Of a stretch of 37,863 nucleotides of DNA, positions 1-37,863 are shown piece after piece (positions within the stretch are counted from its first letter, which is position 1; each line of letters begins with the position of its first letter). Both the position numbers and the translations under genes were made by a program. The stretch spans positions 1 through 37,863 of the IMG/VR virus record IMGVR_UViG_2684622552_000004; one strand, 5' to 3'. The notes below the pieces were generated by a model. The model saw nothing but the letters and a program-made list of their open reading frames with translations, was not told where the DNA came from and made no database searches. The DNA comes from a virus (taxonomy: Duplodnaviria; Heunggongvirae; Uroviricota; Caudoviricetes).

Positions 1-1512
1 ATGATGTTAAATAATAAAAAACACTATTCAACATATATTTTGATATCAGTACTTATTATTATGTTACTGATAAGGGAGTTTTGGTTTGCTAGCAGACAGG
101 GACTACATATCGATGAGTCTCTGTCTTTTATCCTATCCGCCTATAAAGATTATGGATGGACAAAGGTTTTTGGTTCTCTAACAGAGATAACTGGTAGCCA
201 GGTACGGCAGTTGATATGGTTCAGTGACGATTCTATAAAAGGAATGCTTCGCGATGTATATCATTTGTGGCAAGATAACAGAGACACCCCTCATAGCAAT
301 CTATATTATTCATTATTAAGAATGTGGTTCACTGGGATAAATCCAGAAGGCAACACTTCATTTATAACAAACTGGGCATTTAAGCTTAACCAGTTATTTT
401 TCGTTGTTTCTTTTGTTGCCATATACGGCATAGCGAATAGGTTATTCAACAGTAAACAAATAGCAATATTGGTAGTTTTTGTTTCATTCATTAATACAGC
501 ATCTATATCAAACAGCATTTTTCTTAGACCATATCAAATGCAAGAAGCGCTTGTAGCGATATATACGCTTACCAGCCTAATTTTAATTAGAGAAAAATTA
601 TCATTGCGCTTATTGGTTATCCATTCAATTTCAACATCACTTGCAATGTTGAGCGGCTATTTTGCTCTATTTTATGTTGCAATGATTTCTGTTTTCTTAT
701 TTCCCTATTTAATTATAAAGTATAAAAATAATTTAAAAAACGCCATCTCATTTGCAGTAAAATACATCGCACTAACCTCGATTATTTCTTACGCGGTATA
801 TCCAAAATATTTTTTCGTTGATGGGAACAGGCAAGGAGAGGCATTAGATAAGCTTGGTAGTTTTAGCGACAACCTAGTTAATTCAGTAAAATCATTGTCT
901 ATGATTAATGACTTCTTTCCTATCGGGGTGTTAATCGCGCTAACAGTCATAGCGGTGTCATTGTTTTTTATTGTTAAGAATAAAAACATAATGAGTGAAA
1001 CTAATTACTTTGTATTTATTCTTGCATCAACCGTTATGATGTGGGTGATAATCGTGCAATTATTATCCCCATATAAGAACCTTGCTAGATATATATACCC
1101 ATCACTGCCTATGTTTGGTTTGTTTTACGGATATATAGTATTCAGCATATATAACAATTATAAATCAGTAAAGGCATTACCCATCATTGCATCAGTAGTT
1201 ATATTGATATCATCTACGTATTTATATTTTAATGGTGAAAAGGTCGATTATATTAATAAAAATAGAGAAAAAGATTGCGCCATTATTCCTGAACATAGTG
1301 TCATAATAGCAAAATCACCATGGAAAATGGGATACATTGCAACCTGCCTTAATTCAGAGGAAAAGTACGGAATGACTAATAATTTTGACTATAACATTTT
1401 CAAATCAAAAGGGTATACCACTATAATAAGCGACCAAGATATAACCAGCGAAAACGTTAAATTAGTTAATGGAAATGTCATGGTCTACTTCAAAAAATAC
1501 AGCATGAATTGA
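1..1512 (+). CDS. Polytopic membrane protein, putative O-antigen-modifying glycosyltransferase (GtrC-like serotype conversion)
   Basis: 503-aa ORF with many hydrophobic helices, visibly AT-rich versus the rest of the window. Convergent with the tailspike gene, the position GtrC occupies in P22-like prophages. Assignment is positional; no motif was verified. Confidence 0.4.
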   Translation: MMLNNKKHYSTYILISVLIIMLLIREFWFASRQGLHIDESLSFILSAYKDYGWTKVFGSLTEITGSQVRQLIWFSDDSIKGMLRDVYHLWQDNRDTPHSNLYYSLLRMWFTGINPEGNTSFITNWAFKLNQLFFVVSFVAIYGIANRLFNSKQIAILVVFVSFINTASISNSIFLRPYQMQEALVAIYTLTSLILIREKLSLRLLVIHSISTSLAMLSGYFALFYVAMISVFLFPYLIIKYKNNLKNAISFAVKYIALTSIISYAVYPKYFFVDGNRQGEALDKLGSFSDNLVNSVKSLSMINDFFPIGVLIALTVIAVSLFFIVKNKNIMSETNYFVFILASTVMMWVIIVQLLSPYKNLARYIYPSLPMFGLFYGYIVFSIYNNYKSVKALPIIASVVILISSTYLYFNGEKVDYINKNREKDCAIIPEHSVIIAKSPWKMGYIATCLNSEEKYGMTNNFDYNIFKSKGYTTIISDQDITSENVKLVNGNVMVYFKKYSMN

Positions 1513-1519
1513 TTAACAC

Positions 1520-1548
1520 GGCCCCATTATAGATGGGGCCACTTTTAG
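1520..1548. terminator. Bidirectional hairpin terminator between convergent genes
   Basis: Perfect 8-bp inverted repeat GGCCCCAT / ATGGGGCC with 5-nt loop, followed by CTTTT, in the 32-bp gap between the membrane-protein gene and the tailspike gene. Confidence 0.5.
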
Positions 1549-3980
1549 ATATTAGATGTTTGAATTATATCTGTATTCGCTTTATTGGAGGAAGGGTAAT
1601 TACAAGTAAATGTTGAATTCAATGTCGCATTTTCTCCAAACCATAGCTTATTTGTTGTACTAACAGAACCAGAGACAGATCCAGATATTTCCAATCCATT
1701 TATAGCATCTCTGAATGTATTTTTAACGCATCTAATGGTTTGATAATGAGATAACCATGACTGCCCTCCAGTATCCCTAAACAAACATGATGCTGCTGGT
1801 ACGCCAGGAGTTGATGAACTAATAAAATTACCTATCATTTCAAGGTAATTATATGGTCCAGTTAATGCAGTACCTGCAGGAAGGCTAGCAATGATATTGC
1901 CACCATTAAGGATGTTATTGTTTACCCTCATTATCTTTGGTGTATATCCTGACGGACTTATATCCAGTAAATATGAGTTATTCACACCAAAGTCATTATC
2001 ATTAATTTCAACCACACAGGAGCTTGAACATTTTATATTAAATCTTGTATAAGTCCCTTCAAATTTATTGCGATTTAACCTCACATAATTAAACCCATTG
2101 CCTAAGTTAGAATACATGCTACCGAAGAAGCGAGTTCCTGGTATTGCGTTATTCCATATGAATTTATTGGAATTGATATCCAGAGATGTTGAATAACTCC
2201 CGAAAGAAAATGAACAGTTCCTGAATTCATTCCCTTGAATTAATACTTTTTCAAAATTACTTACATGTAGATTGGCTGTTGAGGTTACTAAAAGCCTGCC
2301 CATGATATTGTTTGTTAGGCGCAGTGATGAGTTTGATATTTCTGGCTGGTCAACACCAATAATCATTCCATCACCAGTTATGTTTATTGTGTTATTATCA
2401 ATCCTCCAATCAGAGTTAGTTATATGAGTATAAATAGTCATAAAAGTAGGGGCTTGGAAAACATTATTCTCAATATTAACATTATAGGATGTCATCAAAT
2501 AATCGTTACTTCCAGAAGCACCCAATAAAAATATTCTATCCTTAGATAAAACAGTATTTCCGCTAATAGTTATAGCTCTTAACCAGTTAGTGTTAAACCA
2601 TTCCGTTCCTTTATTGTTGCTGATCATCATCCACATTCCATCACATGTTGCTGTGTTTCCTGTTACTGTGATCTGCCCCCATGGCTGAACCTGAGCAGCA
2701 CCAGTTCCGCCACCCGTATCAAATGCCATACAATAATCAATGATATCAAATGTATTGCCAGTAACTGTATATCTGTTAAAACCGAATCTACCTTTAACCG
2801 CTCCATTTCCGCGAGTATTTATTCTATTCCTGAAGGTATTACCTGTTACAGTAATATCACCAACCAGAATTCCATTACCCTGATCTGTAAATGCTGCTCC
2901 TGCGGTATAAACCGCATGGTCATACCATCCAAGAAATGAGCAACTAGACACTCGAAGGTTTCTGGCATTCCCTACAACACAACCACCAGGTGCGTCTTTA
3001 AAAACCATATCAAAAACGACCAGTCCTGACGTTTTTTTGTCATGGTTATAATATGTCTCTCCAGCAACTGGGATGTTACCATCAGGACCATGTATATAAG
3101 GAGATGTACCACCTGGTTCGATATCACCATAATAAGTTTGGTCTGGAATTCCTGTAGTGCTGCTGGTTCCCGATGCAGCAACTTCAATTGAACGTGCATT
3201 ACCATCAATTTGTAACCCATGCACCGACTGAGCACCTACAGCACCACTCAGGAATCGGAATAATTTACGGGTATCTCTTGCCGGATCAATCTCGGTCGTA
3301 GAACCTTCAACAAAGTATGTGCGATACCGGCGAGTAATAGTTGCTGAACCATCGCCCCATACTGAACGAACATATGACCATACATTAACAGCCGTATCAA
3401 AACAGTATATTCCAGTTGGGAAGTATACGGAGCATTTAAGATTATGCGCCTCATCCATGACCATCTGAACTTTAGGCTGATGGTTTATTGAAAGGTCACC
3501 AGATGCCAAAGCAGCCAGCTCTGCTTCGTTCATATATTTTGTAGCCAGAATACTTGGTGTCTTCTCTACATATTCATCAAGTGTTCCATATCGGGTGTTT
3601 ACAAGAGAACCATTGCCATTAGCTAATTCAAGGCGCAACTGGTCAGGATCGTATTTCAGTACATTAGGATAATAGAACTGCTGTGCCCCGTACGCATCAT
3701 AAACAGCCATAGAATGGCCTTTCACAGTTACGAACTTGGCAATCTGCCCGTTATATACAGGATATCCAGCAGCGTTAATGATGATTGGTTGCGAAACAGG
3801 AACGTGAGAACCATCTTCGTTCTCTATATAAACCTGAATCTGGTTTTCAGGATTTACCGGGTCAGTGTCAATTTTTCCGATATAAATTTTTCCATTGGCT
3901 ACGGCTTTAAAAGAACGCGCCATAGTGAAGAGTTGCGAAGGCATACTCACTACAACATTGGCATTTATTGAATCTGTCAT
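1545..3980 (-). CDS. Tailspike protein: P22 gp9-type N-terminal head-binding domain plus divergent beta-helix receptor-binding domain
   Basis: N-terminus [12 protein letters not shown]...[12 protein letters not shown]...DTDPVNP...[10 protein letters not shown]...VLKYDPDQ closely resembles the P22 tailspike head-binding domain. The rest has repeated VTGNTF / ISGNT / IDNNT rungs typical of parallel beta-helix O-antigen depolymerases. Start moved to internal ATG at 3980 (MTD...); the ORF track extends 15 codons upstream. Confidence 0.9.
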
Positions 3981-4067
3981 TTTAATTTCTCTATATGTTA
4001 AGCCAGCAATATTCATTGCTAGCATGTTTTTTGTATAATGAGTGCACTTTATTTAAAGGTGGTTAAC

Positions 4068-4577
4068 ATGAACTGGAACGAAGTATTCGTATTAAAAGAC
4101 GATGGACTCCTGTACTGGAGTGACCAATATCTTTCAAGACCCAAAATGTTCAATATCTCTAAAGAAAAGCCTGCAGGACATATATTCAAGGACAAGAACA
4201 GGAAAACCTCTTATATAATTATTAGGTATCAAGATAAAATATACGCCGCCCACAGGATAATATGGGAAATGTGTTATGGTGAAATCCCTTCCGGAATGCA
4301 AATTGACCATAAAGATGGTAATGGGTTAAATAATTCAATAGACAACCTGCGTCTAGTTAGTCTCGGTGAAAACCTAAAAAACAAATCTAAATACACAAAC
4401 AATACATCTGGGTGCGCAGGGGTTTCATGGCATAAGACCCATAAAAAGTGGGTGGCATATATTAGCGACGCAGGGAAGCGCATTAATCTCGGATACTTTA
4501 AGAGTCTCGATGATGCAATTGCTGTAAGGCGTGAGGCTGAAAAGACCTATGGTTATCATGAGAATCATGGTAGGTAA
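4068..4577 (+). CDS. HNH homing endonuclease with C-terminal AP2-like DNA-binding domain
   Basis: Motif IDHKDGNGLNNSIDNLRLVSLGENLKNKS (HNH His-Asn-Asn) followed by AP2-like segment SGCAGVSWHK...WVAYI...GKRINLGYF. SD AAAGGTGG 6 nt before the ATG at 4068. AT-rich, opposite strand to flanking virion genes. Confidence 0.8.
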   Translation: MNWNEVFVLKDDGLLYWSDQYLSRPKMFNISKEKPAGHIFKDKNRKTSYIIIRYQDKIYAAHRIIWEMCYGEIPSGMQIDHKDGNGLNNSIDNLRLVSLGENLKNKSKYTNNTSGCAGVSWHKTHKKWVAYISDAGKRINLGYFKSLDDAIAVRREAEKTYGYHENHGR

Positions 4578-4751
4578 TGTCTGTCATTTAATTTGCTCCA
4601 GACGTAGCAATGCGGAACAAGATGCAACTTGCCCGGCATTGCACTAATGTCAGTTATGATCTGTTAATTATGAGATGAGTCTATGCAAAGAGATCTGTTG
4701 AATATTGCGTTCTACATATTTGGTTTTTGCGCGTTCCTGGTGTTTGCGAAA

Positions 4752-6749
4752 CTATTCTGACAACGCATCAGACTTAGCGCCTTGGGTCAGCGCGTTAATG
4801 GCCTTTTGCGCCTGCTGCATGGCTTTCTCAAACGCTGTTGATCCGCGTGGGGTGTTTGCCATTCGGAGCATTGCATTTCTGAATGGCTCGCTCTCATAGG
4901 CGCGAGTAAGAAGTCCGTAGCTTACTGCTGCGCCAGTTGTTGCAGGGTTCATTGCCGTCCCATACCCGATAATGAACGGGATGGTTTGCTGGCCTGTGGG
5001 TGTTGTTACAGCCGCTTTTGCAGCCTGCTGCGTGGATTGAAGGTAGTTTTTCAATCCTTTCAGATAAGCGGCTTCCTGACCTTGAAATGTGATTCCAGTC
5101 TGGTTTTGCAGGATGTTAAGCTGTCGAAGGAACTGGTCAGGGGATCCGCCAGATTTCTCCATCGCCTTTCCAATGATGCCATTGCGCATTTGCGCCCTGC
5201 CAACACGACCAACTGAGTTATACAGAGTCTTAATTTCCGATTTGTTCTTGCTGAATAGCATGTTGTTGACAACTTCCGGCGTCAGGTCGCCTTTCATGAG
5301 AACATTCTTCAGCCTGGTATTTTTTAGTTTCTCCGCTTCGTCAGCGTAGACGGCATTGGCCTGCTGATATTTACGGAGAGTATCGTTGCCAAGATTCTGA
5401 CCAATGGCACCATTGATATCTTCGGTCATCGCCTTGTAAACTCGCTGAATGGCGGCATCGGAACGGTTTGGTAACACTGGTCGCTCCCCCTTCACGTCCA
5501 TTCTGAACTGGCTGCGCAGGTCGCTTAATTGCTTCAAATCCAGATTTACCGGACCATCAGGGCCAGCATTGCGAACAAGCTCATCACGATATGACTGAAG
5601 TTTTGAAATAGTCTCGTTATCAGCAACCTTACCAAGCTTCTGCAGGTTAGATATCTCAGTATCTATCTGCTGAATTGCTCGTGCAGGCTGAATGTTGACT
5701 CCTGCCATTGCATTCTGAACCTGCTCAAGACGGTTCCCAGCAGCACGACGAATTCCTGATGTTTTCGCTTTAAGGCTGTCAATAACAACCGCTGGATCAT
5801 ACTCACCGAATTTATCAGCAAATCTCTGAACCAACTGACTTCTCGCTTCCTGTTGCGTTGCTCTCATTCCGCTTGTGCCAGCCAGGGGGATATTTTCTGC
5901 TGTCGTTTGCGCCATTTTTCCGACGCGGGAAGTAGGCTGTAACAGGTCTGTGGTGTGCAGAGGCACTCCTTCACGCTCTGCAAATCTGATAGCTTGCTGC
6001 GCTTCTGGTGCAATAGCACCACGAACGCCACGATAAGCAGCGCCTAATCCACGTCCGGCAGCGTTAATAGTGCCGCCAGCCAGAACGCCAACGCCTAAAT
6101 CGGTAGCGAGTGCTTCCGCATCATCTTTCGCACTATTTGCAGCAAGTGACCCGACTGCGTTTTCAGCGATAAGGCGAGTTGCACCCTGAGCGATTCTACC
6201 AGCGAGTGTTGGTGCCTGTGTTGCCGCTCTCTCAATGCCAGCAGGAGTGAGGTAAGGCAATGCTTCAGCAAATACCCTTCCCTCTGTCGTTTGTGGAGTC
6301 AGCGCGCCTTGCTGAAGGCCAAAGTCCTGCTCTAATCCCTGCGTTGTTACTCGTGGCGCTGGTTGATATGTCCCATCGCCAATTCCGAGTTTACCGCCAG
6401 CCCAAGCCGCCGCGCTTGTTACAGCATCGGCAACTGATGCAGGTATGTTTGCCACGTTCACGCCAGCCTGCACCAGTCCGCGACCAGTCTCTTTTACTGC
6501 TTCGCCAAGATCAGACATAAATCCACTTTGCTGTGGTTGTTGCTGTGCTACTGGTTGCTGTGTCTCCACTGACTGCACAGATGGCAATGGATAGGCAGCA
6601 TAGAAAGCTTGCTTAGCCTGCTCTGCATTTTCTCCGGCTTGCGGGGCCACGACTTCATTGAAGTATTGCTCCTGAGCCTGCGCTTTTTGTTCTGGTGCTA
6701 ACGCCTGATACTGTGGAGAGGCGATAACATCTTTCCATGCTTTAGCCAT
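4752..6749 (-). CDS. DNA ejection (injection) protein, P22 gp16-like
   Basis: 665-aa ORF in the conserved position between gp20 and the tailspike; start codon overlaps the upstream stop (TAATG). Q/A-rich low-complexity N-terminus typical of ejection proteins. Confidence 0.7.
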   Translation of the reverse strand: MAKAWKDVIASPQYQALAPEQKAQAQEQYFNEVVAPQAGENAEQAKQAFYAAYPLPSVQSVETQQPVAQQQPQQSGFMSDLGEAVKETGRGLVQAGVNVANIPASVADAVTSAAAWAGGKLGIGDGTYQPAPRVTTQGLEQDFGLQQGALTPQTTEGRVFAEALPYLTPAGIERAATQAPTLAGRIAQGATRLIAENAVGSLAANSAKDDAEALATDLGVGVLAGGTINAAGRGLGAAYRGVRGAIAPEAQQAIRFAEREGVPLHTTDLLQPTSRVGKMAQTTAENIPLAGTSGMRATQQEARSQLVQRFADKFGEYDPAVVIDSLKAKTSGIRRAAGNRLEQVQNAMAGVNIQPARAIQQIDTEISNLQKLGKVADNETISKLQSYRDELVRNAGPDGPVNLDLKQLSDLRSQFRMDVKGERPVLPNRSDAAIQRVYKAMTEDINGAIGQNLGNDTLRKYQQANAVYADEAEKLKNTRLKNVLMKGDLTPEVVNNMLFSKNKSEIKTLYNSVGRVGRAQMRNGIIGKAMEKSGGSPDQFLRQLNILQNQTGITFQGQEAAYLKGLKNYLQSTQQAAKAAVTTPTGQQTIPFIIGYGTAMNPATTGAAVSYGLLTRAYESEPFRNAMLRMANTPRGSTAFEKAMQQAQKAINALTQGAKSDALSE

Positions 6750-8050
6750 TAATCACCCCATAGTGAAGAAAAGTTACTGCCAGCATGAGTTTGTTGCCCT
6801 GGCATATTCTGCACCGGCTCCTGATAATCAAACTGTTTTTTAACAGTGCTCAACTTGCTTTCAAGCTGATTTCGAATCTTTCCGATAGAGTCACGAAAAG
6901 CCTTTTCACTCATTTTTGGGCTTAGGGCACCAACCGCATCGGATAATTTTTTACCCTCAGCATCTGAAAGAGCGCCCATACCCTTCAGGGACTGCACCAT
7001 AGGAAGGAATGTTTGAGCTTTAAAGGTGTCGAGCCTTGCTTCAAAGTTAGCCGCATCAGAGCCAGGAACTGTCGGAAACGCTGAGCGAATTCCTACTGCT
7101 TTTGAAAGGCCGGGGCTTTGCTCTATCTCGTTGAGAGAATCAAGCGCGGTGCTGAACGTATCAACTGCACCCTGAGCGGCGGCCTGCCTGTCAGCGCGGG
7201 CTATGTCAGCCTTTTGCCGAACATCTGCCTGTTTCTGTTTTAGCTCTTCAAGCTTTAACTGATTGCTTTCTCTGGCTATCTGTCTGTCCAGAGCCTTTTC
7301 TTGTAATTCTGCTCTTTGTATTTCTCGGGAAAGAGCAGCATTCTGTGCGCTGATGTTCTGTCCACGTATCTGGATGTCCTGACCTCGAGCTGTTAGTGCT
7401 TCTCCGGCCTGATTGCTGCGGATTGTCTCTGCCAGTCTGCCTCGGTCAATCTCACGACCAGCCATCTTGTCCTGAACATTGAAGTAATCAATCGGACCAA
7501 GCGCAGCCATCCCAAGGTGATCAACAAACTCACCAAATCCTGAAGGATTCTGCTGATACATCTGAGCAACGTTGTTAGGGTCAACACCGACGCGCGCCAG
7601 TTCCTTGGCGTTGTTTTGCAGCCATGATTGCATTGCTTCTGGAGACGAGGCCGCAAGGCGTGCGCCAGCCGCTAAGGTGCCGATAGAATTGCGCTGGTCT
7701 TCGTCTGCCCACTTCATACCAGACTGAATCTTCTCTAATTGACCAGGATATTTGGTCATCAGATCTCGAACCTGCTGTCGATCACCTGACTGGATGGCTG
7801 CCGCATATTCTTTTTGGAATGCAGCATCCGCTTCCTGTTGCTTTGCGGCTTGATATGTTTGAGCGACACTACCAAGCCCCTGCAACGCCTGAAGGCCGAT
7901 GTTATTGCGACCTGAACGCTCCATTTCGTTGTTCTGGCGAATATAGGCCAACGCCTCACTTACATCACTTGCCTTTGGCGCATTTGAGTTTTGCCCACCG
8001 ATACCAGCAAGAAAACCGCCTGAGTTGATTCCTTGTTGCCAAGTAGCCAT
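6749..8050 (-). CDS. DNA ejection protein, P22 gp20-like
   Basis: 433-aa ORF at the gp20 position of the P22 order 7-20-16; coiled-coil-rich central region. Confidence 0.7.
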   Translation of the reverse strand: MATWQQGINSGGFLAGIGGQNSNAPKASDVSEALAYIRQNNEMERSGRNNIGLQALQGLGSVAQTYQAAKQQEADAAFQKEYAAAIQSGDRQQVRDLMTKYPGQLEKIQSGMKWADEDQRNSIGTLAAGARLAASSPEAMQSWLQNNAKELARVGVDPNNVAQMYQQNPSGFGEFVDHLGMAALGPIDYFNVQDKMAGREIDRGRLAETIRSNQAGEALTARGQDIQIRGQNISAQNAALSREIQRAELQEKALDRQIARESNQLKLEELKQKQADVRQKADIARADRQAAAQGAVDTFSTALDSLNEIEQSPGLSKAVGIRSAFPTVPGSDAANFEARLDTFKAQTFLPMVQSLKGMGALSDAEGKKLSDAVGALSPKMSEKAFRDSIGKIRNQLESKLSTVKKQFDYQEPVQNMPGQQTHAGSNFSSLWGD

Positions 8051-8059
8051 ATTCCCACC

Positions 8060-8734
8060 TTAAAACAATGATCCAAGACCACCGATAACACCGCCAGCAA
8101 GAGCACCAATACCAGTCCCAATAACAGGAACTGCACTACCAATCATTGCACCTGATGCGGCCCCACCAATGGCACCTGTAGCAAAACTCTGTAGGCCTGA
8201 AGGCTTATTGGCATTTGCTGCCGCTGCCGCCGCCTGCTGTTGATACAACTGGCTGACGTTGTTAGCGTAGTTCTGCCCGGCGTTTGCCTGACCTGTAAGA
8301 GCACCAAGGCCGATATTTGCCAGATTGTTGTAGTTGTTCATCTGACCTGACAGCCAGTTTTGACCGAGTGTAGGTGCGATTGCTGCTAACTGGTTTCCTG
8401 TTGCTGTAGAGCCTAATCCACCCGTTGCCTCTGCTGCTGCCAGACTCTGATAGCGCGCCTGCCCTGCAAGGTCTTTATACTGCTGGGAGTTGTAATACTG
8501 GTTAAGCTCCTGACCTTGCCCCTGAAGAGAGGAAAGATTTTGCAACTGTGATACGTACTGCTGAGCGAGTGGCGTGAACGGTGCAAGGTTCTGCATGTTC
8601 GTTTGCCACATTTCACGCTGCAATTCGATGCCCTTTTCAGTTGCGCGTGCCTGGGCTTTTGAACCGCCATCACTGCCACCTTTGCAGTAAACAGTTTTGC
8701 TGAGGTGCTTATTGGCAATCTGGAAAATTAACAT
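8060..8734 (-). CDS. DNA ejection protein, P22 gp7-like
   Basis: 224-aa ORF with Q/N/G-rich low-complexity regions and a glycine-rich hydrophobic C-terminus; gp7 position and size (P22 gp7 about 229 aa). Confidence 0.7.
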   Translation of the reverse strand: MLIFQIANKHLSKTVYCKGGSDGGSKAQARATEKGIELQREMWQTNMQNLAPFTPLAQQYVSQLQNLSSLQGQGQELNQYYNSQQYKDLAGQARYQSLAAAEATGGLGSTATGNQLAAIAPTLGQNWLSGQMNNYNNLANIGLGALTGQANAGQNYANNVSQLYQQQAAAAAANANKPSGLQSFATGAIGGAASGAMIGSAVPVIGTGIGALAGGVIGGLGSLF

Positions 8735-9191
8735 TCTTTAGCTCCTCGTATTTTGAGCGCGGTAACTGATAAATCGTGATGCCTACAGGCTTTCCATTGC
8801 TGGTATAAGCATCATCAAGGTGACCAACACGGGTAGCGCCAAGCAAACGGATAATTGCCCGTCCGTATTTCGTGGTGTCAGGAACCATGGTGATGCTGTT
8901 AAGGAATGGTGAGTTTTCGAGAAGCCATTTGCAGAATAATCGATGCCCTTGCAGTGCATATTCACCACGGAATCCGGGGTCGTACACCGCATGGCATTCA
9001 ACAACGCTATGCCAGAAGTTACGCACTTCATGAACGCCAGCCAGCACTAATCCTTCGTAGATACCGAGATATACCGCATCAGGCTTGATGTAGTATTTGT
9101 CTCCACTGTCTACGATATTTCCCGTGTTTGCCGGGTTGTTGAGGAATTCTGCAAGCTTCACCGGATTATCGATGAGCTTTATTTCCATCAC
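8709..9191 (-). CDS. P22 gp14-like virion protein
   Basis: 160-aa ORF between tail needle and gp7, matching the size and position of P22 gene 14. Confidence 0.55.
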
Positions 9192-10036
9192 TGCTCCGCA
9201 ATGATTTTGATGGTTGTGGCAGTAAACGCCGCACCATTTGACTGAATGGTTAACGTGCTGCCATTTGTAGCAAGAAAGCCGTCTTTATCCACGCTGAAGA
9301 ACGTAGCTAACAAGATGTTATCGGTTGTTGTCGCCGAGTTGCGACTGCTTACCAGAGTGTCAGGAACAGAGCCGGAAAATGTTAGCTGCATTGACCTGTT
9401 GGCGGTTCCGCTGGGCCACGTCCCGACAATCGACAGCTTGAAGAACAAGGTTTTGTTCTCGTTGAACACAACCATCTTGTTGTTAACGGTGTCGAAGAAT
9501 GGTGCCAACGTGCCGGATGACGGCGTGAGCGTTTTCAGCAGGCTAACAAGGTTGGTCGGCGCTGTCGGGATGGTTACAGATACGCCAGAGTAAACAACTT
9601 CTGACTTCTTGCGCGTAGTGGCATACTCAAGAGCATCGATGCGCGTTTCATGGTCTGAAAGCGTGTTTTGAATGGCGACAACTTCATCCGTCAGATAATC
9701 AATATCGTTTTCTGCTGTCGTTAATCGTGAATCAAGTCCGACTATCGCCGCTTCTGCGTTAGTAATCCTTGTTTCGTGGTCCTGAATCTTCGCTTCAGCT
9801 GATGCCAGTCGAATTTCGTGATCAACCAGAATCACATCCTGCTCATCGTTCCTGACCTGTGCATCATAAGCGCCTTGTCCGGCCTCGTTGGCCTTGTTCG
9901 CCACATTACCAACATCAGCACCCTGTGCAATAACGTAAAGCAGATACGACTGCGAGAAGATATTGCGTGGAAGGATTGATGTATCGAGCCGCGTCGCCTG
10001 AACAATAACAGGTGTATTGAGATTCGAATCCGCCAT
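9188..10036 (-). CDS. Tail needle protein (P22 gp26-like) with extended C-terminal domain
   Basis: N-terminus [39 protein letters not shown]...[19 protein letters not shown] resembles the P22 gp26 hub-binding tip; heptad coiled coil follows. 282 aa versus 233 aa in P22, with a non-coiled C-terminal domain. Confidence 0.8.
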
Positions 10037-11453
10037 TACTCAATCCTTATCTGAGCACCAGACAGAGTGACAGGTGACTTCGTGATAACGCGCAATTTGA
10101 AGCCAATGTTTTTCCTGATGCGCCCTACTTTCTTCCACAAAACGCGTTTGTCGTAAACGAACGGTTCATTCTGCTCAATCATCTGCTCACGCCCGTAATT
10201 GATGCCGTCAGTTGTAGCAGAGAGGAACAGGCGGTCAGCATACTGAGCAACACCCGTCGATGATTCCACCTCCAGATCAAAGCATCTGGCGTTATCTGCT
10301 TTGAAGAGTGGAGTAAACAGCAGGTGTTCTTGCTGTAGCCCATACTGGCTGCTGATATCGAACTGCAATTTCCCGGTCACGGACTCCAGTTTATCGCCGC
10401 ACGTTATCTGATTGCCTTCGTAAATGAAGTCGATAGCGCGGTACACATCGTCATACAGGCCTGTTTTCAGTACACACCATTGCGGACCATTGGAGCTTGA
10501 AGATGCGTCGTATACGAGGACATGGCGCGGAAGATGGATAATCAGCAACTCATGAGCATCAAACCGCAACGATTCCATCACGCCATCAGCCAGTTCATCA
10601 GCAGTGTAGGAGCGTAGTATTTTCTCAATGCTCGCGCTGGCAATTGGTGATACCTGACCGGAGCCGATGATATACACAGACGCGCACCCGTTGCCGGATT
10701 GCTGATGAACGCATAAGAATCAGCGAATGGCGTTTTGCAGTAGGTTCCGGCAATCCCTTTCTGCACCATCAGTGATGGCTGTGCGACATACAAAGCGGCA
10801 CCAACGGTGGTTGCACCAGTCAGGGAGAAATATTCAATCGTCGATGAACCAAAGCAGACGATGAAGTCTCGCCATGTACCTATGCCGATGATGCCATCAG
10901 GCTGAGATTCTGCGCGATATTGTGCGCTGTATCGGTCAGGGTGTGATTCGTCTTCAAGGTCAGTGATAAACCATGAATCAGTACCGTCTTTTGACCACGC
11001 ATAACGCCCACGTAAGCGCGTAATGTCACGAACTGAACCTAACTCGTACTGTGTGAATCCGCTGTCTGTAGGCCAGTTTGAGACGGTTTTAACCGTACCA
11101 TCATAGCGATACTCGACCAGTTGACCATTAACGCCTACAGCCTGAGATGTTCGACCATGCGCCATTGATACGCGGCCACTTCCGGCGACGTCACCGACTT
11201 CGCTTTCGCCTTTGTAGAGCTTGCCGCCACACACACGATAAACAGCACTCTGCGCCATGTTGTACTCGACGCCGCGAGATACACCGTTCACATCAGAACG
11301 TTTGGCAATGCCCGGGAATGAGCGAAGATATCCGCTGCTGTTGAGGATTTCTTTGGGGGTTGCCAGCATATTCACTGGCAGATAGTCGATATAGTCGGCG
11401 TTTCGGAAGTCTTTGCCGACACCTTTCATAAGCGGAAGTTGCTGAATCGGCAT
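10036..11453 (-). pseudogene. Tail hub protein (P22 gp10-like) interrupted by a frameshift
   Basis: Two overlapping minus-strand ORFs (10578..11453, 291 aa; 10036..10677, 213 aa) together equal the length of one gp10-like protein (about 472 aa). The downstream frame has no real start; the track begins it at a GTG inside continuous coding sequence (...SVYIIGSGQ). Frame switch near 10680-10690. Confidence 0.7.
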
Positions 11454-11954
11454 TTATTCGCTCCCGTCATCGCAATGTTCCTTCCGGTGGAAGTAATTCC
11501 AACCGTTCCACTTCGCCAACTGGTTACCACTACCAACAGGCATGCGGTTTGGATAACCGGACTTACATTTAGCGGCTTTTGCTCTGTCCATTGCAGACAG
11601 TTTGACGAGTCTCTCTTTCCCGTATCTGGCAGTGGTTATAAGTTTTGCAGACGCTTCCAGCGCATAATCCGGAGCAATGCGGCAGGCAAGGTTGAAAATG
11701 ACGGCATTGATAGCGTTATTTGATAAACCGTGTTCATCGCCAGGATCTGGAGCGACATCTGCATCAGCGAAAATGTAGCCAACGTTGATACCTGGTGACG
11801 CATCACCGCCAAGCCACTCAGCCATCATCATTTCAAGGTCGTTGACGCCATCTTCCATGGACTGCGGTTCGACATCGGTTAACGTGGCATTTGATGCCAC
11901 ACCGAGCTTACGTAATGCCGCAAGAACTAAATCACCCTTCGTTGTCAGGTTCAT
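11454..11954 (-). CDS. Head-to-tail adaptor protein (P22 gp4-like)
   Basis: [47 protein letters not shown]...[13 protein letters not shown] resembles P22 gp4; 166 aa from the internal ATG at 11954. The track's upstream extension reads the hexanucleotide repeat as SQSQSQ. Confidence 0.8.
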
Positions 11955-12001
11955 CTGCTGCCGCCTTAGGTTTTCGACCAGGCTTTTTACGCTGTTTTTC
12001 T

Positions 12002-12047
<46 letters not shown>

Positions 12048-12236
12048 CAACATCCTTCAGAAGATCATCAGGATGTGCAAACCAGCCAGCATCCAGATAT
12101 TCCTGAAGCTCTTCGGCTTTCACGATTTCAAAGTCGTATCCAACGCCTTTCTACTTCTTCATGTCTCCATGACGAAAGATCATGTGTGTCATGCTTGTCT
12201 CCAGATAAAAAAGGGAGCCGAAGCTCCCTCTGGTTA

Positions 12237-13532
12237 TCACGCGGTCTGGTTAGGCAGACCAACACCAATTGCCTCTGGTCGTACAGCACATGCTGAATAC
12301 CACACAGCAATACGGCACTTACCAGACAGAGTGTTGATATCACCCTGCGTTGCGAAGATGCCGTTAACACCAATACCAGGAATGCTGAAGGAAGAAGTTT
12401 TCATGCCAGCAAACAGTTCATGAGTTACCGGGATCGGCTGAGACAGCAGACGGATTGAGTCATCAGCCCAGAACACGTTAGCGGTGGTTGTTGCCACGTT
12501 CAGAACATTTACCGGAGTGGTATCAGCAAGAGAGGTGTTTACGTTAGCGTAAGCCTTCTCTTCTTTTGTCAGTGACGCGTCATCCAGTGCAATAGGCTTC
12601 GGCGTGATTTCGATGTGAGTACCATCGATCACACGGGTGATTGAGAAAGTCGCGTCATCAGTCAGCACGTTCTTCGCCATCTGAGACAGGAATTTCACGC
12701 CAGTGAAGCTGATTTTGTCGCCGCGCTTAAATCCGGTGGTGGAGGATACGGTCACCGTTGCAACACGGTTGTCGACGTTCTCTTTGTTACCATCGGTATC
12801 AAGAGTGTATGCCTGCGGCTTAAACTTCTGCGCACCAGAAACAGTTACACCAGTAGCGGTTGACTTGGTAACTGCCGGAAGTTTCGGTGAGCGAAGAATT
12901 TCATCAAATCCAGCAATCTGACGCTGAATAGTACCGTTGCGATACGCTTCTTCAGGAACGCGACCGAAGATGTCACCATCTACCAGGTTGCGGCCTGCTT
13001 TGCGGTAATCGTCAGGGTTCAGGAAGTAACTGATGCCCATATCGCGGTTTAGCTCACGGGAGAACATCAGGCGCTCTGCATCAGACACAAAATCCCAGCC
13101 AGACAGGCCAGTAGATGGACCAATTGCGCGGGTATCGTGAACAACAAGCGAGCCCATTTCAGTTGCCTGTTTGGCAATTGCTGACTCAATGTTATTCGCC
13201 AGTTTTTTGGCGGATGCCTGGATGCGGCGACGGTAAGAACGCTCATCACGCAGGTCATCTGCACGAAGCTCGAAGAAATCGTTATCCGGATCGCCCATGT
13301 TGCATTTCACGGAGAGTTCCAGAATCCCGGTTGCGTTGCCAGTTAAATCCCAGCCAGTCTGGGTTGGCGCTTCCTGCTCAACAGGCATCCACACGGTGTT
13401 GCTTGAACGCTGCATGGATTCTGCCGGAGGGGTGTATTTTGTCACTTTGGACGCCATTGGCGTCAGGTTCTGGACGGTTTCGATGATTTCATCCAGAGCA
13501 TACGTGACCAGTTGACCTTCATTTAATGCCAT
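12237..13532 (-). CDS. Major capsid (coat) protein, P22 gp5-like
   Basis: 431 aa; [10 protein letters not shown]...TPMA...[20 protein letters not shown]...[10 protein letters not shown]...GDKISF.GVKFL.QMAKNVL...ITPKP.ALDD...[13 protein letters not shown] matches the P22 coat protein along its length. Confidence 0.9.
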
Positions 13533-14443
13533 TATCGAATTCCTTTATTCAGTTGCGCCTTGAGCTTGCGGTATGTCTCTACATCCCCTTTGTTTGCTGC
13601 CGCTTCCATCTGCTTTTCAATCGCAGATATATTTGCAGCAACAGCGTGTCCCTGAATGGGTTCATCAGGTAGCGGGGCTTCTGAAACAGGTTTGGCTCGA
13701 GGCTTGAGAGTTAAACGTTCTGATAGTCGAGTGAGTTCAATCAGCGCGGATTGCCCGTCCATCGCCAGCAACTGGCGTGTTTTCTCAGGATTAGCACCAA
13801 GGTGATACATGAGAGCAGCGGATTTCTCCGGGAAGAGGCGCATGATGTCGGCACCGACTGCTGGCGGCACCAGTTGCATGAATGCATCCTCTTTCTCCTG
13901 ATAGTCAGGGATATTGAGCTTTTCCGCTGCGTCGTAGTGCTTACGGGCTGCCTCGACGTATTGCGCTGATTGCTGGGTGAACTCCTGAGTTTTGCGACCC
14001 TGCTCGGCGACAGCCTGGCTTCGTGCGTCCATAGCCTTGATCTGCCATTCACTATTTGCCTGCTGGAAGGCAGCCAGTGCGCGGCTCTGGTCATAGTCGT
14101 ACTTAGCCAGTGCATCTTCGGAAAGATAATCGTTAGGGTCTGGTTGTTTTGGTAACTCAGGGTTCACCCGCAGGTGCTCCGGCAACTCTCCACGCTTAAC
14201 CGCTTCCATCTGCTGCTCAAGCTCACGCTGGCGTTTGCGTTCGATGCGGCGACGGGCAAATTCAGCATTAGTTGCCGGGTCTTGTTTTGGTTTCTCATCG
14301 TCTTTCAGGACAATCTCGAAGCCTTCTTCCTGACCTGCGATGTCGTTGGCATTATCGACAACTAAGCCATCAGCAGATGCCGCTGCATGATTGCCGGGCA
14401 GGGTTAATTCTTCAGAAGCCTGAATGTCGGTGGTTTGGTCCAT
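13532..14443 (-). CDS. Scaffolding protein, P22 gp8-like
   Basis: 303 aa (same as P22 gp8), highly charged helical protein immediately upstream of coat; stop overlaps coat start. Confidence 0.85.
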
Positions 14444-14456
14444 GGTTAACTCTCTC

Positions 14457-16622
14457 TTATTGAGGTGTCTCGGCTACTCCGCCGGAGGGGATTTGAACTT
14501 GACGCATAAGATTCGCGAAATCCATGCGTTGTGAATGAGTCTGGTCTGCATCTTTAAGAAGCAGCTCAGCGTTAGCACGAGCATCTTTGCTGCGCTGTTG
14601 CTGGAATTGACCTACGAGCTTGAGGTACTCACGCAGTTCTGCCTGCTTGTCGAGGTCCATATTGTTGAAGATTTCCGCAATCTTCGCGGCGTTGAGTTGG
14701 TTTTGGGCTTCAACCTTGGCGGCTTCAACCTGAATCTGCGCCTGTTGGTTCTCTGCCTTGAGCAATTCAGCCTGACCTTGCAGAAGGATACCCTGCGCCT
14801 GAATTTGCTCTGCTGATGGCTGCTGCGGCTGCTGTTGAGCCTGCTGTACCATCTCCATCTCTTCAGGTGTTTCTGGCTTCTTCAGCCCCATCATCACCAG
14901 TTGCTTGTTCGCGTACTCTCGCATCATCTCGACGCCTTTACCGTCAAGCAGCGTGAAGTATTGCAGCATCAGCATCTGGAACTCTGGAGTACCTTGCGGA
15001 ACCTTGGTGAGCAACTCCTGAATCTCTGCGCGGTTCTGTTCCTTCATACTCTGGAAGGATGGTCCTACGTCTGTATAGCACTCATAGCGACCGCGAATGT
15101 CGTTGAGTGTGACCACATTGCCGGACTGGTAATCGACAACTTGCGCATAGAGTTGAACGTCTTTCTCGCTTCCGTCTTCAAGAGTCAGCGTTACATGGCG
15201 AGGAACGTCATAAATATCGTTGACCATTGAGGCATAAATCTCGCCATCACGTCGCATTGCGGTAGCCAGGTTATCCTGAAACACGTATGTCTCAAGGTCT
15301 GCCCGCATGTTCAGTTGATTGACGGTATCGAAAGCGACCTGACCATTTGCCGCCTGCGCATCAACGCCAAGACTAGCCACCTCTTTCACTGCGTTGGTGG
15401 CTGCCTCAAGCATGTAAGCGTTGGCTTGCGGCACTTCAGGGTTTTCCATGTAGGAGATTGGACCAATCGGCAGGTCGTTACCGTTTTCATCGGTCCTGTT
15501 CTGCAGATAGTACGGATAGTCATCATTTCCACCGTACATGTATTCGTAGCCTTCGATTTGCTCAGGGAAGAAGGTAGGTTTCTTCTTCGGTGAGCGAGCA
15601 ACAATATCGGCGTTGAATGACATGATCATGTTACGAAGGCGTTGACCGTCTTTCGTCAGCCTTACCACGCCCTCGTAGCACTCCTTGTCACCAGCGAATG
15701 ACCATTCGCCGTACACAGGAACGATTGGGATATGCTCTCCGGCTATCTTCTCGCGGTCTTTCAGTATCTGCGTGCAGGTGATGATCGACTTATACACACG
15801 CCGACGCTTGACCTTACGCTCTGCTACCTTAATGAATCCACGATTAGCCAGGTCGTCGATGACGTCTTTGATATCCTGCTGGTAATAGCTGACCGGCTCA
15901 CCTGTCAGCGGGTCGCGGTAGATGAAGACTTTCTCTTTCTTCTCTTCGACCTCGTAATACTCAGCGACGTAGACGACATCATTCGATACCCACGGAAACA
16001 GCCATGTGTCGTTCGGATTCTGGAAAGATGGCAGAGTGTCAGGATCAATACCGTAATCCTCTGCGAACTCTTTCCAGCCATTGCGTGACAAAGCGTTAAT
16101 CACCGTGCAGTGCTTAGCGTCGCTCTTATCCATCTGCTTGCTGTTGGCGTCCCATATGACGTGTGAGCAGGCTTCATGGATTGGCAGGCGTCGGATTACC
16201 TGATTGTTGCTTGTTGGGTCGTTGTCTTCGTACTGCGTGACCAGACGCCATGCACCAACGCCAGACTCTATCTGCTCACGAACGCCAACGTTAACGGCAA
16301 TCTTTGCCGTGTTATGGCGCATATCAGTACGATACATCCCCATCAACACATCGGCTGCATCAGTATTAGCGCCGTCTTTGGGTCGGAAGAGAACGTCGAT
16401 AGGGTTCCGGCGCATCTCTGCGACCAGTTTCCTGACCACCGGGCGAACAACATCGAATTGTCCGCGATATTGCAGGGTCGTGTAGTTTGATAGCCAGTCA
16501 TCCCATTGCGACACTCGGCTAAAATACAGGTCATTTGTCGCCTCGGTTCTGGCTTCATCGCTCGCCATCCAGTCCGCGTCAAACTTACACAGAATGGAAT
16601 TGAGTCTGTTTTCGTCGGCCAT
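14457..16622 (-). CDS. Portal protein, P22 gp1-like
   Basis: 721 aa; [44 protein letters not shown]...[17 protein letters not shown] and a Q-rich C-terminal barrel-like tail as in P22 portal. Confidence 0.9.
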
Positions 16623-18122
16623 TTAAGTTCTCCGTGCGATGGGCCTGATTGGGGCTGGTATCTTTTTCTCTTTTGGTTTTTTGATGTCGCGCATCATTTT
16701 GGCGAAGCGGCGCATCATGTATGCATAGCGAACGGCTGAGAGAACGTCGTCGTTAAGCTTGACGATTTTCCCGTTTTCATCACGGTGATAGAGGCGGAAC
16801 TCCTCAAAGAATGGCTCACAGGTGTTGAATACTTTGAAGCGACCATCGAGCATCATGTCGCGCAATTCAGTGATGCCAGGCTCCACAGCGTTACCGCCAT
16901 CAGGCCATGTCGCATGCTCCTGCAACATCATAAAACCAGCGTCGGCATACTGCCCTTTGAGCTGCTCACCGCCGCCCTTCTCATGCTGGTTTCCGTCATG
17001 AGGCCATGCGGTTGGCACTTTATGCGCCCATGATTTAACGGCTCCCCATGCCTGAACGGCTGTTTTTTCTTTCGCCTTCCACACGCGTGAAACGTAGATT
17101 GTGTCTGCATCCTTATCCCACCAAAGCTGAATCTGCGCCTGTGGGTGATCCCATCCGAAATCCATCCCGCCAATTACGTAGAAGTGATCAGGACACTCGA
17201 ACGGCTGGCACTTAATCGTCTCTTCCGGTATCTGGAAGATTCGACCGCTACCCATCGTAGGAATACCGCGAGCACGCGCCTCTCTCTCGTGCTCGGGATA
17301 GGATGCGATGATTTGCTCTTTCTGCTCGTCGGTGTAGTGCTCTGCGTCATAGATGGTCATGTTGACCACTTTCTGCGACTTGCTGGGATTCTTCAGAAAC
17401 TTGGTAACAACGTCAGACATCCCCATCAGCGGGGTAAACGTCAGAATTGAGAATTGCCCGTATTTGTTGGTACGGGTAAGACCTTCGCCATAAATGCTGT
17501 ATGGTGGCTCTTCGTCAAACCACACGCCGTGGATTGTGTCACCCTGCCAGCGAGCACGGCCTTGCGAGTATGGCTTGAAGTAGCAGATTGAAATGCCATC
17601 TTCAACGCCATCAGCCGTGTGATGCTTAACCAGAAGGTGATCAACAAGGTTCGGAAAGAAAGGAGACTTCTTCCAGCTAATGATGTCCTCTTTCGGTATT
17701 GAACCGTAGCCCGGCTCATCATTCTCTTCAATACGACCGCACAGGATGCGTTGAGTCGTTTTGGTTACAGTCTCGTTTGTCTCGCCACCAATCCAGAAGA
17801 CAACAGGCTCATAAAAACGCTTACCTTTCCACTCACCGCCATATTTACCATCAGCAGGATAGCCTTTTGTGCCCGGATAACGCCCTGTAAGGTGAAACGC
17901 TACTTCAGCAGCACCAGTAAATGACTTACCAAGCTGGTTACCAGCCATAAAACAGCGCTCTGGATAGTCATGCCCGGCGTCGATGAACTCACGCTGTTTG
18001 CTGTATGGCGTAAATTCATATAGCAGGTGTGTGTTCCGGTAGTTCTCTTCTTCTTCGAGTAGCTCGAGCAATTCGATTTGCTCTTCGTCGCTCAGGTTAT
18101 CAAGAATCGCGTCCAGTTCCAC
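16623..18122 (-). CDS. Terminase large subunit, P22 gp2-like
   Basis: 499 aa (same as P22 gp2), immediately downstream of the small subunit and upstream of portal. Confidence 0.85.
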
Positions 18123-18588
18123 GGTTGAATAGCTCCTTGATACGAGAGCGTCGCTTATCGCGATCTCCCTTATCAGGTGTCACGTCTTCAACTTGCGACT
18201 GCTCTTTGAGGCCCAAATCACGGGCGATGATGTTAGCGTTGAGAAGGTCAGCGGCTGCGCCAGAGAATTTCTGGTCGTAGATGACCTGCTCTGCTCGCGT
18301 AACGACTTCAGATAAATCTTCTCGCAGGCGATATGTGCGCCATGTTTCAAGAGTCACATCAATGAACAGAGTGAGGCCTGTAATGGTCATCGCTCGCATC
18401 TTGGCGATAGGTTCTTGTATCACTTCACCCTGATACGAGAACGCCTTCATCTCCCATAGCGGGTTAGCTTCCACCCACTCGAAGTATTCACAACAAGCAG
18501 CCCACAGCGCCTCAGGCGATTCGAATTTAGGGTTTCGCCCATGACTACTGCGGGCCTCCCAAAATCGGTTGCCCTTTGGTGCTGCCAT
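18100..18588 (-). CDS. Terminase small subunit, P22 gp3-like
   Basis: 162 aa (same as P22 gp3), overlaps the large-subunit start; the pac site is expected inside this gene in P22-like phages. Confidence 0.8.
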
Positions 18589-18667
18589 ATTGATTATTTC
18601 CCTTCTGCTTGCTTATCCCATTCATCGCGGAATTTGGATGGGTTGTCGAAACCTTGAGTTGCCATGT

Positions 18668-18910
18668 TTATGTTCCGGTAGTGAACAGGTCTAACGCTTC
18701 CTTCGATTTACGCACCGCTTCGATTGTGCGGGTCGTGATATCTGAATTAGCGCCGCCTGACTGGAAGTGAATTTTGAATAGCTCAAGCTTCAGTTCGTCA
18801 GTGCCAATGAATTGAAATGCTTCTTCTGCGGCTGCGTTCTGGTTCATGACCAGTTTGTAAATCTCTAACTGGAATTTCTGTTCTTCAGTCATGGGAATAA
18901 TCTCTGCCAT
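18668..18910 (-). CDS. Hypothetical protein (position of P22 orf80 upstream of gene 3)
   Basis: 80-aa ORF directly upstream of the terminase small subunit; no recognisable motif. Confidence 0.5.
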   Translation of the reverse strand: MAEIIPMTEEQKFQLEIYKLVMNQNAAAEEAFQFIGTDELKLELFKIHFQSGGANSDITTRTIEAVRKSKEALDLFTTGT

Positions 18911-19357
18911 TGTTGGCTCCGTTTATCCGTTAAAAGGGATATCAGTTAAGTTATCCCGTGTAGGGTATAAGCCATTGTCGAGACCACTCATTGAATGGCC
19001 TCTGCAATAACCGATGTCTTTCCATCAGTCCGCCACCACAAAGAATCTTTTTTGCCATAAGGCTGGAGGTTCATCTTTCAGTGGCTGCCAGTGTTATTTC
19101 CCCACTTACTGGCTTGGGTTGTTTCGTGGTACTGCCGTAACTGGTTGCCCAGAATAAATTCCGGTTTCATTATCAAGCCCACCCGTAGATAGGCTTTATA
19201 ATGAACTGGCTCTTATCTCAACGCAGCCCCTTACCGCGCGCCATATGCTCAACTTCAAGCATCAGCAATGAGATGTTTAATCTGGATTCACTCCAGAAGT
19301 GATCATCACCCTGTCTACAGAGCCAGATGTGAAGGATGATGAGTAAAATTATCGCTA

Positions 19358-19825
19358 TCATCGAAGGCATTGCGTCCTGATGTATTCCTGAAGCGTTCTC
19401 AGTGCTGTTTGGTCGCGGATAATTCCGTCCCGGACACCGAGAACGTTTCGTCCAGCAACTGGAGAGAGTTCGACGGTGGCATCATTGCCCATGCCGGAGG
19501 CGCCGGATGTTTCGGCTGAGGATGGCACAGGGCATTTTCCTTTGACGAGCACCCTGCCACCATTATCAAGCTTGCGCCGAAGAGTATCATTTTCAGCTTT
19601 CGCATCAGCTAACTCCTTCGTGTATTTAGCATCAAGTGCATCAGCAGTACGCTGGCGCTGCTGCATGTCAGTAATGGTGGCGGTCGCCTGCTTCAGTTCA
19701 CTGGCCTTGTTATCGCGCTGCTCTTTGTAGGCGATGGCGTTATCACGGTAATGATTAACAGCCCATGACAGGCAGACGATGATGCAGATAACCAGAGCGG
19801 AGATAATCGCGGTTACTCTGCTCAT
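19358..19825 (-). CDS. Rz: Spanin inner-membrane subunit Rz
   Basis: [36 protein letters not shown]...[16 protein letters not shown] closely matches lambda Rz; N-terminal TM helix plus coiled coil. Confidence 0.9.
19399..19605 (-). CDS. Rz1: Spanin outer-membrane lipoprotein Rz1, embedded in Rz in +1 frame
   Basis: Lipobox LIMVAGC followed by proline-rich [14 protein letters not shown], as in lambda Rz1; wholly contained within Rz. Confidence 0.75.
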
Positions 19826-20298
19826 ACCTCAATCTCTCTGACCGTTCCGCCTGCTTCTTTGAATTTTGCAATCAGGTTGTCAGCCTTATGCTCGAACTGA
19901 CCATAACCAGCGCCCGGAAGTGAAGCCCAAACATTGCTGCAACGGTCAATTGCCTGACGAATATCACCGCGATCAATCATCGGTAAAGCGCCACGCTCCT
20001 TAATCTGCTGCAATGCCACAGCGTCCTGGCTTTTCGGAGAGAAGTCTTTCAGGCCAAGCTGCTTACGATAGGCATCCCACCAACGGGAAAGAAGCTGGTA
20101 ACGTCCGGCGGCTGTTGATTTGAGTTTTGGGTTTAGCGTGACAAGTTTGCGAGGGTGATCGGAGTAATCAGTGAATAGCTCTCCGCCTACAATGACGTCA
20201 TAACCATGATTTCTGGTTTTCTGCCGTCCGTTATCTGTTCCCTCTGACCACGCCAGCATATCGAGGAACGCCTTACGTTGATTATTGATTTCCACCAT
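19822..20298 (-). CDS. R: Endolysin, lambda R-type lytic transglycosylase
   Basis: 158 aa, [50 protein letters not shown]... essentially lambda R. Confidence 0.95.
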
Positions 20299-20605
20299 CT
20301 TCTACTCCGGCTTTTTTAGCAGCGAAGCGTTTGATAAGCGAACCAATCGAGTCAGTACCGATGTAGCCGATGAACACGCTCGTTATATAAGCGAGATTGC
20401 TACTTAGTCCGGCGAAGTCGAGAAGGTCACGAATGAACCAGGCGATAATGGCGCACATCGTTGCGTCGATTACTGTTTTTGTAAACGCACCGCCATTATA
20501 TCTGCCGCGAAGGTACGCCATTGCAAACGCAAGGATTGCCCCGATGCCTTGTTCCTTTGCCGCGAGAATGGCGGCTAACAGGTCATGTTTTTCTGGCATC
20601 TTCAT
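20282..20605 (-). CDS. S: Holin/antiholin S (dual-start S107/S105)
   Basis: 107 aa, [62 protein letters not shown]... essentially lambda S with the Met-Lys-Met dual start. Upstream CCCCTTATTGGGGG stem-loop matches the lambda sdi structure. Confidence 0.95.
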
Positions 20606-21143
20606 GTCTTACCCCCAATAAGGGGATTTGCTCTATTTAATTAGGAATAAGGTCGATTACTGATAGAACAAATCCAGGCTACTGTGTTTAGTAATCAGAT
20701 TTGTTCGTGACCGATATGCACGGGCAAAACGGCAGGAGATTGTTAGCGCGACCTCCTGCCACCCGCTTTCACGAAGATCATGTGTAGAAGGCCGCAGCGT
20801 AACTATCACTGATGAATTCAGGATAGCCAGTGGCTACGGCCCAGTTTGGGTTGTGGCGGTCGGTGCTGAACTCCGACTTAATGACGATAGGCGTGTACCG
20901 ACGCCTCGTTTTACTTCCTCCGCTTTCACGGCTTCACCCTAGACCAGCTTTACGAAATCCTCGTAAACCTAACCGCGGCAGATATGACCGGCACGGTGTG
21001 CCATATCACGGACCGGCGGGTGTCTCGTTCACCTGATTAACGCATCAGCCTGCGTATTCACCACAACGATAAGAGCACTGCGCGGCACCTTTCACCAATT
21101 CCGCGAGGTCTGAGGGTTCAATGCTCTTACCTGTTGTGCAAAC

Positions 21144-21185
21144 AAAAAAAGCCACCGTTGCAACTTAAGAGTCACTAACGGCAGC
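21144..21185 (-). terminator. Putative tR' terminator of the late leader
   Basis: On the minus strand GCTGCCGTT...AACGGTGGC hairpin followed by TTTTTTTGTTTG, then TGCACAACAGGTAAGAGCATTGA, which resembles the sequence just after lambda tR'. Confidence 0.5.
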
Positions 21186-21195
21186 TTACCTTCTA

Positions 21196-21225
21196 ATTAT
21201 GGCTAAATGGATAATTGCATGTCAA
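21196..21225 (-). promoter_or_regulatory. Putative late promoter pR' (with Q-utilisation region)
   Basis: Minus strand: -35 TTGACA (21220-21225), 18-bp spacer, -10 CATAAT (21196-21201). Overlaps the last codons and stop of Q and sits about 10 nt upstream of the terminator hairpin. Confidence 0.5.
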
Positions 21226-21721
21226 GGCTTTTAACAGCAACATGCTTAACTTTCTCAACACGTTTACGCATTTTGAAAGCATTTTGTATTGGCTGGTACA
21301 AAACAAATAACGACGCTTTCAGGATGTCGTCAATTTCGTTTCTACAGGTTGCCAGTGAAGGTTTTCTCCATCCCTCGCCACCACGTCCACACATCTTGCG
21401 TGGCTTTGCAGTCGCGTGATAGTAGGATGCAATTGCTCGCTTAGATGAACCATGAGCGTAGTAGCTGAGGAGGATGCCAAAGGCTTTCTTGTCAATGTAC
21501 ATGACGGAATCGACGACCTGAGAAATCAACATTCCATCATCATCATTACACATTGGCCTTGTCATAACTCTTCCCGGCTCTACGCTCTCCATGAACTTCG
21601 CTATTACGCTGCTCATGCGCTTTTCCAGACGACCTGAATAAACCCATGCGCCCCACAGTTCAAGCCAGCCATTCAGCCACTCATGCTGTTCTTTGGTGAG
21701 GTTTAGTTCTCTTATGCCCAC
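21203..21721 (-). CDS. Q: Late-gene antiterminator Q, phage 82 / QuuD type
   Basis: Motifs [26 protein letters not shown] and ILLSYYAHG resemble the QuuD/Q82 family (ERWGAW, RPQCCDDDAMII, LLVDYYV). Unlike lambda Q. Positioned immediately upstream of pR'. Confidence 0.7.
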
Positions 21722-22383
21722 GCGCCTTCTCCCTGTACCTGAATCAATGTGAGGTTTCCGCAGAACACTGCGCCGGTATCGATATACATCTGGTTGGCAA
21801 ATTTGAGTGGTTTCACTGCTGGCGTATGACCAAAGATGAACGTGTCCGCGCCTTTGATTTCTTTCACGATCCCGTCTTGTGAGTTGCTGAGTCGTTCGCG
21901 GTTCCAGATTACCTGCTGATGATCAACTGGCTTTCCAAACTCGTATTCGTTACAAGGATAATCGGCGTGGCAAATGACATATTTTTTATCTTTGCTCACC
22001 AGCTCGATGATTAACGGAAGTTCATCTGCTTTATGGGCAAGAGCTTTAGCCAGAATTTCTTTGTCGTAATCGAGATTAAAGAACCAGCCACCGCCATTAA
22101 GCAGCCAGTGATTGACGTTTCCACGCTCTGATAAGCCATCAATCATCATTTGCTCATGGTTTCCACGTACAGCTCTGAACCAGGGGAATGTGATTAATTC
22201 CAGGCATTCAACGTTCTCTGCACCACGATCAACCAAATCGCCCACCGAGATAAGCAGGTCTTTTTTGTTGTCGAATCCAATCGTATCCAGTTTGTTCATC
22301 AGGTTCGTGTAGCATCCGTGCAGATCGCCAGCTACCCAAATATTTCGGTATTTGCTGCCATCAATTCTTTCGTAATAGCGCAT
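21712..22383 (-). CDS. ninI: Ser/Thr protein phosphatase NinI
   Basis: [64 protein letters not shown]...RGNHE almost identical to lambda NinI; metallophosphatase GDLHG/GDLVDRG/GNHE motifs. Start at internal ATG 22383. Confidence 0.9.
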
Positions 22384-22567
22384 CTCTTTCACTCCATCCG
22401 CGATGAACCATGAGAACGTCGTTGACGATGGCGTGCATTTTCCCGTCTTTATCATCAACGTATTTTCTGACCGTACCGCGACTACATTTCAGTCTGCGTG
22501 CTACTTCTGTCTGGTTTCCGTATGCTTCAACGAGCATGTCTGGAATGGTTTTTACTGAGAACGTCAT
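22361..22567 (-). CDS. ninH: NinH
   Basis: [68 protein letters not shown] matches lambda NinH (68 aa); start at internal ATG 22567. Confidence 0.85.
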
Positions 22568-22959
22568 GCGGCCTCCAGTAGCTCTGTAATCATTGGCAAA
22601 CTCCCGCATGTTTCAGTCACAACCAACACAAGCATTCCACCTTTAATCGCCTGATAGCGCTTGATGCGCATATCGTCTATCTGACCGTCATCCAGCCAGA
22701 AGCCCGCACTGGTGAGTGCGTCAAAAACGGCTTTGGGCAGATTGTCCAAATCTCGTTTGCGGTTATCTGGAGGTGCTGCGTGGATGGTTATTCTGATGCG
22801 AGGTGTGATTTTGATGTCTAGCTGTTGTTGCTGGATTAATTCGATTACTTCTTTTCGGTATCTCTTCCCCCGGTCGCTGATGTAGTGGATCCCTCTTGAG
22901 TGTCGCCAATATCGGTTGTTTGAAGGAGGCCACGGCAATTTTATTCGGTAAGTTTTCAT
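22564..22959 (-). CDS. rusA: Holliday-junction resolvase RusA
   Basis: LPWPPSNNRYWRH...RDLDNLPKAVFDALTSAGFWLDDGQIDD matches E. coli RusA (LPWPPSNNRYYRH...[26 protein letters not shown]). Confidence 0.85.
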   Translation of the reverse strand: MKTYRIKLPWPPSNNRYWRHSRGIHYISDRGKRYRKEVIELIQQQQLDIKITPRIRITIHAAPPDNRKRDLDNLPKAVFDALTSAGFWLDDGQIDDMRIKRYQAIKGGMLVLVVTETCGSLPMITELLEAA

Positions 22960-23246
22960 GACTTAATCTTCCCCTCCTTCAGCAGTATCGCCTGCGTTCT
23001 GATCACGCCTTCGAGGTGATAAAGTCTGGCGTCTTTGTTGTCGAGATTATGGGTGCGTCGGTCGATTTCATCGTGACACGCGCTACAAGCCCATGCGCCG
23101 ATCAGGTCGTCAGGCTTCATTCCAGTTCCGCAAATTCCAGCCATCCGGTAATGTGCCAGAACTGTAGTTTCAGGATTGCCATTGCATATGCCGTAAATAC
23201 GTACCTGGCATTCTCTGCCGCGCGCTTCTTTGCGTAGGTTAGCCAT
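22956..23246 (-). CDS. ybcO: YbcO-like protein (DUF1364)
   Basis: MANLRKEARGRECQVRIYGICNGNPETTVLAHYR...CSACHDEIDRRTH resembles DLP12 YbcO, which also sits just upstream of rusA. Confidence 0.75.
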   Translation of the reverse strand: MANLRKEARGRECQVRIYGICNGNPETTVLAHYRMAGICGTGMKPDDLIGAWACSACHDEIDRRTHNLDNKDARLYHLEGVIRTQAILLKEGKIKS

Positions 23247-23451
23247 TTATCTTCCCTCGCAATTGAAGAATTGACTGAAGGTCTTTTTTAATAAATATGC
23301 GAGTGCGAATTGAGCAGTAGTTTTCCTTCATTCTGGCGTAGTAATAGTCTTTTCTTTGCTTAAGCTTGTTGGCATCCGCTGTCATCCAGTCTTTTACAGC
23401 ATACTTAATTAACCAGCGGTGGCAGAGATACCATTTCAGGTAATCACTCAT
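23239..23451 (-). CDS. Hypothetical 70-aa protein
   Basis: ORF whose ATG overlaps the NinF stop (ATGAGTGA), suggesting translational coupling; no recognisable motif. Confidence 0.45.
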   Translation of the reverse strand: MSDYLKWYLCHRWLIKYAVKDWMTADANKLKQRKDYYYARMKENYCSIRTRIFIKKDLQSILQLRGKING

Positions 23452-23614
23452 CGTCTTCTTCCTCGTACATTAAGCTATTCGGATCGCTCATCAGTTCTGC
23501 GCAGCAGTGCTCACACACGTGAACTTCCAGCACATGCAGCTTCTGACCGCAGTTAGCGCACGTTAAAGCTCGCTCGACACTTCCTTGTTCGTAACTTCGA
23601 TTTGGGTCAATCAC
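23444..23614 (-). CDS. ninF: NinF-like small zinc-ribbon protein (GTG start)
   Basis: 56-aa frame below the ORF-track cutoff: ...[43 protein letters not shown], resembling lambda NinF. GTG overlaps the NinE stop (GTGA), SD GAGGAA upstream. Confidence 0.55.
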
Positions 23615-23793
23615 CTTGTTTTCCTCGCACGTTCTCTAAGCCACCGGATATCCCACAGGTGAGCCGTGTAATTGAAGGTTTTTACGTCAGATTCTTTTGG
23701 GATTGGCTTGCGTTTATTTCTGGAGCGTTTCGTTGGAAGGTATTTGCAGTTTTCGCAGATGATGTCGGTGAAACTTCGTCGCTGTCGTCTCAT
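23611..23793 (-). CDS. ninE: NinE
   Basis: [60 protein letters not shown] matches lambda NinE; ATG overlaps the NinB stop. Confidence 0.8.
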
Positions 23794-24236
23794 GCCGCCC
23801 TCCCTTTTCGTTGTGACCATTCATACTCTCGCCGGGAGTCATCACTCCACCGCACGTTGCGCTCTGAGCCGAACCAAAACATGATTTCGATAAGCTCAGT
23901 CATGCTGGCCTTTCGCATTTTGCTGGTACGCACGCCAAGCATGACAACGCCACCGTCGATACCAGGAACACTTCGTTGCTCCAGTTTTTTGGTCTTAAGC
24001 CACAGGGCAGTGAACAGGTCTTTCCAGTCTTCCGGTGCAAGCCGTTGACCATGCCATAGCACCTGACGCGAAACATCGTTCAGCATCGGCCACATACGGT
24101 CATTCTGCGCTTTGCTGCGTTTGGGTTCTTTAAGGTGGACTTCGTGGGGTGACTTGTCGTCGATGGGAAGTGAGAGTATTGCGTCTATGGCGTTATTTCT
24201 GATTGCTTCGTTGCGAAGCATGTATATTTGCTTCAT
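23790..24236 (-). CDS. ninB: NinB (Orf-family recombination mediator)
   Basis: 148 aa with ...[22 protein letters not shown]...WKDLFTA...[10 protein letters not shown]...AA resembling lambda NinB (...LWACLGDVSRQVEWHGRWL...WSDEARLALEW...RAA). Confidence 0.8.
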
Positions 24237-24522
24237 CGAAATTCTTCTCTTTAATTCCAGCGGCTCTGATAGCTTTCATCACTGCAATTACCGTTTTGTC
24301 CTTCCCATCCTCATGCCCCATCGCATAAGCACCTTCTTCACCATCTTTCCAAAAGTCGTCATTCGATTCTGGCCAGTCGATATCCAGTTCAATAGCTGCT
24401 CGCGATGCCTGCCATGCCTCCCATGCAATCTCGACCTTGATGTGCATAATCTTCATCACGTCACTTGAAACGTGATATTTGTTTTTAAACCATTCTTCAA
24501 ACTGCTTTCTTGATTCGTCCAT
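24193..24522 (-). CDS. Hypothetical acidic protein
   Basis: About 109 aa from ATG 24522 (MDESRKQFEEWFKNKYH...), SD GGAGAGG upstream; no recognised domain. Confidence 0.45.
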   Translation of the reverse strand: MDESRKQFEEWFKNKYHVSSDVMKIMHIKVEIAWEAWQASRAAIELDIDWPESNDDFWKDGEEGAYAMGHEDGKDKTVIAVMKAIRAAGIKEKNFDEANIHASQRSNQK

Positions 24523-24533
24523 ATTCCTCTCCA

Positions 24534-24743
24534 TCACCGCTTGAACCAGGTGAAATTAGTAAACTGTGACATGCTTATGCCCATCAGACGCTTAAGCACC
24601 CTGTCTCGCGGGCTTCTCTTTGGCTTAGGCCTGCGATTGTATCGCTCTATAATCGGAAGTCTTGAGGCTTTCCAGTAGCGATAATGCCGTGCGCCTGACT
24701 CTTCCAGGTCTGCATTAATCAATTGAGCCAATGTACTCATCAT
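24534..24743 (-). CDS. Hypothetical basic protein
   Basis: About 69 aa from tandem ATGs at 24743/24740 (MMSTLAQLINADLEESGARHYRYW...), SD GGAGAGGA upstream; Arg/Lys-rich. Confidence 0.45.
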   Translation of the reverse strand: MMSTLAQLINADLEESGARHYRYWKASRLPIIERYNRRPKPKRSPRDRVLKRLMGISMSQFTNFTWFKR

Positions 24744-24807
24744 TCCTCTCCAACAGCGTGCTGGGTTGTTAGTTAAGTGGCGTAAACGTGTAATCTTCAT
24801 CGTTACC

Positions 24808-25014
24808 TCAACTCACAAAACGCCACGCCATTTTTGCTACAGCGACAGGCGCAACACCGATAATCACCCACATGAGAATGCTACCGAAAAGCACACCCAC
24901 CATGTCTTTACCTTCGCCTACCAACCGGACAAAACTGCTGGCAACCACAATGAACGTCGCCACCATCCACATAGCACCGAGAATCCTCAATGCAGAAAAA
25001 ATCAACTCAACCAC
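24808..25014 (-). CDS. Small membrane protein (2 predicted TM helices)
   Basis: 68 aa, hydrophobic throughout (MVELIFSALRILGAMWMVATFIVVASSF...VLFGSILMWVIIGVAPVAVA); GTG start preceded by strong SD GGGGGAGGG. Confidence 0.5.
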   Translation of the reverse strand: MVELIFSALRILGAMWMVATFIVVASSFVRLVGEGKDMVGVLFGSILMWVIIGVAPVAVAKMAWRFVS

Positions 25015-25090
25015 GATTTACCCTCCCCCAAATAAAAAGGCCTGCGATTACCAGCAGGCCTGTTATTAGCTCAGTGATGTAGATGGTCAT
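25007..25090 (-). CDS. 27-aa hydrophobic peptide, translationally coupled to helicase gene
   Basis: MTIYITELITGLLVIAGLFIWGRVNRG; ATG overlaps the helicase stop (TGATG). SD AAGGAGGA is formed by the last helicase codons (KKKGGF). Below the ORF-track size cutoff. Confidence 0.35.
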   Translation of the reverse strand: MTIYITELITGLLVIAGLFIWGRVNRG

Positions 25091-26526
25091 CAGAATCCTC
25101 CTTTCTTCTTGGACTGCGGTTCCTCGCGTTCACGGCGGCGCATTTCAGCAGACTGTTGGTCTGTGTCATAAATAGCGCCATTTGCCTGAATGCAATACAC
25201 CGTGCCGGTATTGCCATGACGATTGAGACGAAGGATTAGTTCGGTTTCACCAGGTGGAACACTGTCATCAAAAGCACCTTCACGATGGATCCCCACCCAA
25301 TAATCGCAATCCTGCTCAATCTGCCCTGTATCTCGTGAGTCACTTGGTAGTGGGCGTTTATTGGTTCGGCTTTCCAGTGCGCGGTTAAGCTGCGTCAGAA
25401 GCACAACAACGCAATCAAGCTCTTTGGCAAGGTTCTTCAGTCCTTTGGTGATCATGCCGTAAGCAAGGTCGTTGCGATCGGCCTTCTCAGCGGTCATTAG
25501 TGTCAGGTAATCGACCAGAATCATGCCAACACATCCTTTTTCTCGCTTGATTCGACGGCTTTCGCTGACGATTTGAGCCAGAGATAATCCCGGCGTGTCG
25601 TCGATGTAAAGCATGTCGATTTCACTCAAGCGATTGGCTGTTTCGATCGCCCTGTTGAAGTCACCATCGTAATCACCCTGATAGCCGTCATCAGCGTCAT
25701 TTGTCGCCGGAAGGTAAAAAATATTCGGGTTAACACCTGACTTCTGTCCTACCAGTTTTTCCAGTATCTGGTCACCGGGCATTTCAAGGCTGAACATCAG
25801 AGCGGGCTTTTTCTCATGCACTGCGCAGTTGATTGCCATCTGGCTGTATAGCGTCGTTTTCCCCATCTTAGGGCGAGCGCCAATGACAAACAGAGAGCCT
25901 TTCACCAGACCTTTCGGTGACAGCATCCTGTCCAGCGATGGGATCCCGGTGCTCATTCCTCGTTGTTCGCCTGACGGGTCAAATCGCTTCTCAAGGTCGC
26001 TAACCCAGTCTTCCATGACCTCACCAAATGAGCGAAGGCCGCGACGCGATCCGGTTTTTGCATGGTCTGTCAGTTGCGTGAAAATCGACTGAATAGCTTC
26101 GTACTTCTGCGTTGCAGTCATTCCGTTGCGGGAATAGAGCAATTCCGTCGCTTCAGTCATGCGGTTGATGGCGTAGCGTTCCATTGCGGTTTCACGAACC
26201 TGCATTGCATAGGCAACGATGTTTGCTGCGCTTGGCGTGTTCTTTGCGATCTCAGCGATATAAGCAAAACCGCCAATAGACGCCGTTAACGATTTACGCT
26301 CCAGTTCATCGAAAAGCGTCAGGCCATCTACTGGCTTTTGCTCCCGGTGCATTCTGGTTATCTCTTCGAAAAGGATTTTGTGTGGTCGGCTGTAAAATGA
26401 ATCAGGCTTCAGCATCGCCAGAACTTTCTGGACGCGCTCACTGCTGTCATCATCCAGAAGCAATCCACCAATCACTGCCTGCTCTGCCTCGATGCTATTG
26501 GGCGGCGCATAAAAATTATCGGTCAT
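25090..26526 (-). CDS. Replicative DNA helicase, DnaB family (P22 gene 12-like)
   Basis: Walker A GARPKMGKTT, DnaB-like ...FSLEMPGDQILEKL... and C-terminal RecA-like motifs; start at ATG 26526 with SD GAGGGTG. Confidence 0.9.
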   Translation of the reverse strand: MTDNFYAPPNSIEAEQAVIGGLLLDDDSSERVQKVLAMLKPDSFYSRPHKILFEEITRMHREQKPVDGLTLFDELERKSLTASIGGFAYIAEIAKNTPSAANIVAYAMQVRETAMERYAINRMTEATELLYSRNGMTATQKYEAIQSIFTQLTDHAKTGSRRGLRSFGEVMEDWVSDLEKRFDPSGEQRGMSTGIPSLDRMLSPKGLVKGSLFVIGARPKMGKTTLYSQMAINCAVHEKKPALMFSLEMPGDQILEKLVGQKSGVNPNIFYLPATNDADDGYQGDYDGDFNRAIETANRLSEIDMLYIDDTPGLSLAQIVSESRRIKREKGCVGMILVDYLTLMTAEKADRNDLAYGMITKGLKNLAKELDCVVVLLTQLNRALESRTNKRPLPSDSRDTGQIEQDCDYWVGIHREGAFDDSVPPGETELILRLNRHGNTGTVYCIQANGAIYDTDQQSAEMRRREREEPQSKKKGGF

Positions 26527-27406
26527 CGTGTTCACCCTCACGAACTTTCAGGTAGGTATTGTCGTTAAGCAGGAAATCAAATCCCTTTTTGTGCCAGACG
26601 GTTCCACGTTGATGGTTTGGACGCTCTTCGAACATCCATCGGCAATTTTCGCCTACGTAGCTCAAATAATTTCTCCAGTCCTGCATCGTGAACCCATGCC
26701 CGTCAAGCTGGCGGGTTATCACTCCGGCTTTGCGCCAGAACGTTCGGATCTGGTTTTTACGCTTGTCATTCAGTGCGCGGATTTTTGGCGCTTCAGGAAG
26801 GATTTCGTGGTAAGCATCGACAACATCCTGACAGCTAACGGAAGGTTTTTTCTTGTCAGACTTTTTGTCTGCTGCGGTACTCTCTAATACGTCAGTATTA
26901 GAGATATTATTTATATTATTGTTTATGGACAACCGTTGGACAACCGTTGGACAATCTCCGCTGAGAGCCGCGCCATTACTGGTGTTTGCGTTGGACAACC
27001 GTTGGACACCCGTTGGACAATTTTTTGTCTGAAAATCGTCATATTTAACGATTGTAAACAGGCTAAATTTCTTCCCCATCGAGCAAATATTAAGCATCCC
27101 TTTCGACTCAAAAGTCCGCAATAAGCTCCGAACTTTGTTGTCGGGGATGAATGTTTCTCTGACCAGCGACGGGCGTCCAGTTATCATCTGACCGCGATCA
27201 ACAGTTATCGGACCGATATCCGTATTGACGACAGTAGATTCGTGATTAGCCTTGAGGATTAAGTGAAGCCAAAGATGTACTGCCTGAGAGTCCTTATAGA
27301 GCCTGCTGTCCATAAACTGGCGGTGTATAGAGACATACCCCATACTGGATGCCTCCTGATGTTGTACAGGGTTATGCCTGTAATCAGCTAACTTAACGAC
27401 GCCCAT
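26516..27406 (-). CDS. Replication initiation protein (lambda O / P22 gene 18-like)
   Basis: Position between cII and helicase; the gene contains direct-repeat iterons plus an AT-rich tract, as lambda O contains ori. Start ambiguous (27406 or 27343, both with good SD). Confidence 0.75.
   Translation of the reverse strand: MGVVKLADYRHNPVQHQEASSMGYVSIHRQFMDSRLYKDSQAVHLWLHLILKANHESTVVNTDIGPITVDRGQMITGRPSLVRETFIPDNKVRSLLRTFESKGMLNICSMGKKFSLFTIVKYDDFQTKNCPTGVQRLSNANTSNGAALSGDCPTVVQRLSINNNINNISNTDVLESTAADKKSDKKKPSVSCQDVVDAYHEILPEAPKIRALNDKRKNQIRTFWRKAGVITRQLDGHGFTMQDWRNYLSYVGENCRWMFEERPNHQRGTVWHKKGFDFLLNDNTYLKVREGEHDDR
26922..27075. repeat. Putative replication origin: 11-bp iterons CCGTTGGACAA plus AT-rich region
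   Basis: Copies at 26933-26943 and 26944-26954 (perfect, tandem), 26988-26998 and 26999-27009 (one mismatch each), 27010-27020 (perfect), partial copy at 26926-26932; followed by TTTTTTGTCTGAAAATCGTCATATTTAACGATTGTAAACA. Confidence 0.7.
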
Positions 27407-27554
27407 GTTTCACTCCTGCTTTGGCTAGTCTGTAAACACCAACAAGGCGCTCTGCGAACGCCCTGTTATTTGCTGCGGCTACCACTAATCCCTCAGGTGA
27501 ATCAGGGTGTCGAATCTCTTCTTTTTCCTGGTATTTCTTACGACGTTTTGTCAT
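27393..27554 (-). CDS. Candidate 53-aa basic protein in the cII-O intergenic region
   Basis: MTKRRKKYQEKEEIRHPDSPEGLVVAAANNRAFAERLVGVYRLAKAGVKHGRR; SD AGGAG 5 nt upstream of ATG. Below the ORF-track cutoff; could be fortuitous. Confidence 0.3.
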   Translation of the reverse strand: MTKRRKKYQEKEEIRHPDSPEGLVVAAANNRAFAERLVGVYRLAKAGVKHGRR

Positions 27555-27588
27555 AATTACTCCTGTGGATTGATCCAGTCTTTCTACA

Positions 27589-27867
27589 TCAGGCCTCGAA
27601 GAATTCGCCGTTCTTCGGGGCTTTTTCTTTTGTCAGCATTCTGGCTACTTGCTTAGCCAGTTCCGCCAACTCCTCGTCTTCAACACCCCATTCCAGCACA
27701 GCCAGAAGCATGGCCATCTTTGGGATAAAGCTGTCTTTCCATCGCGAAATTTGCGATTCATTGATCCCTAATGCATCAGCAACCTTTCGCTGACCACGTA
27801 CAGCAATTCGATTTAGGATGTTGCTTGTAATTGCATTCGCTTTCTTGCGAGTACTTGTAAGTTGCAT
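27589..27867 (-). CDS. cII: Transcriptional activator cII
   Basis: ...ADALGINESQISRWKDSFIPKMAMLLAVLEWGVEDEE... matches lambda cII (...SQISRWKRDWIPKFSMLLAVLEWGV...); start at internal ATG 27867. Confidence 0.85.
   Translation of the reverse strand: MQLTSTRKKANAITSNILNRIAVRGQRKVADALGINESQISRWKDSFIPKMAMLLAVLEWGVEDEELAELAKQVARMLTKEKAPKNGEFFEA
27597..27631 (+). terminator. Intrinsic terminator antisense to the cII 3' end (oop-like RNA terminator)
   Basis: Plus-strand CGAAGAA-TTCGCCG-TTCTTCG hairpin followed by GGGCTTTTTCTTTT, inside the cII coding region reading antisense, the arrangement of lambda oop. Confidence 0.45.
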
Positions 27868-27926
27868 ATGTAAGTATTTCCTTAACAAATAAGAAGTTAT
27901 GCGCACCAACTGATGCGCGTTGTATT

Positions 27927-27969
27927 CCCGCATTTCGGCGGGAATGAGGACCATGACTGTTAAAGAGCG
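27927..27969 (-). promoter_or_regulatory. nutR (boxA + boxB)
   Basis: Minus strand boxA CGCTCTTTAACA (27958-27969), then 15 nt, then boxB hairpin CCCGC-CGAAAT-GCGGG (27927-27942), between cro and cII. Confidence 0.6.
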
Positions 27970-27975
27970 GTGTTA

Positions 27976-28170
27976 CTATTTGTTTTTCTTGTTGCTTGGG
28001 AAAGGACGAACTTCCTCTCCAATCACACTGCCATCAGGCTTTACCGTAACCATAATGTTACGGCCTGCCAGAATGGCCTTGCTGATAGCGCACTGGATTA
28101 CACCAAAGTCACTGGCTGCTTTAGCCTGTCCATGGATTTTGGCGTAATCGGCAAGTGTCATTCGAATCAT
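27976..28170 (-). CDS. cro: Cro repressor
   Basis: [64 protein letters not shown] resembles lambda Cro (...[59 protein letters not shown]); start ATG 28170 with SD GGAGAG. Confidence 0.85.
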
Positions 28171-28199
28171 ATGCACTCTCCGTTATTAACCATGAACAA

Positions 28200-28270
28200 A
28201 GAATACTACAGGTATTCAAAGCAATCAATACTCAGGGTATTTTTAGTTTAAGTACCTTAGCTATTAGAAT
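28200..28270. promoter_or_regulatory. Right operator region (three sites) with divergent pR / pRM
   Basis: Sites AATACTACAGGTATT (28202-28216), AATACTCAGGGTATT (28227-28241) and weaker AGTACCTTAGCTATT (28251-28265), spaced 24-25 bp. Minus-strand pR: -35 TTGATT, 17 bp, -10 TATTCT. Plus-strand pRM -10 TAGAAT just before a near-leaderless cI ATG. Confidence 0.55.
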
Positions 28271-28276
28271 TAAGCT

Positions 28277-28993
28277 ATGGAAAATAAAAAATCACTGACG
28301 ACAGAACAGCTCGAAGACGCTAAGCGGCTTAAGGCTTTGTATGAGTCAAAAAAGAAAGAATTGGGAATAACCCAATACTCAATCGCTGATGAACTGGGTA
28401 TCACCCAAGGAGCGGTAGGGCATTATCTTAATGGCAGAAACGCGCTAAACGTTGAGGTTGCATCTGGTTTTGCACGACTGTTGCAAGTCTCAATTGCTGA
28501 TTTTAGCCAGTCAATTGCTGCCAAGGTTGCAGAACAGGCAGAAAGCCTTAAGAGCGATGCCAACGTAAGGTATGCAGGGGAATACAGAGCAGGAAAGAGG
28601 TATCCGGTGTTAAGCAGTATCCAGGCTGGCTCGTGGTGTGAAGCATGCGAACCATACACCATTAAAGACATAGATGTTTGGCTTGAGTCTGACGCGCATA
28701 TTCAAGGTAATGCGTTTTGGCTTAAAGTGGAAGGTGATTCAATGACGGCACCGGTTGGGTTAAGCATTCCAGAGGGAACATTCGTTCTTTTCGATACCGG
28801 AAGGGAGGCGATCAACGGCAGCTTGGTCATAGCAAAACTTTCTGACTCTAACGAAGCAACATTCAAGAAGCTGATAATCGACGGCGGAAATAAATACCTC
28901 AAGGGACTTAATCCTGCATGGCCTCTCGTGCCAATCAATGGAAACTGCAAGATTATAGGCGTTGCAATTGAGACAAAACTAAGGCTGGTTTGA
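28277..28993 (+). CDS. cI: cI-type repressor (HTH plus S24 LexA-like autopeptidase domain)
   Basis: N-terminal HTH (QYSIADELGITQGAVGHYLNG), C-terminal S24 domain with GDSM serine motif and conserved Lys (FKKL); divergent from cro across the operator region. Confidence 0.9.
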   Translation: MENKKSLTTEQLEDAKRLKALYESKKKELGITQYSIADELGITQGAVGHYLNGRNALNVEVASGFARLLQVSIADFSQSIAAKVAEQAESLKSDANVRYAGEYRAGKRYPVLSSIQAGSWCEACEPYTIKDIDVWLESDAHIQGNAFWLKVEGDSMTAPVGLSIPEGTFVLFDTGREAINGSLVIAKLSDSNEATFKKLIIDGGNKYLKGLNPAWPLVPINGNCKIIGVAIETKLRLV

Positions 28994-29010
28994 TCACGCA
29001 AGGGGCGCTT

Positions 29011-29379
29011 ATGGTTGGAACCGCTATAGCAAGCTTTTTTGGGATGTTGGCAATCTCGACAATTTACGGCTTAGCGCATGCTTTTATTGCGAAATCTCTA
29101 TCAGAAAAAATAAGCCAGGCTTGGGCGCATAGATCAGCTCGTTTCATGATTCTTGTGATCATAGCAATACAAGGGATATCTGCATTTATCCTCTATGGAT
29201 CAAGCTTATACCTATTGTATCAAGGCGCGACATTTACGCCTTACACCAGTGATTACGGAACTCTATACGATGGTAGTGAAGACATCACTGTGGCTTGGAT
29301 CGTCTTTGGTTTATCTATGGCCGTGTCTGTTGTAGCAGACATCATTAAGGTAATTCTCGTCTTAACCTTCGCTGACTAA
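29011..29379 (+). CDS. Small membrane protein co-transcribed with cI (rex position)
   Basis: About 122 aa from ATG 29011 (SD AAGGGG), three predicted TM helices, AT-rich. Begins 18 nt after the cI stop and precedes OL/pL. Confidence 0.6.
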   Translation: MVGTAIASFFGMLAISTIYGLAHAFIAKSLSEKISQAWAHRSARFMILVIIAIQGISAFILYGSSLYLLYQGATFTPYTSDYGTLYDGSEDITVAWIVFGLSMAVSVVADIIKVILVLTFAD

Positions 29380-29466
29380 CCTATAATCCCGGCAGCAATA
29401 GCTATCGGGATCCACTTCACATATCCCGCATAAAAAGCACTGAACAAGTAGACACCGAAAAAAATA

Positions 29467-29553
29467 AATATCCTTTGTATTCATTTGCTTATCATTATTT
29501 CATCAAAAATAAATACCTTGGGTATTTACACAATAAAATACCTACAGTATTCT
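29467..29553 (+). promoter_or_regulatory. Left operator sites and putative pL
   Basis: Sites AATATCCTTTGTATT (29467-29481), AATACCTTGGGTATT (29512-29526), AATACCTACAGTATT (29537-29551). pL candidate -35 TTTACA (29525-29530), 17 bp, -10 TATTCT (29548-29553) overlapping the last two sites. Confidence 0.5.
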
Positions 29554-29598
29554 TTAGCCATCAGCAGGACGCTGGTAGCCAAACGGAACAGATTGGCA

Positions 29599-29639
29599 GG
29601 CTCTTTAACATTGATGGGATTGTCCCGCCGAAATGCGGG
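29599..29639 (+). promoter_or_regulatory. nutL (boxA + boxB)
   Basis: boxA GGCTCTTTAACA (29599-29610), then 13 nt, then boxB hairpin CCCGC-CGAAAT-GCGGG (29624-29639). The boxB is identical to the nutR copy. Confidence 0.6.
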
Positions 29640-29747
29640 AACCAAAGAGTAGTTGGCTTTGGGGTGATGTGAAGTGCAGCTGCACGACGGCAACCGGAAG
29701 ATAAGCACCCGGCGCGTCACCGCCAAAGTCAATCATCGGAGGTCAAC

Positions 29748-30047
29748 ATGACAGTAGTCATTACATATCTGGCTGACGATAACACCAGAAATCGCCGCAG
29801 AGCACGCAGACAGGCTCAACGTGAACAGGCAATGCAAGAACAGCGACTGGCGCGAAAGATTGCGCTAAAGCTCTCTGGTTGCGTCAGAGCAGATAAAGCA
29901 GCATCACTCGGAAGCCTTCGCTGCAAGAAGGCAGAAGAAGTCGAGCGTAAACAGAACCGTATTTACTACAGCAAGCCACGTAGTGAAATGGGTGTGACTT
30001 GTGTTGGTCGCCAGAAAATGAAATTAGGCAGCAAACCACTTATTTGA
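29748..30047 (+). CDS. N: Antitermination protein N
   Basis: Arg-rich N-terminus NTRNRRRARRQAQREQ and C-terminus RIYYSKPRSEMGVTCVGRQKMKLGSKPLI resembling lambda N (RTWYSKPGERGITCSGRQKIKGKSIPLI); SD GGAGG. Confidence 0.85.
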   Translation: MTVVITYLADDNTRNRRRARRQAQREQAMQEQRLARKIALKLSGCVRADKAASLGSLRCKKAEEVERKQNRIYYSKPRSEMGVTCVGRQKMKLGSKPLI

Positions 30048-30055
30048 GGTGAGAT

Positions 30056-30142
30056 ATGGAAGAAGAATTTGAAGAGTTCGAAGAGCATCCGCAGGATGTG
30101 ATGGAACAATACCAGGACTATCCTTATGACTACGACTATTGA
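30056..30142 (+). CDS. Candidate 28-aa acidic peptide
   Basis: MEEEFEEFEEHPQDVMEQYQDYPYDYDY with SD GAGGTGA; overlaps the ral start. Below the ORF-track cutoff; speculative. Confidence 0.2.
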   Translation: MEEEFEEFEEHPQDVMEQYQDYPYDYDY

Positions 30143-30326
30143 TAAGAATCAATGGTGTGGACAATTCAAGCGATGCAATGGATGCAAGCTGCAATCGGAA
30201 TGCATGGTTAAGCCTGAAGAAATGTTTCCTGTAATGGAAGATGGGAAATATGTCGATAAATGGGCAATACGCACGACGGCAATGATTGCCAGAGAACTTG
30301 GTAAACAGAACAACAAGGCTGCCTGA
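30126..30326 (+). CDS. ral: Restriction alleviation protein Ral
   Basis: 66 aa, MTTTIDKNQWCGQFKRCNGCKLQSEC...; size, Cys pattern and position right after N match lambda Ral (sequence recalled, not searched). Confidence 0.65.
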   Translation: MTTTIDKNQWCGQFKRCNGCKLQSECMVKPEEMFPVMEDGKYVDKWAIRTTAMIARELGKQNNKAA

Positions 30327-30365
30327 TGGTGGCCTTTATTTTTGGCATAAACAATATGGGTAAAA

Positions 30366-30692
30366 ATGAAAGTTTTAATGGTTTATGAAAATGTTCCAGA
30401 GTCGACTGAAATCTATATTTTTGATGCCAATGAAGATGAAGTTAACGATTTGAAATCGTCTCACGGCAATTACACAAATGCTAATTGTGATGAAAGTATC
30501 GAAAAAGCACTATCACGTGTTCTTGTCAGAATTAGTGATCCAGAACATTGTGATGATGATTGGCTTTCTTATTGTGGAGCGGTAAAAACTGATGCAGGAA
30601 AATGGAGTAAAAGTAAAGTTGATAACTCAACTCCAATCATTATGAAAGATAGTGATATTGAAATGGTAATAATAACCGGAATGATTATGTAG
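30366..30692 (+). CDS. Hypothetical AT-rich acidic protein
   Basis: 108 aa, net acidic (about 22 D/E versus 10 K/R by hand count), visibly AT-rich relative to neighbours. Confidence 0.5.
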   Translation: MKVLMVYENVPESTEIYIFDANEDEVNDLKSSHGNYTNANCDESIEKALSRVLVRISDPEHCDDDWLSYCGAVKTDAGKWSKSKVDNSTPIIMKDSDIEMVIITGMIM

Positions 30693-30798
30693 GCTGCGAA
30701 TAAGCACTGTGTATTCATTCCAGCGAGTGAATACACGGAGCAATGTCGCTCGTAACTAAACAGGAGCCGACTTGTTCTGATTATTGGAAATCTTCTTT

Positions 30799-30826
30799 GC
30801 CCTCCAGTGTGAGGGCTATTTTTTAT
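30799..30826 (+). terminator. Intrinsic terminator within the pL operon (tL-like)
   Basis: GCCCTC-CAGTGT-GAGGGC hairpin followed by TATTTTTTAT. A second perfect 9-bp hairpin GTGTATTCA-N10-TGAATACAC lies at 30709-30736. Confidence 0.6.
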
Positions 30827-30844
30827 CTATGAGGATATGAACAG

Positions 30845-31213
30845 ATGTCAAACATCAAAAAATACATCATTGATTACGACTGGAAAGCATCAATAGAAAT
30901 TGAAATCGACCATGACGTAATGACAGAGGAAAAACTTCGCCAGATTAATAATTTCTGGTCAGACTCTGAATACCGACTCAATAAACACGGCTCTGTATTA
31001 AATGCTGTATTAATCATGCTGGCGCAACATGCTCTGCTTATAGCAATTTCGAAAGACTTAAATGCATATGGTGTTGTTTGTGAGTTCGACTGGGATGATG
31101 GAAATGGTCAGGAAGGATGGCCTCCAATGGATGGTAGCGAAGGAATAAGAATTACCGATATCGATACATCAGGAATATTTGATTCAGATGATATGACTAT
31201 CAAAACAGCCTGA
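30845..31213 (+). CDS. Hypothetical AT-rich acidic protein
   Basis: 122 aa, net acidic (about 23 D/E versus 10 K/R), Asp-rich C-terminal half (FDWDDGNGQEGWPPMDG...TDIDTSGIFDSDDM). Confidence 0.5.
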   Translation: MSNIKKYIIDYDWKASIEIEIDHDVMTEEKLRQINNFWSDSEYRLNKHGSVLNAVLIMLAQHALLIAISKDLNAYGVVCEFDWDDGNGQEGWPPMDGSEGIRITDIDTSGIFDSDDMTIKTA

Positions 31214-31248
31214 AAGTGGCTTTAACACCTGCCAATGACGGAGGAATT

Positions 31249-31665
31249 ATGGAAATTACAGATATCCTGGTTAATCCAGATAATTACGAACAATTCAACA
31301 TCTCTACTCAATCAGTTGATTTGGGATGTGCAACTGTCAGCGCATGGCTACTTAATGGTAAACAGTTGGATAAATGCCTTGATGCACATATGACGGTTAA
31401 CAGCTTCCTTGCAGAAAAGACACACTGGCAAGATGCTGGAGGGAAATATGCCGGATGGCTTGAAAGCATGGGATTTGAATATCAATCTGATGAAGGTTGG
31501 TGGAGCCTTATAGCTGTAACGCCTGAGACAATAGAATGCTTCGTTAAATACTCAAACGACGATGACTATAAACACCAGGTAGATTCTGCGATAGAAAGAT
31601 ATAAAAGAAAATCATTCAGCCACGAAATATCATCAGTTCTTGATTTCATAGAAGTCTTCAAATAA
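31249..31665 (+). CDS. Hypothetical acidic protein
   Basis: 138 aa from ATG 31249 with strong SD GGAGGAATT; 36 nt downstream of the previous gene. Confidence 0.5.
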   Translation: MEITDILVNPDNYEQFNISTQSVDLGCATVSAWLLNGKQLDKCLDAHMTVNSFLAEKTHWQDAGGKYAGWLESMGFEYQSDEGWWSLIAVTPETIECFVKYSNDDDYKHQVDSAIERYKRKSFSHEISSVLDFIEVFK

Positions 31666-31749
31666 GCCGCCTAAGCGCGGCTTTACCGCATACCAATAAC
31701 GCTTCACTCGAGGCGTTTTCGTTATGCAATCAAATATAAGGAGTTACCC

Positions 31750-31884
31750 ATGATGCACTTTCAGCTCGCGGGTAGCGGCGTCATGTCCGCTTTCTACCCG
31801 CACGAATCTGAATTATCACGCCGAGTTAAACAATTAATCAGAGCAGCAAAGAAACAACTGGAGGCGTTATGCGCAATGAAATAG
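31750..31884 (+). CDS. cIII: cIII-like protein
   Basis: 44 aa MMHFQLAGSGVMSAFYPHESELSRRVKQLIRAAKK... resembles lambda cIII (MQYAIAGWPVAGCPSESLLERITRKLRDGWKR); SD AAGGAG. Confidence 0.55.
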   Translation: MMHFQLAGSGVMSAFYPHESELSRRVKQLIRAAKKQLEALCAMK

Positions 31885-32021
31885 CCATCAATCACCAGAT
31901 GCTTCGTGCTGCACAAAACAAAGCAGTAATAGCCAGATTTATTGGTGATTCCAAAATGTGGCTTGAAGCAAATAAAGCGATGAAATCAGCCATCAACCTT
32001 CCGTGGTATCGCAGGAAATGA
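31869..32021 (+). CDS. kil: Kil-like protein
   Basis: 50 aa, ...AVIARFIGDSKMWLEANKAMK... resembles lambda Kil (...TIATFIGDEKMFREAVDAYKK), recalled from memory; SD GGAGG; overlaps the cIII-like stop. Confidence 0.45.
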   Translation: MRNEIAINHQMLRAAQNKAVIARFIGDSKMWLEANKAMKSAINLPWYRRK

Positions 32022-32125
32022 GTTTTACAGATAACTGGTCAGACGAAGAATTCATTCGTCAGATAAACAAAATGCTCAATCAGCACAAAGAACAGGAGAA
32101 AGATGATGATTCTGACTCTGAATGA
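32018..32125 (+). CDS. Candidate 35-aa acidic peptide
   Basis: MSFTDNWSDEEFIRQINKMLNQHKEQEKDDDSDSE; ATG overlaps the preceding stop (ATGA). Confidence 0.3.
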   Translation: MSFTDNWSDEEFIRQINKMLNQHKEQEKDDDSDSE

Positions 32126-32414
32126 TAAGCGTGAAATATCGCAAATAATCGCAAGTTTTACTGATGAAGATTACGAGCGAATCAACAGTGAAGTTGATCG
32201 CCTCTGCAAACGTTGCGACCCAATAAGCGAAATGCTTCGCTCATATAAACCAGATGAACACACTAAGGACGCTATCGACTGGCTGGAAGATGATGACTGT
32301 AACTATCAGGAAAAAGCCGCTGAATGGTTCTGGGATGCAATAACCGAAAGAGTTAAGGCTGAATATGCCTTCGCAATATTTAAACGCAGACACATTTTTG
32401 GAGAAGCTGCATGA
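32103..32414 (+). CDS. Hypothetical protein upstream of recT
   Basis: 103-aa ORF ending 4 nt into recT (stop overlaps ATG); no recognised motif. Confidence 0.5.
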   Translation: MMILTLNDKREISQIIASFTDEDYERINSEVDRLCKRCDPISEMLRSYKPDEHTKDAIDWLEDDDCNYQEKAAEWFWDAITERVKAEYAFAIFKRRHIFGEAA

Positions 32415-33313
32415 GCAATATCGTTGAATTCGTTAAACAGCAAGAGCAGTTATTCTGCGGAGCATTGACTGAACAGACGGTGACATGGGCTAAGGAAAGC
32501 CAGTTTGCAATTCAGTATTTCCAGAAAAACGATTACCTGGCTAAAACAGCACTGGCAAATCCAACCAGCGCACAGAACGCCATCATCAATGTTGCGGCGA
32601 TCGGCATCACCTTAAACCCGGCCAGCAAACTGGCTTATCTGGTTCCTCGCGACGGCATGGTGTGCCTTGATATCAGTTACATGGGATTACTTCACCTTGC
32701 ACAGTCGACAGGATCAATTAAGTGGGGGCAATGCAAACTGGTGTACTCAAACGACACCTATGAATCAAACGGCCTTGATTCAGCACCAACCCACAAATAC
32801 AACGCATTTGGTGAGCGAGGCTCTATTGTTGGTGGTTATTGTACGGTTAAAACAGCAGATGGTGACTACCTCACTGAAGAAATGAGTCTGGCAGAAATTA
32901 AAGCTGTGGAAGCAACGAGCAAGGCAAAGAATGGACCGTGGAAGACATTCTGGGAAGAGATGGCGCGTAAAACAATAGTTAAACGCGCAAGCAAATACTG
33001 GCCTAAAGCCCAGCGACTGGATAATGCCATTCACCTGCTTAACGAAGATGAAGGTATGCATCAGGAACCAGTTATGCCGCACAAATCAGAGGAAGATATC
33101 CGCGAAGATGAACGGAAACGCCAGCAGGAAATTATGGAAAAAGCACAACTTCTTTGTGATGAAATGGCTCAGGCAGAAAACATGGATGATTTGAAGCGAT
33201 ATTTTGCAGAAGCATATCGCTTGACATCTGGAATGAAATTGCAGCAGAACGTACAAGCCATTTACGCAGAATGCAAAGCGAAACTGGAGGTTGCCAGTGA
33301 GCAAACTGTATGA
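32411..33313 (+). CDS. recT: RecT-family single-strand annealing recombinase
   Basis: NGPWKTFWEEMARKTIVKRASKYWP matches the E. coli RecT motif NGPWVTHWEEMAKKTAIRRLFKYLP; SD GGAGAAG. Confidence 0.85.
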   Translation: MSNIVEFVKQQEQLFCGALTEQTVTWAKESQFAIQYFQKNDYLAKTALANPTSAQNAIINVAAIGITLNPASKLAYLVPRDGMVCLDISYMGLLHLAQSTGSIKWGQCKLVYSNDTYESNGLDSAPTHKYNAFGERGSIVGGYCTVKTADGDYLTEEMSLAEIKAVEATSKAKNGPWKTFWEEMARKTIVKRASKYWPKAQRLDNAIHLLNEDEGMHQEPVMPHKSEEDIREDERKRQQEIMEKAQLLCDEMAQAENMDDLKRYFAEAYRLTSGMKLQQNVQAIYAECKAKLEVASEQTV

Positions 33314-33779
33314 AATTGCCAATGAATACGCAAAATTGATGGATTCAGATTTAGAACCAGAGATGATTGCTGACACAATAGAAGGCATGGAAGGAGAATT
33401 TACCGATAAAATAGAGCAACTTCTTTCCGTCATTAAAAATGAATCTGGTTATGCCGAACGCCTCAAGGAAGAGGCAAAGTCACTGAATGAGCGAGCCGCA
33501 GTAATTCAAAATAAGATTGACAGCATTATGGCGTATATAGCGTCATCGCTTGAAATGGTTGGCAAGAAAAAGATTCGAGCAGGTATTCACCAGGTAACAA
33601 TCCGCAAACCGTCAGAAACTGTAGAAATCATCGACTCAAGCGCCCTTCCTCCTGAATACGTTGAGTTTGAAACGACAATTAAAGCCGACAAGTTGGCAAT
33701 CAAGCACCAACTAAAAGCAGGAATAAATATCCCAGGCGCTCAACTCAAGGTTGGGAAACCTTCACTTCTTATCAAATAA
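33297..33779 (+). CDS. Putative Gam-like (Mu Gam / Gp157-type) nuclease inhibitor
   Basis: 160 aa from GTG 33297 (SD GGAGG). N-terminal coiled coil; C-terminal KKKIRAGIHQVTIRKPSETVEIID loosely resembles the Mu Gam region KTANLVTGDVSWRVRPPSVSIRGMD. Weak assignment. Confidence 0.35.
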   Translation: MSKLYEIANEYAKLMDSDLEPEMIADTIEGMEGEFTDKIEQLLSVIKNESGYAERLKEEAKSLNERAAVIQNKIDSIMAYIASSLEMVGKKKIRAGIHQVTIRKPSETVEIIDSSALPPEYVEFETTIKADKLAIKHQLKAGINIPGAQLKVGKPSLLIK

Positions 33780-33790
33780 CGGTATCGACT

Positions 33791-34105
33791 ATGAAAAAGA
33801 CTCCATGGGAGAAATGGGAAGTCGATTTCTTGCGCGAGGTAGCGGCGACAATGCCAGTTGAAGTTATCGCAGAAAAACTGGAAAGGACTGAAAAAGCAGT
33901 AATGGCGAAAGCAACAAGGATTGGAGCTGACATTGTTAGCCGACTTCGTGGAAGACGCTGGACAAGAGCCGAAGTATCACTTTTCGGTAAGTTCTCCGCA
34001 GAAGAAATAGCAATTGCAACCTGCCGCTCAATTTATTCAGTGAGAGCTATGCGATACAAGCTAAAAAAACTCGATGAAGAAAGAGCAGGCATACGAATAA
34101 ATTAA
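33791..34105 (+). CDS. Hypothetical protein with internal duplication
   Basis: 104 aa; two similar halves (WEKWEVDFLREVAATMPVEVIAEKLERTEKAVMAKA and RWTRAEVSLFGKFSAEEIAIATCRSIYSVRAMRYKL), suggesting a tandem helix-turn-helix-like fold. Confidence 0.45.
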   Translation: MKKTPWEKWEVDFLREVAATMPVEVIAEKLERTEKAVMAKATRIGADIVSRLRGRRWTRAEVSLFGKFSAEEIAIATCRSIYSVRAMRYKLKKLDEERAGIRIN

Positions 34106-34121
34106 CATGGAGTAATTAACA

Positions 34122-34403
34122 ATGAAGCTAAACATCGACCTAGGAAAATACGTTATTACTGGAACAAAACACGACCTGATTCTTAATGAAAGAGGAATTA
34201 TCAAAGAAGGTGAGAATGCAGGGAAAGAAACACTAAGCCGTATCGGTTATTACAGCAAGTTTGAGCATCTGGTTAAAGAGTTATGCAACCGTGAAATCCT
34301 GTTATCTCAGGCGCAGACGCTACAGGATATTCAGCAGCATATCGAAACTTTAGGTATGTCACTTAGCATGGCTATTGACCAGTTCATGGAGAGTAAATCA
34401 TGA
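34122..34403 (+). CDS. Hypothetical protein
   Basis: 93-aa ORF with SD GGAG; no recognised motif. Confidence 0.45.
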
Positions 34404-34567
34404 GAGGACTTGCATACAATCCCGGCATTCTTCCGGCAGAAATGATTATTCGCCAACGCGTAAAGCCAATGCCATCGAGAGAGGAATTGCTTAAGAGAAA
34501 TTCTTTTCCTTCAGTGAATCAAAACAAATATCTGAATGCGATGTGGCGCAAAGGAGGCAACCAGTGA
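34400..34567 (+). CDS. Candidate 55-aa protein
   Basis: [33 protein letters not shown]...; ATG overlaps the upstream stop (ATGA); below the ORF-track cutoff. Confidence 0.3.
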
Positions 34568-35250
34568 GCGAAATTAATTACCAGGCACTGCGTGAGGTGG
34601 CGGAACGTGCAATTCCAGCAATGGAACGCCTGTTAATGTTGCCAGCTGATGATGACTTGTTAAGTGAACAGGAACTTAAAGATTACGGTGTGGATATTGA
34701 TGCGCTCAACGCCTTCAAATTTCTGGCCGGACCAGAAACCGTGCTGGCACTACTGGATGAACGGGAAAGAAACCAGCAATACATCAAATCACGCGACCAG
34801 GAGAACGAGAATATTGCACTAACGGTTGGGAAGCTGCGCGTTGAGCTGGAAGGCAAAGACAGCAAAATAGCCAATCTTACCGCCGAACGCGATGCTCTTC
34901 GTGAAGGTGAGATGGGCGACGCTAGGCATAGCAACACACGGGCCGCAGCTGATATCTACTTCCAACTGGTCGAGGAGTGCGAAATTCCTGCTGGCGGATC
35001 TCTGGTCGAGTACGTTGACGATATGCGCGAGAAGCTGGAAGCCGCAGAGAAGCGCATAGCAGAGTTAGAAAGTGATTCTCAGGCACAAAAGTTAGTTGAA
35101 GCAATCATTGTTGCGATAGAAAACGAACAGGAACGTCTTTTTGATGAAGATTACCTAATGGATTCGAAAGAATGCATTGACGTAATTCGTGAAGAAGTAA
35201 AGCGATGGAATGATTCCCGCACCGCTGGCATTCGCATCAAAGGAGAGTGA
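34564..35250 (+). CDS. Hypothetical coiled-coil protein (possibly Ea22-like)
   Basis: About 228 aa from GTG 34564 (SD AAAGGAGG); long acidic coiled-coil stretches. Family assignment is a guess. Confidence 0.4.
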
Positions 35251-35251
35251 T

Positions 35252-35749
35252 ATGACCACTATTGCCAAAGAGCGACTACTGGCAATCAAGCAGTGGCACG
35301 AAACATACGGACCTGGTAGCAACGTTGTACTGCCAGCAGAAGAAGCGGAAGAACTGGCACGAATTGCTCTGGCATCGCTGGAAGCAGAGCCGGTGGCGTG
35401 GAAGGTAACCTTCACGCAAATTGACCGTGAATATAACACGTTCACTGGTATGTATTCTGACAAAGCAGAAGTCGAACGTTGGGTGCGGCTGCATAAAGCA
35501 TGTAATTTTCGGGCAGATATAACACCGCTTTATACCGCCCAGCCAGCGCCGGTAACTCCGGATGGTTGGATAAGCTGTAGTGATCGAATGCCAAGCGAAG
35601 AAGATGTTTTGGTTTATTGCTCAGACACAAAAGAGCAGATGGTAGGGTTTCACAAAGGTAAAGGGTTATTTCAATTCTTTTACATGAATGGTGTTGAGGG
35701 GGTATGTGAGCCGTCACACTGGATGCCGCTACCAGAGCCTCCACTTTGA
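35252..35749 (+). CDS. DUF551-like protein
   Basis: From ATG 35252 (SD AAAGGAGAG); C-terminus ...DGWISCSDRMPSEEDVLVYC...HWMPLPEPPL is the hallmark of the DUF551 family common in enterobacterial prophages. Confidence 0.6.
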   Translation: MTTIAKERLLAIKQWHETYGPGSNVVLPAEEAEELARIALASLEAEPVAWKVTFTQIDREYNTFTGMYSDKAEVERWVRLHKACNFRADITPLYTAQPAPVTPDGWISCSDRMPSEEDVLVYCSDTKEQMVGFHKGKGLFQFFYMNGVEGVCEPSHWMPLPEPPL

Positions 35750-35845
35750 AAGCGAAGCTTATACATATCTTTTACATCAGCAATCTATTGTTAATCTCCA
35801 ATCAATGTTACGTTGTCATCTCACTCATGCTTTGGAGGTAGTGAT

Positions 35846-36025
35846 ATGTCTTGTCCAAAATGCGGTTCTGGAAATATTGCAAAAGAAAAAACAATGCGTG
35901 GATGGTCTGGTGATTATGTGTGCTGCGATTGCGGATACAACGACTCTAAAGACGCATTTGGAGAGCGTGGTAAAAACGAGTTTGTTAAAATTAATAAAGA
36001 ACGCGAAGGCAACGAAAAAAGCTAA
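35846..36025 (+). CDS. Small zinc-ribbon protein
   Basis: MSCPKCGSGN...YVCCDCGYND: two CxxC pairs; SD GGAGG before ATG 35846. Confidence 0.5.
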   Translation: MSCPKCGSGNIAKEKTMRGWSGDYVCCDCGYNDSKDAFGERGKNEFVKINKEREGNEKS

Positions 36026-36090
36026 TTTATTTATTCATATATTAATACAATGTAACCAATATTCGAATTGAAGAACTGAAAGAACACCAA

Positions 36091-36111
36091 GCCGCCTGAT
36101 GGCGGTTTTTT
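36091..36111 (+). terminator. Intrinsic terminator
   Basis: GCCGCC-TGAT-GGCGG hairpin followed by TTTTTT. Confidence 0.55.
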
Positions 36112-36125
36112 ATTGGAGACAAGAA

Positions 36126-36470
36126 ATGTCAGATTTGGCTATGAAGGTTTTGAAATGGCAATCGACTGGCGATGTTGGCATCAGTAGCGCAACTCTTGCC
36201 TCAATCGCATGTGGCCTGAAAAAGAATATCTATGGTCATCACTTCGGCGCTCCCCATGACGCAGCAGACTTTCGGCGATGCGTTGCACTTGTTGAGCAGA
36301 TTCCAGAAATCAGAGATTCATTCGACAAGGTTGCAAAGCGCGTTCCGGCATTCAAAGGAATCCTCAACGAATGTGATTCACTCGTTGCTCTGTTGAAGTC
36401 TGAAATGAAGATACACGGAAACAAAGCACCAGAGACTTACAGAAGAATCAGCGAGCTACGCAAGGACTAA
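36126..36470 (+). CDS. Hypothetical protein
   Basis: About 114 aa from ATG 36126 (SD GGAGA); the ORF-track start at 36099 lies inside the terminator loop. Confidence 0.45.
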   Translation: MSDLAMKVLKWQSTGDVGISSATLASIACGLKKNIYGHHFGAPHDAADFRRCVALVEQIPEIRDSFDKVAKRVPAFKGILNECDSLVALLKSEMKIHGNKAPETYRRISELRKD

Positions 36471-36472
36471 CT

Positions 36473-36844
36473 ATGGAATCATACAGCCTCACACTCGATG
36501 AGGCCTGTCAGTTTCTCAAGATATCCAGACCTACCGCCACCAACTGGATACGAACAGGCCGCCTAAAGGCAACACGTAAAGACCCAACCAAGCCAAAATC
36601 CCCTTATCTCACAACACGACAAGCCTGCATTGCGGCGCTTCAATCTCCGCTGCATACTGTCCAGGTGAGCGCGGGTGATGGCATAACAGAGGAAAGAAAA
36701 TGTCACTCTTCCGCAGAGGTGAAATATGGTACGCCTCGTACTCGCTCCCGGGCGGGAAGCGAATTAAGGAATCTCTTGGCACAAAGGACAAGCGGCAAGC
36801 GCAGGAGCTGCACGACAAACGAAAAGCTGAGCTCTGGCGAGTAG
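36473..36844 (+). CDS. xis: Excisionase Xis (large, P22-type)
   Basis: HTH-like [26 protein letters not shown] immediately upstream of int; 123-aa frame overlaps the int start by 145 nt. Confidence 0.65.
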
Positions 36845-37863
36845 ACAGGCTTGGTGATTTTCCAGATGTGACGTTTGAAGAAGCATGCTTGCGCTGGATT
36901 GAAGAGAAGTCAGATAAGAAATCGCTCGATACAGATAAAGGCCGGATGGGATTCTGGCTTGAACATTTTGAAGGTGTGCGGCTAAAGGATATTACTGAGG
37001 CAAGGATTTACTCAGCCGTCAGCAGGATGCATAACCGTAATCACCTTGAGATATGGAAATCAAAAGCAGAGGCGGCAAGGAAGAAAGGAAAACCCGCGCC
37101 TGAATATGTCGCTAAACCAGTCACCACTGCCACCAAGGCAAAGCATCTTGCACTGATGAAAGCCATTCTGAGAGCAGCAGAACGTGACTGGAAATGGCTG
37201 GAGAAAGCACCGATCATCAAGATACCGACAGTACGCAACAAGCGTGTGCGGTGGCTGGAAAAGGAGGAAGCAAAAAGGCTGATTGATGAATGCCCGGAGC
37301 CATTAAAGTCTGTCGTCAAGTTTGCACTGGCGACAGGTTTACGGCGTTCGAACATTATCAATCTGGAGTGGCAACAGATAGACATGCAGCGCCGTGTTGC
37401 GTGGATCAACCCGGAAGACAGCAAATCAAACAGAGCTATTGGCGTAGCGCTGAATGATACTGCATGTAAGGTTCTGCGAGACCAGATAGGCAACCATCAT
37501 AAATTTGTGTTCGTACACACAAAGCCAGCAAGACGGCCTGATGGTTCTCTCACTCCTGCAGTCAGAAAGATGCGAGTCGATGACGGCAGAGCCTGGAAGG
37601 CAGCGTGCAGACGAGCAGGTATTGAGGATTTCCGTTTTCATGACCTGAGACACACATGGGCGAGCTGGCTTATTCAGGCTGGCGTGCCGTTATCTGTGCT
37701 TCAGGAAATGGGAGGATGGGAATCAATCGAAATGGTACGCAGGTATGCTCACCTGGCACCTAATCACCTGACCGAGCACGCGAAGCAAATTGACGCTATT
37801 TTTAACGATAATGTCCCAAATTTGTCCCACGAAGGAAAAGCAGAAGCGGGAGGAAGCATTTAA
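36700..37863 (+). CDS. int: Tyrosine integrase, P22 Int-like
   Basis: 387 aa; [48 protein letters not shown]... and C-terminal ...[17 protein letters not shown]...[20 protein letters not shown] (R-H-R-Y catalytic residues) closely resemble P22 integrase. Confidence 0.9.

What the first reader, a model, noticed from the sequence alone, without database searches (positions are those of the whole stretch)
1..1512. AT-rich polytopic membrane protein at the prophage end: probable serotype-converting enzyme whose operon is cut by the window edge
This is the most AT-rich gene in the window, and the window starts exactly at its start codon. In P22-like prophages gtrA and gtrB precede gtrC next to attP, so partner genes would lie just upstream and outside the window. 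It could alternatively be an O-antigen acetyltransferase or polymerase.
Basis: inference. Interest (0 to 1): 0.45.

Follow-up and report, generated by a model that had tools for sequence, protein, structure and literature searches.

The report
Prophage O-antigen glucosyltransferase gene (gtrC-type)
This gene is the third, specificity-determining enzyme of a phage gtrABC cassette that most likely adds glucose to the host's surface O-antigen; the system is well known, but this protein belongs to a sequence family nobody has characterised.

The parts
1..1512 (+). Type-specific (gtrC-position) gene of a gtrABC cassette. It encodes a 503-aa GT-C-fold integral membrane glycosyltransferase: N-in, 11 predicted TM helices, periplasmic loop EL1 at residues 31-118, and a C-terminal periplasmic alpha/beta domain at residues 412-503.
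1..14 (+). Last 14 nt of gtrB (codons ...GAT GTT AAA TAA), overlapping the start of the target gene. The rest of gtrB, gtrA, the operon promoter region and the att core lie upstream of the window.
   Evidence: L001 gtrB at 9082-10014 against the target at 10001-11512; frame check.
112..117 (+). Codons for D38-E39, the acidic pair 8-9 residues after TM1 in the first periplasmic loop. Inferred to be the GT-C catalytic or donor-binding motif.
   Evidence: Invariant in 75 family members with a mean column identity of 25%; placed in a periplasmic loop; GT-C hallmark as described in PMC6801728.
280..321 (+). Codons for the conserved EL1 motif R94-D95-x-P97-H98-x-N100-x-Y102-Y103...R107.
   Evidence: Invariant in alignment A1 and mostly at least 90% conserved in A3; periplasmic in the topology model.
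1072..1110 (+). Codons for Y358-K359...R363-Y364...P367...P370: a basic motif in the external loop between TM9 and TM10, followed by prolines at the start of TM10. Inferred to bind the lipid-phosphate donor.
   Evidence: Conserved; the only region with weak sequence matches to ALG9 (E=0.017) and ArnT (E=0.15) in PDB profile searches; fits the GT-C pattern described in PMC6801728.
1520..1540 (+). Rho-independent terminator hairpin (9-bp stem, 6 G-C pairs) followed by a T-rich tail. It ends the gtr operon between the convergent gtrC-type gene and the tailspike gene.
   Evidence: Pattern scan: 1 found against 0.2 expected from shuffles. SfV has an annotated terminator at the equivalent position.
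1545..3608 (-). Tailspike receptor-binding domain (residues about 130-826). It is co-inherited with the gtrC-type gene as one low-GC module.
   Evidence: Window 1-3608 is 95.4% identical in DNA to Citrobacter portucalensis locus L045; the receptor-binding domain is 95.8% identical in protein, while the N-terminal domain there is of another type.
3609..4025 (-). Tailspike N-terminal P22-type head-binding domain. It belongs to the phage backbone, not to the mobile module.
   Evidence: PF09008 E=4.5e-66; not shared with L045.
36700..37863 (+). Tyrosine integrase. It is adjacent to gtrA on the circular phage map and marks the other prophage end, next to tRNA-Arg(UCU).
   Evidence: PF00589 E=1.4e-45; intact tRNA-Arg(tct) 16 nt downstream of int in L010; 56-nt att repeat.

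Best explanation
The gene encodes the type-specific, GtrC-position glycosyltransferase of a three-component gtrABC O-antigen glucosylation system. The system is carried by a P22-like prophage integrated in the tRNA-Arg(UCU) gene of Escherichia fergusonii. The proposed mechanism follows. GtrB, encoded just upstream of the window, makes undecaprenyl-phosphate-glucose from UDP-glucose on the cytoplasmic face of the inner membrane. GtrA flips it to the periplasmic face. This 11-TM GT-C enzyme then transfers the glucose to one particular sugar of the host O-antigen repeat. It would use the invariant D38-E39 pair in its first periplasmic loop and the K359/R363 motif to engage the lipid-phosphate donor, with the 92-residue C-terminal periplasmic domain and the long external loops selecting the acceptor. 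The result would be serotype conversion that masks the receptor recognised by the phage's own tailspike, giving superinfection exclusion. Shown here: gene order, orthology of GtrA and GtrB, the GT-C fold, periplasmic placement of all conserved residues, and co-inheritance with the tailspike receptor-binding domain. Inferred: glucose as the sugar, O-antigen as the acceptor, the catalytic roles of the named residues, and the biological effect.
For: 1. The exact protein lies directly after gtrA (PF04138) and gtrB (PF00535) in GCA_000968895.2 and in a Logan contig, with a 14-nt overlap between gtrB and the target.
2. GtrA is 91-97% and GtrB 87-90% identical to SfV, SfII, HF4s and P22 proteins; the DNA is 82-84% identical to SfI, SfV, SfII and SfIV.
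3. The architecture is the same as in six reference converting phages. att core and tRNA.
5. D38, E39, N130 and Y220 are invariant across 75 homologues. All conserved residues are periplasmic or periplasm-proximal apart from N130, which sits mid-TM2. Orientation is supported by K/R counts of 14 against 7.
6. Low GC (0.324) matches reference type-specific gtr genes (0.32-0.38), which are also mutually unrelated in sequence, as reported for Salmonella GtrC families (PMC3688519).
7. Homologues at 41% and 70% identity also follow gtrA-gtrB in other prophages. Of 20 distant genomic homologues, 8 have a GtrB-like gene within 4 kb.
8. The gene and the tailspike receptor-binding domain are co-transferred.
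Against: There is no biochemical or LPS evidence. The protein has no detectable sequence similarity to any characterised type-specific Gtr (BLASTP not significant; best hhalign probability 41% to P22 GtrC). The acceptor cannot be named. Davies et al. found no detectable O-antigen change for two of the six Salmonella GtrC families they tested, so sitting in the gtrC position does not guarantee O-antigen modification. The D38-E39 region has low model confidence (pLDDT 52-64 for residues 31-50), and no residue-level structural superposition was available. GtrIc, GtrX and Salmonella families III-X were not compared directly.
Confidence: 0.85

Rival explanations
1. It is a GT-C transferase fed by GtrA and GtrB, but its acceptor is not the O-antigen. 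The acceptor could be enterobacterial common antigen, LPS core, a capsule or a periplasmic protein, or the enzyme may have no detectable substrate in this host.
For: The acceptor is not determined here. Two of the six Salmonella GtrC families tested by Davies et al. gave no detectable O-antigen change (PMC3688519). Distant family members sit beside teichoic-acid-type and other glycopolymer genes rather than in phage cassettes.
Against: The gene is inherited together with a tailspike receptor-binding domain as one 3.6-kb module across different phage backbones. In all enterobacterial contexts examined it converges on a tailspike or tail-fibre gene. This fits an acceptor that is the phage's polysaccharide receptor.
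Confidence: 0.08
2. It is an O-antigen O-acetyltransferase, like Oac of Sf6 or the family II GtrC of BTP1. This was one of the first reader's alternatives.
For: Some genes in the gtrC position are acetyltransferases, as in BTP1 (title and abstract of PMC4413052). The 70% homologue's locus carries a separate Acyl_transf_3 gene.
Against: There is no Acyl_transf_3 or SGNH match even at E<=10. The predicted fold is GT-C, and no acyltransferase appears among the structural hits. In the P0003 locus the acyltransferase is a different, additional gene.
Confidence: 0.01
3. It is a phage-encoded O-antigen polymerase (Wzy-type) or ligase-like enzyme that changes the linkage between repeat units.
For: It is a polytopic, low-GC membrane protein in a prophage, and phage-borne wzy genes are known (for example PMC4815439, listed).
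Against: There is no Wzy or O-antigen-ligase family match. All significant structural hits are lipid-phosphate-sugar-dependent GT-C enzymes. A tight operon with gtrA and gtrB, which supply a single lipid-linked glucose, is not what a polymerase needs.
Confidence: 0.01
4. It is an inactive remnant or passenger gene with no current function.
For: All database entries call it a hypothetical protein. It is very rare in complete E. coli genomes: 3 of 5426, and only weak 84-nt matches.
Against: The ORF is intact and translationally coupled to gtrB. It is conserved at 86-97% identity in Salmonella, Citrobacter, E. coli and E. fergusonii. All family-invariant residues are retained, and it is followed by a terminator.
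Confidence: 0.03

Closest known systems
Type-specific glucosyltransferases of Shigella flexneri converting phages (GtrI, GtrII, GtrIV, GtrV of SfI, SfII, SfIV, SfV)
   Same: Same position: third gene after near-identical gtrA and gtrB, next to att and int, converging on a tail gene and followed by a terminator. Same low GC (0.32-0.33) and similar size (417-506 aa). Also shared are a polytopic membrane protein with a cytoplasmic N-terminus and a large N-terminal periplasmic loop carrying acidic residues (PMC3259042).
   Different: No detectable sequence similarity (BLASTP E>0.6; hhalign probability at most 1.2%). It ends in a periplasmic C-terminal domain, as described for GtrI, II, V and X, but unlike GtrIV and GtrIc. 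The host and presumably the acceptor O-antigen differ.
P22 GtrC (ORF485; Salmonella GtrC family I; Pfam Glucos_trans_II PF14264)
   Same: Same phage type (P22-like, head-binding tailspike), same operon position, same convergent arrangement with the tailspike gene, similar length (485 against 503 aa) and similar GC (0.319).
   Different: The target does not match PF14264. There is only a faint profile signal (hhalign probability 41%). P22 has four GATC sites upstream of gtrA, the phase-variation signature, whereas this prophage has one. The attachment site is tRNA-Arg(UCU); P22's own site was not examined.
Structurally solved GT-C glycosyltransferases (yeast Pmt1/2/4, STT3/PglB/AglB, ArnT, ALG9/ALG12)
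   Different: Sequence identity is only 7-13%. No Pfam GT-C family is matched by the target itself. The acceptor would be a polysaccharide rather than a protein or lipid A, and the soluble domain is much smaller (92 residues).
Gram-positive and other three-component glycosylation systems (GtrB/CsbB-like synthase + flippase + GT-C enzyme such as YfhO)
   Same: Distant members of the target's own family sit next to GtrB-like GT2 genes and cell-wall glycopolymer genes. The logic is that of the three-component systems described in PMC11194591.
   Different: Only 1 of 75 family members weakly touches the YfhO Pfam model. The enterobacterial branch is phage-borne and tied to tailspike genes.

Membership tests
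gtrABC O-antigen glucosylation cassette, type-specific (GtrC) component | Third gene immediately downstream of conserved gtrA and gtrB, on the same strand, as one operon | tested here: met
   L001: gtrA 8723-9085, gtrB 9082-10014, target 10001-11512. GtrA is 91-97% and GtrB 87-90% identical to SfV, SfII, HF4s and P22.
gtrABC O-antigen glucosylation cassette, type-specific (GtrC) component | Located at the prophage end beside att and int, converging on a tail gene | tested here: met
   56-nt att core about 200 bp upstream of gtrA and inside tRNA-Arg(tct) next to int; tailspike convergent at 1545-4025; same layout in six reference phages.
gtrABC O-antigen glucosylation cassette, type-specific (GtrC) component | Low-GC, serotype-specific gene without sequence similarity to other type-specific gtr genes, while gtrA and gtrB are conserved | tested here: met
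   GC 0.324 against 0.32-0.38 for seven references; no significant BLASTP hits; the references are mutually unrelated except P22 and BUCT554; the pattern is described in PMC3688519.
gtrABC O-antigen glucosylation cassette, type-specific (GtrC) component | Polytopic inner-membrane protein with cytoplasmic N-terminus and a large N-terminal periplasmic loop | tested here: met
   By prediction only: 11 TM helices and an 88-residue EL1; K/R 14 of 88 inside against 7 of 108 outside. Experimental topologies of other Gtr proteins: PMC3259042.
gtrABC O-antigen glucosylation cassette, type-specific (GtrC) component | Adds a glucosyl branch to a defined O-antigen sugar and converts the serotype | not testable with these tools
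   Needs LPS gels, NMR or MS, and serology on the lysogen against a cured or deletion strain.
GT-C fold glycosyltransferase superfamily | GT-C transmembrane fold | tested here: met
GT-C fold glycosyltransferase superfamily | Acidic DxD/DD/DE motif shortly after TM1 in the first external loop | tested here: met
   D38-E39 are invariant in 75 sequences and lie 8-9 residues after TM1; feature as defined in PMC6801728. The catalytic role is not tested.
GT-C fold glycosyltransferase superfamily | Conserved residues confined to the extracytoplasmic side, including an R/K in the external loop of the C-terminal TM cluster followed by Pro in the next TM | tested here: met
   All invariant or near-invariant residues map to periplasmic loops or the periplasm-proximal or middle parts of helices (N130 is mid-TM2), none to the cytoplasmic face. 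K359/R363 are followed by P367/P370. This motif gives the weak ALG9 and ArnT sequence matches.
GT-C fold glycosyltransferase superfamily | Uses a polyprenyl-phosphate-linked sugar donor | not testable with these tools
   Inferred from the adjacent GtrB orthologue and from GtrB-like neighbours of distant homologues.
Pfam Glucos_trans_II (PF14264; GtrII and P22 GtrC family) | Match to the family HMM above the gathering score | tested here: not met
   No hit for the target at E<=10, while P22 GtrC, GtrII and the BUCT554 protein match at 1e-24 to 1e-33.
Pfam PMT_2 (PF13231) / ArnT-like (the 'RgtA/B/C/D-like' name UniRef gives the 97% homologue) | Match to the family HMM above the gathering score | tested here: not met
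   No PMT_2 hit for the target or for P0001, P0003, P0006 or P0009 at E<=10. ArnT reaches only E=0.15-1 in PDB profile searches.
Acyl_transf_3 O-antigen acetyltransferases (Oac, OafA, BTP1 GtrC) | Acyl_transf_3 domain (PF01757) | tested here: not met
   No hit; the fold is GT-C.
Wzy-type O-antigen polymerases / O-antigen ligases | Wzy or O-antigen-ligase family match, or the corresponding fold | tested here: not met
   No Pfam hit, and none among the structural matches.
Salmonella GtrC families I-X (Davies et al. 2013), and S. flexneri GtrIc and GtrX | At least about 96% identity within a family, or at least detectable homology to a family representative | tested here: inconclusive
   Family I (P22) was tested and is unrelated. 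tblastn against 50,697 phage records found no phage-borne relative except one weak hit in an uncultured fecal phage. gtrIC primers are absent from all loci held. Sequences of the chromosomal families III-VII, IX and X, and of GtrIc and GtrX, were not available for direct comparison.

The most novel reading that the evidence does not exclude
The protein founds a previously undescribed GtrC family. That family is itself the enterobacterial, phage-borne tip of a large uncharacterised GT-C family (2,152 cluster representatives at 50% identity). Members in spirochaetes, Melainabacteria, Bacteroidales and Helicobacter are also frequently paired with a GtrB-like lipid-sugar synthase. In enterobacteria the gene is physically coupled to a tailspike receptor-binding domain as a portable 'recognise-and-mask' module. 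That module would specify a new, so far unassigned O-antigen glucosylation shared by E. fergusonii, Salmonella (including serovar Apapa) and Citrobacter lysogens.
Probability: 0.5. Interest if true: 0.4.

Novelty: new member of a known kind. Interest (0 to 1): 0.3.

Why it matters
The gtrABC cassettes are a main route by which temperate phages change enterobacterial O-serotypes. That affects serotyping, vaccine antigens and phage susceptibility. This protein is labelled 'hypothetical' in every database entry and is invisible to Pfam, NCBIfam and PHROGs, so lysogens carrying it would be missed by in-silico serotype prediction. Assigning it to the GtrC role provides three things: a testable candidate for an unexplained O-factor in E. 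fergusonii, Salmonella and Citrobacter; a seed alignment for a new GT-C family model; and a clear case of a tailspike receptor-binding domain and its matching receptor-modifying enzyme moving as one unit between phage backbones. The underlying biology is well established, so the gain is incremental.

Tried and rejected
1. Pfam, NCBIfam and PHROGs scans of the target gave no family.
2. Megablast against phages and E. coli genomes gave nothing. A distant blastn against 5,426 complete E. coli genomes gave only three 84-nt matches.
3. tblastn against 50,697 phage records gave one weak hit, 21% identity, in an uncultured fecal phage.
4. PDB sequence and profile searches reached only non-significant ArnT and ALG9 motif matches.
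5. The AFDB50 fold library was unavailable.
6. I tested whether the roughly 100-aa N-terminal extensions of some family members are fused GtrA domains. They have no Pfam hit.
7. I tested whether the 70% homologue P0003 is S. flexneri GtrIc, because its gtrA and gtrB are divergent. The published gtrIC primers and the GAAATG repeat are absent, and the described GtrIc topology differs, so this was rejected.
8. I tried to name the acceptor O-antigen from the tailspike receptor-binding domain. It has no solved relative, and its only relatives are Vi01-like 'tail spike 3' proteins at 52% identity, whose specificity is not stated in those records.
10. The acetyltransferase and polymerase readings were considered and rejected on family and fold evidence.
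Full report
**1. The observation**

Window 1..1512 (+) is an uninterrupted ORF of 503 codons that starts at the first base of the window (ATGATG...) and ends in TGA. Its GC content is 0.324, the lowest of 44 major ORFs. The window as a whole has GC 0.466 and the phage body about 0.48 to 0.52. The gene is followed by a 9-bp-stem hairpin with a T-rich tail at 1520-1540. It converges on an 826-aa tailspike gene (1545..4025, minus strand) whose N-terminus is a P22-type head-binding domain (PF09008, E=4.5e-66). The rest of the window is a P22-like prophage: gp16, gp20 and gp7-type ejection proteins, portal and other virion genes. It ends exactly at the stop codon of a tyrosine integrase at 36700..37863.

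**2. What lies upstream**

The identical protein is on record as WP_046081709.1 of Escherichia fergusonii. It is encoded on JZWN02000001.1 of assembly GCA_000968895.2. The coordinates of this gene and of the integrase show that the window is bases 1205694-1243556 of that contig.

Immediately upstream lie a 120-aa GtrA-family gene (PF04138, E=1e-13) and a 310-aa family-2 glycosyltransferase gene (PF00535, E=3e-31). The stop codon of the second gene falls at window positions 12-14, so it overlaps the target's start by 14 nt.

These are true orthologues of characterised genes. GtrA is 96.7% identical to HF4s, 91.7% to SfV and 80.8% to P22. GtrB is 90.1% identical to SfV, 89.8% to SfII and 87.1% to P22. 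The gtrAB DNA is 82-84% identical to that of SfI, SfV, SfII, SfIV and HF4s.

About 200 bp upstream of gtrA there is a 56-nt sequence identical to the 3' part of an intact tRNA-Arg(UCU) gene, which sits 16 nt beyond the integrase at the other prophage end. This repeat is the att core. Beyond it lie chromosomal genes: hmp and glyA on one side, folD and cysS on the other. Once the circular phage map is closed, the order is int - att - gtrA - gtrB - target - terminator, converging on the tail gene. The annotated converting phages SfV, SfI, SfII and SfIV have this same order up to the type-specific gene, as do P22 and HF4s.

**3. What the protein is**

No Pfam, NCBIfam or PHROG model matches it, even at E<=10. 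BLASTP against seven reference type-specific Gtr proteins (GtrI, GtrII, GtrIV, GtrV, P22 GtrC, HF4s GtrC and the BUCT554 protein) gives nothing significant. A profile built from 75 homologues reaches at best 41% hhalign probability, to P22 GtrC.

This lack of similarity is the normal state of affairs for this position in the operon. The seven references are also mutually unrelated, apart from P22 and BUCT554, and all share the same low GC of 0.32-0.38. Davies et al. report less than 18% identity between a family I and a family III Salmonella GtrC protein and very low conservation between families in general, while GtrA and GtrB stay 84-90% identical (PMC3688519).

**4. Topology and motifs**

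The model has 11 helices of transmembrane length. Between TM1 and TM2 there is an 88-residue loop (31-118) with short helices. Between TM7 and TM8 there is a 42-residue loop (267-308) with a long amphipathic helix. Residues 412-503 form a 92-residue C-terminal alpha/beta domain.

K/R residues are enriched on the face predicted to be cytoplasmic if the N-terminus is inside: 14 in 88 residues, against 7 in 108 on the other face.

Across 75 homologues with a mean column identity of 25%, D38, E39, N130 and Y220 are invariant. R25, L89, D95, H98, Y102, Y103, R107, L129, R176, Y178, Q181, Y267, K359, R363, Y364 and P370 are at least 90% conserved. In the N-in model, every one of these lies in a periplasmic loop or in the periplasm-proximal or middle part of a helix. 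None lies on the cytoplasmic face.

This matches the GT-C hallmarks summarised in PMC6801728: an acidic DxD/DD/DE motif shortly after TM1 in the first external loop, conservation restricted to the extracytoplasmic side, and an R/K in the external loop of the C-terminal TM cluster followed by a proline in the next helix. In the target these correspond to D38-E39 and to K359/R363 followed by P367/P370. The second motif is also the only stretch that gives weak sequence matches to solved GT-C enzymes: ALG9 at E=0.017 and ArnT at E=0.15. The catalytic roles of these residues are inferred, not shown, and the model is least confident around residues 31-50.

**5. Family and context elsewhere**

A profile search of 1.84 billion cluster representatives finds 2,152 relatives at E<=1e-3 and 330 at E<=1e-30. 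Only 7 of the 75 sampled members touch a Pfam model (ALG9-like GT22), one touches DUF6056 and one touches YfhO. The family is therefore essentially uncurated.

Close relatives (86-97% identity) occur in Salmonella enterica (including serovar Apapa), Citrobacter braakii, C. portucalensis and E. coli. All are named 'hypothetical protein'.

- The 41% homologue follows gtrA-gtrB in other P22-like prophages at other integration sites.
- The 70% homologue follows a divergent gtrA (called at 107-149 aa in different assemblies) and gtrB (38% identity) in a prophage with a Mu-type baseplate, with an extra acyltransferase gene downstream.
- The 53% homologue follows a GT2 gene and converges on a Peptidase_S74 tail-fibre gene.

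In species-representative genomes only distant relatives (24-37% identity) are found, in Treponema, Gastranaerophilales, Bacteroidales/Prevotellaceae, Helicobacter marmotae and a Holosporaceae MAG. In 8 of those 20 loci a full-length GtrB-like gene (35-43% identity) lies within 4 kb, often ending right at the homologue's start. The association between this GT-C family and a polyprenyl-phosphate-sugar synthase therefore extends well beyond enterobacterial phages.

The gene is absent from 50,697 phage records, apart from one weak hit. It is essentially absent from 5,426 complete E. coli genomes.

**6. Link to the tailspike**

In Citrobacter portucalensis, window bases 1-3608 are 95.4% identical to the local sequence. 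That stretch covers the gtrC-type gene and tailspike residues 130-826, which are 95.8% identical in protein. The tailspike's N-terminal virion-attachment domain there is of a different Pfam type, Tail_spike_N.

The low-GC gene and the receptor-binding domain therefore move as one module of about 3.6 kb between phage backbones. The break point falls at the junction between the head-binding and receptor-binding domains. This is the best available evidence, though indirect, that the enzyme's acceptor is the same polysaccharide the tailspike recognises. The receptor-binding domain has no solved relative. It is 52% identical to 'tail spike 3' of Vi01-like phages, which does not identify the O-antigen.

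**7. Mechanism proposed**

By orthology with the characterised system (summarised in PMC11194591; PMC3259042), the steps would be as follows. GtrB charges undecaprenyl phosphate with glucose from UDP-glucose. GtrA flips the product to the periplasmic face. The GT-C enzyme encoded at 1..1512 transfers the glucose to a specific O-antigen residue in the periplasm. This changes the serotype and blocks adsorption of phages that use the unmodified O-antigen.

Glucose is inferred from the 87-90% identity of GtrB to the bactoprenol glucosyltransferases of SfV, SfII and P22. O-antigen as acceptor is inferred from the tailspike linkage.

Expression is probably not phase-variable in the P22 manner. The region upstream of gtrA resembles the SfV/HF4s type and has one GATC site, where P22 has four (signature described in PMC3688519).

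**8. Rivals**

- A non-O-antigen acceptor, or no detectable activity, remains possible at roughly 8%. Two of the six Salmonella GtrC families tested showed no LPS change in Davies et al..
- An inactive remnant is unlikely, given the intact, coupled and conserved ORF.

**9. Novelty and verdict**

Four things are new. This protein belongs to a sequence family not represented among the characterised type-specific Gtr proteins tested here. Pfam, NCBIfam and PHROGs have no model that matches it. It is the phage-borne tip of a large uncharacterised GT-C family. It is coupled to a tailspike receptor-binding domain.

Direct comparison with GtrIc, GtrX and Salmonella GtrC families III-X was not possible, so 'new GtrC family' is probable rather than proven. 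I rate it a new member of a known kind, with interest 0.3.

Noticed in passing
window 1-3608 and L045 139-3753: The gtrC-type gene and the tailspike receptor-binding domain (residues 130-826) form a low-GC module that is 95.4% identical in a Citrobacter portucalensis prophage. The tailspike there has a different N-terminal attachment domain (Tail_spike_N instead of P22 Head_binding).
   Followed up: partly
window 1545-3608 (-): The tailspike receptor-binding domain has no relative among solved structures. Its only phage relatives are 'tail spike 3' of the Vi01-like phages (Vi01, KEP4) at 52% identity. Its glycan specificity is unknown.
   Followed up: partly
window 4038-4577 (+): An HNH endonuclease gene (PF13392 plus a weak AP2 domain; phrog_99) sits alone on the plus strand between the tailspike gene and the gp16-type ejection protein gene. 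It looks like a homing-endonuclease insertion.
   Followed up: no
L001 8520-8722 (upstream of the window): The gtrA upstream region has a single GATC site (at -58), like HF4s, and resembles the SfV sequence. P22 has four GATC sites (-135, -122, -71, -58). The Dam/OxyR phase-variation signature described for many Salmonella gtr operons is probably absent here.
   Followed up: partly
L001 1-8350 and L010 5165-9164 (prophage flanks): The prophage is flanked by hmp and glyA on the gtrA side and by tRNA-Arg(UCU), folD and cysS on the int side. As far as I recall, these regions are far apart in E. coli K-12. This suggests a rearranged chromosome in this E. fergusonii strain, or a scaffolding issue.
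   Followed up: no
L016-L019 (E. coli loci of the 70% homologue P0003): In these loci the homologue sits in a prophage with a Mu-type baseplate. Its gtrA is divergent (called at 107-149 aa in different assemblies) and its gtrB is only 38% identical to the usual one. A separate Acyl_transf_3 gene lies downstream, so this may be a double O-antigen modification locus.
   Followed up: partly
window 30366-30692 (+): A small ORF (108 aa) in the early region has GC 0.33, the second lowest in the window. This suggests another recently acquired 'moron' (extra accessory) gene.
   Followed up: no
proteins P0085, P0086, P0091, P0094, P0104, P0111 and others (family members): Many distant family members carry an N-terminal extension of about 100 residues or more (over 200 in P0094) with no Pfam match. 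It is not a recognisable fused GtrA domain.
   Followed up: partly
L020-L023 (distant homologues P0015, P0014): Distant homologues lie next to TagF-like glycerophosphotransferase, GT2, CTP-transferase and epimerase-GT2 fusion genes. The wider family probably decorates cell-wall glycopolymers outside the enterobacteria.
   Followed up: partly

Follow-up and report, generated by a model that had tools for sequence, protein, structure and literature searches.

A chimeric P22-type tailspike in an Escherichia fergusonii prophage whose distal beta-helix is shared, together with gtrC, among several phage backbones

Introduction

The locus studied here raises the question of what a tailspike with a familiar virion-attachment domain carries as its receptor domain, and whether that receptor domain has a relationship of descent with the membrane-protein gene beside it. 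The question is of practical interest, as tailspike receptor domains set the O-serogroup range of a phage and are the parts that are swapped in the engineering of phages, tailocins and diagnostics. Exchange of receptor domains between phage genera is a familiar pattern (PMC8432352, PMC10408124, PMC2629481), and an architecture of gtrABC together with a tailspike has been described for P22-like phages (PMC2629481).

The analysed stretch, referred to below as the window, comprises all 37,863 nucleotides of the IMG/VR virus record IMGVR_UViG_2684622552_000004. A preliminary description made from the sequence had proposed that the gene at 1545-3980 encodes a chimeric tailspike, with a conserved P22-type head-binding domain fused to a divergent beta-helix, and that it forms a host-range and serotype-conversion module with the neighboring membrane-protein gene. 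The results support the reality and the coordinates of this observation. The tailspike is of a known kind, a chimeric P22-type tailspike beside a gtr conversion operon, and is an uncharacterised member of that kind. In our assessment it is probably a P22-like receptor-binding tailspike which targets O-antigen and is paired with gtrABC, the copy in the window being a recombinant.

Results and Discussion

The tailspike gene and its head-binding domain

The tailspike coding sequence (1545..3980, minus strand) is intact and encodes 811 amino acids, as given by the open reading frame list and by an exact match to WP_046081710.1, an E. fergusonii protein which NCBI names "phage head-binding domain-containing protein" with no function assigned. 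A longer reading frame of 826 amino acids, starting at the ATG at 4025 and adding 15 residues, was considered and rejected. The start at 3980 was preferred because the Sf6 gp14 homologue begins at the same MTD and the P22 gp9 alignment starts at residue 2-3.

The head-binding, or virion-attachment, domain occupies residues 1-115 (3636..3980, minus strand) and ends at the conserved LKYDPDQ hinge. Pfam PF09008 (Head_binding), the N-terminal domain of P22-type tailspikes, was found on residues 4-114 with an E value of 4.3e-66, and in a PDB sequence search with the tailspike the matches were confined to residues 1-120, with Sf6 gp14 at an E value of 6e-63 and a number of P22 gp9 entries at about 1e-48. 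The identity over residues 1-115 was 75% to P22 gp9 and 89% to Sf6 gp14. The conserved P22-type domain of about 120 residues in the preliminary description was thus borne out, although Sf6 and HK620 are closer to this domain than P22 is. At the DNA level, a megablast search against 50,697 phage records gave matches for no more than the initial ~345 nt of the gene, with 92% nucleotide identity to HK620 and 88% to Sf6, and with matches to CUS-3 and epsilon34 as well; the homology to these four phages ends at gene nucleotide ~342-349. In 1,104 of 5,426 complete E. coli genomes, homology to the region ends at window positions 3621-3643, corresponding to residue ~113-120. Since homology of both DNA and protein stops at about residue 113-120, the description of a conserved domain followed by a divergent remainder is correct.

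Prophage context

The tailspike gene is the last gene of the late operon, after homologues of P22 gp7 (PF25688, P22_gp7), gp20 (PF16928, Inj_translocase) and gp16 (PF26808, P22_gp16), which is the position of a P22-type tailspike. The prophage keeps its integrase, cI, cII, RecT, replication, lysis, terminase, portal, coat, tail and ejection genes, and over 69% of the part of the window used as query (4600-29000) its backbone matches phage IME10 with 96% identity. We describe it as a P22-like prophage of E. fergusonii, of the Lederbergvirus type, that looks complete.

Between the gp16 gene and the tailspike lies an HNH-AP2 endonuclease gene (4038..4577, plus strand; HNH_3 with E 3.5e-19 plus AP2; PHROG 99). 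This gene and the head-binding domain occur together in at least 14 complete E. coli genomes at 95-97.5% identity. It is a neighbor of the tailspike module, and its adjacency does not imply membership.

Fold of the receptor domain

No PDB relative was found by sequence for residues 121-811 in searches with the full protein and with the family profile, and a PDB search with the conserved core (residues 190-450) at E values up to 10 gave no match to the helix. The fold was modeled with AlphaFold2 as a monomer, on an alignment of 35 homologues. The model had a mean pLDDT of 79.9 and a pTM of 0.77; residues 140-806 were mostly at pLDDT 80-98 and formed strand-turn-strand rungs up to the C-terminus. 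The N-terminus is of low confidence in this model because the alignment mixes different N-termini. The model supports a beta-helix fold for residues ~120-811, predicted to be the right-handed parallel beta-helix of P22-type tailspikes.

The fold matches (values in parentheses) were AlgE4 epimerase (29.0), RbmB lyase (27.4), K1 capsule lyase (26.6), the HK620 tailspike (26.3), polygalacturonase (25.9), and the tailspikes of cyanophage Pam1, 9NA and Det7 (24.5-26.3), and a fold search of BFVD gave no match closer than these. Homology to the receptor domain of P22 gp9 (residues ~125-666, including E359, D392 and D395) was not found; the fold relation to the P22 endorhamnosidase is generic, with 8-18% identity. 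The PDB searches, the AlphaFold2 model and the fold search together agree with the earlier view that the C-terminal part shows no sequence relationship to the P22 endorhamnosidase and is predicted to fold as a beta-helix. By analogy with P22-class tailspikes, the protein would be expected to depolymerise O-antigen. Hydrolase and lyase chemistry cannot be told apart from such model-based fold matches, and the helix might instead be a polysaccharide lyase, a deacetylase or another esterase rather than an endoglycosidase, while still being O-antigen-specific; we consider this unlikely.

The receptor domain can be divided into two parts. The neck and proximal beta-helix (residues 116-330; 2991..3635, minus strand) form the conserved scaffold of the receptor-domain family, and the distal beta-helix (residues 331-811; 1545..2990, minus strand) is presumed to be the specificity-determining part. 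Many invariant alignment columns lie between residues 143 and 442. A conserved acidic and basic cluster, held largely by the distal helix, is made up of D329, D354-H355, R386-R403 and D412, and this invariant acidic/His/Arg cluster at residues 329-412 is a candidate active site. The most variable rungs of the distal helix are residues 500-730, which are candidate specificity subsites.

The receptor-domain family

The closest relatives in annotated isolated phages are "tail spike 3" (TSP3) of the Kuttervirus Vi01 (Vi01_172c) and its KEP4 homologue. Vi01 TSP3 aligned with residues 121-811 at 52% amino acid identity and 100% coverage (tblastn, E = 0). The preliminary description had been made conditional on the protein not being nearly identical, over its full length, to a characterised tailspike, and the nearest annotated phage relative is only 52% identical. 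No receptor of Vi01 TSP3 is stated in PMC8432352 or PMC10892097.

The window tailspike belongs by full-length homology over residues ~121-811 to a Vi01 TSP3-like receptor-domain family, which is unnamed. The family comprises 35 clusters at 90% identity, and only 15 matches at E <= 0.001 were found among 1.84 billion 50%-identity representatives. A survey of one genome per species gave a single distant locus, in C. werkmanii, at 40%. A relative of 58% identity is present in Salmonella serovar Casablanca, which we take to be O:45. The family is uncharacterised, small, and restricted to enterobacterial phages. Its members carry at least three N-terminal adaptors, namely PF09008 (P22-like), PF18668 (the Ackermannviridae TSP type) and PF03906 (the T7 tail-fibre type). 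The module exchange which had been proposed for this gene is therefore directly visible, as one receptor domain stands behind three kinds of N-terminus.

The gtrC gene and the gtrABC operon

The gene at 1..1512 (plus strand) encodes a polytopic membrane protein of 503 amino acids, and is convergent with the tailspike gene. Between the two lies a GC-rich hairpin (1520..1540), identified by a terminator scan and by direct reading, with a 9-bp stem containing 6 GC pairs and a T-run on the plus strand, which is terminator-like for the membrane-protein gene.

Searches of this protein against Pfam, NCBIfam and PHROGs gave no match, and structure prediction was applied because these family libraries matched nothing. 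The AlphaFold2 model (pLDDT 84.6, pTM 0.86) showed over 10 long helices in a polytopic bundle, and a small domain at the C-terminus. Foldseek matched it to the GT-C superfamily, including STT3, PglB, AglB, ArnT, PMT and ALG enzymes, with a probability of 1.0 and a TM of ~0.5. Its homologues formed 16 clusters at 90% identity. D38-E39 is nearly invariant, being present in at least 90% of the sequences, and R94-D95-x-P-H is invariant.

The two genes expected beside a gtrC were found just left of the window in the source genome (locus L003, GCA_000968895.2): gtrB (GT2, PF00535) at 13967-14899 lies directly upstream in the same operon and overlaps the start of gtrC, and gtrA (PF04138) at 14896-15258 adjoins gtrB. 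They are followed by a partial tRNA and the host genes hmp and glyA. Since gtrB and gtrA adjoin outside the window, the window starts exactly at gtrC, and the gtrABC operon to which it belongs lies at the prophage end. The operon context, the GT-C fold predicted by AlphaFold2 and Foldseek, and the conserved residues, which fit a polytopic membrane glycosyltransferase using a polyprenyl-phosphate sugar donor, support assignment of the 1-1512 product as a putative gtrC-type serotype-specific O-antigen glycosyltransferase. From the partnership with gtrA and gtrB, the transferred group would be glucose (PMC2629481). The proposal of the adjacent membrane protein as a serotype-conversion gene is accordingly given a concrete form, that of the third gene of gtrA-gtrB-gtrC.

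A cassette shared among phage backbones

Sliding-window nucleotide comparison with 150-nt windows was used to define the bounds of the region shared with other genomes. The shared cassette is ~3.75 kb long and takes in the tailspike from residue ~233 to residue 811, gtrC and the 3' half of gtrB; it extends outside the window, and its in-window part (1..3284) covers the middle and distal tailspike helix, the terminator and gtrC. The cassette was found on four backbones, namely the P22-like prophages of E. fergusonii and of Salmonella Lattenkamp, a siphophage remnant of Citrobacter portucalensis, and an E. coli remnant. Nucleotide identity across the four is 90-99% for the most part, and 83-89% in a few 150-nt windows; beyond both ends the identity drops to 73-81%. 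The hairpin at 1520..1540 is conserved within it, and the N-terminal adaptors differ among the three backbone types. The GC content is 32.4% for the gtrC gene, 37.5% for tailspike residues 233-811 and 48-50% for the rest of the prophage; the cassette is compositionally foreign and AT-rich.

For Salmonella Lattenkamp, the cassette is in a P22-like prophage at the argW/yfdC site, with an intact, full-length tailspike of 811 amino acids that is 95.6% identical. For C. portucalensis, window positions 1-3611 are colinear with a contig at 95.4% over 3,618 nt, covering gtrC, the hairpin and the tailspike from residue ~124. The tailspike there has a PF18668 N-terminus, is split into two ORFs (465 and 363 amino acids), and is preceded by a tail-tip protein 86% identical to those of the temperate siphophages CobraSix and ENT47670. 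The exchange of modules is again evident, with the receptor domain 95% identical in nucleotides in a siphophage remnant of another genus. For the E. coli remnants, the cassette lies beside tail-fibre and tail-fibre-assembly genes, and the tailspike, of 826 amino acids, has a third kind of N-terminus.

Such remnants bear on whether the window tailspike could be a relic of a decaying prophage with no present function, with only gtrABC being maintained. Pseudogene tailspikes do occur beside intact conversion genes, in C. portucalensis (the split gene) and in E. coli GDSC2227PM (an internal stop), and the E. coli copies of the cassette are located in remnants. The window copy, on the other hand, is an intact ORF of 811 amino acids in a prophage with a full gene set, and the Lattenkamp copy is likewise intact over its full length. 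Because both the ORF and the prophage look complete, we regard a dead relic as very unlikely for the window copy.

To what extent tailspike and gtrC belong together was further seen from their joint distribution. GtrC of this type (at least 92% amino acid identity) was found only beside a distal helix of at least 96% identity (20 loci), and loci with a distal helix of 71% or less are without this GtrC type, although some of the IMG/VR loci reach no further than 1-3 kb beyond the tailspike. The possibility that all tailspikes of the family are tied to gtrC of this type was rejected, as relatives adjoin other genes: next to related tailspikes lie an STM0557-type gtrC, a GT4/GNT-I/flippase module or an acyltransferase, and in some cases nothing. 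The comparison provides evidence that the distal helix and gtrC are co-inherited as a cassette across phage types and genera. The preliminary suggestion of a combined host-range and serotype-conversion module holds in this form, gtrC being inherited together with the distal receptor domain.

A crossover inside the beta-helix

A prophage remnant of E. coli GDSC2227PM is 97-100% identical in nucleotides over the stretch that begins with the HNH gene and reaches tailspike residue ~330, after which the identity falls to 65-80%. It has a different distal helix, and an acyltransferase (O-acetyltransferase) and an SGNH protein in place of the gtr genes. Since this match extends to residue ~330 and the cassette begins at residue ~233, the window gene is a recombinant with a crossover inside the beta-helix. 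In the crossover zone (residues ~233-330; 2991..3284, minus strand), which was located by sliding-window nucleotide identity, both the E. coli locus L001 (the "left parent") and the cassette copies of Citrobacter, Salmonella and E. coli (the "right parent") are at least 91-100% identical to the window. The chimera first described with one junction is thereby refined to one with two, at residue ~115-123 (the LKYDPDQ hinge) and at residues ~233-330.

The same division is seen in other comparisons. The IMG/VR locus L018 is 100% identical in amino acids in the proximal part and 67% in the distal part, and among 20 loci the proximal helix (121-330) was more conserved than the distal helix (331-811) in every comparison. 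The distal-helix identities fell into classes of at least 96%, 65-71%, 48-52% and 35-39%.

Proposed target and mechanism

In the mechanism we propose, residues 1-115 would attach a presumed trimer to the phage tail, and residues ~120-811, as a single long right-handed beta-helix, would most likely bind the host O-antigen and cleave it. In a lysogenic cell, that O-antigen would be glucosylated by the three Gtr proteins (GtrA, GtrB and GtrC), and this tailspike and similar ones would then fail to recognize it, leading to serotype conversion and superinfection exclusion. GtrC of phage BTP1 protects the O-antigen against the tailspike of that phage and prevents superinfection (PMC4413052); this is a direct experimental precedent for the blocking of a tailspike by GtrABC.

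As to which polysaccharide is recognized, the named Salmonella carriers are Lattenkamp for the tailspike and Apapa for GtrC (120 contigs). Lattenkamp is 45:z35:1,5 (PMC7815585) and Apapa is O45:m,t:- (PMC8025629), so that both named hosts are of serogroup O:45. A Salmonella O:45-type O-antigen is thus a plausible target, to be taken as a lead only, because serovars may share a prophage by descent. In the literature searched, neither a structure of the Salmonella O45 O-unit nor a link to an E. fergusonii O-antigen was found.

The helix could also be directed at a capsule or exopolysaccharide, such as colanic acid, a K antigen or ECA, with the adjacency of gtrABC being merely positional. The best PHROG match of the tailspike is PHROG 8280, annotated as "tail spike protein with colanic acid degradation activity", and the top fold matches of the helix include capsule and alginate lyases and epimerases. 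The PHROG match, however, covers residues 2-200 only, spanning the adaptor and neck and not the body of the helix; in addition, the distal helix is co-inherited with an O-antigen-modifying gtrC in four backbones, and the named Salmonella carriers are all of one O serogroup. Taking these points together, a capsule target seems quite unlikely to us.

With O-antigen as the preferred target, the joint inheritance of the tailspike region and gtrC may be explained, as a receptor and an anti-receptor must match the same polysaccharide, and selection for a matched pair would account for the joint travel of the distal helix and gtrC. The cassette would be exchanged by homologous recombination, with the conserved proximal helix and the conserved gtrB/gtrA serving as arms. 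For the window copy, the 5' part through residue ~330 would derive from an E. coli-type P22-like prophage, and the 3' part from the cassette lineage that is also present in Salmonella O:45 serovars, Citrobacter and E. coli. A broader proposal is that the distal helix and gtrC constitute a self-matched "receptor plus anti-receptor" cassette that travels as a unit among prophages of podo-, sipho- and myo-type in four or more species of enterobacteria (E. fergusonii, E. coli, Salmonella enterica and C. portucalensis), with the proximal beta-helix and gtrB as its arms; we would give this an even chance of being right. If it is true, both host range and lysogenic conversion could be re-targeted to a new O-antigen, probably of the Salmonella O:45 type, by a single recombination, and the proximal rungs would be a portable scaffold and catalytic platform with the distal rungs alone setting specificity.

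The locus is an ordinary kind of feature and does not overturn current understanding. It adds an uncharacterised receptor-domain family with the plausible target named above, and provides an unusually clear natural recombination map, with a usable junction within the beta-helix (~233-330) in addition to the classical hinge at ~115. It is also a clear case of a tailspike specificity region inherited jointly with the matching O-antigen-modifying enzyme across phage morphotypes, and so bears on how temperate phages shift host range and serotype conversion together.

Comparison with known systems

In comparison to the tailspikes of P22 (gp9), Sf6 (gp14) and HK620, the window tailspike has no detectable similarity past residue ~120. 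Its helix is much longer, with ~620 residues of continuous beta-helix in comparison to 13 rungs in P22; unlike these three, its monomer model is without an evident separate C-terminal domain, and the catalytic residues are not alignable. Vi01 TSP3 and its KEP4 homologue, by contrast, have a receptor domain homologous to that of the window tailspike over the full length. Vi01 TSP3 differs in its adaptor, of the PF18668 type (myovirus baseplate branch), and its distal helix is ~48% identical; Vi01 is without gtr genes because the phage is lytic.

The arrangement most similar to that of the window prophage is found in BTP1 and P22, in which a tailspike likewise adjoins an O-antigen-modifying gtr locus in a P22-like prophage. 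The GtrC of BTP1 is from another GtrC family and needs neither GtrA nor GtrB, whereas the window GtrC has a predicted GT-C fold and occurs with gtrA and gtrB, implying glucosylation; its functional pairing with the window tailspike is a putative one. In the literature searched, no description was found of co-transfer of a distal tailspike with gtrC as one cassette across phage morphotypes. The window GtrC, unlike those of the comparison set of Shigella SfII, SfV and SfX and Salmonella epsilon34, matches no Pfam, NCBIfam or PHROG family and has few homologues. In layout the gtrABC operons of these phages are the same as that of the window, with gtrA (PF04138), gtrB (GT2) and a variable polytopic gtrC, and all of them lie at the prophage end, beside the attachment site.

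Base composition and the genes beside the tailspike

Comparison of GC content between window positions 1-3980 and 4752-37,863 showed a sharp step, with the conversion gene gtrC (1-1512, + strand), the tailspike gene (1545-3980, - strand) and an HNH gene at 32-42% GC versus 48-50% in the remaining prophage. The low-GC region takes in the exchanged cassette, whose part within the window spans 1 to ~3284, and extends past it to include the rest of the tailspike gene and the HNH gene. The latter, which encodes an endonuclease with HNH_3 and AP2 domains (4038-4577, + strand), lies between gp16 and the tailspike gene but on the opposite strand; in Salmonella relatives, this position is occupied by sieA or by immI genes (arc, ant, mnt). 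Among complete E. coli genomes, at least 14 have the HNH-AP2 gene together with the tailspike head-binding domain, at 95-97.5% identity, and this homology stops at the hinge (window ~3637). A putative homing-type nuclease adjoining a recombination hotspot could promote exchange of the tailspike.

On the other side of the cassette, a sequence similar to a tRNA 3' end, whose T-arm of the GGTTCGAATCC type lies on the opposite strand, was found between gtrA and the host gene hmp (15440-15520 of L003, the source-genome locus), and is probably the attR copy of a tRNA integration site. Its position is upstream of gtrA, immediately outside the left end of the window. A GATC-containing palindrome, ATCGATCGAT, was also observed in L003 ~45 nt upstream of gtrA; in P22, Dam and OxyR control phase variation of the operon.

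Conversion genes in related prophages

In the P22-like prophage at locus L007 (8487-12273), which carries a tailspike relative of 43% identity (P0029), gtrABC is replaced after the tailspike by genes for a GT4 glycosyltransferase, a GNT-I-like glycosyltransferase and a Wzx-type flippase (Polysacc_synt), a conversion module unusual in type for a P22-like prophage. In the decayed prophages of C. portucalensis (L004, 10001-12496) and E. coli GDSC2227PM (L001, 5320-7761), the conversion gene, either gtrC or an acyltransferase gene, is intact beside a tailspike gene that is split or has an internal stop, while the opposite pattern, an intact tailspike and a split gtrC, was observed in another E. 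coli (L011, 5806-7318). These contrasts suggest that the tailspike and the conversion gene, as halves of one module, differ in how they are retained once a prophage decays.

Low-GC stretch near the repressor

A further stretch of 38-39% GC (29748-31665, + strand) was found downstream of the cI-like repressor gene. It contains a DUF2528 protein gene and small ORFs at 29748-30047, 30366-30692 and 31216-31665, for which no Pfam match was obtained, and its genes are possible moron or exclusion genes.

Follow-up and report, generated by a model that had tools for sequence, protein, structure and literature searches.

I-HmuI of Bacillus phage SPO1 (PDB 1u3e) is an intron-encoded enzyme with an HNH_3 core (D-H...N...N), in which an N-terminal nuclease is followed by a DNA-binding module. 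The enzyme nicks one strand, and the gene that hosts its intron is restored by RNA splicing. T4-type free-standing endonucleases (seg and mob, for example mobE) carry out 'intronless homing' (PMC2790892): the allele that lacks the endonuclease gene is cut near the insertion, the break is repaired from the occupied genome, and differences in the target protect the occupied allele. The HNH-AP2 homing endonuclease family (Magnani et al., 2004, as cited in PMC10448857) includes abundant free-standing genes in T1-like, T5-like and ICP1-like phages, in which the HNH domain is followed by an AP2 domain. Free-standing genes of this family adjoin essential genes, tail genes included, and are interchangeable at one location (PMC10448857).

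We identified a cassette with a predicted gene for an enzyme of this kind in the window (the whole stretch of 37,863 nucleotides that was analysed), where it interrupts the tailspike gene of a P22-like prophage. Like I-HmuI, the predicted enzyme has the HNH_3 core and an N-terminal nuclease followed by a DNA-binding module, but its C-terminal module is AP2 (~18% identity in the structural alignment). Its free-standing gene lies antisense to the host gene, which is restored via a duplicated ribosome-binding site and start instead of by splicing. The domain order is that of the T1-like, T5-like and ICP1-like genes; whereas HNH-AP2 genes of other phages are typically intergenic, the cassette lies inside the first codons of an ORF, supplies a substitute start, and belongs to a lineage restricted to temperate P22-like prophages of enterobacteria. 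The proposed way of spreading is that of the T4 seg and mob genes. Those genes reside in virulent phages, whereas the cassette is found in temperate ones, has a virion host-range gene as its target and is flanked by a direct repeat of ~20 bp. The predicted protein is thus of a known HNH-AP2 class and the cassette is the expected kind of selfish element, while the target and the insertion architecture are apparently new. No description of the P22-like tailspike start as a target was found in the literature searched, which covered few subscription-journal papers, so that an earlier description is possible; nor did this incomplete literature describe an ORF-internal element with its own ribosome-binding site and start, as opposed to an intron, an intein or an intergenic gene. 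The features of the locus are as follows.

1545 to 3980, minus strand: tailspike gene, 811 aa, with an N-terminal head-binding domain (Pfam Head_binding, 4.5e-66)
3963 to 4573, no strand assigned: whole insertion, 611 bp in place of the single nucleotide 15 of the tailspike ORF, from comparison with empty alleles
3963 to 3991, minus strand: replacement tailspike 5' end, consisting of the ribosome-binding site GAGAAATTAAA and codons 1-6 (ATGACAGATTCAATAAAT = MTDSIN), from comparison with S87, Sf6 and CUS-3
4012 to 4062, plus strand: putative expression signals read from the sequence, TTCATT (4012-4017), a 16-nt spacer, TATAAT (4034-4039) and AAGGTGG (4056-4062)
4068 to 4577, plus strand: predicted HNH_3 and AP2 endonuclease gene, 169 aa, from Pfam, PHROG and PDB matches and the fold
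4574 to 4599, minus strand: displaced remnant of the old tailspike 5' end, with its ribosome-binding site, its start codon and the first 14 nt of the ORF (GGAGCAAATTAA ATGACAGACATTAC), from comparison of the junctions
4600 to 4751, minus strand: Sf6-type spacer between gp16 and tailspike genes with a hairpin at 4607-4642, outside the insertion, from the Sf6 match
4752 to 6749, minus strand: gene for a P22 gp16-type DNA transfer (ejection) protein, the left-hand neighbour (PHROG 770, 4.9e-238)

In the ORF listing, two minus-strand genes (826 aa, 1545-4025, and 665 aa, 4752-6749) flank a plus-strand ORF that the ORF caller delimits as 4038-4577 (179 aa), and no further genes are present between the gp16-like gene and the tailspike gene. 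A free-standing HNH-AP2 endonuclease gene on the opposite strand, standing alone between the last ejection-protein gene and the tailspike gene, is what the preliminary description had reported, and the listing and the protein evidence given below agree with it. The upstream in-frame ATG at 4025, taken by the ORF caller as the tailspike start, was dropped for position 3980, which is backed by homologues and by a ribosome-binding site and aligns with the tailspike starts of HK620, Sf6 and CUS-3. Similarly, the ATG at 4038 called for the endonuclease gene is probably unused. The likely start is the ATG at 4068 behind the AAGGTGG at 4056-4062, as favoured both by this ribosome-binding site and by the homologue lengths: fetched intact copies of the gene and its closest relatives encode 169-173 aa, and RefSeq homologues are annotated as 510 nt. 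The window backbone is ~96% identical to the P22-like coliphages IME10 and HZ41. The endonuclease gene had also been called AT-rich, which is true (38.8% GC compared to 51% for the virion block) yet not distinctive, because the tailspike gene itself has ~38-41% GC.

The predicted protein matches Pfam HNH_3 (PF13392; E=3.5e-19, 68.6 bits, cut-off 24.8) and PHROG 99 'HNH endonuclease' (1e-58). As a single sequence it also matches I-HmuI (PDB 1u3e; 4.6e-5) and, weakly, Pfam AP2 (E=1.2e-4, 22.8 bits, below the cut-off of 33.3). A profile of 44 aligned homologues from a large protein collection was compared with the PDB and matched I-HmuI across the N-terminal two-thirds (1.4e-11) and the AP2/ERF domain of WRI1 at residues 107-155 (4e-5). 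The best PDB match found by Foldseek for an AlphaFold model on the same alignment (pLDDT 91.3) was again 1u3e (probability 0.99, E=4e-3). The global rmsd to I-HmuI is high because the domains are arranged differently, and the C-terminal module of three strands plus a helix superposes on the plant AP2 domains of TEM1 and ERF1 at 1.3-2.2 Å over ~50 residues. Residues D80, H81, N93 and N102 (169-aa numbering) align with D74, H75, N87 and N96 of I-HmuI, which we take to be its catalytic His and metal-binding Asp/Asn residues, and all four are present in the window protein; among the 44 homologues the first three never vary, and the conservation of N102 is at least 90%. Sequence and model together assign the predicted protein to the HNH_3/I-HmuI-type nucleases with a C-terminal AP2 DNA-binding domain. 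A NCBIfam search with the protein gave no match. Annotation pipelines already name the gene HNH endonuclease.

The arrangement TTCATT-16-TATAAT may form a promoter for the endonuclease gene with a weak -35 element. A consensus scan of 3800-4900 called no promoter because the -35 element matches at only 3/6 positions; the same scan found one terminator-like site, inside the tailspike gene. The ribosome-binding site is strong, and the region from 4012 to 4062 is conserved in every occupied locus.

Alignment with related genomes, which had been proposed as a way to find empty alleles, recovered them in Sf6, E. coli S87, IME10 and P22 and set the boundaries of the insertion at 3963-4573. The best empty allele for the window context is that of E. 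coli S87 (L045), and its sole difference from the window here is that it has one A where the window has 611 bp. In the sense of the tailspike gene it reads ...GCTACGTCTGGAGAAAATTAA ATGACAGACATTAC A GCCAATGTTGTAGTGAGTATGCC..., with ...GGAGAAAATTAAATGACAGACATTAC-A-GCCAATGTTGTAGTGAGTATGCC around the replaced nucleotide. The left junction of the window reads ...GCTACGTCTGGAGCAAATTAA ATGACAGACATTAC | CTACCATGATTCTC..., where the endonuclease 3' end on the other strand follows the bar, and the right junction, 611 bp further, reads ...GAGAAATTAAA ATGACAGATTCAATAAAT | GCCAATGTTGTAGTGAGTATGCC.... Sf6 matches both flanks without 610 bp, in BLAST pieces that overlap by 24 bp. The new codons join the resident tailspike gene in frame at GCC, which is codon 7 of the new gene and codon 6 (Ala) of the old one. 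On the other side, tailspike codons 4-5, read on the opposite strand, provide the endonuclease stop TAA (4575-4577). The remnant (4574-4599) and positions 3972-3991 form an imperfect direct repeat of ~20 bp. By this comparison the cassette combines a predicted antisense endonuclease gene, promoter-like and ribosome-binding-site signals for that gene and a divergent version of the tailspike start, and it re-creates a complete predicted tailspike gene that begins with MTDSIN- in place of MTDIT-. The replacement start at 3963-3991 is identical across all fetched loci occupied by this lineage.

The interval 4038-4751, given previously as the extent of the feature, contains the endonuclease gene, but 4600-4751 is ordinary spacer and the insertion reaches left to 3963. 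The Sf6 match at 4575-5400 (826 bp, 95.5% identity) includes this spacer, and the hairpin at 4607-4642 is conserved (dG -23.4 kcal/mol, z = -2.4). No Rfam family was matched in 3800-4900, even at a relaxed threshold. The gene had further been placed in the slot where P22 carries sieA and the immI region. In P22, genes 16 and 9 are indeed separated by sieA-orf59a-mnt-arc-ant, but the equation of the two positions had to be given up: NRG857C, strain 81, PSJ-07 and Kapi1 keep the full mnt-arc-ant and have the HNH gene between ant and the tailspike gene. The window lacks immI because it has the Sf6-type arrangement.

To describe the distribution of the cassette, 5426 complete E. coli genomes were compared. 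The 1.8-kb locus region had matches in 1134 of them, mostly as two pieces that skip the endonuclease, and the endonuclease gene was present in 15 (97.5-99.7% identity). Seven further occupied loci came from IMG/VR and two from species-representative genomes. No relative with >60% protein identity was present in 50,697 phage genomes, and the close copies are thus all in prophages; distant HNH-AP2 relatives occur in about 3500 phage records (3469 counted), the closest (~48%) in T1-like/Drexlerviridae-type phages. In the fetched occupied E. coli loci the endonuclease gene is always divergent against the tailspike start and the far side is variable. There are five different sequences on the far side of the endonuclease gene. 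The surroundings in these loci are as follows.

gp16 directly: window, LD39-1
mnt-type Arc gene: PK8568, 357900, 2018-05-5CC
Hypothetical gene and Arc: M160133, EC1515
Full ant-arc-mnt: NRG857C, strain 81, PSJ-07
P63C and Arc: MB50
Degraded prophage: GDSC2227PM

The tailspikes linked to occupied loci are of at least eight different lengths and receptor-binding parts. Every copy with a recognisable remnant, whether from E. coli, from Salmonella or from a single lineage in metagenomes, has its junction at nt 14/15 of the tailspike ORF, which makes the conserved 5' end of the tailspike gene, and not a variable region, the target. Of the mobile insertion at a variable locus that the preliminary description had suggested, the mobility agrees with the sporadic occurrence, while the variable locus does not apply. 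As judged from these alleles, the cassette has two traits of a mobile element: it is polymorphic for presence and absence with precise empty sites, and it has the same insertion point in different backgrounds.

Beside the endonuclease stop we found three versions of the remnant, which match natural empty alleles up to about nt 14/15.

Remnant A: ATGACAGACATTAC, empty form in S87 and CUS-3
Remnant A': ATGACAGACATCAC, empty form in P22
Remnant C: GGAGCAATGAAATGTCAGATATCACC, with leader GGAGCAATGAA ATGTCAGATATCACC, empty form in IME10

The empty type-C allele is present in ~226 E. coli genomes, and remnant C follows it to within 2-3 nt of the junction. Left contexts and remnants occur in five combinations, among which identical HNH protein alleles recur. 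Between remnants A and C, six of 26 positions differ and no identical run exceeds 7 nt, which makes ordinary homologous exchange within the patch unlikely. Separate insertions at the same nucleotide are the simpler reading of these alleles, although exchanges that stall at the edge of homology within the 26-bp patch of ribosome-binding site and start could in principle also give rise to the variety of remnants.

In Enterobacter ludwigii (82% identity), Salmonella enterica (75%) and metagenomes (66% and 64%), homologues of the endonuclease likewise stand divergently beside a Head_binding tailspike gene, with gp16, Arc or ant on the far side. The remnant is kept in the Salmonella and 66% loci (ATGTCAGATATCA..., ATGTCAGACATCAC|CTACC) and decayed in the Enterobacter ludwigii and 64% metagenome loci. 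In Kapi1, as in 15 E. coli genomes, the site is occupied by a second HNH-AP2 lineage, with 42% identity over 92 aa. Gene 066 of Kapi1 ('HNH endonuclease', MT813197) lies at the same site as in the window, antisense to the tailspike gene, with an identical 33-bp 3' junction and remnant; its replacement tailspike start is MPEQLYNVVV, unlike that of the window, and the start codons are 22 nt apart. Both genes have GTAG just inside the junction, but these four nucleotides are too few to indicate a common ancestry of the cassettes. The use of one site by the Kapi1 lineage parallels the interchange of endonucleases at one location in other phages (PMC10448857). In the literature searched we found no paper naming both Kapi1 and HNH, and the HNH gene of the epsilon34 paper is located in the early-left operon, away from the tailspike-start site. 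Occupancy of a single site by proteins of 42-82% identity in three genera implies a long-term site-specific association, as far as these sequences can tell.

All tailspikes linked to the lineage of the window start with MTDS-I or MSDS-I, with TCA, TCT, TCC or AGC as the extra Ser codon, and empty alleles start with MTDIT, MSDIT or MTDII. The extra codon places 3 nt in the centre of the presumed recognition sequence, which is plausible as an immunity change. HK620 and ~135 E. coli genomes also have a MTDSINA start, but without the endonuclease; there it follows the usual GGAGCAAATTAA(A) leader, in two leader spacings (AAATTAA-ATG and AAATTAAA-ATG). It is thus not unique to occupied alleles and may be an older natural allele instead of an immunity change. 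Such endonuclease-less alleles would be expected after a deletion between the two direct repeats, or after repair that takes a short-cut from one repeat to the other; it is just as plausible that MTDSINA is an old natural allele that served as the source of the cassette end. In 18 loci compared in 50-nt identity bins, the head-binding domain was mosaic in occupied and empty loci alike and no co-conversion tract specific to occupied loci was seen.

Together, these observations suggest that 3963-4573 is probably a free-standing HNH-AP2 homing-endonuclease cassette that invaded the tailspike gene of a Lederbergvirus prophage at nt 14/15. The mechanism that we propose is modelled on I-HmuI-type enzymes and on T4 intronless homing. 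An occupied and an unoccupied P22-like genome would share a cell, for example as a prophage and a superinfecting phage, and the 5' end of the unoccupied tailspike gene (ATG[A/T]CAGA[C/T]AT[T/C]AC|N...) would be nicked or cut by the enzyme at nt 14/15 or very close to it. The cassette would then be copied from the occupied genome by recombinational repair, with the right-hand exchange within the conserved head-binding domain and the left-hand exchange primed from the cut end, on the remnant of the donor. Priming from the cut end is proposed as the reason why recipients retain their own sequence right up to the junction. Protection of the occupied allele would come from its split site and from the extra Ser codon in the presumed recognition sequence.

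A single ancient insertion, now immobile and spread by ordinary mosaic recombination, with a protein that is inert or decaying, is in our view unlikely as a substitute for homing. It would explain the constant association of the cassette with one MTDS-type start, and it fits the heavy recombination around the tailspike gene in P22-like phages, with their mosaic head-binding domain, as well as the annotation of CUS-3 with 'boundary sequences' exactly at the junction. Decayed copies are also present: the endonuclease gene of the IMG/VR copy L025 is frameshifted and the E. whittamii copy (L032) is a truncated fragment spanning only the equivalent of window positions 4232-4778. Against this, 11 distinct intact coding sequences contain 13 synonymous and 7 non-synonymous polymorphisms, and the resulting pN/pS of ~0.13 indicates continuing selection on the protein. 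Moreover, the divergence of remnants A and C, the combination of the same HNH protein alleles with different remnants and contexts, and the occupancy of one site by such divergent proteins in three genera all argue against a single event.

We regard it as improbable that the gene is a domesticated nuclease, expressed by the lysogen to cut the tailspike gene of superinfecting relatives and thereby a weapon of exclusion or competition analogous to the sieA/immI cargo of P22. Expression from the prophage is conceivable because the gene runs antisense to the late operon behind a predicted TATAAT and ribosome-binding site of its own; the close copies are all prophage-borne, with none in isolated phage records, and the purifying selection would fit a function of this kind as well. 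However, PADLOC gave matches to generic 'homing endonuclease' models alone (best 1.5e-10) and no defence system, the interval from gp16 to the tailspike gene contains no partner genes, and an occupancy of ~1% speaks against a strong benefit. Exclusion and homing are not mutually exclusive, so that this possibility would complement homing rather than replace it. HNH proteins assist the terminase in some other phage groups, but such a packaging-associated role, or another essential phage function, is effectively refuted here by the absence of the gene from functional relatives (~99% of related prophages as well as Sf6, HK620, CUS-3, IME10 and P22), and further by its distance of ~12 kb from the portal- and terminase-sized ORFs, whose region matches the portal and large terminase genes of IME10, and by its HNH_3 and AP2 architecture of the I-HmuI homing type.

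Returning to homing, a wider reading, which we put forward only tentatively, combines it with exclusion. The tailspike start would be a dedicated landing site for at least two HNH-AP2 lineages, each with a portable ribosome-binding site and start, a 'mini-exon', which would enable the cassettes to reside within an essential ORF with no need for an intron or intein. Enzymes expressed from prophages would cut the tailspike gene of incoming relatives and could drive both exclusion and co-conversion of the adjacent receptor-binding module, and MTDSINA would be the immunised scar left by repair or by deletion via the 20-bp repeat. The host range of P22-like phages is determined by their tailspikes, which phages exchange with one another at the edge of the conserved head-binding domain. 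If the enzyme breaks DNA at the tailspike start, it would be a concrete driver of tailspike exchange and of competition between prophages and incoming relatives. The design of the insertion would offer a free-standing endonuclease gene a route to occupy a coding sequence without splicing. The predicted enzyme is also a candidate for a new nicking or cleavage specificity, and its putative site is present in P22, Sf6, CUS-3 and IME10.

The tailspike-start junction at which the window carries its cassette (an HNH-AP2 endonuclease gene together with a replacement tailspike start) was compared with other loci, some of which contain endonuclease genes or parts of them.

Endonuclease genes and decaying copies in comparison loci
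L005 (phage Kapi1, MT813197), 3340-3887: a different HNH-AP2 gene, at the same tailspike-start junction as the window's cassette
L025 (IMG/VR), 3001-3506: a decaying copy of the window's endonuclease gene, with a 1-nt frameshift 3' of the HNH motif
L032 (Escherichia whittamii), 3012-3554: a decaying copy of the window's endonuclease gene, a lone fragment that is 5'-truncated and frameshifted

The Kapi1-type gene shares only 42% identity with the window endonuclease and is also found at the tailspike-start junction in 15 E. coli genomes. It brings its own replacement tailspike start (MPEQLYNVVV), and the divergent start codons of endonuclease and tailspike are separated by only 22 nt in this type of locus. 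The E. whittamii fragment is the equivalent of window positions 4232-4778 only. At the DNA level, the window's cassette and tailspike are most closely related to those of E. coli GDSC2227PM (99.2-99.7%), which sit in a degraded prophage which has an interrupted tailspike gene and truncated early genes and which adjoins the csc sucrose genes.

Tailspike starts of the MTDSINA type, the type made by the cassette, also occur free of an endonuclease in HK620 (L010, at about 2844), in comparison loci L014-L017 and in about 135 E. coli genomes. These starts are preceded by a normal leader with the spacing AAATTAA-ATG or AAATTAAA-ATG. The endonuclease-free alleles look either like what remains when the cassette is lost by way of its direct repeats, or like the ancestral sequence from which the end of the cassette came. 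The tailspike start of E. coli E2865 is chimeric: MTDSINA codons 1-7 are followed directly by CUS-3-type AATGTGATCGTATCG, which places the exchange point at most about 25 nt from the start codon.

Four further features were recorded in the window itself.

Additional features of the window
4498-4587, - strand: 29-codon ORF (MTDITYHDSHDNH...), read directly from the sequence
4607-4642, - strand: hairpin in the spacer between the gp16-type gene and the tailspike gene (RNA dG -23.4 kcal/mol, z = -2.4)
1-1512, + strand: 503-aa ORF, multi-pass membrane-like, convergent with the tailspike gene
36700-37863, + strand: tyrosine recombinase/integrase-like ORF, matching Xer-type models below their cut-offs

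The 29-codon ORF is opened by the stranded original tailspike ribosome-binding site and ATG and runs antisense into the endonuclease gene; translation of late transcripts would probably yield a meaningless peptide from it. The spacer hairpin is conserved, being found in Sf6 and E. coli S87 too. It has no U-tract and an Rfam search gave no match; a role in processing or regulating the late transcript is possible.

Beyond the tailspike gene, the 503-aa ORF has a very low GC content (32.4%) and takes the position of gtrC in P22 and of O-antigen polymerase, glucosyltransferase or acyltransferase genes in relatives. Searches of Pfam, NCBIfam, PHROGs and PADLOC returned no match, and the ORF probably encodes a novel serotype-converting O-antigen modification protein. 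The integrase-like ORF lies at the right end of the window, as would be expected if the window is an integrated P22-like prophage that is almost complete.

Follow-up and report, generated by a model that had tools for sequence, protein, structure and literature searches.

A one-base deletion splits the tail hub gene gp10 in a P22/Sf6-like prophage of Escherichia fergusonii and is probably a recent inactivating mutation

A virion gene that is spread over two overlapping reading frames may be broken, wrongly sequenced or recoded, and this is the question raised by gp10, the tail hub gene of a prophage in Escherichia fergusonii GTA-EF03. The strain was isolated from ground beef (PMC4832150). The window, by which we mean the whole stretch of 37,863 nucleotides analysed here, derives from assembly GCA_000968895.2. 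Its positions 1-11512 are identical to contig JZWN02000001.1, and window position 1 corresponds to contig position 1,205,694. The element is a P22/Sf6-like (Lederbergvirus) prophage of Sf6/HK620-like composition. It is a mosaic, and neither the phage records nor the complete E. coli genomes contained a near-identical match to the whole window. At the right end of the window lies the integrase gene, and gtrA and gtrB are located just beyond the left end, beside hmp and glyA.

The left boundary of the element lies outside the window. In the fetched locus L125, the prophage runs left past the window start and ends beside hmp and glyA, and both the start and the stop of the window coincide exactly with gene boundaries. 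The first ORF of the window (1-1512, plus strand) encodes 503 aa without a Pfam match and is an exact match to an E. fergusonii protein. It follows gtrA (PF04138) and gtrB (PF00535), both outside the window (L125 8723-10014), and this position suggests that it is probably the serotype-specific glucosyltransferase of the gtrC type.

The earlier note had read the two overlapping frames as one full-length gp10 interrupted by a single-base indel near 10681-10688, and both points are borne out. The 469 positions of the Pfam family PF11134 (Phage_stabilise) are divided between the frames, with positions 1-255 in the N-terminal ORF (E = 1e-158) and 257-469 in the C-terminal ORF (E = 2e-129), which identifies the two ORFs as halves of a single gene (Table 1). 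At the site itself, the sequence is GGTGCGCCGTCT in Sf6 gene 8, the E. coli APEC O2-211 prophage and phage Louie but GGTGCG-CGTCT in the window. Exactly one base is absent at 10682/10683, a C on the coding strand or one G of a GG pair on the plus strand, and the deleted base is the first of the Pro258 codon. The alignment to intact P22/Sf6-like gp10, which the earlier note had suggested as a check, contains this one-base gap and is otherwise conserved. Full-length gp10 matches all measure 1419 nt, both in 129 phage records and at 858 places in E. coli, against 1418 nt in the window. Inserting one base generates a 472-aa ORF with an identity of 98.9% to Sf6 gp8 and of 99.8% to gp10 of APEC O2-211, and the repaired protein aligns over residues 1-472 with PDB 7SG7 and 8TVR. 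A tblastn search with the repaired protein against the source contig recovers residues 1-257 at 100%, and the C-terminal part has 100% amino acid identity to APEC O2-211 gp10.

The ORF list also agrees that the N-terminal frame ends in ...FISNPATGA followed by an out-of-frame tail, which runs from RLCISS to NWLMA. No database protein contains this tail, as the protein search matched the in-frame part only. The C-terminal ORF is listed as 10036..10677 on the minus strand (VYIIGSGQ... to the stop), and its frame is open upstream to 10719, so that it overlaps the N-terminal frame by 139 nt (10719-10581). The statement that the C-terminal frame has no start of its own has to be corrected. Possible starts are present as a GTG at 10677 (V260), with the sequence GGGUG 7 nt upstream, and as an in-frame ATG at 10578-10576 (Met293). 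This ATG shares one base with the stop codon of the N-terminal ORF in a UGAUG overlap, a possible reinitiation point judging by the sequence. Both starts are unchanged in intact relatives and are thus incidental.

The surroundings of gp10 are those of an ordinary late operon. The position between gp4 and gp26 matches the order in Sf6 and in E. coli prophages. The product of gp4 is 97-98% identical to gp4 of phage Louie and of an O178:H19 prophage, and the exact protein is present in 108 blocks of the collection. The ATG of gp26 overlaps the gp10 stop by one base, an overlap that is likewise annotated in Sf6, and the gp26 DNA is 100% identical to that of E. fergusonii ATCC 35469 and other relatives. 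In the source record, NCBI left the interval from gp4 to gp26 without a called CDS, which is consistent with annotation as a pseudogene. The gp10 sequence covers the whole PF11134 profile and has the right operon position, but it does not form an uninterrupted ORF of about 472 codons. The window gp10 is hence a disrupted copy (pseudogene) of the PF11134 family and not a functional member as it stands.

Table 1. Coordinates of the split gp10 gene and neighbouring features in the window.
Feature	Position	Strand	Description	Basis
Small conserved gene between the coat gene and gp4	11932..12192	-	TGG->TAG amber at 12153-12151, codon 14	
gp4 head-to-tail adaptor	11454..11954	-	166 aa, intact, directly upstream of gp10	PF11650
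gp10 N-terminal ORF	10578..11453	-	291 aa: 257 native residues and a 34-residue out-of-frame tail	ORF list
gp10 native codons 1-257	10683..11453	-	Ending ...NPATGA	ORF list, PF11134 1-255
1-nt deletion site	10681..10683	-	Coding strand CCG->CG; plus strand GG->G beside 10682	Alignment
Out-of-frame tail	10578..10682	-	34 codons (RLCISSAPVRYHQLPARALRKYYAPTLLMNWLMA), then stop TGA 10580-10578	ORF translation
UGAUG overlap	10576..10580	-	N-terminal ORF stop shares one base with in-frame ATG (Met293)	Sequence
gp10 codons 259-472 and stop	10036..10680	-	Frame -1 relative to the N-terminal part	Translation, PF11134 257-469
gp26 tail needle	9188..10036	-	282 aa, Sf6-type knob, intact	PF16532

Judged by the sequence collections searched, the deletion is private to the source sequence. 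An exact-pattern scan with a 32-nt pattern across the deletion, in which wobble positions were left free, gave 0 matches in viral_contigs, genome_contigs and metagenome_contigs; the intact 32-nt pattern gave at least 120 matches in viral_contigs alone. Among E. coli genomes, 613 gave a match to an 86-nt query placed across the site. None of these reached 99% identity and each among the matches listed spanned 87 nt, which indicates that all 613 genomes carry the extra base. Most fetched loci with gp10 (119 of 148) contain the gene at full length in a single frame. The remaining loci are mostly cut at the locus edge, and in two of them (L034 and L054) the alignment stays in one frame from residue 1 to residue 470. 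A split gp10 was found among the 148 loci only in the source contig and in the unrelated locus L143 (GCA_974490425.1), a P22-like prophage in which gp10 is also called as two genes, with the break near codon 93 (3502-4921). In all contigs with a portal protein identical to that of the window, gp10 is intact at 472 aa. The 291-aa, 213-aa and 180-aa fragments had no exact match on record from other assemblies, and the repaired 472-aa protein is not on record from any other assembly either. Look-ups with gp7, gp26, gp4, gp14 and the portal led to other strains or to the source contig alone. The lesion is therefore known from one deposited sequence. A two-ORF arrangement shared with related intact phages would, according to the earlier note, have spoken against its reading, and no such phage was found.

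The nearest relative for this segment is locus L145 (GCA_045076755.1), with three differences over window positions 10391-12236 (1.85 kb). Within gp10 (10391-11453), the deletion at 10682 is the sole difference. The second difference, G/A at 11544 in gp4, is synonymous as L145 encodes an identical gp4. The third, T/C at 12152, converts TGG to TAG in the small gene upstream of gp4, which occupies the position of Sf6 gene 6 and HK620 hkbT and is not called as a gene in the source record. The site is TGG in all 36 relatives with the region. Two of the three private differences from L145 are thus disabling, one of them being a substitution. On sequence comparison the lesion is very recent, since about 99-100% protein identity to intact relatives is retained in both halves of gp10 and a relative matches the flanking 1 kb at all other positions.

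We consider a genuine recent inactivating mutation of gp10, which would leave the prophage defective, to be the best explanation, with a probability of about two in three (0.68). This reading is favored by the Illumina coverage of 132x of the first assembly version, the non-homopolymer context of the site, the lack of any other frame-breaking indel in the late operon and the amber codon located 1.5 kb away. A comparison of the window with all fetched relatives covered indels of lengths not divisible by three. In the well-covered late operon (5-20 kb), the deletion in gp10 alone is uncompensated, and no compensating indel was found near it. Expectations for mutational decay agree with the observations, as the change is private and disabling against near-identical intact relatives and a further independent disabling lesion is present in the element (the amber codon). 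Expectations for an error-prone context do not, with a run of only 2 nt at the site and no similar indels in 5-20 kb. Besides the deletion and the amber codon, the late operon showed no further lesion; for the early region, the comparison covered only 1-4 relatives.

Several other candidates from these scans were rejected. Gaps of non-triplet length at 3963-3980, 9712/9719 and 10054/10057 are mutually compensating or precede the start annotated for the tailspike gene, and a gap at 11505 reflects a different allele type of gp4, with gp4 itself intact. Premature stops were screened with the ORFs of relatives, and except for the stop at 12153 the matches were alternative-frame ORFs inside real genes. 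At 29458, the window has a one-base insertion compared to the only two aligned relatives. It is located between the ORFs 28990-29379 and 29748-30047 and is probably intergenic.

A sequencing or assembly artefact, with a true gp10 that is intact at 1419 nt and a deposited consensus that dropped one base, is the less likely explanation but carries real weight. The first version of the assembly was generated from Illumina MiSeq data at 132x with Quake read correction and SPAdes (PMC4832150), though these methods describe version 1 and the window was taken from version 2 (a 1.35 Mb contig, against an N50 of 349 kb in version 1). The version 2 contigs are far longer than the published Illumina version, and long reads could be involved. 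The lesion is a single base within a GG/CC pair, both halves are otherwise undamaged as would be expected of an intact gene, and the sequence is present in one deposited assembly only. Disruptions of gp10 of the error type do occur in other assemblies. In L158 (CP045140.1), also a P22-like prophage, gp10 is called as two genes with a break near codon 54 (633-2050). This looks like an error-prone assembly because many neighboring genes are fragmented, whereas gp10 is the only frame-shifted gene in the window.

Other observations weigh against an artefact. Non-homopolymer indels are rare in error-corrected high-coverage Illumina data, and the published data are of this kind. Besides the late operon, where gp10 has the sole frame-breaking indel, genes in 10 kb of host flank have normal lengths. 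The other late genes are equal in length to those of an annotated relative. Best identities to relatives are 100% for terS, gp26 and gp7, with one mismatch each in terL and the portal gene, so that the consensus is accurate. The second private disabling change, being a substitution, is hard to explain as an error. Two disabling changes among three private ones are a pattern more in keeping with a late operon that has genuinely been released from selection than with random errors in the consensus. A 5-kb contig in the Logan assembly of SRR1916749, which probably represents GTA-EF03 reads, is identical to window positions 1-3559 and ends inside the tailspike gene.

If the deletion is a genuine mutation, its consequences would fall on the assembly of the virion. 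The tail hub of Sf6 is a hexamer in which each protomer forms one interrupted six-bladed beta-propeller, and the apical domain is formed jointly by N- and C-terminal extensions (PMC9728967). It bridges the gp4-type adaptor, the six tailspikes attach to it, and the needle closes it (PMC9728967; PDB 7SG7, 8TVR, 8EAP). Translation from the normal start would yield 257 native and 34 nonsense residues and stop at 10578. This truncated product would be devoid of about half of the propeller blades and half of the apical domain, so that no hexameric hub would be expected. The structure that prolongs the portal channel, anchors the tailspikes and takes the needle as its plug should thus not assemble. 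Since the start of gp26 is normally coupled to the gp10 stop through their overlap, a stop 540 nt too early may additionally lower the expression of gp26 and later genes. The prophage would be expected to still lysogenise and to keep its gtr O-antigen genes. Based on what is known of P22 and Sf6, heads would not be completed upon induction and few or no infectious particles would be produced. On this analysis, the prophage is probably defective for particle production, even with all its other late genes intact.

A residual output of virions is very unlikely, and would require either rare -1 slippage in the 139-nt overlap or reinitiation at UGAUG with complementing fragments; the prophage would then be leaky and not dead. 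Rare slippage might suffice because a particle needs no more than six gp10 chains. The related proposal of a functional split, with the N-terminal fragment and a separately initiated C-terminal fragment (from the GTG at 10677 or the UGAUG ATG) reassembling into a hub, is extremely unlikely. Some beta-propellers tolerate fragment complementation, and candidate internal starts exist in the form of the GTG, with its upstream GGGUG, and the UGAUG overlap. However, the conservation of these starts in intact relatives makes them incidental, and no relative is divided at the same site. The N-terminal fragment ends in 34 nonsense residues, and a C-terminal fragment started anew at Met293 would be missing residues 258-292. 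The protomer moreover forms a single propeller, with an apical domain that requires the N and C termini of the same chain (PMC9728967).

Programmed recoding, by which a -1 ribosomal frameshift or transcriptional slippage in 10719-10581 would make full-length gp10, has a practically negligible probability, and the ranking in the earlier note, which had placed a defective prophage or a sequencing error above a programmed shift, was sound. The C-terminal frame is indeed -1 relative to the N-terminal frame over the 139-nt overlap, and a weak A_AAA site (10623-10620) could permit occasional -1 slippage of tRNA-Lys. A total of 6 gp10 copies would suffice per virion (PMC9728967). Yet a scan of the N-terminal frame (10730-10570) for X_XXY_YYZ heptamers found none of canonical form and half-sites only. 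A homopolymer suited to transcriptional slippage (about 8 or more A/T) is absent, the longest run being the A4 at 10623-10620. The predicted RNA structure is no more stable than that of shuffled sequences (MFE -48.4 against a shuffle mean of -49.1 kcal/mol, z = 0.17, for folds free of pseudoknots). A shift at A_AAA would also swap about 20 conserved residues. The two-frame arrangement occurs in no relative, and the overlap is identical in sequence to that of single-ORF relatives, which argues that nothing has evolved for recoding. Tail assembly chaperones of the lambda G/GT type share with the window two overlapping frames that need a -1 shift for fusion. The window differs from this type in having no slippery heptamer, stimulatory structure or conserved arrangement, and the gp10 family is not known to use recoding. 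A programmed frameshift was therefore rejected and can be regarded as effectively excluded.

Intact members of the family are the closest known systems for comparison. The Sf6 gene 8 protein (PDB 7SG7) has 472 aa, as does the repaired window gp10, and Sf6 has the same gene order of adaptor (gp4-type), hub and needle. The Sf6 hub gene, though, is one ORF of 1419 nt, and the window gene is split after codon 257. P22 gp10 (the packaged DNA stabilization protein; PDB 8TVR, 8U10, 8EAP) belongs to PF11134 as well, with an alignment over 1-472 and bit scores above 1000, and occupies an equal position in the late operon. The DNA of P22 gp10 is more divergent (80-90% band), and the gene is intact with a known role in head completion. 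The case most likely represents a private frameshift of an ordinary kind in a structural gene of a prophage, the essential tail hub gene. The significance lies mostly in annotation. We suggest that gp10 be recorded as a frameshifted pseudogene and the prophage be listed as a probable non-producer of particles. The locus offers a clean example of the earliest step in prophage grounding, in which gtr O-antigen conversion genes are kept and an essential virion protein is lost. The amber codon paired with the deletion is a hint that selection has ceased to act on the late operon in GTA-EF03.

The segment shows additional signs of exchange and repeat variation. The gp10 gene is itself a recombination mosaic, being identical to E. 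fergusonii ATCC 35469 (L132) over 9188-10212 and 10756-11453, with 24 mismatches between 10212 and 10756. The small gene contains a perfect hexanucleotide tandem repeat of 7.7 copies of TCTGGC (12002-12047), which encodes (EP)n in this gene and, in another frame, an SQSQ... extension upstream of gp4. Across four aligned relatives there are between about 5 and about 13 copies, and every length difference is a multiple of 6 nt. Between the tailspike gene and gp16, at 4038-4577 on the plus strand, the window has an HNH endonuclease gene (PF13392). In the late operons of relatives, HNH genes are found elsewhere, between gp14 and gp7 (L130), between gp10 and gp26 (L153 and L156) and between the scaffold and coat genes (L169), and an HNH gene adjoins gp10 in Salmonella phage UPF_BP1. 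Such scattered late-operon HNH genes look like mobile homing endonucleases.

Follow-up and report, generated by a model that had tools for sequence, protein, structure and literature searches.

A lambda-type tR2 terminator overlaid by the ninA frame, and a gene for a predicted two-helix membrane protein, at the replication/nin junction of a lambdoid prophage

The window considered here, i.e. the whole 37,863-nt stretch of DNA that was analysed, harbours the minus-strand early-right (pR) operon of a P22/lambda-like prophage, in which the order of genes is CI, Cro, CII, O-like, DnaB-like helicase, ninA, orf68, DUF7301, NinB and, further on, Q. This placement follows from the identification by Pfam of CI, Cro, CII, the helicase, NinB and Q, and agrees with the early-right location proposed in the first-pass annotation for the two small frames behind the helicase gene. 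What the locus represents is the ordinary boundary at which the replication genes of a lambdoid prophage meet its nin region; its features are as follows.

28277-28993, plus strand: CI-type repressor (Pfam)
28176-27976, minus strand: Cro (Pfam)
27954-27589, minus strand: CII (Pfam)
25090..26526, minus strand: DnaB-like replicative helicase of the P22 gene 12 / HK022 P type (Pfam DnaB_C 2.8e-60, DnaB 8.6e-31)
25097..25101, minus strand: Shine-Dalgarno (SD) sequence GGAGG for ninA, within the last helicase codons (..K K G G F *), 6 nt ahead of the ATG
25007..25090, minus strand: ninA, 27-codon ORF (MTIYITELITGLLVIAGLFIWGRVNRG; phrog_5907, E=1.3e-18)
25030..25061, minus strand: intrinsic terminator tR2, top match of the terminator scan and identical to that of lambda
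25021..25029, minus strand: SD sequence GGGGGAGGG, directly 3' of the U-tract, serving whichever gene comes next, here orf68
24808..25014, minus strand: orf68, GTG start, 68-aa predicted two-helix inner-membrane protein (phrog_1165, E=4.1e-36)
24534..24800, minus strand: next gene, 88-aa DUF7301 protein (Pfam PF23975 6.3e-27, phrog_1785)
24236-23790, minus strand: NinB (Pfam)
21721-21203, minus strand: Q antiterminator (Pfam)

The helicase gene is likely to start at ATG 26526 (the mechanical ORF reaches a GTG at 26541), and its homologues in HK75 and HK620 are 1437 nt long, with an 11-nt overlap with the O gene. Its stop codon (TGA, 25092..25090) shares its A with the ATG of ninA (25090..25088), which yields the TGATG overlap (25092..25088) on which the 27-aa ORF had been said to start, and the GGAGG at 25101..25097 is indeed contained in the final helicase codons and precedes this ATG by 6 nt. 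The ninA frame ends on a TGA (25009..25007) that falls within the first three codons of orf68, so that its stop and the GTG of orf68 (25014..25012) define an overlap of 8 nt (GTGGTTGA). The strong SD sequence and GTG start ascribed to the 68-aa gene are likewise present, GGGGGAGGG (25029..25021) lying at a 6-nt spacing from the GTG at 25014. The DUF7301 gene, which is of interest here only as context, begins 7 nt past the orf68 stop codon and has its own GAGG. No promoter-like site was found on either strand between 24.8 and 25.1 kb.

Judged by its sequence, the 27-codon ORF is the NinA frame long familiar from lambda-like phages and named in 1982. It matches the phrog_5907 profile over residues 1-26 of 27 positions (E=1.3e-18), homologues are found by tblastn in 393 phage records at a coverage of at least 80%, and it bears the name ninA in the curated records of P22, HK620, L, Sf6, Lahn1/2 and HK630. 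The records in which ninA is annotated also carry a terminator inside the ORF, labelled 'tR2' or 'similar to phage lambda'. At the DNA level, ninA corresponds to the block that fills the ren-ninB spacer of lambda (lambda 40,567-40,647; NC_001416 locus positions 1168-1245), and the block of the window (ATGACCATCTACATCACTGAGCTAATAACAGGCCTGCTGGTAATCGCAGGCCTTTTTATTTGGGGGAG), when set against lambda 40,567-40,635, differs by one synonymous base over its first 68 nt, the lambda counterpart reading ATGACCATCTACATTACTGAGCTAATAACAGGCCTGCTGGTAATCGCAGGCCTTTTTATTTGGGGGAGAGG. The frame was described by Kröger & Hobom (1982), and the activity of its initiation site was reported more recently (Li et al., 2016; PMC4824070). 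Scans of Pfam, NCBIfam and PADLOC returned nothing for ninA, whose sole family match is a PHROG with no assigned function. The idea that the 27-aa ORF is a hidden new peptide must therefore be abandoned because it is the NinA frame known since 1982, laid over tR2, while the statement that it is missed by standard ORF calling is half right: the NCBI pipeline leaves it unannotated in E. coli genomes, but curated phage records do call ninA. The likeness to lambda extends to the hairpin and U-tract, which are identical, to the slot in the pR operon between the replication module and the nin genes, and to the overlapping stop and start codons on both sides. What differs is the partners. Upstream, the frame follows a DnaB-type helicase gene here (TGATG) and ren in lambda (ATGA), whereas downstream it precedes orf68 here (GTGGTTGA, 27-aa NinA) and ninB in lambda (ATGA, 26 aa).

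The terminator lying inside ninA has an 8-bp stem with six G-C pairs (AGGCCUGC / GCAGGCCU, 25061..25038), an 8-nt loop (UGGUAAUC) and a U-tract (UUUUAUUU, 25037..25030). This hairpin with its tail (AGGCCTGC-TGGTAATC-GCAGGCCT + TTTTATTT, 25061-25030) was the best terminator of the region in a consensus scan; it folds at -15.7 kcal/mol (z=-4.2), and none of 200 shuffled sequences was equally stable. Hairpin and U-tract are identical to lambda tR2 (NC_001416, around 40,596-40,627), the label 'tR2' is present in the records of HK620, Sf6, Lahn1/2, HK75 and P22, and the position is that of the pR operon site between the replication genes and ninB/Q, with Cro, CII and the helicase before it and NinB and Q after it on the same strand. 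No family was found when the entire window was scanned with Rfam, in which tR2 has no entry. Li et al. (2016; PMC4824070) used lambda tR2 as a 'well-studied' terminator, and its maximal efficiency in their work was about 0.9. The main control on tR2 is N-type antitermination. The established role of the block of about 75 nt, which begins on the helicase stop codon and is conserved in lambdoid phages as a 'ninA/tR2 boundary block', is transcription termination, as shown for the identical lambda sequence and, by analogy, presumably in this prophage as well. The presence of tR2 within the 27-codon ORF escaped the first reading of the sequence. Roughly half of the hydrophobic residues of NinA are set by this terminator.

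Whether ninA is translated was approached by comparing the block across 176-194 instances, drawn from annotated phages and IMG/VR contigs and most of them retrieved by a search demanding an exact stem match; the same terminator 28-mer is found in 182 of the 189 IMG/VR instances. The block is nearly invariant between wholly different flanks. At least seven unrelated genes serve as upstream partners, including lambda ren, two helicase types, a toprim primase-helicase, BTP1_044 and two others, and the upstream junction always falls exactly at the ninA start codon in the form TGATG, ATGA or TAAATG, this start being GTG rather than ATG in nine instances. Each upstream gene provides a GGAG-type SD sequence (GGGG in one context) 6-8 nt ahead of the ninA start. 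On the downstream side there are ten junction types (lambda-type ninB, three orf68 subtypes, orf90 and five other genes), and in all ten the stop codon of the ninA frame overlaps or abuts the next start, at -4, -8, -14 or 0 nt, the junctions reading ATGA, GTGA, TAAATG, GTGGYTGA, ATGGTTAA or consisting of a 14-nt overlap. Alternative frames do likewise in only 3 of 20 cases, which corresponds to P ~0.004 when seven junctions are counted as independent, with the reservation that junction types may share ancestry. Departures from this pattern are confined to individual sequences that carry indels or a premature stop. The SD sequence GGGGGAGGG belongs to the conserved block ahead of eight of the ten downstream junction types.

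A second line of evidence comes from variation within the frame. In codons 2-10, which lie outside the hairpin, nine synonymous and five non-synonymous alleles were counted, against an expected synonymous share of 24% (P=0.0016; the test counts few alleles, 14), and the non-synonymous changes are all conservative (I/V, I/M, T/A, T/N). The other two frames of the same codons show no synonymous excess. The few stem variants in the sample create G-U pairs and are also synonymous. Moreover, in HK97 and HK544 (gp56 and HK544_048, respectively) the first 32 nt, the position and the coupling are those of ninA in the window and a hairpin and U-tract again lie in the ORF, but the stem-loop is an unrelated one of equal length (GGGGCUAU...GUAGCCC; -13.2 kcal/mol, z=-4.0), and the frame stays open to give a 32-aa product that overlaps the next gene by 14 nt. 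In reporters carrying the lambda sequence, the NinA initiation site 'is not weak', and silencing either its ribosome-binding site or its AUG restored expression of the upstream reporter, which was attributed to the loss of non-stop translation on tR2-terminated mRNA; NinA translation cut tR2 efficiency by only ~10% (Li et al., 2016; PMC4824070). Translation of ninA is therefore well supported, by these comparative signals together with one reporter study of the lambda sequence, and the conserved junctions indicate that its coupling on both sides is selected. The coupling geometry noted in the first-pass annotation thus holds well beyond the window, since the stop/start overlaps and the SD sequence in the upstream gene are conserved across unrelated neighbours. 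The check set beforehand, conservation in relatives, gave a clear answer too: both frames are kept in hundreds of phages and prophages, which argues that neither is there by chance.

These observations outline a model in which the most likely role of ninA would be that of a translational bridge over an N-controlled terminator, a role that we infer from the conserved geometry. At the RNA level, tR2 would stop, after the replication genes, those pR transcripts that lack modification by the phage N-type antiterminator, and the downstream orf68, nin genes and Q would therefore be delayed-early. On antiterminated transcripts, ribosomes leaving the helicase gene would re-initiate at the overlapping ninA AUG, translate through the hairpin and stop inside the first orf68 codons (GUGGUUGA), beside a strong SD sequence, so that an unbroken 'chain of interlinked genes' would cross the terminator with no untranslated gap. 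On transcripts ending at tR2, ribosomes would stall at the 3' end and be rescued by tmRNA, since the ninA frame has no stop codon there; in a reporter, the NinA start halved upstream expression, which was attributed to non-stop rescue (Li et al., 2016; PMC4824070). In the same study the ninA ORF affected termination only slightly, which speaks against bridging. The hydrophobic core of NinA (GLLVIAGLFIW) would be largely dictated by the hairpin and U-tract, and the peptide probably has no function of its own. The product of orf68, in turn, would be made after antitermination in lytic growth and then insert into the inner membrane. As a whole, this explanation (a tR2 terminator, a bridging ninA frame and an accessory membrane-protein gene) is held with good confidence.

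Other readings of ninA start from the same facts. The suggestion that NinA is a functional micro-protein, i.e. a single-pass membrane peptide of 24-32 aa, toxic or regulatory, whose coding sequence doubles as tR2, draws on the synonymous excess in codons 2-10 with its purely conservative replacements (9 vs 5, P=0.0016), on the HK97-type variant, in which the hairpin is swapped yet the encoded hydrophobic core again ends in LF(I/Y)W, and on the resemblance to a short membrane anchor of the stretch I3-W21 followed by R23 and R26 (GRAVY 1.14). The excess and the retained hydrophobic peptide are indeed a hint that the NinA peptide sequence itself may be under selection, something that the bridge model does not need. 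However, 11 of the 27 residues are set by the hairpin and U-tract, those past the U-tract vary freely in sequence and in length (24 to 32 aa), and no family or defence-model match exists beyond a PHROG with no assigned function. In addition, the whole nin region is dispensable, as seen with the nin5 deletion and with P22 delta-ninA-ninH strains. A further argument comes from an HNH-endonuclease cassette of ~690 bp that sits between ninA codon 11 and the stem in several prophages with at least three different upstream genes: the insertion replaces ninA after about codon 11 yet keeps tR2 and the SD sequence, which argues that the peptide is dispensable. A functional micro-protein is accordingly rated as improbable. 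(A hairpin-less 34-aa 'third NinA variant' (MTIYITELIAGLSLLMVLTVYIIKYILYANKKTN), which at first seemed to speak for a selected membrane peptide, proved to be the left-hand junction between ninA and the HNH-endonuclease cassette, and was rejected as evidence because its hydrophobic extension is AT-rich insert DNA.) At the opposite extreme, the 27-codon ORF might be a meaningless by-product of a block kept only as a terminator and recombination 'boundary sequence', which would fit the near-invariance of the block between completely different flanks, the Sf6 record, where it is named 'bsq6; boundary sequence', and a chance of ~30% that a random frame stays open for 27 codons. This is very hard to sustain, since it leaves unexplained why seven unrelated upstream genes end on the ATG/GTG, each with a GGAG-type SD sequence, why in ten of ten junction types the end of the frame coincides with the next start, why variation is codon-periodic and why the initiation site has measurable activity.

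Between these extremes, the main role of ninA translation could be to tune tR2 and the fate of the early mRNA: coupled helicase ribosomes would melt the hairpin and allow N-independent read-through, while a stop-less ninA on terminated mRNA would lead to tmRNA-dependent decay and less expression of the replication genes. The upstream stop codon lies ~27-29 nt before the hairpin, just at the distance (alpha = 27 nt) under which tR2 is repressed by ribosomes, expression of the upstream reporter is halved by the NinA start, an effect attributed to non-stop rescue (Li et al., 2016; PMC4824070), and the start/stop overlaps are strictly conserved. Nevertheless, ninA translation lowered termination by only ~10% in the reporter (PMC4824070), and read-through is already accounted for by N-type antitermination, which leaves tuning as the main role rather unlikely. 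Comparison with the leader-peptide attenuators (pyrBI, trp and the constructs of Li et al., 2016) is instructive here, because they too have a short translated ORF over an intrinsic terminator, such that the position of the ribosome could affect the hairpin; unlike them, ninA/tR2 has no alternative antiterminator structure and no regulatory codons, and the effect of the ribosome is ~10%. More speculatively, ninA/tR2 might be a dual-coding element, selected both at the RNA level, as an N-gated terminator, and at the level of translation, for a 24-32-aa peptide or for ribosome passage. It might then act as a coupling sensor at the replication/nin boundary, as a tmRNA-decay mark on tR2-terminated transcripts or as a membrane micro-protein, all of which are possible, although dual coding as such is considered doubtful. 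The translational bridge is preferred for ninA.

The second frame, orf68, matches phrog_1165 over its full length (1-68 of 68, E=4.1e-36). Members of this family, such as ST64T orf69, phage L orf69, HK75_43, Stx2 phage 86 orf69/70 and WP_021529410, are full-length matches that share the GTG start and the place behind tR2, and with 84-100% identity to many E. coli/Salmonella prophage proteins there is no substantive difference between them and the protein of the window. In a large protein database, 197 close relatives were found in Escherichia and Salmonella, all named 'hypothetical', and 529 of 5,426 complete E. coli genomes (~10%) carry the gene. An exhaustive HMMER search of 1.84 billion representatives returned only 16 cluster representatives, so the family is a narrow one, with no characterised relative among them. 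Distant homologues of 63-66 aa are found in the early regions of other phage-like contigs. The fetched loci contain three subtypes, all of exactly 68 codons, and out of 52 unique sequences 50 begin with GTG and one with ATG. Between subtypes dN/dS is 0.26-0.38 with dS>1. Within the closest subgroup the separation is not clean (pN/pS 0.49 vs 0.32 in the control frame +1), and the coding argument consequently rests on the between-subtype comparisons and on the conservation of ORF length. Only the sense frame is always open at this locus; two plus-strand antisense ORFs (89 and 65 aa) over orf68 were dismissed as the usual mirror of a Leu/Val-rich sense frame, with stops in relatives. The neighbourhood of the gene is variable: orf90 sits between tR2 and the orf68-family gene in phages L, ST64T and BTP1, and in HK75 the orf68-family gene is directly followed by ninB, which shows that orf68 is a separate mosaic module. 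Finally, the position of orf68 downstream of tR2, in an operon under repressor control and with no promoter-like site close by, implies that its product should appear only once antitermination has taken place during lytic growth.

That the 68-aa product is a two-helix membrane protein, as first read from the sequence, is well borne out by prediction. Its GRAVY is 1.49, hydropathy plots of the three subtypes show two hydrophobic blocks around G-E/D-G-K-D, and AlphaFold models a helical hairpin (helices 2-33 and 38-67, mean pLDDT 90.5) with a short loop, GEGKD, in which G-x-G-K-D is conserved. The presence of K61 and R65 at the C-terminus would give an N-in/C-in topology by the positive-inside rule. 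A C-terminal motif, W49-x3-G53-x2-P56-x4-K61-x2-W64, is conserved, and W16, W49, G53, P56, K61 and W64 are invariant even in relatives with 29-37% identity, which suggests that the functional surface is formed by the second helix together with its cytoplasmic end. On comparative grounds, orf68 is a genuine, non-essential accessory gene for a conserved, predicted two-helix inner-membrane protein.

What this protein might do is less easily read from its relatives. Scans of Pfam (E<=1), NCBIfam and PADLOC gave nothing beyond a PHROG with no assigned function, neither Foldseek (PDB and BFVD) nor a profile search of PDB sequences yielded anything significant or more than generic helical hairpins, and no study of orf68 was found in literature searches. 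The most likely proposal, made with low confidence, is that it acts by binding a host or phage inner-membrane component. This was ranked above a function as toxin, holin or exclusion protein because orf68 is not part of the lysis cassette, shows no holin features and has no match among toxin or defence models. Nevertheless, the idea of a membrane-damaging or gating protein, whether holin-/pinholin-like, a depolarising toxic peptide or an Imm-like block of the entry of superinfecting DNA, deserves consideration, because a 68-aa protein with two transmembrane helices and a predicted N-in/C-in topology is what is seen in class II holins (pinholin S21-68) and in T4 Imm-type proteins, and because orf68 would be expressed in the lytic programme. 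The resemblance ends there: no sequence or profile similarity to these proteins was found, orf68 is in the nin region whereas the lysis cassette (holin-/endolysin-sized ORFs) lies near 20.6-19.3 kb, and there is no charged C-terminal tail, only K61 and R65. No holin, Imm or defence family was matched in Pfam, NCBIfam, PHROG annotation or PADLOC, and the structure searches were uninformative. Tests specific to each class pointed the same way, with neither a place in the lysis cassette nor a holin model match for a class II holin or pinholin, no match to Pfam Imm_superinfect (E<=1) for a T4 Imm-type protein and, for a type I toxin or small defence protein, no PADLOC match, no Rfam family in the window and no promoter-like site at 24.8-25.1 kb. 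Moreover, orf68 cannot protect the lysogen, because it lies behind tR2 in the repressed operon. A membrane-damaging role is thus judged unlikely, and the notion that the two small frames encode toxic or regulatory peptides found no backing in defence models, Pfam, NCBIfam or Rfam.

The finding as a whole is correct and mostly ordinary. The gene orf68 is an already annotated member of an uncharacterised family, which makes the protein a reasonable, though not urgent, target for small-protein studies. For ninA, a supposed hidden toxic micro-peptide is among the best-studied terminators in molecular biology, overlaid by a frame named in 1982, and it is worth bearing in mind that standard pipelines annotate neither tR2 nor ninA in prophages. 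The overlaps kept with no fewer than seven upstream and ten downstream mosaic partners, the synonymous bias and the hairpin swap that keeps the frame provide a modest reason to look for a function of NinA translation or of the peptide. Although tR2 and NinA have both long been described and are not new, they illustrate that lambdoid early genes are tightly chained across mosaic partners.

In every context among the ~190 related loci, the mosaic junctions at either end of a ~75-nt block (window 25007-25090) coincide exactly with start and stop codons; the block holds ninA, the 27-codon ORF lying between the helicase gene and orf68, and also the lambda-type terminator tR2. The block is almost without variation across these loci while its flanks are unrelated, and in the Sf6 record it carries the label 'boundary sequence' (bsq6).

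On the orf68 side, conservation is uneven within the gene itself, which encodes a two-helix membrane protein of 68 aa. In the family alignment, the window-type and HK620-type proteins agree almost completely over their C-terminal 20 residues (WVIIGV.PVAVAKMAWRFVS), whereas the N-terminal 48 residues share just ~50% identity. This contrast could reflect either a recombination break within the gene or a far stronger constraint on helix 2. Beyond orf68, the chain of genes runs on along the minus strand (24193-24800). These neighbours, together with the ORFs facing orf68 and the one occupying the position of the replication initiator, are as follows.

Features of the window around the ninA/tR2 block
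24766-25069, plus strand: a pair of long ORFs of 89 and 65 aa, antisense to orf68
Start 7 nt past the orf68 stop, minus strand: 88-aa DUF7301 protein
GTG/ATG start overlapping the DUF7301 stop (GGTGATGG), minus strand: 114-aa phrog_343 ORF, whose other end overlaps the ninB start
26516-27406, minus strand: 296-aa ORF at the O / gp18 position

The antisense frame across orf68 is open in some relatives and has gained stops in others; these ORFs were rejected as a gene, since they look like the usual mirror of a Leu/Val-rich gene. As the Pfam match of the DUF7301 protein begins only at residue 21, the protein may in fact start at the internal Met-Met (residues 20-21). A Pfam scan at E<=0.001 gave no match for the 296-aa ORF. 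Two near-repeats occur in its sequence ('...CPTGVQRLSN / CPTVVQRLSI...'); origin iterons in the DNA may be their counterpart.

The block itself is interrupted in some relatives by an AT-rich HNH-type endonuclease cassette of ~690 bp, which sits inside ninA after codon 11 and ahead of the tR2 stem, with its TAA stop 1 nt upstream of that stem.

Loci with the HNH cassette in ninA
L025, 1256-1980; also L037, L063, L084, L092, L169 and L198 (related loci)
HK022 (AF069308), 32244-33301; likewise E. coli SCU-109 (match H46)

Because the same cassette is found downstream of at least three unrelated upstream genes, the conserved ninA/tR2 block appears to be its homing target.

A different kind of change is seen in HK544 (L210, 601-699), where the first 32 nt of the block are unchanged and the terminator hairpin is wholly different (GGGGCUAU-loop-GUAGCCC, -13.2 kcal/mol), the length being equal. 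This variant, common to HK97 gp56, IME10 and the Stx2c phage Stx2_5044, leaves the ninA frame open (32 aa) and is a natural 'hairpin swap' in which structure and reading frame are both kept.

What the first reader, a model, noticed from the sequence alone, without database searches (positions are those of the whole stretch)
26922..27075. Replication origin embedded in the initiator gene
Five full copies and one partial copy of an 11-bp iteron in two groups, followed by a T6 run and an AT-rich tract, lie inside the O-like gene. This is the lambda ori architecture. The iteron sequence defines replication specificity and differs from lambda.
Basis: partly seen in the sequence, partly recalled or inferred. 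Interest (0 to 1): 0.45.

Follow-up and report, generated by a model that had tools for sequence, protein, structure and literature searches.

The report
Known phage origin inside initiator gene

Summary
Six 11-bp units (gene-strand TTGTCCAACGG; five full, one truncated) form two triplets exactly 66 bp apart. They lie inside a 296-aa "O-like" gene (26516..27406, minus strand), directly upstream of a DnaB-family helicase gene.

It is already known. The gene is 98.5-99% identical to those of Sf6, IME10 and HK75. The Sf6 GenBank record marks these same bases as a putative rep_origin, and the phage L paper (PMC8022706) describes the same six repeats as the likely origin. No experiment on this type was found.

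Comparison of 35 loci from about 20 enterobacterial genera supports function:
- the 3+3 layout and 66-bp offset hold in 33 of 35;
- a CCA core is invariant in three reading frames;
- the core type follows the initiator's N-terminal domain, not its C-terminal domain.

Corrections:
- The initiator shows no pairwise or shallow-profile similarity to lambda O. Its N-domain matches the SPP1 G38P replisome organiser.

Interest is low.

The parts
26516..27406 (-). O-like replication initiator gene (296 aa). The N-terminal domain is about aa 1-128. A linker, aa 129-176, is encoded by the origin elements. The C-terminal domain is about aa 177-296.
   Evidence: ORF list. PHROG 345 'replication initiation O-like', E 3.4e-85. 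N-domain aa 20-126 is 28% identical to SPP1 G38P, E 9e-13. 98.5-99.2% nucleotide identity to the O genes of IME10, HK75 and Sf6. AF2 model: C-domain pLDDT 82-92, aa 120-188 pLDDT 24-41.
26988..27020 (-). Iteron triplet 1, first in gene order: TTGTCCAACGG, GTGTCCAACGG, TTGTCCAACGC. The period is 11 bp.
   Evidence: The three units are read in three different codon frames. CCA is invariant at these offsets in 33 of 33 related loci.
26955..26987 (-). Inter-triplet spacer. It is G+C-rich and variable in sequence, but its length is fixed, which keeps the triplets 66 bp apart.
   Evidence: GC about 0.61. It is the most variable part of the gene among 79 near-identical loci, 0.38 variable sites per site. 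The offset is exactly 66 in 33 of 35 loci when scanned from 44 to 99.
26926..26954 (-). Iteron triplet 2: TTGTCCAACGG, TTGTCCAACGG, and a truncated TTGTCCA.
   Evidence: This span plus triplet 1 corresponds to the rep_origin feature in the Sf6 record.
26905..26925 (-). AT-rich tract downstream of the iterons in the gene direction (TAAACAATAATATAAATAATA, GC 0.05). It is the candidate DNA unwinding element.
   Evidence: It ranks 4th of 37,842 among the least stable 21-bp duplexes in the window. It has 0 of 21 variable sites among 79 loci. A tract of 19-24 nt with GC 0.05-0.23 is present in 33 of 35 loci; for L110/L111 the automated parse was unreliable. It occupies the same position as lambda's AT-rich region.
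26881..26904 (.). Perfect palindrome TCTCTAATAC-tgac-GTATTAGAGA next to the AT tract. It is the counterpart of lambda's origin palindrome.
   Evidence: pair I6. As a DNA hairpin its dG is -7.5 kcal/mol, z -6. Perfect arms of 9-11 nt occur in 35 of 35 loci, in 15 sequence versions. 9 of 10 pairs show compensatory changes, with covariation 0.729 against 0.178 in shuffles and 0 of 500 shuffles as high. Lambda's equivalent is L007 663-690.
27022..27075 (-). It lies upstream of the iterons in the gene direction and encodes the end of the N-domain (GKKFSLFTIVKYDDFQTKN).
   Evidence: GC 0.30. Its duplex stability ranks about 1,100-4,800 of 37,842, which is unexceptional. A short A/T run before unit 1 is seen in all subtypes.
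25090..26541 (-). Phage DnaB-family replicative helicase gene. It overlaps the end of the initiator gene by 26 nt, and no loader gene lies between them.
   Evidence: Pfam DnaB and DnaB_C. TIGR03600 phage_DnaB, E 3.9e-175, above its cut-off.

Best explanation
This is the origin of theta replication of a P22-like (Lederbergvirus-type) coliphage or prophage, embedded in its own initiator gene.

Proposed mechanism. All steps are inferred unless marked.
1. The N-terminal domain of the O-like protein recognises a 7-bp core (TGTCCAA, with CCA common to the whole family). The core repeats every 11 bp, about one helical turn, so three protomers would sit head to tail on one face of the DNA in each triplet.
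2. The two triplets are held 66 bp apart and would form one higher-order nucleoprotein complex, comparable to lambda's O-some or the SPP1 G38P-oriL complex.
3. The strain opens the adjacent 21-bp tract of 5% GC (26905-26925).
4. The C-terminal domain of the initiator brings in the phage's own DnaB-type helicase. That helicase is encoded immediately downstream, with no separate loader gene between (gene layout shown).
5. The perfect palindrome next to the AT tract is part of the origin. Its role is unknown.

Because the origin lies in the linker-coding part of the gene, the linker peptide (aa 129-176) is largely dictated by the DNA elements.
For: Shown by sequence and tools:
- The repeats are real and non-random.
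- Units within a triplet are read in three different frames, so they cannot be a peptide repeat.
- In 33 of 35 loci from about 20 genera the 3+3 layout, the 11-bp period and the exact 66-bp offset are kept.
- CCA is invariant at all six positions in 33 of 33 loci. That includes 6 of 6 degenerate third-codon positions, against 2 of 43 in the rest of the gene (Fisher p = 2e-6).
- Six core types (TGTCCAA, TGTCCAG, GTGCCAA, TTACCAG, TTACCAA, AATCCAA) follow the N-domain: 74% identity within a type against 53% between types. They do not follow the C-domain, where between-type identity reaches 99%.
- HK022, HK620 and VT2-Sakai share the C-terminal half at 97% up to the edge of the iterons, but carry a different N-domain and different iterons in the same geometry.
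- Among 79 near-identical loci the cores vary less (0.14 variable sites per site) than the 4-nt inter-core segments (0.31) or the inter-triplet spacer (0.38). The AT tract and palindrome are almost invariant, 1 of 45 sites.
- The AT tract is the 4th least stable 21-mer of the window.
- The palindrome covaries strongly.
- Lambda has the same order of elements in the gene direction.
- The N-domain is homologous to SPP1 G38P. SPP1 gene 38 itself shows 4-5 repeats with an 11-bp period followed by an AT-rich tract.

From the literature:
- SPP1 gp38 binds the direct repeats of oriL, which lies inside gene 38 next to an AT-rich unwinding element. Theta replication was reconstituted from oriL with gp38, gp39 and gp40 (PMC6316719).
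- Genetic data cited in PMC8022706 (Hilliker 1981) indicate that the phage L 18-12 region is a self-contained replication module of its own specificity.
- Sf6, HK620 and phage L records annotate the same repeats as putative rep_origin.
Against: - The literature searches here, limited to the open-access library, found no binding, unwinding or replication assay for this initiator/iteron type. All database origin features are labelled 'putative'.
- The N-domain fold could not be checked: AF2 pLDDT was 30-50 with a shallow alignment, and there are no solved relatives.
- Which of the two flanking AT tracts melts is inferred from stability, conservation and analogy with lambda only.
- Natural variants with one or three triplets exist, so the two-triplet complex is not obligatory.
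- The plasmid collection holds no record that matches the N-terminal, iteron-containing half of the gene. The single hit covers only the C-terminal half.
Confidence: 0.85

Rival explanations
1. The initiator binds the repeats, but the duplex opens at the reader's tract (T6 plus 27022-27075), upstream of the iterons in the gene direction. On this view the + strand order 'iterons, then T6, then AT tract' is the functional one.
For: The tract is AT-rich (GC 0.25-0.33 in 40-bp windows). A short A/T run directly before unit 1 is present in all subtypes.
Against: Its duplex stability is unexceptional, ranking about 1,100-4,800 of 37,842, whereas the downstream tract ranks 4. It encodes the conserved end of the N-domain (FSL..KYDDFQ), so protein constraint can explain its conservation. 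In lambda the AT-rich region and palindrome lie downstream of the iterons in the gene direction. The downstream tract, of 19-24 nt, is present in 33 of 35 loci, and the palindrome in all 35.
Confidence: 0.08
2. The repeats are initiator-binding sites used for something other than initiation, and the true origin lies elsewhere in the genome. Possible roles are autoregulation of the early operon, origin 'handcuffing', or a fork barrier that triggers the switch to rolling-circle replication, as proposed for gp38 bound at SPP1 oriR.
For: SPP1 has two gp38-binding regions. One of them, oriR, is proposed to stall forks (PMC6316719). Binding sites inside a gene could block its transcription.
Against: There is no second cluster of the core anywhere in the 37.8-kb window. 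The repeats are coupled to an extreme AT tract and a palindrome in the canonical origin order in the loci compared. The phage L genetics cited in PMC8022706 place the origin within the 18-12 module.
Confidence: 0.05
3. The repeats have no function at the DNA level. They only reflect a duplicated peptide (CPTxVQRLS) in a flexible linker, or are a by-product of slippage or recombination at a mosaic junction.
For: The two triplets are 22 codons apart and do encode a duplicated peptide. The 66-bp module varies in copy number from 1 to 3. A mosaic junction lies at the edge of the repeats.
Against: Within a triplet the 11-bp units are read in three different frames. Degenerate third positions inside the cores are invariant across 33 loci, while amino-acid-changing positions between the cores vary (p = 2e-6). 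The core type switches together with the N-domain.
Confidence: 0.02

Closest known systems
Putative origins annotated in Shigella phage Sf6 (gene 43), coliphage HK620 (gene O) and Salmonella phage L (gene 18)
   Same: Sf6 has the same gene at 98.5% nucleotide identity, the same six TGTCCAACGG-type units and the same position. The Sf6 rep_origin feature maps to window 26926-27021. Phage L has the same core in the same 3+3 and 66-bp geometry, described in PMC8022706 as six imprecise 11-bp repeats, TGTCCAACGGA. HK620, HK022 and VT2-Sakai ('Eru3A/B' in PMC8044961) share the C-terminal half, the palindrome and the helicase type.
   Different: The window has a private variant in unit 2 (GTGTCCAACGG), which gives Gly instead of Val. 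HK620-type phages carry TTACCAG-type cores and an N-domain only about 50% identical. All of these origins are 'putative'; none has been tested.
Bacteriophage lambda ori and O protein
   Same: - The origin lies inside the initiator gene, between the parts that code for the N- and C-terminal domains: lambda aa 117-145, here aa 129-161.
- The order in the gene direction is the same: iterons, AT-rich tract, then a palindrome with a 4-nt loop.
- The module sits in the same place in the early right operon, after cro, cII and the conserved oop promoter sequence.
   Different: - Lambda has four units of about 19 bp, each with a dyad, spaced 20-24 bp apart. Here there are six contiguous 11-bp direct repeats in two triplets.
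- BLASTP and hhalign find no similarity and Pfam Phage_rep_O is not hit. The only link is that lambda O matches the PHROG 345 profile (E 5e-17).
- The partner here is a phage DnaB-type helicase, not lambda P, which recruits host DnaB (lambda mechanism from established knowledge).
- The AT tract is 21 bp here against about 40 bp in lambda.
Bacillus phage SPP1 replisome organiser G38P and oriL
   Same: - The N-terminal domain is homologous: 28% identity over 110 residues, E 9e-13, hhalign probability 97.8%.
- oriL lies inside gene 38, just after the part that codes for the N-domain. It has 4-5 direct repeats with an 11-bp period, followed by an AT-rich tract.
- gp38 binding to these repeats and oriL-dependent theta replication are experimentally established (PMC6316719).
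   Different: - The repeat core differs: GACA-type in SPP1.
- SPP1 has one run of repeats, not two triplets.
- No palindrome was found in SPP1 gene 38.
- SPP1 has a separate loader, G39P, between the organiser and the helicase. Here the two genes overlap.
- The C-terminal domains differ: Phg_2220_C in G38P, not hit here.
- SPP1 has a second site, oriR.

Membership tests
Sf6 / phage L / HK620-type O-like replicon (PHROG 345 initiator with six 11-bp iterons and a DnaB-type helicase) | Full-length match of the initiator to the family | tested here: met
   phrog_345 E 3.4e-85 over aa 1-296. 98.5-99.2% nucleotide identity to Sf6, IME10 and HK75.
Sf6 / phage L / HK620-type O-like replicon (PHROG 345 initiator with six 11-bp iterons and a DnaB-type helicase) | Six 11-bp repeats in the middle of the gene, at the position annotated as rep_origin in Sf6, HK620 and phage L | tested here: met
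   Units at 27020-26988 and 26954-26926. The Sf6 feature maps to 26926-27021. The 3+3 layout and 66-bp geometry are shared by 33 of 35 loci.
Sf6 / phage L / HK620-type O-like replicon (PHROG 345 initiator with six 11-bp iterons and a DnaB-type helicase) | A phage DnaB-family helicase gene immediately downstream | tested here: met
   TIGR03600, 582.9 bits against a cut-off of 498.65. The genes overlap by 26 nt.
Sf6 / phage L / HK620-type O-like replicon (PHROG 345 initiator with six 11-bp iterons and a DnaB-type helicase) | Origin activity and initiator binding | not testable with these tools
   No experiment on this type was found in the searched literature.
Lambda-type origin (ori lambda and the O protein family) | Initiator-binding repeats inside the initiator gene at the boundary between the N- and C-terminal domains | tested here: met
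   aa 129-161 here against aa 117-145 in lambda.
Lambda-type origin (ori lambda and the O protein family) | An AT-rich tract and then a palindrome downstream of the iterons in the gene direction | tested here: met
   26905-26925 (GC 0.05) and 26881-26904 here. Lambda: L007 622-662 and 663-690.
Lambda-type origin (ori lambda and the O protein family) | Four spaced iterons of about 19 bp, each with internal dyad symmetry | tested here: not met
   Here there are contiguous 11-bp direct repeats with no dyad conserved across subtypes.
Lambda-type origin (ori lambda and the O protein family) | Initiator belongs to Pfam Phage_rep_O (PF04492) | tested here: not met
   No hit at E <= 0.01, whereas lambda O scores 5.7e-36. 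BLASTP E 4.6. hhalign probability 0.1%. A cross-hit of lambda O to the PHROG 345 profile (5e-17) leaves remote homology open.
Lambda-type origin (ori lambda and the O protein family) | Partner is a lambda P-type protein that recruits host DnaB | tested here: not met
   The downstream gene is itself a DnaB-family helicase.
SPP1 G38P / oriL-type replisome-organiser origin | N-terminal origin-binding domain homologous to G38P | tested here: met
   BLASTP E 9e-13. hhalign probability 97.8% over 110 columns.
SPP1 G38P / oriL-type replisome-organiser origin | Tandem direct repeats inside the organiser gene, followed by an AT-rich unwinding element | tested here: met
   An 11-bp period in both. The function of the SPP1 repeats is taken from PMC6316719.
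SPP1 G38P / oriL-type replisome-organiser origin | A separate helicase-loader gene (G39P) between the organiser and the helicase | tested here: not met
   The initiator and helicase ORFs overlap and no ORF lies between them (compared).
SPP1 G38P / oriL-type replisome-organiser origin | C-terminal Phg_2220_C domain (PF09524) | tested here: not met
   Present in G38P (2e-20) and absent here.
Plasmid iteron origins (RepA or pi-type initiators) | Iterons of 17-22 bp together with host DnaA boxes or IHF sites near an AT-rich region | tested here: not met
   The units are 11 bp. No DnaA-box or IHF-consensus match lies near the origin. No plasmid in PLSDB matches the N-terminal, iteron-containing half of the gene.

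The most novel reading that the evidence does not exclude
The family-wide features seen here may define a widespread enterobacterial origin class that is related to SPP1 G38P/oriL rather than to lambda O. Those features are:
- contiguous 11-bp head-to-tail units with an invariant CCA;
- a strictly fixed 66-bp module that occurs in 1, 2 or 3 copies;
- a perfectly maintained, covarying palindrome beside the AT tract.

In such a class the initiator would polymerise as monomers along one face of the DNA, unlike lambda's dimers on dyad iterons. The palindrome would act as an extruded hairpin or cruciform that is required for loading the phage helicase without a loader. This would give a function to the equivalent, still unexplained palindrome of ori lambda.
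Probability: 0.25. Interest if true: 0.4.

Novelty: already known. Interest (0 to 1): 0.15.

Why it matters
For this window it matters little. The element is the putative origin already annotated in Sf6, HK620 and phage L, in a gene 98.5-99% identical to published phages.

The comparative data add some value. They give the first quantitative support I could find that these never-tested repeats are under DNA-level selection and co-vary with the initiator's N-terminal domain. They also locate the likely unwinding tract and a covarying palindrome, and they link the family to the experimentally characterised SPP1 organiser.

The same replicon type, with other iteron cores, is carried by Stx2 phages such as VT2-Sakai ('Eru3'). 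A defined origin and specificity code could therefore help in typing or manipulating replication of medically relevant prophages.

Tried and rejected
- I first assumed the window was of the P22 gene 18 / ori type. This was rejected: the related Salmonella hits are phage L, ST64T and ST160, and PMC8022706 states that L gp18 is only 25% identical to P22 gp18, which has four repeats of about 20 bp. My first fetch of P22 used the wrong coordinates and I did not pursue it.
- Homology to lambda O: BLASTP and hhalign were negative and Pfam was negative. Only a PHROG profile cross-hit was found, so this is left as inconclusive.
- Solved structures: none for this family or for lambda O.
- AF2 with a 16-sequence alignment gave a confident C-domain but an unusable N-domain. 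Foldseek against PDB found nothing. Against BFVD it gave only weak, low-TM hits to phage 'replisome organizer' proteins. No claim about the fold is made.
- Plasmid collection: one hit only, covering the C-terminal half, so there is no natural-plasmid evidence for autonomous replication.
- Correlation between the initiator's C-domain and the first 75 residues of the helicase across loci was weak (rho 0.10). My extraction of the helicase fragments was crude, so this is inconclusive.
- Rfam and tRNA scans of the window found nothing.
- There are no DnaA boxes or IHF sites near the origin.
- A dyad in the window's own iterons (CAAC-G-GTTG, spanning unit junctions) is not conserved in other subtypes, so I dismissed it.
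- Folding the iteron region as single-stranded DNA is not remarkable (z = -1.96).
- The 1994 HK022 paper (PMC523588) is not held in the library.
Full report
**1. What is in the sequence**

Window 26516..27406 (minus strand) is a 296-aa ORF. It overlaps by 26 nt the start of a 483-aa DnaB-family helicase gene, 25090..26541 (minus strand). That gene hits Pfam DnaB and DnaB_C and TIGR03600 phage_DnaB at 3.9e-175.

Upstream on the same strand lie, in order:
- a Cro-family gene (27976..28176);
- a CII-family gene (27589..27954);
- a 53-aa ORF (27393..27554).

A divergent S24/HTH repressor gene lies at 28277..28993. This is the early right operon of a lambdoid phage, read right to left in the window. 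The rest of the window is a mosaic P22-like (Lederbergvirus) genome, closest to IME10.

**2. The repeats**

On the + strand, TGGACAACCGT occurs at 26926, 26937 and 26992, TGGACACCCGT at 27003, and truncated TGGACAAT at 26948 and 27014. On the gene strand the units are:
- 27020-27010, TTGTCCAACGG;
- 27009-26999, GTGTCCAACGG;
- 26998-26988, TTGTCCAACGC;
- 26954-26944, TTGTCCAACGG;
- 26943-26933, TTGTCCAACGG;
- 26932-26926, truncated TTGTCCA.

That is five full copies and one partial copy, in two triplets exactly 66 bp apart.

Chance does not explain this. The 11-mer with up to 1 mismatch gives 5 hits against 0.52 expected, and 0 of 100 shuffles reach 5. CGTTGGACA occurs five times, all here, and nowhere else on either strand.

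**3. Orientation**

It also encodes the conserved end of the N-terminal domain (…FSLFTIVKYDDFQTKN).

- A 21-bp tract of 5% GC at 26925-26905 (TAAACAATAATATAAATAATA). It ranks 4th of 37,842 among the least stable 21-bp duplexes of the window.
- A perfect palindrome at 26904-26881, TCTCTAATAC-tgac-GTATTAGAGA. As a DNA hairpin its dG is -7.5 kcal/mol, z = -6.

In phage lambda, read in the direction of gene O, the order is:
- four iterons;
- an AT-rich region of about 40 bp;
- a palindrome with 12-nt arms and a 4-nt loop.

The lambda-like architecture is therefore present here, on the low-coordinate side of the repeats.

**4. Already annotated and described**

The gene is 98.0-99.2% identical to the O genes of IME10, HK75, HK629, HK106, mEp234, Sf6 and others.
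- The Sf6 record AF547987 carries a rep_origin feature, 'putative; repeat region reminiscent of the phage lambda origin; similar to phage HK620'. It maps to window 26926-27021.
- HK620 and phage L carry equivalent features.
[quoted passage not shown] It also says that L gp18 is 15% identical to lambda O and 25% identical to P22 gp18, and cites genetic evidence that the L 18-12 region works as a module of its own specificity (PMC8022706).
- A full-text search for the iteron string found that paper as the only phage-related match among the ten listed.
- The HK022/VT2-Sakai version of the replicon is what PMC8044961 calls Eru3A/Eru3B. That paper does not mention iterons.

I found no binding or replication experiment on this type.

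**5. Evidence that the repeats are selected as DNA**

(a) The period of 11 bp is not a multiple of three. The three units of a triplet are read in three different frames. Only the 66-bp offset (22 codons) gives a peptide duplication, CPTGVQRLS / CPTVVQRLS.

(b) I collected 29 loci from a one-genome-per-species scan and added the window and five phages. In 33 of these 35, a free scan of offsets from 44 to 99 bp returns the 3+3 layout with an 11-bp period and an offset of exactly 66. The two exceptions, from Silvania and Leclercia, use a 12-bp period.

(c) CCA is invariant at offsets 30, 41, 52, 96, 107 and 118 from the KYDD codon in 33 of 33 loci, in frames 0, 2 and 1. All six degenerate third-codon positions inside these CCAs are invariant. 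Only 2 of 43 invariant-residue, degenerate codons elsewhere in the gene are (Fisher p = 2e-6). Meanwhile, positions between the cores that change the amino acid do vary.

(d) Among 79 near-identical loci from viral contigs, the fraction of variable sites was:
- inter-triplet spacer, 0.38;
- 4-nt inter-core segments, 0.31;
- 7-bp cores, 0.14;
- AT tract, 0 of 21;
- palindrome, 1 of 24;
- the two protein domains, 0.13-0.145 overall and 0.25-0.29 at third positions.

**6. Specificity**

The cores fall into six sequence types: TGTCCAA (the window), TGTCCAG, GTGCCAA, TTACCAG, TTACCAA and AATCCAA.
- N-domain identity averages 74% within a type and 53% between types.
- Every TGTCCAA locus is at least 72% identical to the window in the N-domain. 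Every other type is at most 59%.
- The C-domain does not track the type: between-type identity reaches 99%.

The clearest case is HK022, HK620 and VT2-Sakai. Their DNA matches the window at about 97% from the stop codon up to 26926, the edge of the last iteron. They then switch to a different N-domain (50% identical) and to TTACCAG-type repeats in the same geometry. ENT47670 is the converse case: N-domain 82% identical, C-domain 56%, same core.

**7. The palindrome**

All 35 loci have a perfect inverted repeat, with arms of 9-11 nt and a loop of 2-4 nt. In 33 of them it sits directly after an AT tract of 19-24 nt (GC 0.05-0.23). For L110/L111 the automated parse was unreliable.

There are 15 distinct sequence versions. 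On a gap-free alignment:
- 96.7% of cells pair;
- 9 of 10 pairs show changes on both sides;
- the covariation score is 0.729, against 0.178 ± 0.037 in shuffles, with 0 of 500 shuffles as high;
- slid controls reach at most 0.19.

The encoded peptides differ widely, so the symmetry is kept at the nucleic-acid level. Its role is open:
- a hairpin or cruciform involved in helicase loading or priming;
- a terminator for antisense transcription, since the consensus scan flags the hairpin plus T-rich tail on the + strand and the phage L record annotates a terminator there;
- an mRNA hairpin;
- a co-evolving symmetric protein-binding site.

**8. The initiator**

- Pfam finds no Phage_rep_O domain. 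There is only a sub-threshold DUF7376 hit.
- BLASTP against lambda O gives E 4.6, and hhalign gives probability 0.1%.
- Lambda O does match the profile of PHROG 345, the window protein's family, at 5e-17 over aa 16-169. Remote homology is therefore not excluded.
- The N-domain (aa 20-126) is clearly homologous to SPP1 G38P: 28% identity, E 9e-13, hhalign probability 97.8%.
- SPP1 gp38 binds direct repeats of oriL that lie inside gene 38 next to an AT-rich unwinding element. Theta replication has been reconstituted from oriL with gp38, gp39 and gp40 (PMC6316719).
- In the SPP1 sequence I see 4-5 units with an 11-bp period (core GACA) right after the part that codes for the N-domain, followed by an AT-rich tract.
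- Unlike SPP1, the window has no loader gene between the initiator and the helicase, and the C-terminal domains differ.
- The AF2 model was confident only for the C-domain (pLDDT 82-92). The linker encoded by the origin (aa 120-188) scored 24-41 and the N-domain 30-50, so no claim about fold is made. Fold searches added nothing firm. No relatives have solved structures.

**9. Mechanism (inferred)**

- N-domain protomers bind the 7-bp cores once per helical turn, head to tail, three per triplet.
- The two triplets, held at a fixed 66 bp, build one nucleoprotein complex.
- The adjacent tract of 5% GC melts.
- The C-domain recruits the phage's DnaB-type helicase.
- There are no DnaA boxes or IHF consensus sites nearby.

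Natural alleles with one triplet (274 and 277 aa) and with three triplets (318 aa; DNA seen in L089) exist. The 66-bp module is therefore a unit of variation, and two triplets are not obligatory.

**10. Verdict**

It remains experimentally untested.

Confidence that it is the origin recognised by the initiator's N-domain is about 0.85. Interest is low (0.15). The modest additions here are the family-wide geometry, the invariant CCA, the co-variation of N-domain and core, the covarying palindrome and the link to SPP1.

Noticed in passing
window 26881-26904 (and L007 663-690 in lambda): A perfect palindrome lies beside the AT tract. It is kept in 35 of 35 related loci in 15 sequence versions, with compensatory changes at 9 of 10 pairs. 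Its function is unknown. On the + strand (antisense to the gene), the hairpin plus T-rich tail also scores as terminator-like.
   Followed up: yes
L089; proteins P0001-P0022 (318 aa), P0032-P0042 (274 aa), P0093 (277 aa): The 66-bp iteron module varies in copy number. Alleles exist with one, two or three triplets (3, 6 or 9 units). The three-triplet form is seen in DNA in L089. The one-triplet form is inferred from the protein sequences.
   Followed up: partly
L110 (Silvania hatchlandensis) and L111 (Leclercia MAG), central part of the O-like gene: In these two loci the ATTACCA-type units are spaced 12 bp apart rather than 11, so the units there are read in one frame. They are the only exceptions to the 11-bp and 66-bp geometry.
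   Followed up: partly
window 27552-27630: There is an oop-like antisense RNA locus. The 28-nt sequence conserved at the lambda/HK620 oop promoter and 5' end is present exactly at 27552-27579 (minus strand). A 14-bp-stem terminator-like hairpin with a T-run lies at 27591-27623 on the + strand, antisense to the 3' end of the cII-like gene.
   Followed up: partly
window about 26905-26926: A mosaic junction lies here. HK022, HK620, VT2-Sakai and many Stx phages match the window at about 97% from the end of the initiator gene up to the edge of the last iteron. Beyond that point they diverge completely (different N-domain and different iterons).
   Followed up: yes
window 1-4577: This is a low-GC (33-42%) accessory region. 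It holds a 503-aa ORF (1..1512, + strand) with no Pfam hit, a P22-type tailspike (1545..4025, minus strand; Head_binding domain) and an HNH endonuclease with an AP2 domain (4038..4577, + strand).
   Followed up: partly
L094 (contig labelled Chryseobacterium sp. 18061) and L121 (501-bp contig labelled Catenulispora yoronensis): Enterobacterial-type O-like genes, 85% identical in L094, turn up in assemblies labelled as Bacteroidota and Actinomycetota. Contamination or mislabelling is the likely cause.
   Followed up: no
window 27009-26999 (unit 2): The window's second unit starts with G (GTGTCCAACGG, giving Gly133). All 79 near-identical viral-contig loci have T at that position (Val). Position 1 of the unit also varies (T, A or G) across the TGTCCAA type.
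   Followed up: partly

What the first reader, a model, noticed from the sequence alone, without database searches (positions are those of the whole stretch)
28990..29460. Uncharacterised three-helix membrane protein in the cI operon (rex/exclusion position)
A 122-aa AT-rich membrane protein starts 18 nt after the cI stop and ends before OL/pL. That is exactly where lambda carries rexAB, so it should be expressed from pRM in the lysogen. Lysogen-expressed cargo at this slot is typically superinfection exclusion or abortive-infection function. It is a single small protein, unlike the two-gene Rex system, and I recognise no motif.
Basis: partly seen in the sequence, partly recalled or inferred. 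Interest (0 to 1): 0.7.

Follow-up and report, generated by a model that had tools for sequence, protein, structure and literature searches.

The report
Orphan membrane gene hkaS behind cI
A small three-helix inner-membrane protein gene (hkaS, first annotated in phage HK620 in 2001) sits in the prophage repressor operon where lambda carries rexAB. It is a real, conserved gene with no detectable relatives outside its own small family, it may be a phage-exclusion factor, and its function has never been tested.

Summary
An ORF at 29011..29379 (+) encodes 122 aa. It starts 17 nt after the cI stop, has a conserved Shine-Dalgarno, and is followed by a stem-loop and then OL3/OL2/OL1/pL. It is hkaS of phage HK620, labelled 'unknown' or 'hypothetical' in every record seen, and it matches PHROG 6534 (unknown function).

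The gene is real. dN/dS is 0.14-0.2, it is intact in 80/80 viral contigs, and the AlphaFold2 model has pLDDT 92. The protein has three TM helices with predicted N-out/C-in topology.

It is an orphan. A profile search of 1.84 billion representatives found only its own family. There is no Pfam, NCBIfam, PADLOC or PDB match, and no informative fold match. Profile comparisons show no relation to RexB, 434 Hex, P22 SieA or a class I holin.

It always follows one cI family. No recombination breakpoint falls between 28134 and 29642, so it is locked inside the immunity cassette, which recombines with different flanking early-region modules and phage types.

Expression from pRM/pRE in lysogens is inferred from this layout. 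An exclusion function is plausible by analogy with other repressor-operon cargo, but nothing here tests it. My best guess, at about 0.4, is a block at the inner membrane against superinfecting phages. This is a new sequence family in a known kind of slot, of moderate interest.

The parts
28202..28265 (.). OR operators. OR1 is 28202-28216 and OR2 is 28227-28241, both perfect AATAC-N5-GTATT. OR3 is 28251-28265 with 2 mismatches. They lie between cro (- strand) and cI. A pRM is presumed here, with a -10-like TAGAAT just upstream of the cI ATG (my reading of the sequence).
   Evidence: HK620 annotation.
28277..28993 (+). cI repressor, 238 aa, HTH_3 plus Peptidase_S24. First gene of the operon.
   Evidence: 52% identical to 434 cI.
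29000..29005 (+). Shine-Dalgarno AAGGGG for hkaS, 5 nt upstream of the ATG.
   Evidence: A purine-rich SD is conserved in all nine loci.
29011..29379 (+). hkaS, 122 aa. Three-TM inner-membrane protein with predicted N-out/C-in topology.
   Evidence: (PHROG 6534, E 2.4e-79).
29386..29411 (+). Stem-loop AUCCCGG.AGC....GCU.UCGGGAU, 7-9 nt after the stop. Probably the 3' end or terminator of the cI-hkaS transcript (tIMM-like). It has no canonical U-tract.
   Evidence: A stable hairpin sits at the same position in all four divergent lineages, with unrelated sequences in L002 and L006.
29467..29481 (.). OL3 candidate, AATATCCTTTGTATT.
   Evidence: An operator-like site lies 45 bp upstream of OL2 in all four lineages.
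29512..29553 (+). OL2 (29512-29526), OL1 (29537-29551) and pL (-35 TTTACA at 29525-29530, -10 TATTCT at 29548-29553).
29748..30047 (+). N-like antiterminator, the first pL gene. Given as context; it lies outside the conserved cassette.
   Evidence: phrog_271; mosaic breakpoints.

Best explanation
Shown: hkaS is a genuine, selectively maintained gene. It is the second and last cistron of the cI operon and lies inside the immunity cassette OR-cI-hkaS-OL-pL. It encodes a 122-aa polytopic inner-membrane protein.

Predicted topology is periplasmic N-terminus, TM1 (2-27), a basic cytoplasmic amphipathic loop (28-44), TM2 (45-70), an acidic periplasmic beta-hairpin loop (71-94), TM3 (95-119) and a 3-residue cytoplasmic end.

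Inferred: it is transcribed with cI from pRM in lysogens and from pRE during establishment, and not from the lytic promoters. It therefore sits in the lysogen's inner membrane.

Most likely, it protects the lysogen from heteroimmune superinfecting phages at the membrane step. I commit to a block of genome entry across the inner membrane, that is superinfection exclusion in the manner of P22 SieA, T4 Imm or HK97 gp15. It would act alone or through a host inner-membrane factor.

In this reading the fast-evolving periplasmic loop would set specificity. The conserved inner-leaflet cluster (H40, R41, R44, D110, K113 and the invariant C-terminal ILVLTFAD) would be the constant working part.
For: Operon anatomy:
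- 17-nt spacer, conserved SD and ATG.
- The consensus scan found no promoter-like or terminator-like site between cI and hkaS.
- A hairpin follows the stop in four lineages, then the operators and pL.

Real and maintained:
- dN/dS 0.14-0.2.
- 80/80 intact copies.
- Present with cI in 146/146 matching places in complete E. coli genomes.

Membrane protein:
- Three hydrophobic helices.
- Loop 1 has 4 K/R; loop 2 has 4 D/E and no K/R.
- AF2 pLDDT 92.

No partner gene: only cI and cro co-occur with it, and the flanks are mosaic.

Conservation pattern: distal periplasmic loop 38% identity against 71% for the cytoplasmic loop and 91% for the C-end. TM1 carries a G3-x3-[G/A]7-x3-G11 small-residue face.

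Precedent from the literature:
- The cI-N interval is a mosaic hotspot that holds rexAB and bstA (PMC8585504).
- 434 hex, in the same slot, excludes P22 (PMC3564112).
- SieA is a single inner-membrane protein that blocks DNA delivery (PMC10883804).
- From my own knowledge, single envelope-located proteins encoded next to repressors (P1 Sim, K139 Glo, TP-J34 Ltp, Tuc2009 Sie2009) have turned out to be entry blockers.
Against: - There is no experimental or homology evidence for any function.
- There is no expression data; co-transcription is inferred from layout only.
- The stem-loop lacks a U-tract.
- The gene travels with the immunity region in phages annotated with different morphologies: HK620 (Lederbergvirus), mEpX2 (Hendrixvirinae) and Stx2c-converting phages. 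Known entry blockers such as sieA and HK97 gp15 sit beside the virion or ejection genes they match.
- The most conserved surface faces the cytoplasm. That fits a cytoplasmic trigger or partner as well as it fits an entry block.
- Low conservation of the periplasmic loop may simply reflect weak constraint.
Confidence: 0.4

Rival explanations
1. Abortive infection by a stand-alone membrane effector. HkaS oligomerises into a channel that collapses membrane potential when triggered by an infecting phage. This would resemble RexB in effect, but without RexA.
For: - Same slot as rexAB (PMC8585504).
- Glycine-zipper-like face in TM1, invariant polar or charged residues within the TMs (Q54, D110, K113), and a strongly conserved cytoplasmic face that could receive a trigger.
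- Independence from virion type fits a general defence.
Against: - No sensor gene accompanies it.
- No similarity to RexB: BLASTP E 3.7 and hhalign probability 0.7%.
- Three TM helices, not four.
- No PADLOC match.
- Oligomerisation was not modelled.
Confidence: 0.2
2. Not a defence gene. HkaS modulates lysogeny or host physiology from the membrane. It might stabilise the lysogen, as reported for 434 Hex and for the protease-inhibiting role of RexB. Or it might modulate a host inner-membrane protein such as FtsH/HflKC or a transporter.
For: - It is strictly co-inherited with one cI family through saturating synonymous divergence.
- Hex, in the same slot of a phage whose cI is 52% identical overall, is reported to lower spontaneous induction (PMC3564112).
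- The conserved face is cytoplasmic.
Against: - Linkage is explained by position alone. Any gene between cI and OL is locked in the cassette, and no breakpoint falls between 28134 and 29642 in 80 loci.
- It has no similarity to Hex.
- The cytoplasmic parts are only a 17-residue loop and a 3-residue tail.
- Related cI genes do without any gene in this slot: mEp235, ST64T and Bas106.
Confidence: 0.2
3. A holin- or antiholin-like protein that alters lysis timing of the host phage or of a superinfecting phage.
For: Its size and predicted three-TM, N-out/C-in topology match class I holins such as lambda S105 (holin topology from my own knowledge).
Against: - hhalign probability is 0.2% against a lambdoid class I holin.
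- It has no charged C-terminal cytoplasmic tail; the C-end is FAD.
- It lies in the repressor operon, not the late lysis cassette.
Confidence: 0.05
4. A spurious or decaying ORF with no function.
For: - No known domain.
- Very narrow distribution.
- A few variants have frameshifted N-termini: P0006, P0007 and P0009.
Against: - pN is far below pS.
- Length of 122 aa is identical down to 52% identity.
- Start codon and SD are conserved.
- 80/80 copies are intact.
- The fold is predicted confidently.
Confidence: 0.03

Closest known systems
HkaS of coliphage HK620 (AF335538, protein AAK28867; PHROG 6534)
   Same: It is the same gene at 99% amino-acid identity, in the same place between cI and OL.
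   Different: Nothing differs. Every record labels it 'unknown' or 'hypothetical protein', and I found no functional study.
Lambda RexB (with RexA)
   Same: It occupies the same slot downstream of cI and upstream of OL, in the repressor operon, and is a polytopic inner-membrane protein.
   Different: - No sequence relation.
- Three TM helices rather than four.
- 122 aa rather than 144 aa.
- No RexA-like partner.
- No internal promoter was detected.
Phage 434 Hex
   Same: It is the single gene directly after a related cI (52% identical overall) and is reported as co-transcribed from pRM. It is reported to exclude P22 and to lower induction (PMC3564112).
   Different: It is unrelated in sequence. 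The re-annotated 134-aa Hex has a signal-peptide-like N-terminus and no further hydrophobic helices, so it is not a polytopic membrane protein.
P22 SieA, T4 Imm and HK97 gp15 (single inner-membrane proteins that block phage DNA entry)
   Same: They are small, prophage- or phage-encoded inner-membrane proteins without enzymatic domains that act alone (PMC10883804).
   Different: - No homology: SieA hhalign probability 0.3%, and no PHROG exclusion family matched.
- sieA lies next to the ejection-protein genes with its own promoter, not in the repressor operon.
- An entry block by HkaS is untested.
BstA (BTP1) and Stk (933W)
   Same: They are lysogen-expressed cargo immediately downstream of cI (PMC8585504; PMC3564112 references).
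   Different: They are large cytoplasmic abortive-infection proteins and are unrelated to HkaS.

Membership tests
HkaS family (PHROG 6534) | Full-length sequence match to the family profile | tested here: met
   phrog_6534 matched at E 2.4e-79 over residues 1-122 of 122. 99% identical to HK620 hkaS.
HkaS family (PHROG 6534) | Position directly after an HK620-type cI and before OL | tested here: met
Lambda RexB | Sequence homology to RexB | tested here: not met
   BLASTP E 3.7. hhalign probability 0.7%. No Pfam, PHROG or PADLOC hit.
Lambda RexB | Adjacent rexA sensor gene | tested here: not met
   hkaS is the only ORF between cI and OL here and in all homologous loci.
Lambda RexB | Four transmembrane helices | tested here: not met
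   Three hydrophobic helices.
Lambda RexB | Depolarises the membrane on infection | not testable with these tools
   Needs infection assays with membrane-potential dyes.
Phage 434 Hex | Sequence homology to Hex | tested here: not met
   BLASTP E 4.0.
Phage 434 Hex | Reduces RecA-dependent repressor cleavage and spontaneous induction | not testable with these tools
   Needs induction assays comparing a hkaS-deleted lysogen with wild type.
P22 SieA-type entry blockers | Sequence homology to SieA | tested here: not met
   hhalign probability 0.3%. No exclusion PHROG matched.
P22 SieA-type entry blockers | Inner-membrane location | tested here: inconclusive
   Predicted from hydropathy, charge distribution and the AF2 model. 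Not shown experimentally.
P22 SieA-type entry blockers | Blocks DNA delivery after adsorption | not testable with these tools
   Needs DNA-entry and potassium-efflux assays.
Class I holins | Three TM helices with N-out/C-in topology | tested here: met
   Prediction only.
Class I holins | Charged cytoplasmic C-terminal tail, and a gene in the late lysis cassette | tested here: not met
   The C-end is FAD, 3 residues. The gene is in the cI operon. hhalign probability is 0.2%.
Catalogued anti-phage defence systems (PADLOC-DB 2.0) | Match to any defence-protein model | tested here: not met
   No family at E <= 1.

The most novel reading that the evidence does not exclude
HkaS is the founding member of a new kind of defence or immunity-cassette protein with no detectable sequence or structural relatives. 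One possibility is a RexA-independent, single-protein membrane defence, either an entry block or a depolarising channel. The more unusual possibility is a membrane-embedded modulator of the cI switch that links envelope state to prophage stability. That would give a functional reason for its unbroken association with one repressor family.
Probability: 0.12. Interest if true: 0.7.

Novelty: new member of a known kind. Interest (0 to 1): 0.35.

Why it matters
The cI-to-OL interval of lambdoid phages is a classic site for lysogen-expressed cargo. Its known occupants (rexAB, hex, stk, bstA) each turned out to be phage-exclusion systems.

HkaS occupies this slot in about 2.7% of complete E. coli genomes (146 of 5426). 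Carriers include Stx2c-converting phages and the model phage HK620. It has stayed 'hypothetical' since 2001.

It is a small, stand-alone, confidently folded orphan membrane protein. That makes it a cheap candidate for a new exclusion or abortive-infection mechanism. It also matters for interpreting the host range of P22-like and lambda-like phages on natural E. coli isolates. If it has no phage phenotype, it would be a counter-example to the working rule that cargo in this slot is defence.

Tried and rejected
**Homology and fold searches that found nothing**
- Pfam gave only sub-threshold noise: Cation_ATPase_C at 17.6 bits against a cut-off of 27.3.
- NCBIfam and PADLOC gave nothing.
- The PDB profile search gave 0 hits.
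- Foldseek against BFVD gave nothing below E 0.37.
- The afdb50 library was unavailable.
- The exhaustive profile search of 1.84 billion representatives found only the family itself.
- The scan of species-representative genomes found none.

**Direct comparisons rejected**
- RexB, 434 Hex, a lambdoid holin S and P22 SieA.

**Sequence features rejected**
- The 129-aa TTG start is ruled out by upstream in-frame stops in homologues.
- A 40-aa ORF on the minus strand (29362..29484) and a 23-aa hydrophobic reading frame in the 3' region are spurious. The interval between the stop and OL3 is not conserved across lineages.
- Two operator-like sites inside hkaS (29166 and 29207, 2 mismatches each) are absent from L002 and L006, so they are probably chance.
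- Rfam found no RNA family in 28000-30200.

**Literature**
- Searches for hkaS, HK620, mEpX2, HK630/HK140 and repressor-linked membrane exclusion proteins found no functional study.

**Not attempted**
- Homo-oligomer modelling. The structure tool takes single chains from the window only.

Full report

Yes. The + strand carries cI at 28277..28993 (238 aa, HTH_3 plus Peptidase_S24). Seventeen nt after its stop, an ATG at 29011 opens a 122-codon frame that ends at 29379. The SD AAGGGG lies at 29000-29005.

The mechanical ORF list gives a 129-aa version starting from TTG at 28990. Comparison rejects it. All nine loci examined keep the ATG and a purine-rich SD. Five of them (L002-L004 and L007-L009) have an in-frame stop just upstream.

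Kyte-Doolittle windows show three hydrophobic segments with peaks of 1.67, 2.29 and 2.28. 'AT-rich' is a mild overstatement: 42.0% GC against 46.6% for the window.

**2. Is it a gene?**

Homologues down to 52% identity are all 122 aa, with invariant motifs:
- KISQAW.H..ARF
- S.YLLY...TF..Y
- D..K.ILVLT.A.

In the closest informative pair, pN is 0.088 and pS is 0.441 (dN/dS 0.14). Another pair gives 0.20. In the most distant pairs synonymous sites are saturated, while pN stays at 0.27-0.33.

In 80 IMG/VR loci the gene is intact every time. There are 36 DNA alleles and 24 protein variants, and the replacements are mostly conservative. AlphaFold2 with only a 7-sequence alignment gives pLDDT 92.1 and pTM 0.79. 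The model has helices at 2-29, 31-38, 41-73 and 89-121, and a beta-hairpin at 78-86.

**3. What is it called?**

The region is 98.7-99.3% identical to phages mEpX2, HK620, HK630, HK140, HF4s and some Stx2c-converting phages. In HK620 (AF335538) the gene is hkaS, product 'unknown'. Every other record says 'hypothetical protein'.

It matches PHROG 6534 (unknown function) end to end at E 2.4e-79.

The window itself is a P22-like phage by its virion genes, which resemble IME10 and HK620. It shares only the immunity and replication block with the Hendrixvirinae phage mEpX2.

**4. How far does the family reach?**

The word-index search found 12 clusters, all in Enterobacteriaceae: E. coli, Hafnia and Salmonella. 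The exhaustive profile search of 1.84 billion representatives found only the family itself. No species-representative genome carries it.

It occurs in 16 of 50,697 phage records and in 146 of 5,426 complete E. coli genomes.

All of the following were negative:
- Pfam, NCBIfam and PADLOC
- PDB sequence search
- BFVD Foldseek

**5. Anatomy of the locus**

The consensus scan of 28100-29800 reports no promoter-like site inside cI or in the 17-nt spacer. It finds no terminator-like site between cI and hkaS on the + strand. It does find pL at 29525-29553.

The motif AATAC-N5-GTATT occurs perfectly only at four places: 28202 and 28227 (OR1, OR2), and 29512 and 29537 (OL2, OL1). A 1-mismatch site lies at 29467 and a 2-mismatch site at 28251 (OR3). 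An operator-like site sits 45 bp upstream of OL2 in all four divergent lineages. I therefore take 29467 as OL3. The HK620 GenBank coordinates would put OL3 about 20 bp further right.

Between the hkaS stop and OL3 the sequence is not conserved. Yet each lineage has a stable stem-loop 9-22 nt after the stop. In the window it lies at 29386-29411. The L002 and L006 hairpins have unrelated sequences, with z-scores from -2.2 to -4.4. This looks like a structurally conserved 3' end or terminator, although none has a U-tract.

The layout implies transcription with cI from pRM and pRE only. That is an inference, not a measurement.

**6. Linkage**

In every context recovered, hkaS directly follows a cI of the same family. 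The cI proteins are 81-95% identical. The genes beyond cro and beyond nutL/N differ.

I compared 80 viral loci with the window. Similarity breaks at these positions:
- Left side: 27376, 27545-27549, 27865 or 28134
- Right side: 29642, 29663-29674, 29733, 29839, 29939, 30016 or 30058-30068

No break falls between 28134 and 29642. OR-cI-hkaS-OL-pL therefore behaves as one indivisible cassette that is shuffled among phage backbones. The linkage needs no functional explanation, because a gene between cI and OL is trapped.

The gene has nevertheless been retained through saturating synonymous divergence. HkaS evolves about four times faster than cI at the protein level.

Phages with related cI genes hold unrelated cargo, or nothing, in this slot:

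| Phage | Slot content |
|---|---|
| Lambda | rexAB |
| 434 | hex |
| ENT39118 | 120-aa non-hydrophobic ORF |
| P13374 | DNA methyltransferase |
| Bas106, ST64T, mEp235 | No annotated gene |

This agrees with the published view of the cI-N interval as a mosaic hotspot (PMC8585504).

**7. Protein features that bear on mechanism**

Loop 1 (residues 28-44) has 4 K/R. Loop 2 (71-94) has 4 D/E and no K/R. This predicts N-out/C-in topology.

Conservation among five sequences from the four lineages is uneven:

| Segment | Mean pairwise identity |
|---|---|
| C-terminal ten residues | 91% |
| Cytoplasmic loop | 71% |
| TM helices | 56-61% |
| Distal periplasmic loop (79-94) | 38% (1 of 16 invariant) |

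TM1 carries a G3-x3-[G/A]7-x3-G11 small-residue face. TM2 has invariant Q54. TM3 has invariant D110 and K113 near the inner leaflet, close to H40, R41 and R44.

The constant part therefore faces the cytoplasm and the variable part faces the periplasm.

**8. Comparison with known systems**

- **RexB:** same slot, but no sequence relation, three helices rather than four, and no RexA.
- **434 Hex:** same slot behind a cI that is 52% identical overall, but unrelated. The re-annotated Hex has a signal-peptide-like N-terminus.
- **P22 SieA:** a single inner-membrane entry blocker (PMC10883804), but unrelated. It is encoded beside the ejection genes with its own promoter.
- **Class I holins:** same predicted topology, but no relation, no charged tail, and the wrong operon.

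**9. Mechanism**

Shown: this is a conserved gene for a small polytopic membrane protein, locked in the immunity cassette.

Inferred: it is expressed in lysogens and located in the inner membrane.

Proposed, at about 0.4 confidence: exclusion of heteroimmune phages at the inner membrane, most likely by blocking genome entry. This rests on precedent. Single envelope proteins encoded with repressors have generally proved to be entry blockers. It also rests on the lack of any partner gene and on the fast-evolving periplasmic loop.

Rivals:
- A self-contained depolarising abortive-infection effector (0.2)
- A modulator of lysogeny or host physiology (0.2)
- A holin-like role (0.05)
- No function (0.03)

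Two points weigh against an entry block. The gene is independent of virion type, and its most conserved surface is cytoplasmic.

**10. Novelty and verdict**

The ORF itself has been known since 2001. Its family is uncharacterised and has no detectable relatives. I file it as a new, unstudied member of a known kind: lysogen-expressed cargo of the repressor operon.

Interest is moderate at 0.35. It is easy to test and is present in pathogenic and commensal E. coli prophages. Nothing in the sequence would surprise a specialist.

Noticed in passing
window 29467-29481 (compare 29488-29504): The best third left-operator candidate is AATATCCTTTGTATT at 29467-29481. An operator-like site lies at this position, 45 bp upstream of OL2, in all four divergent lineages. 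The HK620 GenBank annotation, transferred to window coordinates, puts OL3 at about 29488-29504, where there is no operator-like sequence. It also puts tIMM over the site proposed here.
   Followed up: partly
L011 2430-2834 (phage 434, OL657226): The re-annotated 434 Hex ORF (134 aa) starts MIRIAALLSILLTTSANSEC. This looks like a signal peptide, which implies an exported protein. That is hard to reconcile with the published model in which Hex protects repressor from RecA in the cytoplasm (PMC3564112). The GenBank note itself says the paper inferred the wrong start codon.
   Followed up: partly
window 27376-28134 and 29642-30068: Recombination breakpoints between this immunity cassette and its various phage backbones cluster at a few positions. 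On the left they are 27376, 27545-27549, 27865 and 28134. On the right they are 29642, 29663-29674, 29733, 29839, 29939, 30016 and 30058-30068, which fall within nutL and the N gene. This suggests preferred junctions.
   Followed up: partly
window 29362-29484 (- strand): A 40-aa ORF starts inside the OL3 candidate and overlaps the hkaS 3' end. A 23-aa hydrophobic reading frame (MFSAFYAGYVKWIPIAIAAGIIG, from a TTG start) lies in another frame. The underlying DNA is not conserved in L002 or L006, so both are probably spurious.
   Followed up: yes
window 29166-29180 and 29207-29221: Two operator-like sequences (2 mismatches each) lie inside hkaS, 41 bp apart. They are absent from the Salmonella (L002) and L006 homologues. 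One is present in L008. They are probably chance.
   Followed up: yes
proteins P0006, P0007, P0009 (homologues of 29011-29379): Rare variants (1-2 member sequences each) have N-termini that read as a frameshifted version of the same DNA, for example GAYGWNRYSKLFGDVGNLNNLRLSACF. This suggests occasional disruption of TM1 in some prophages or assemblies.
   Followed up: no
window 28265-28279: A -10-like TAGAAT lies a few bases upstream of the cI ATG, and no SD is visible. The pRM transcript may therefore be leaderless for cI, as in lambda, whereas hkaS has a strong SD. HkaS might then be translated at least as efficiently as cI. This is my reading of the sequence and was not tested.
   Followed up: no
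window 1-20000 and 25087-29839: The window is a mosaic. Its virion genes are about 95% identical to P22-like coliphages such as IME10, Louie and Bas106. Its immunity and replication block is 98.5% identical to the Hendrixvirinae phage mEpX2.
   Followed up: partly
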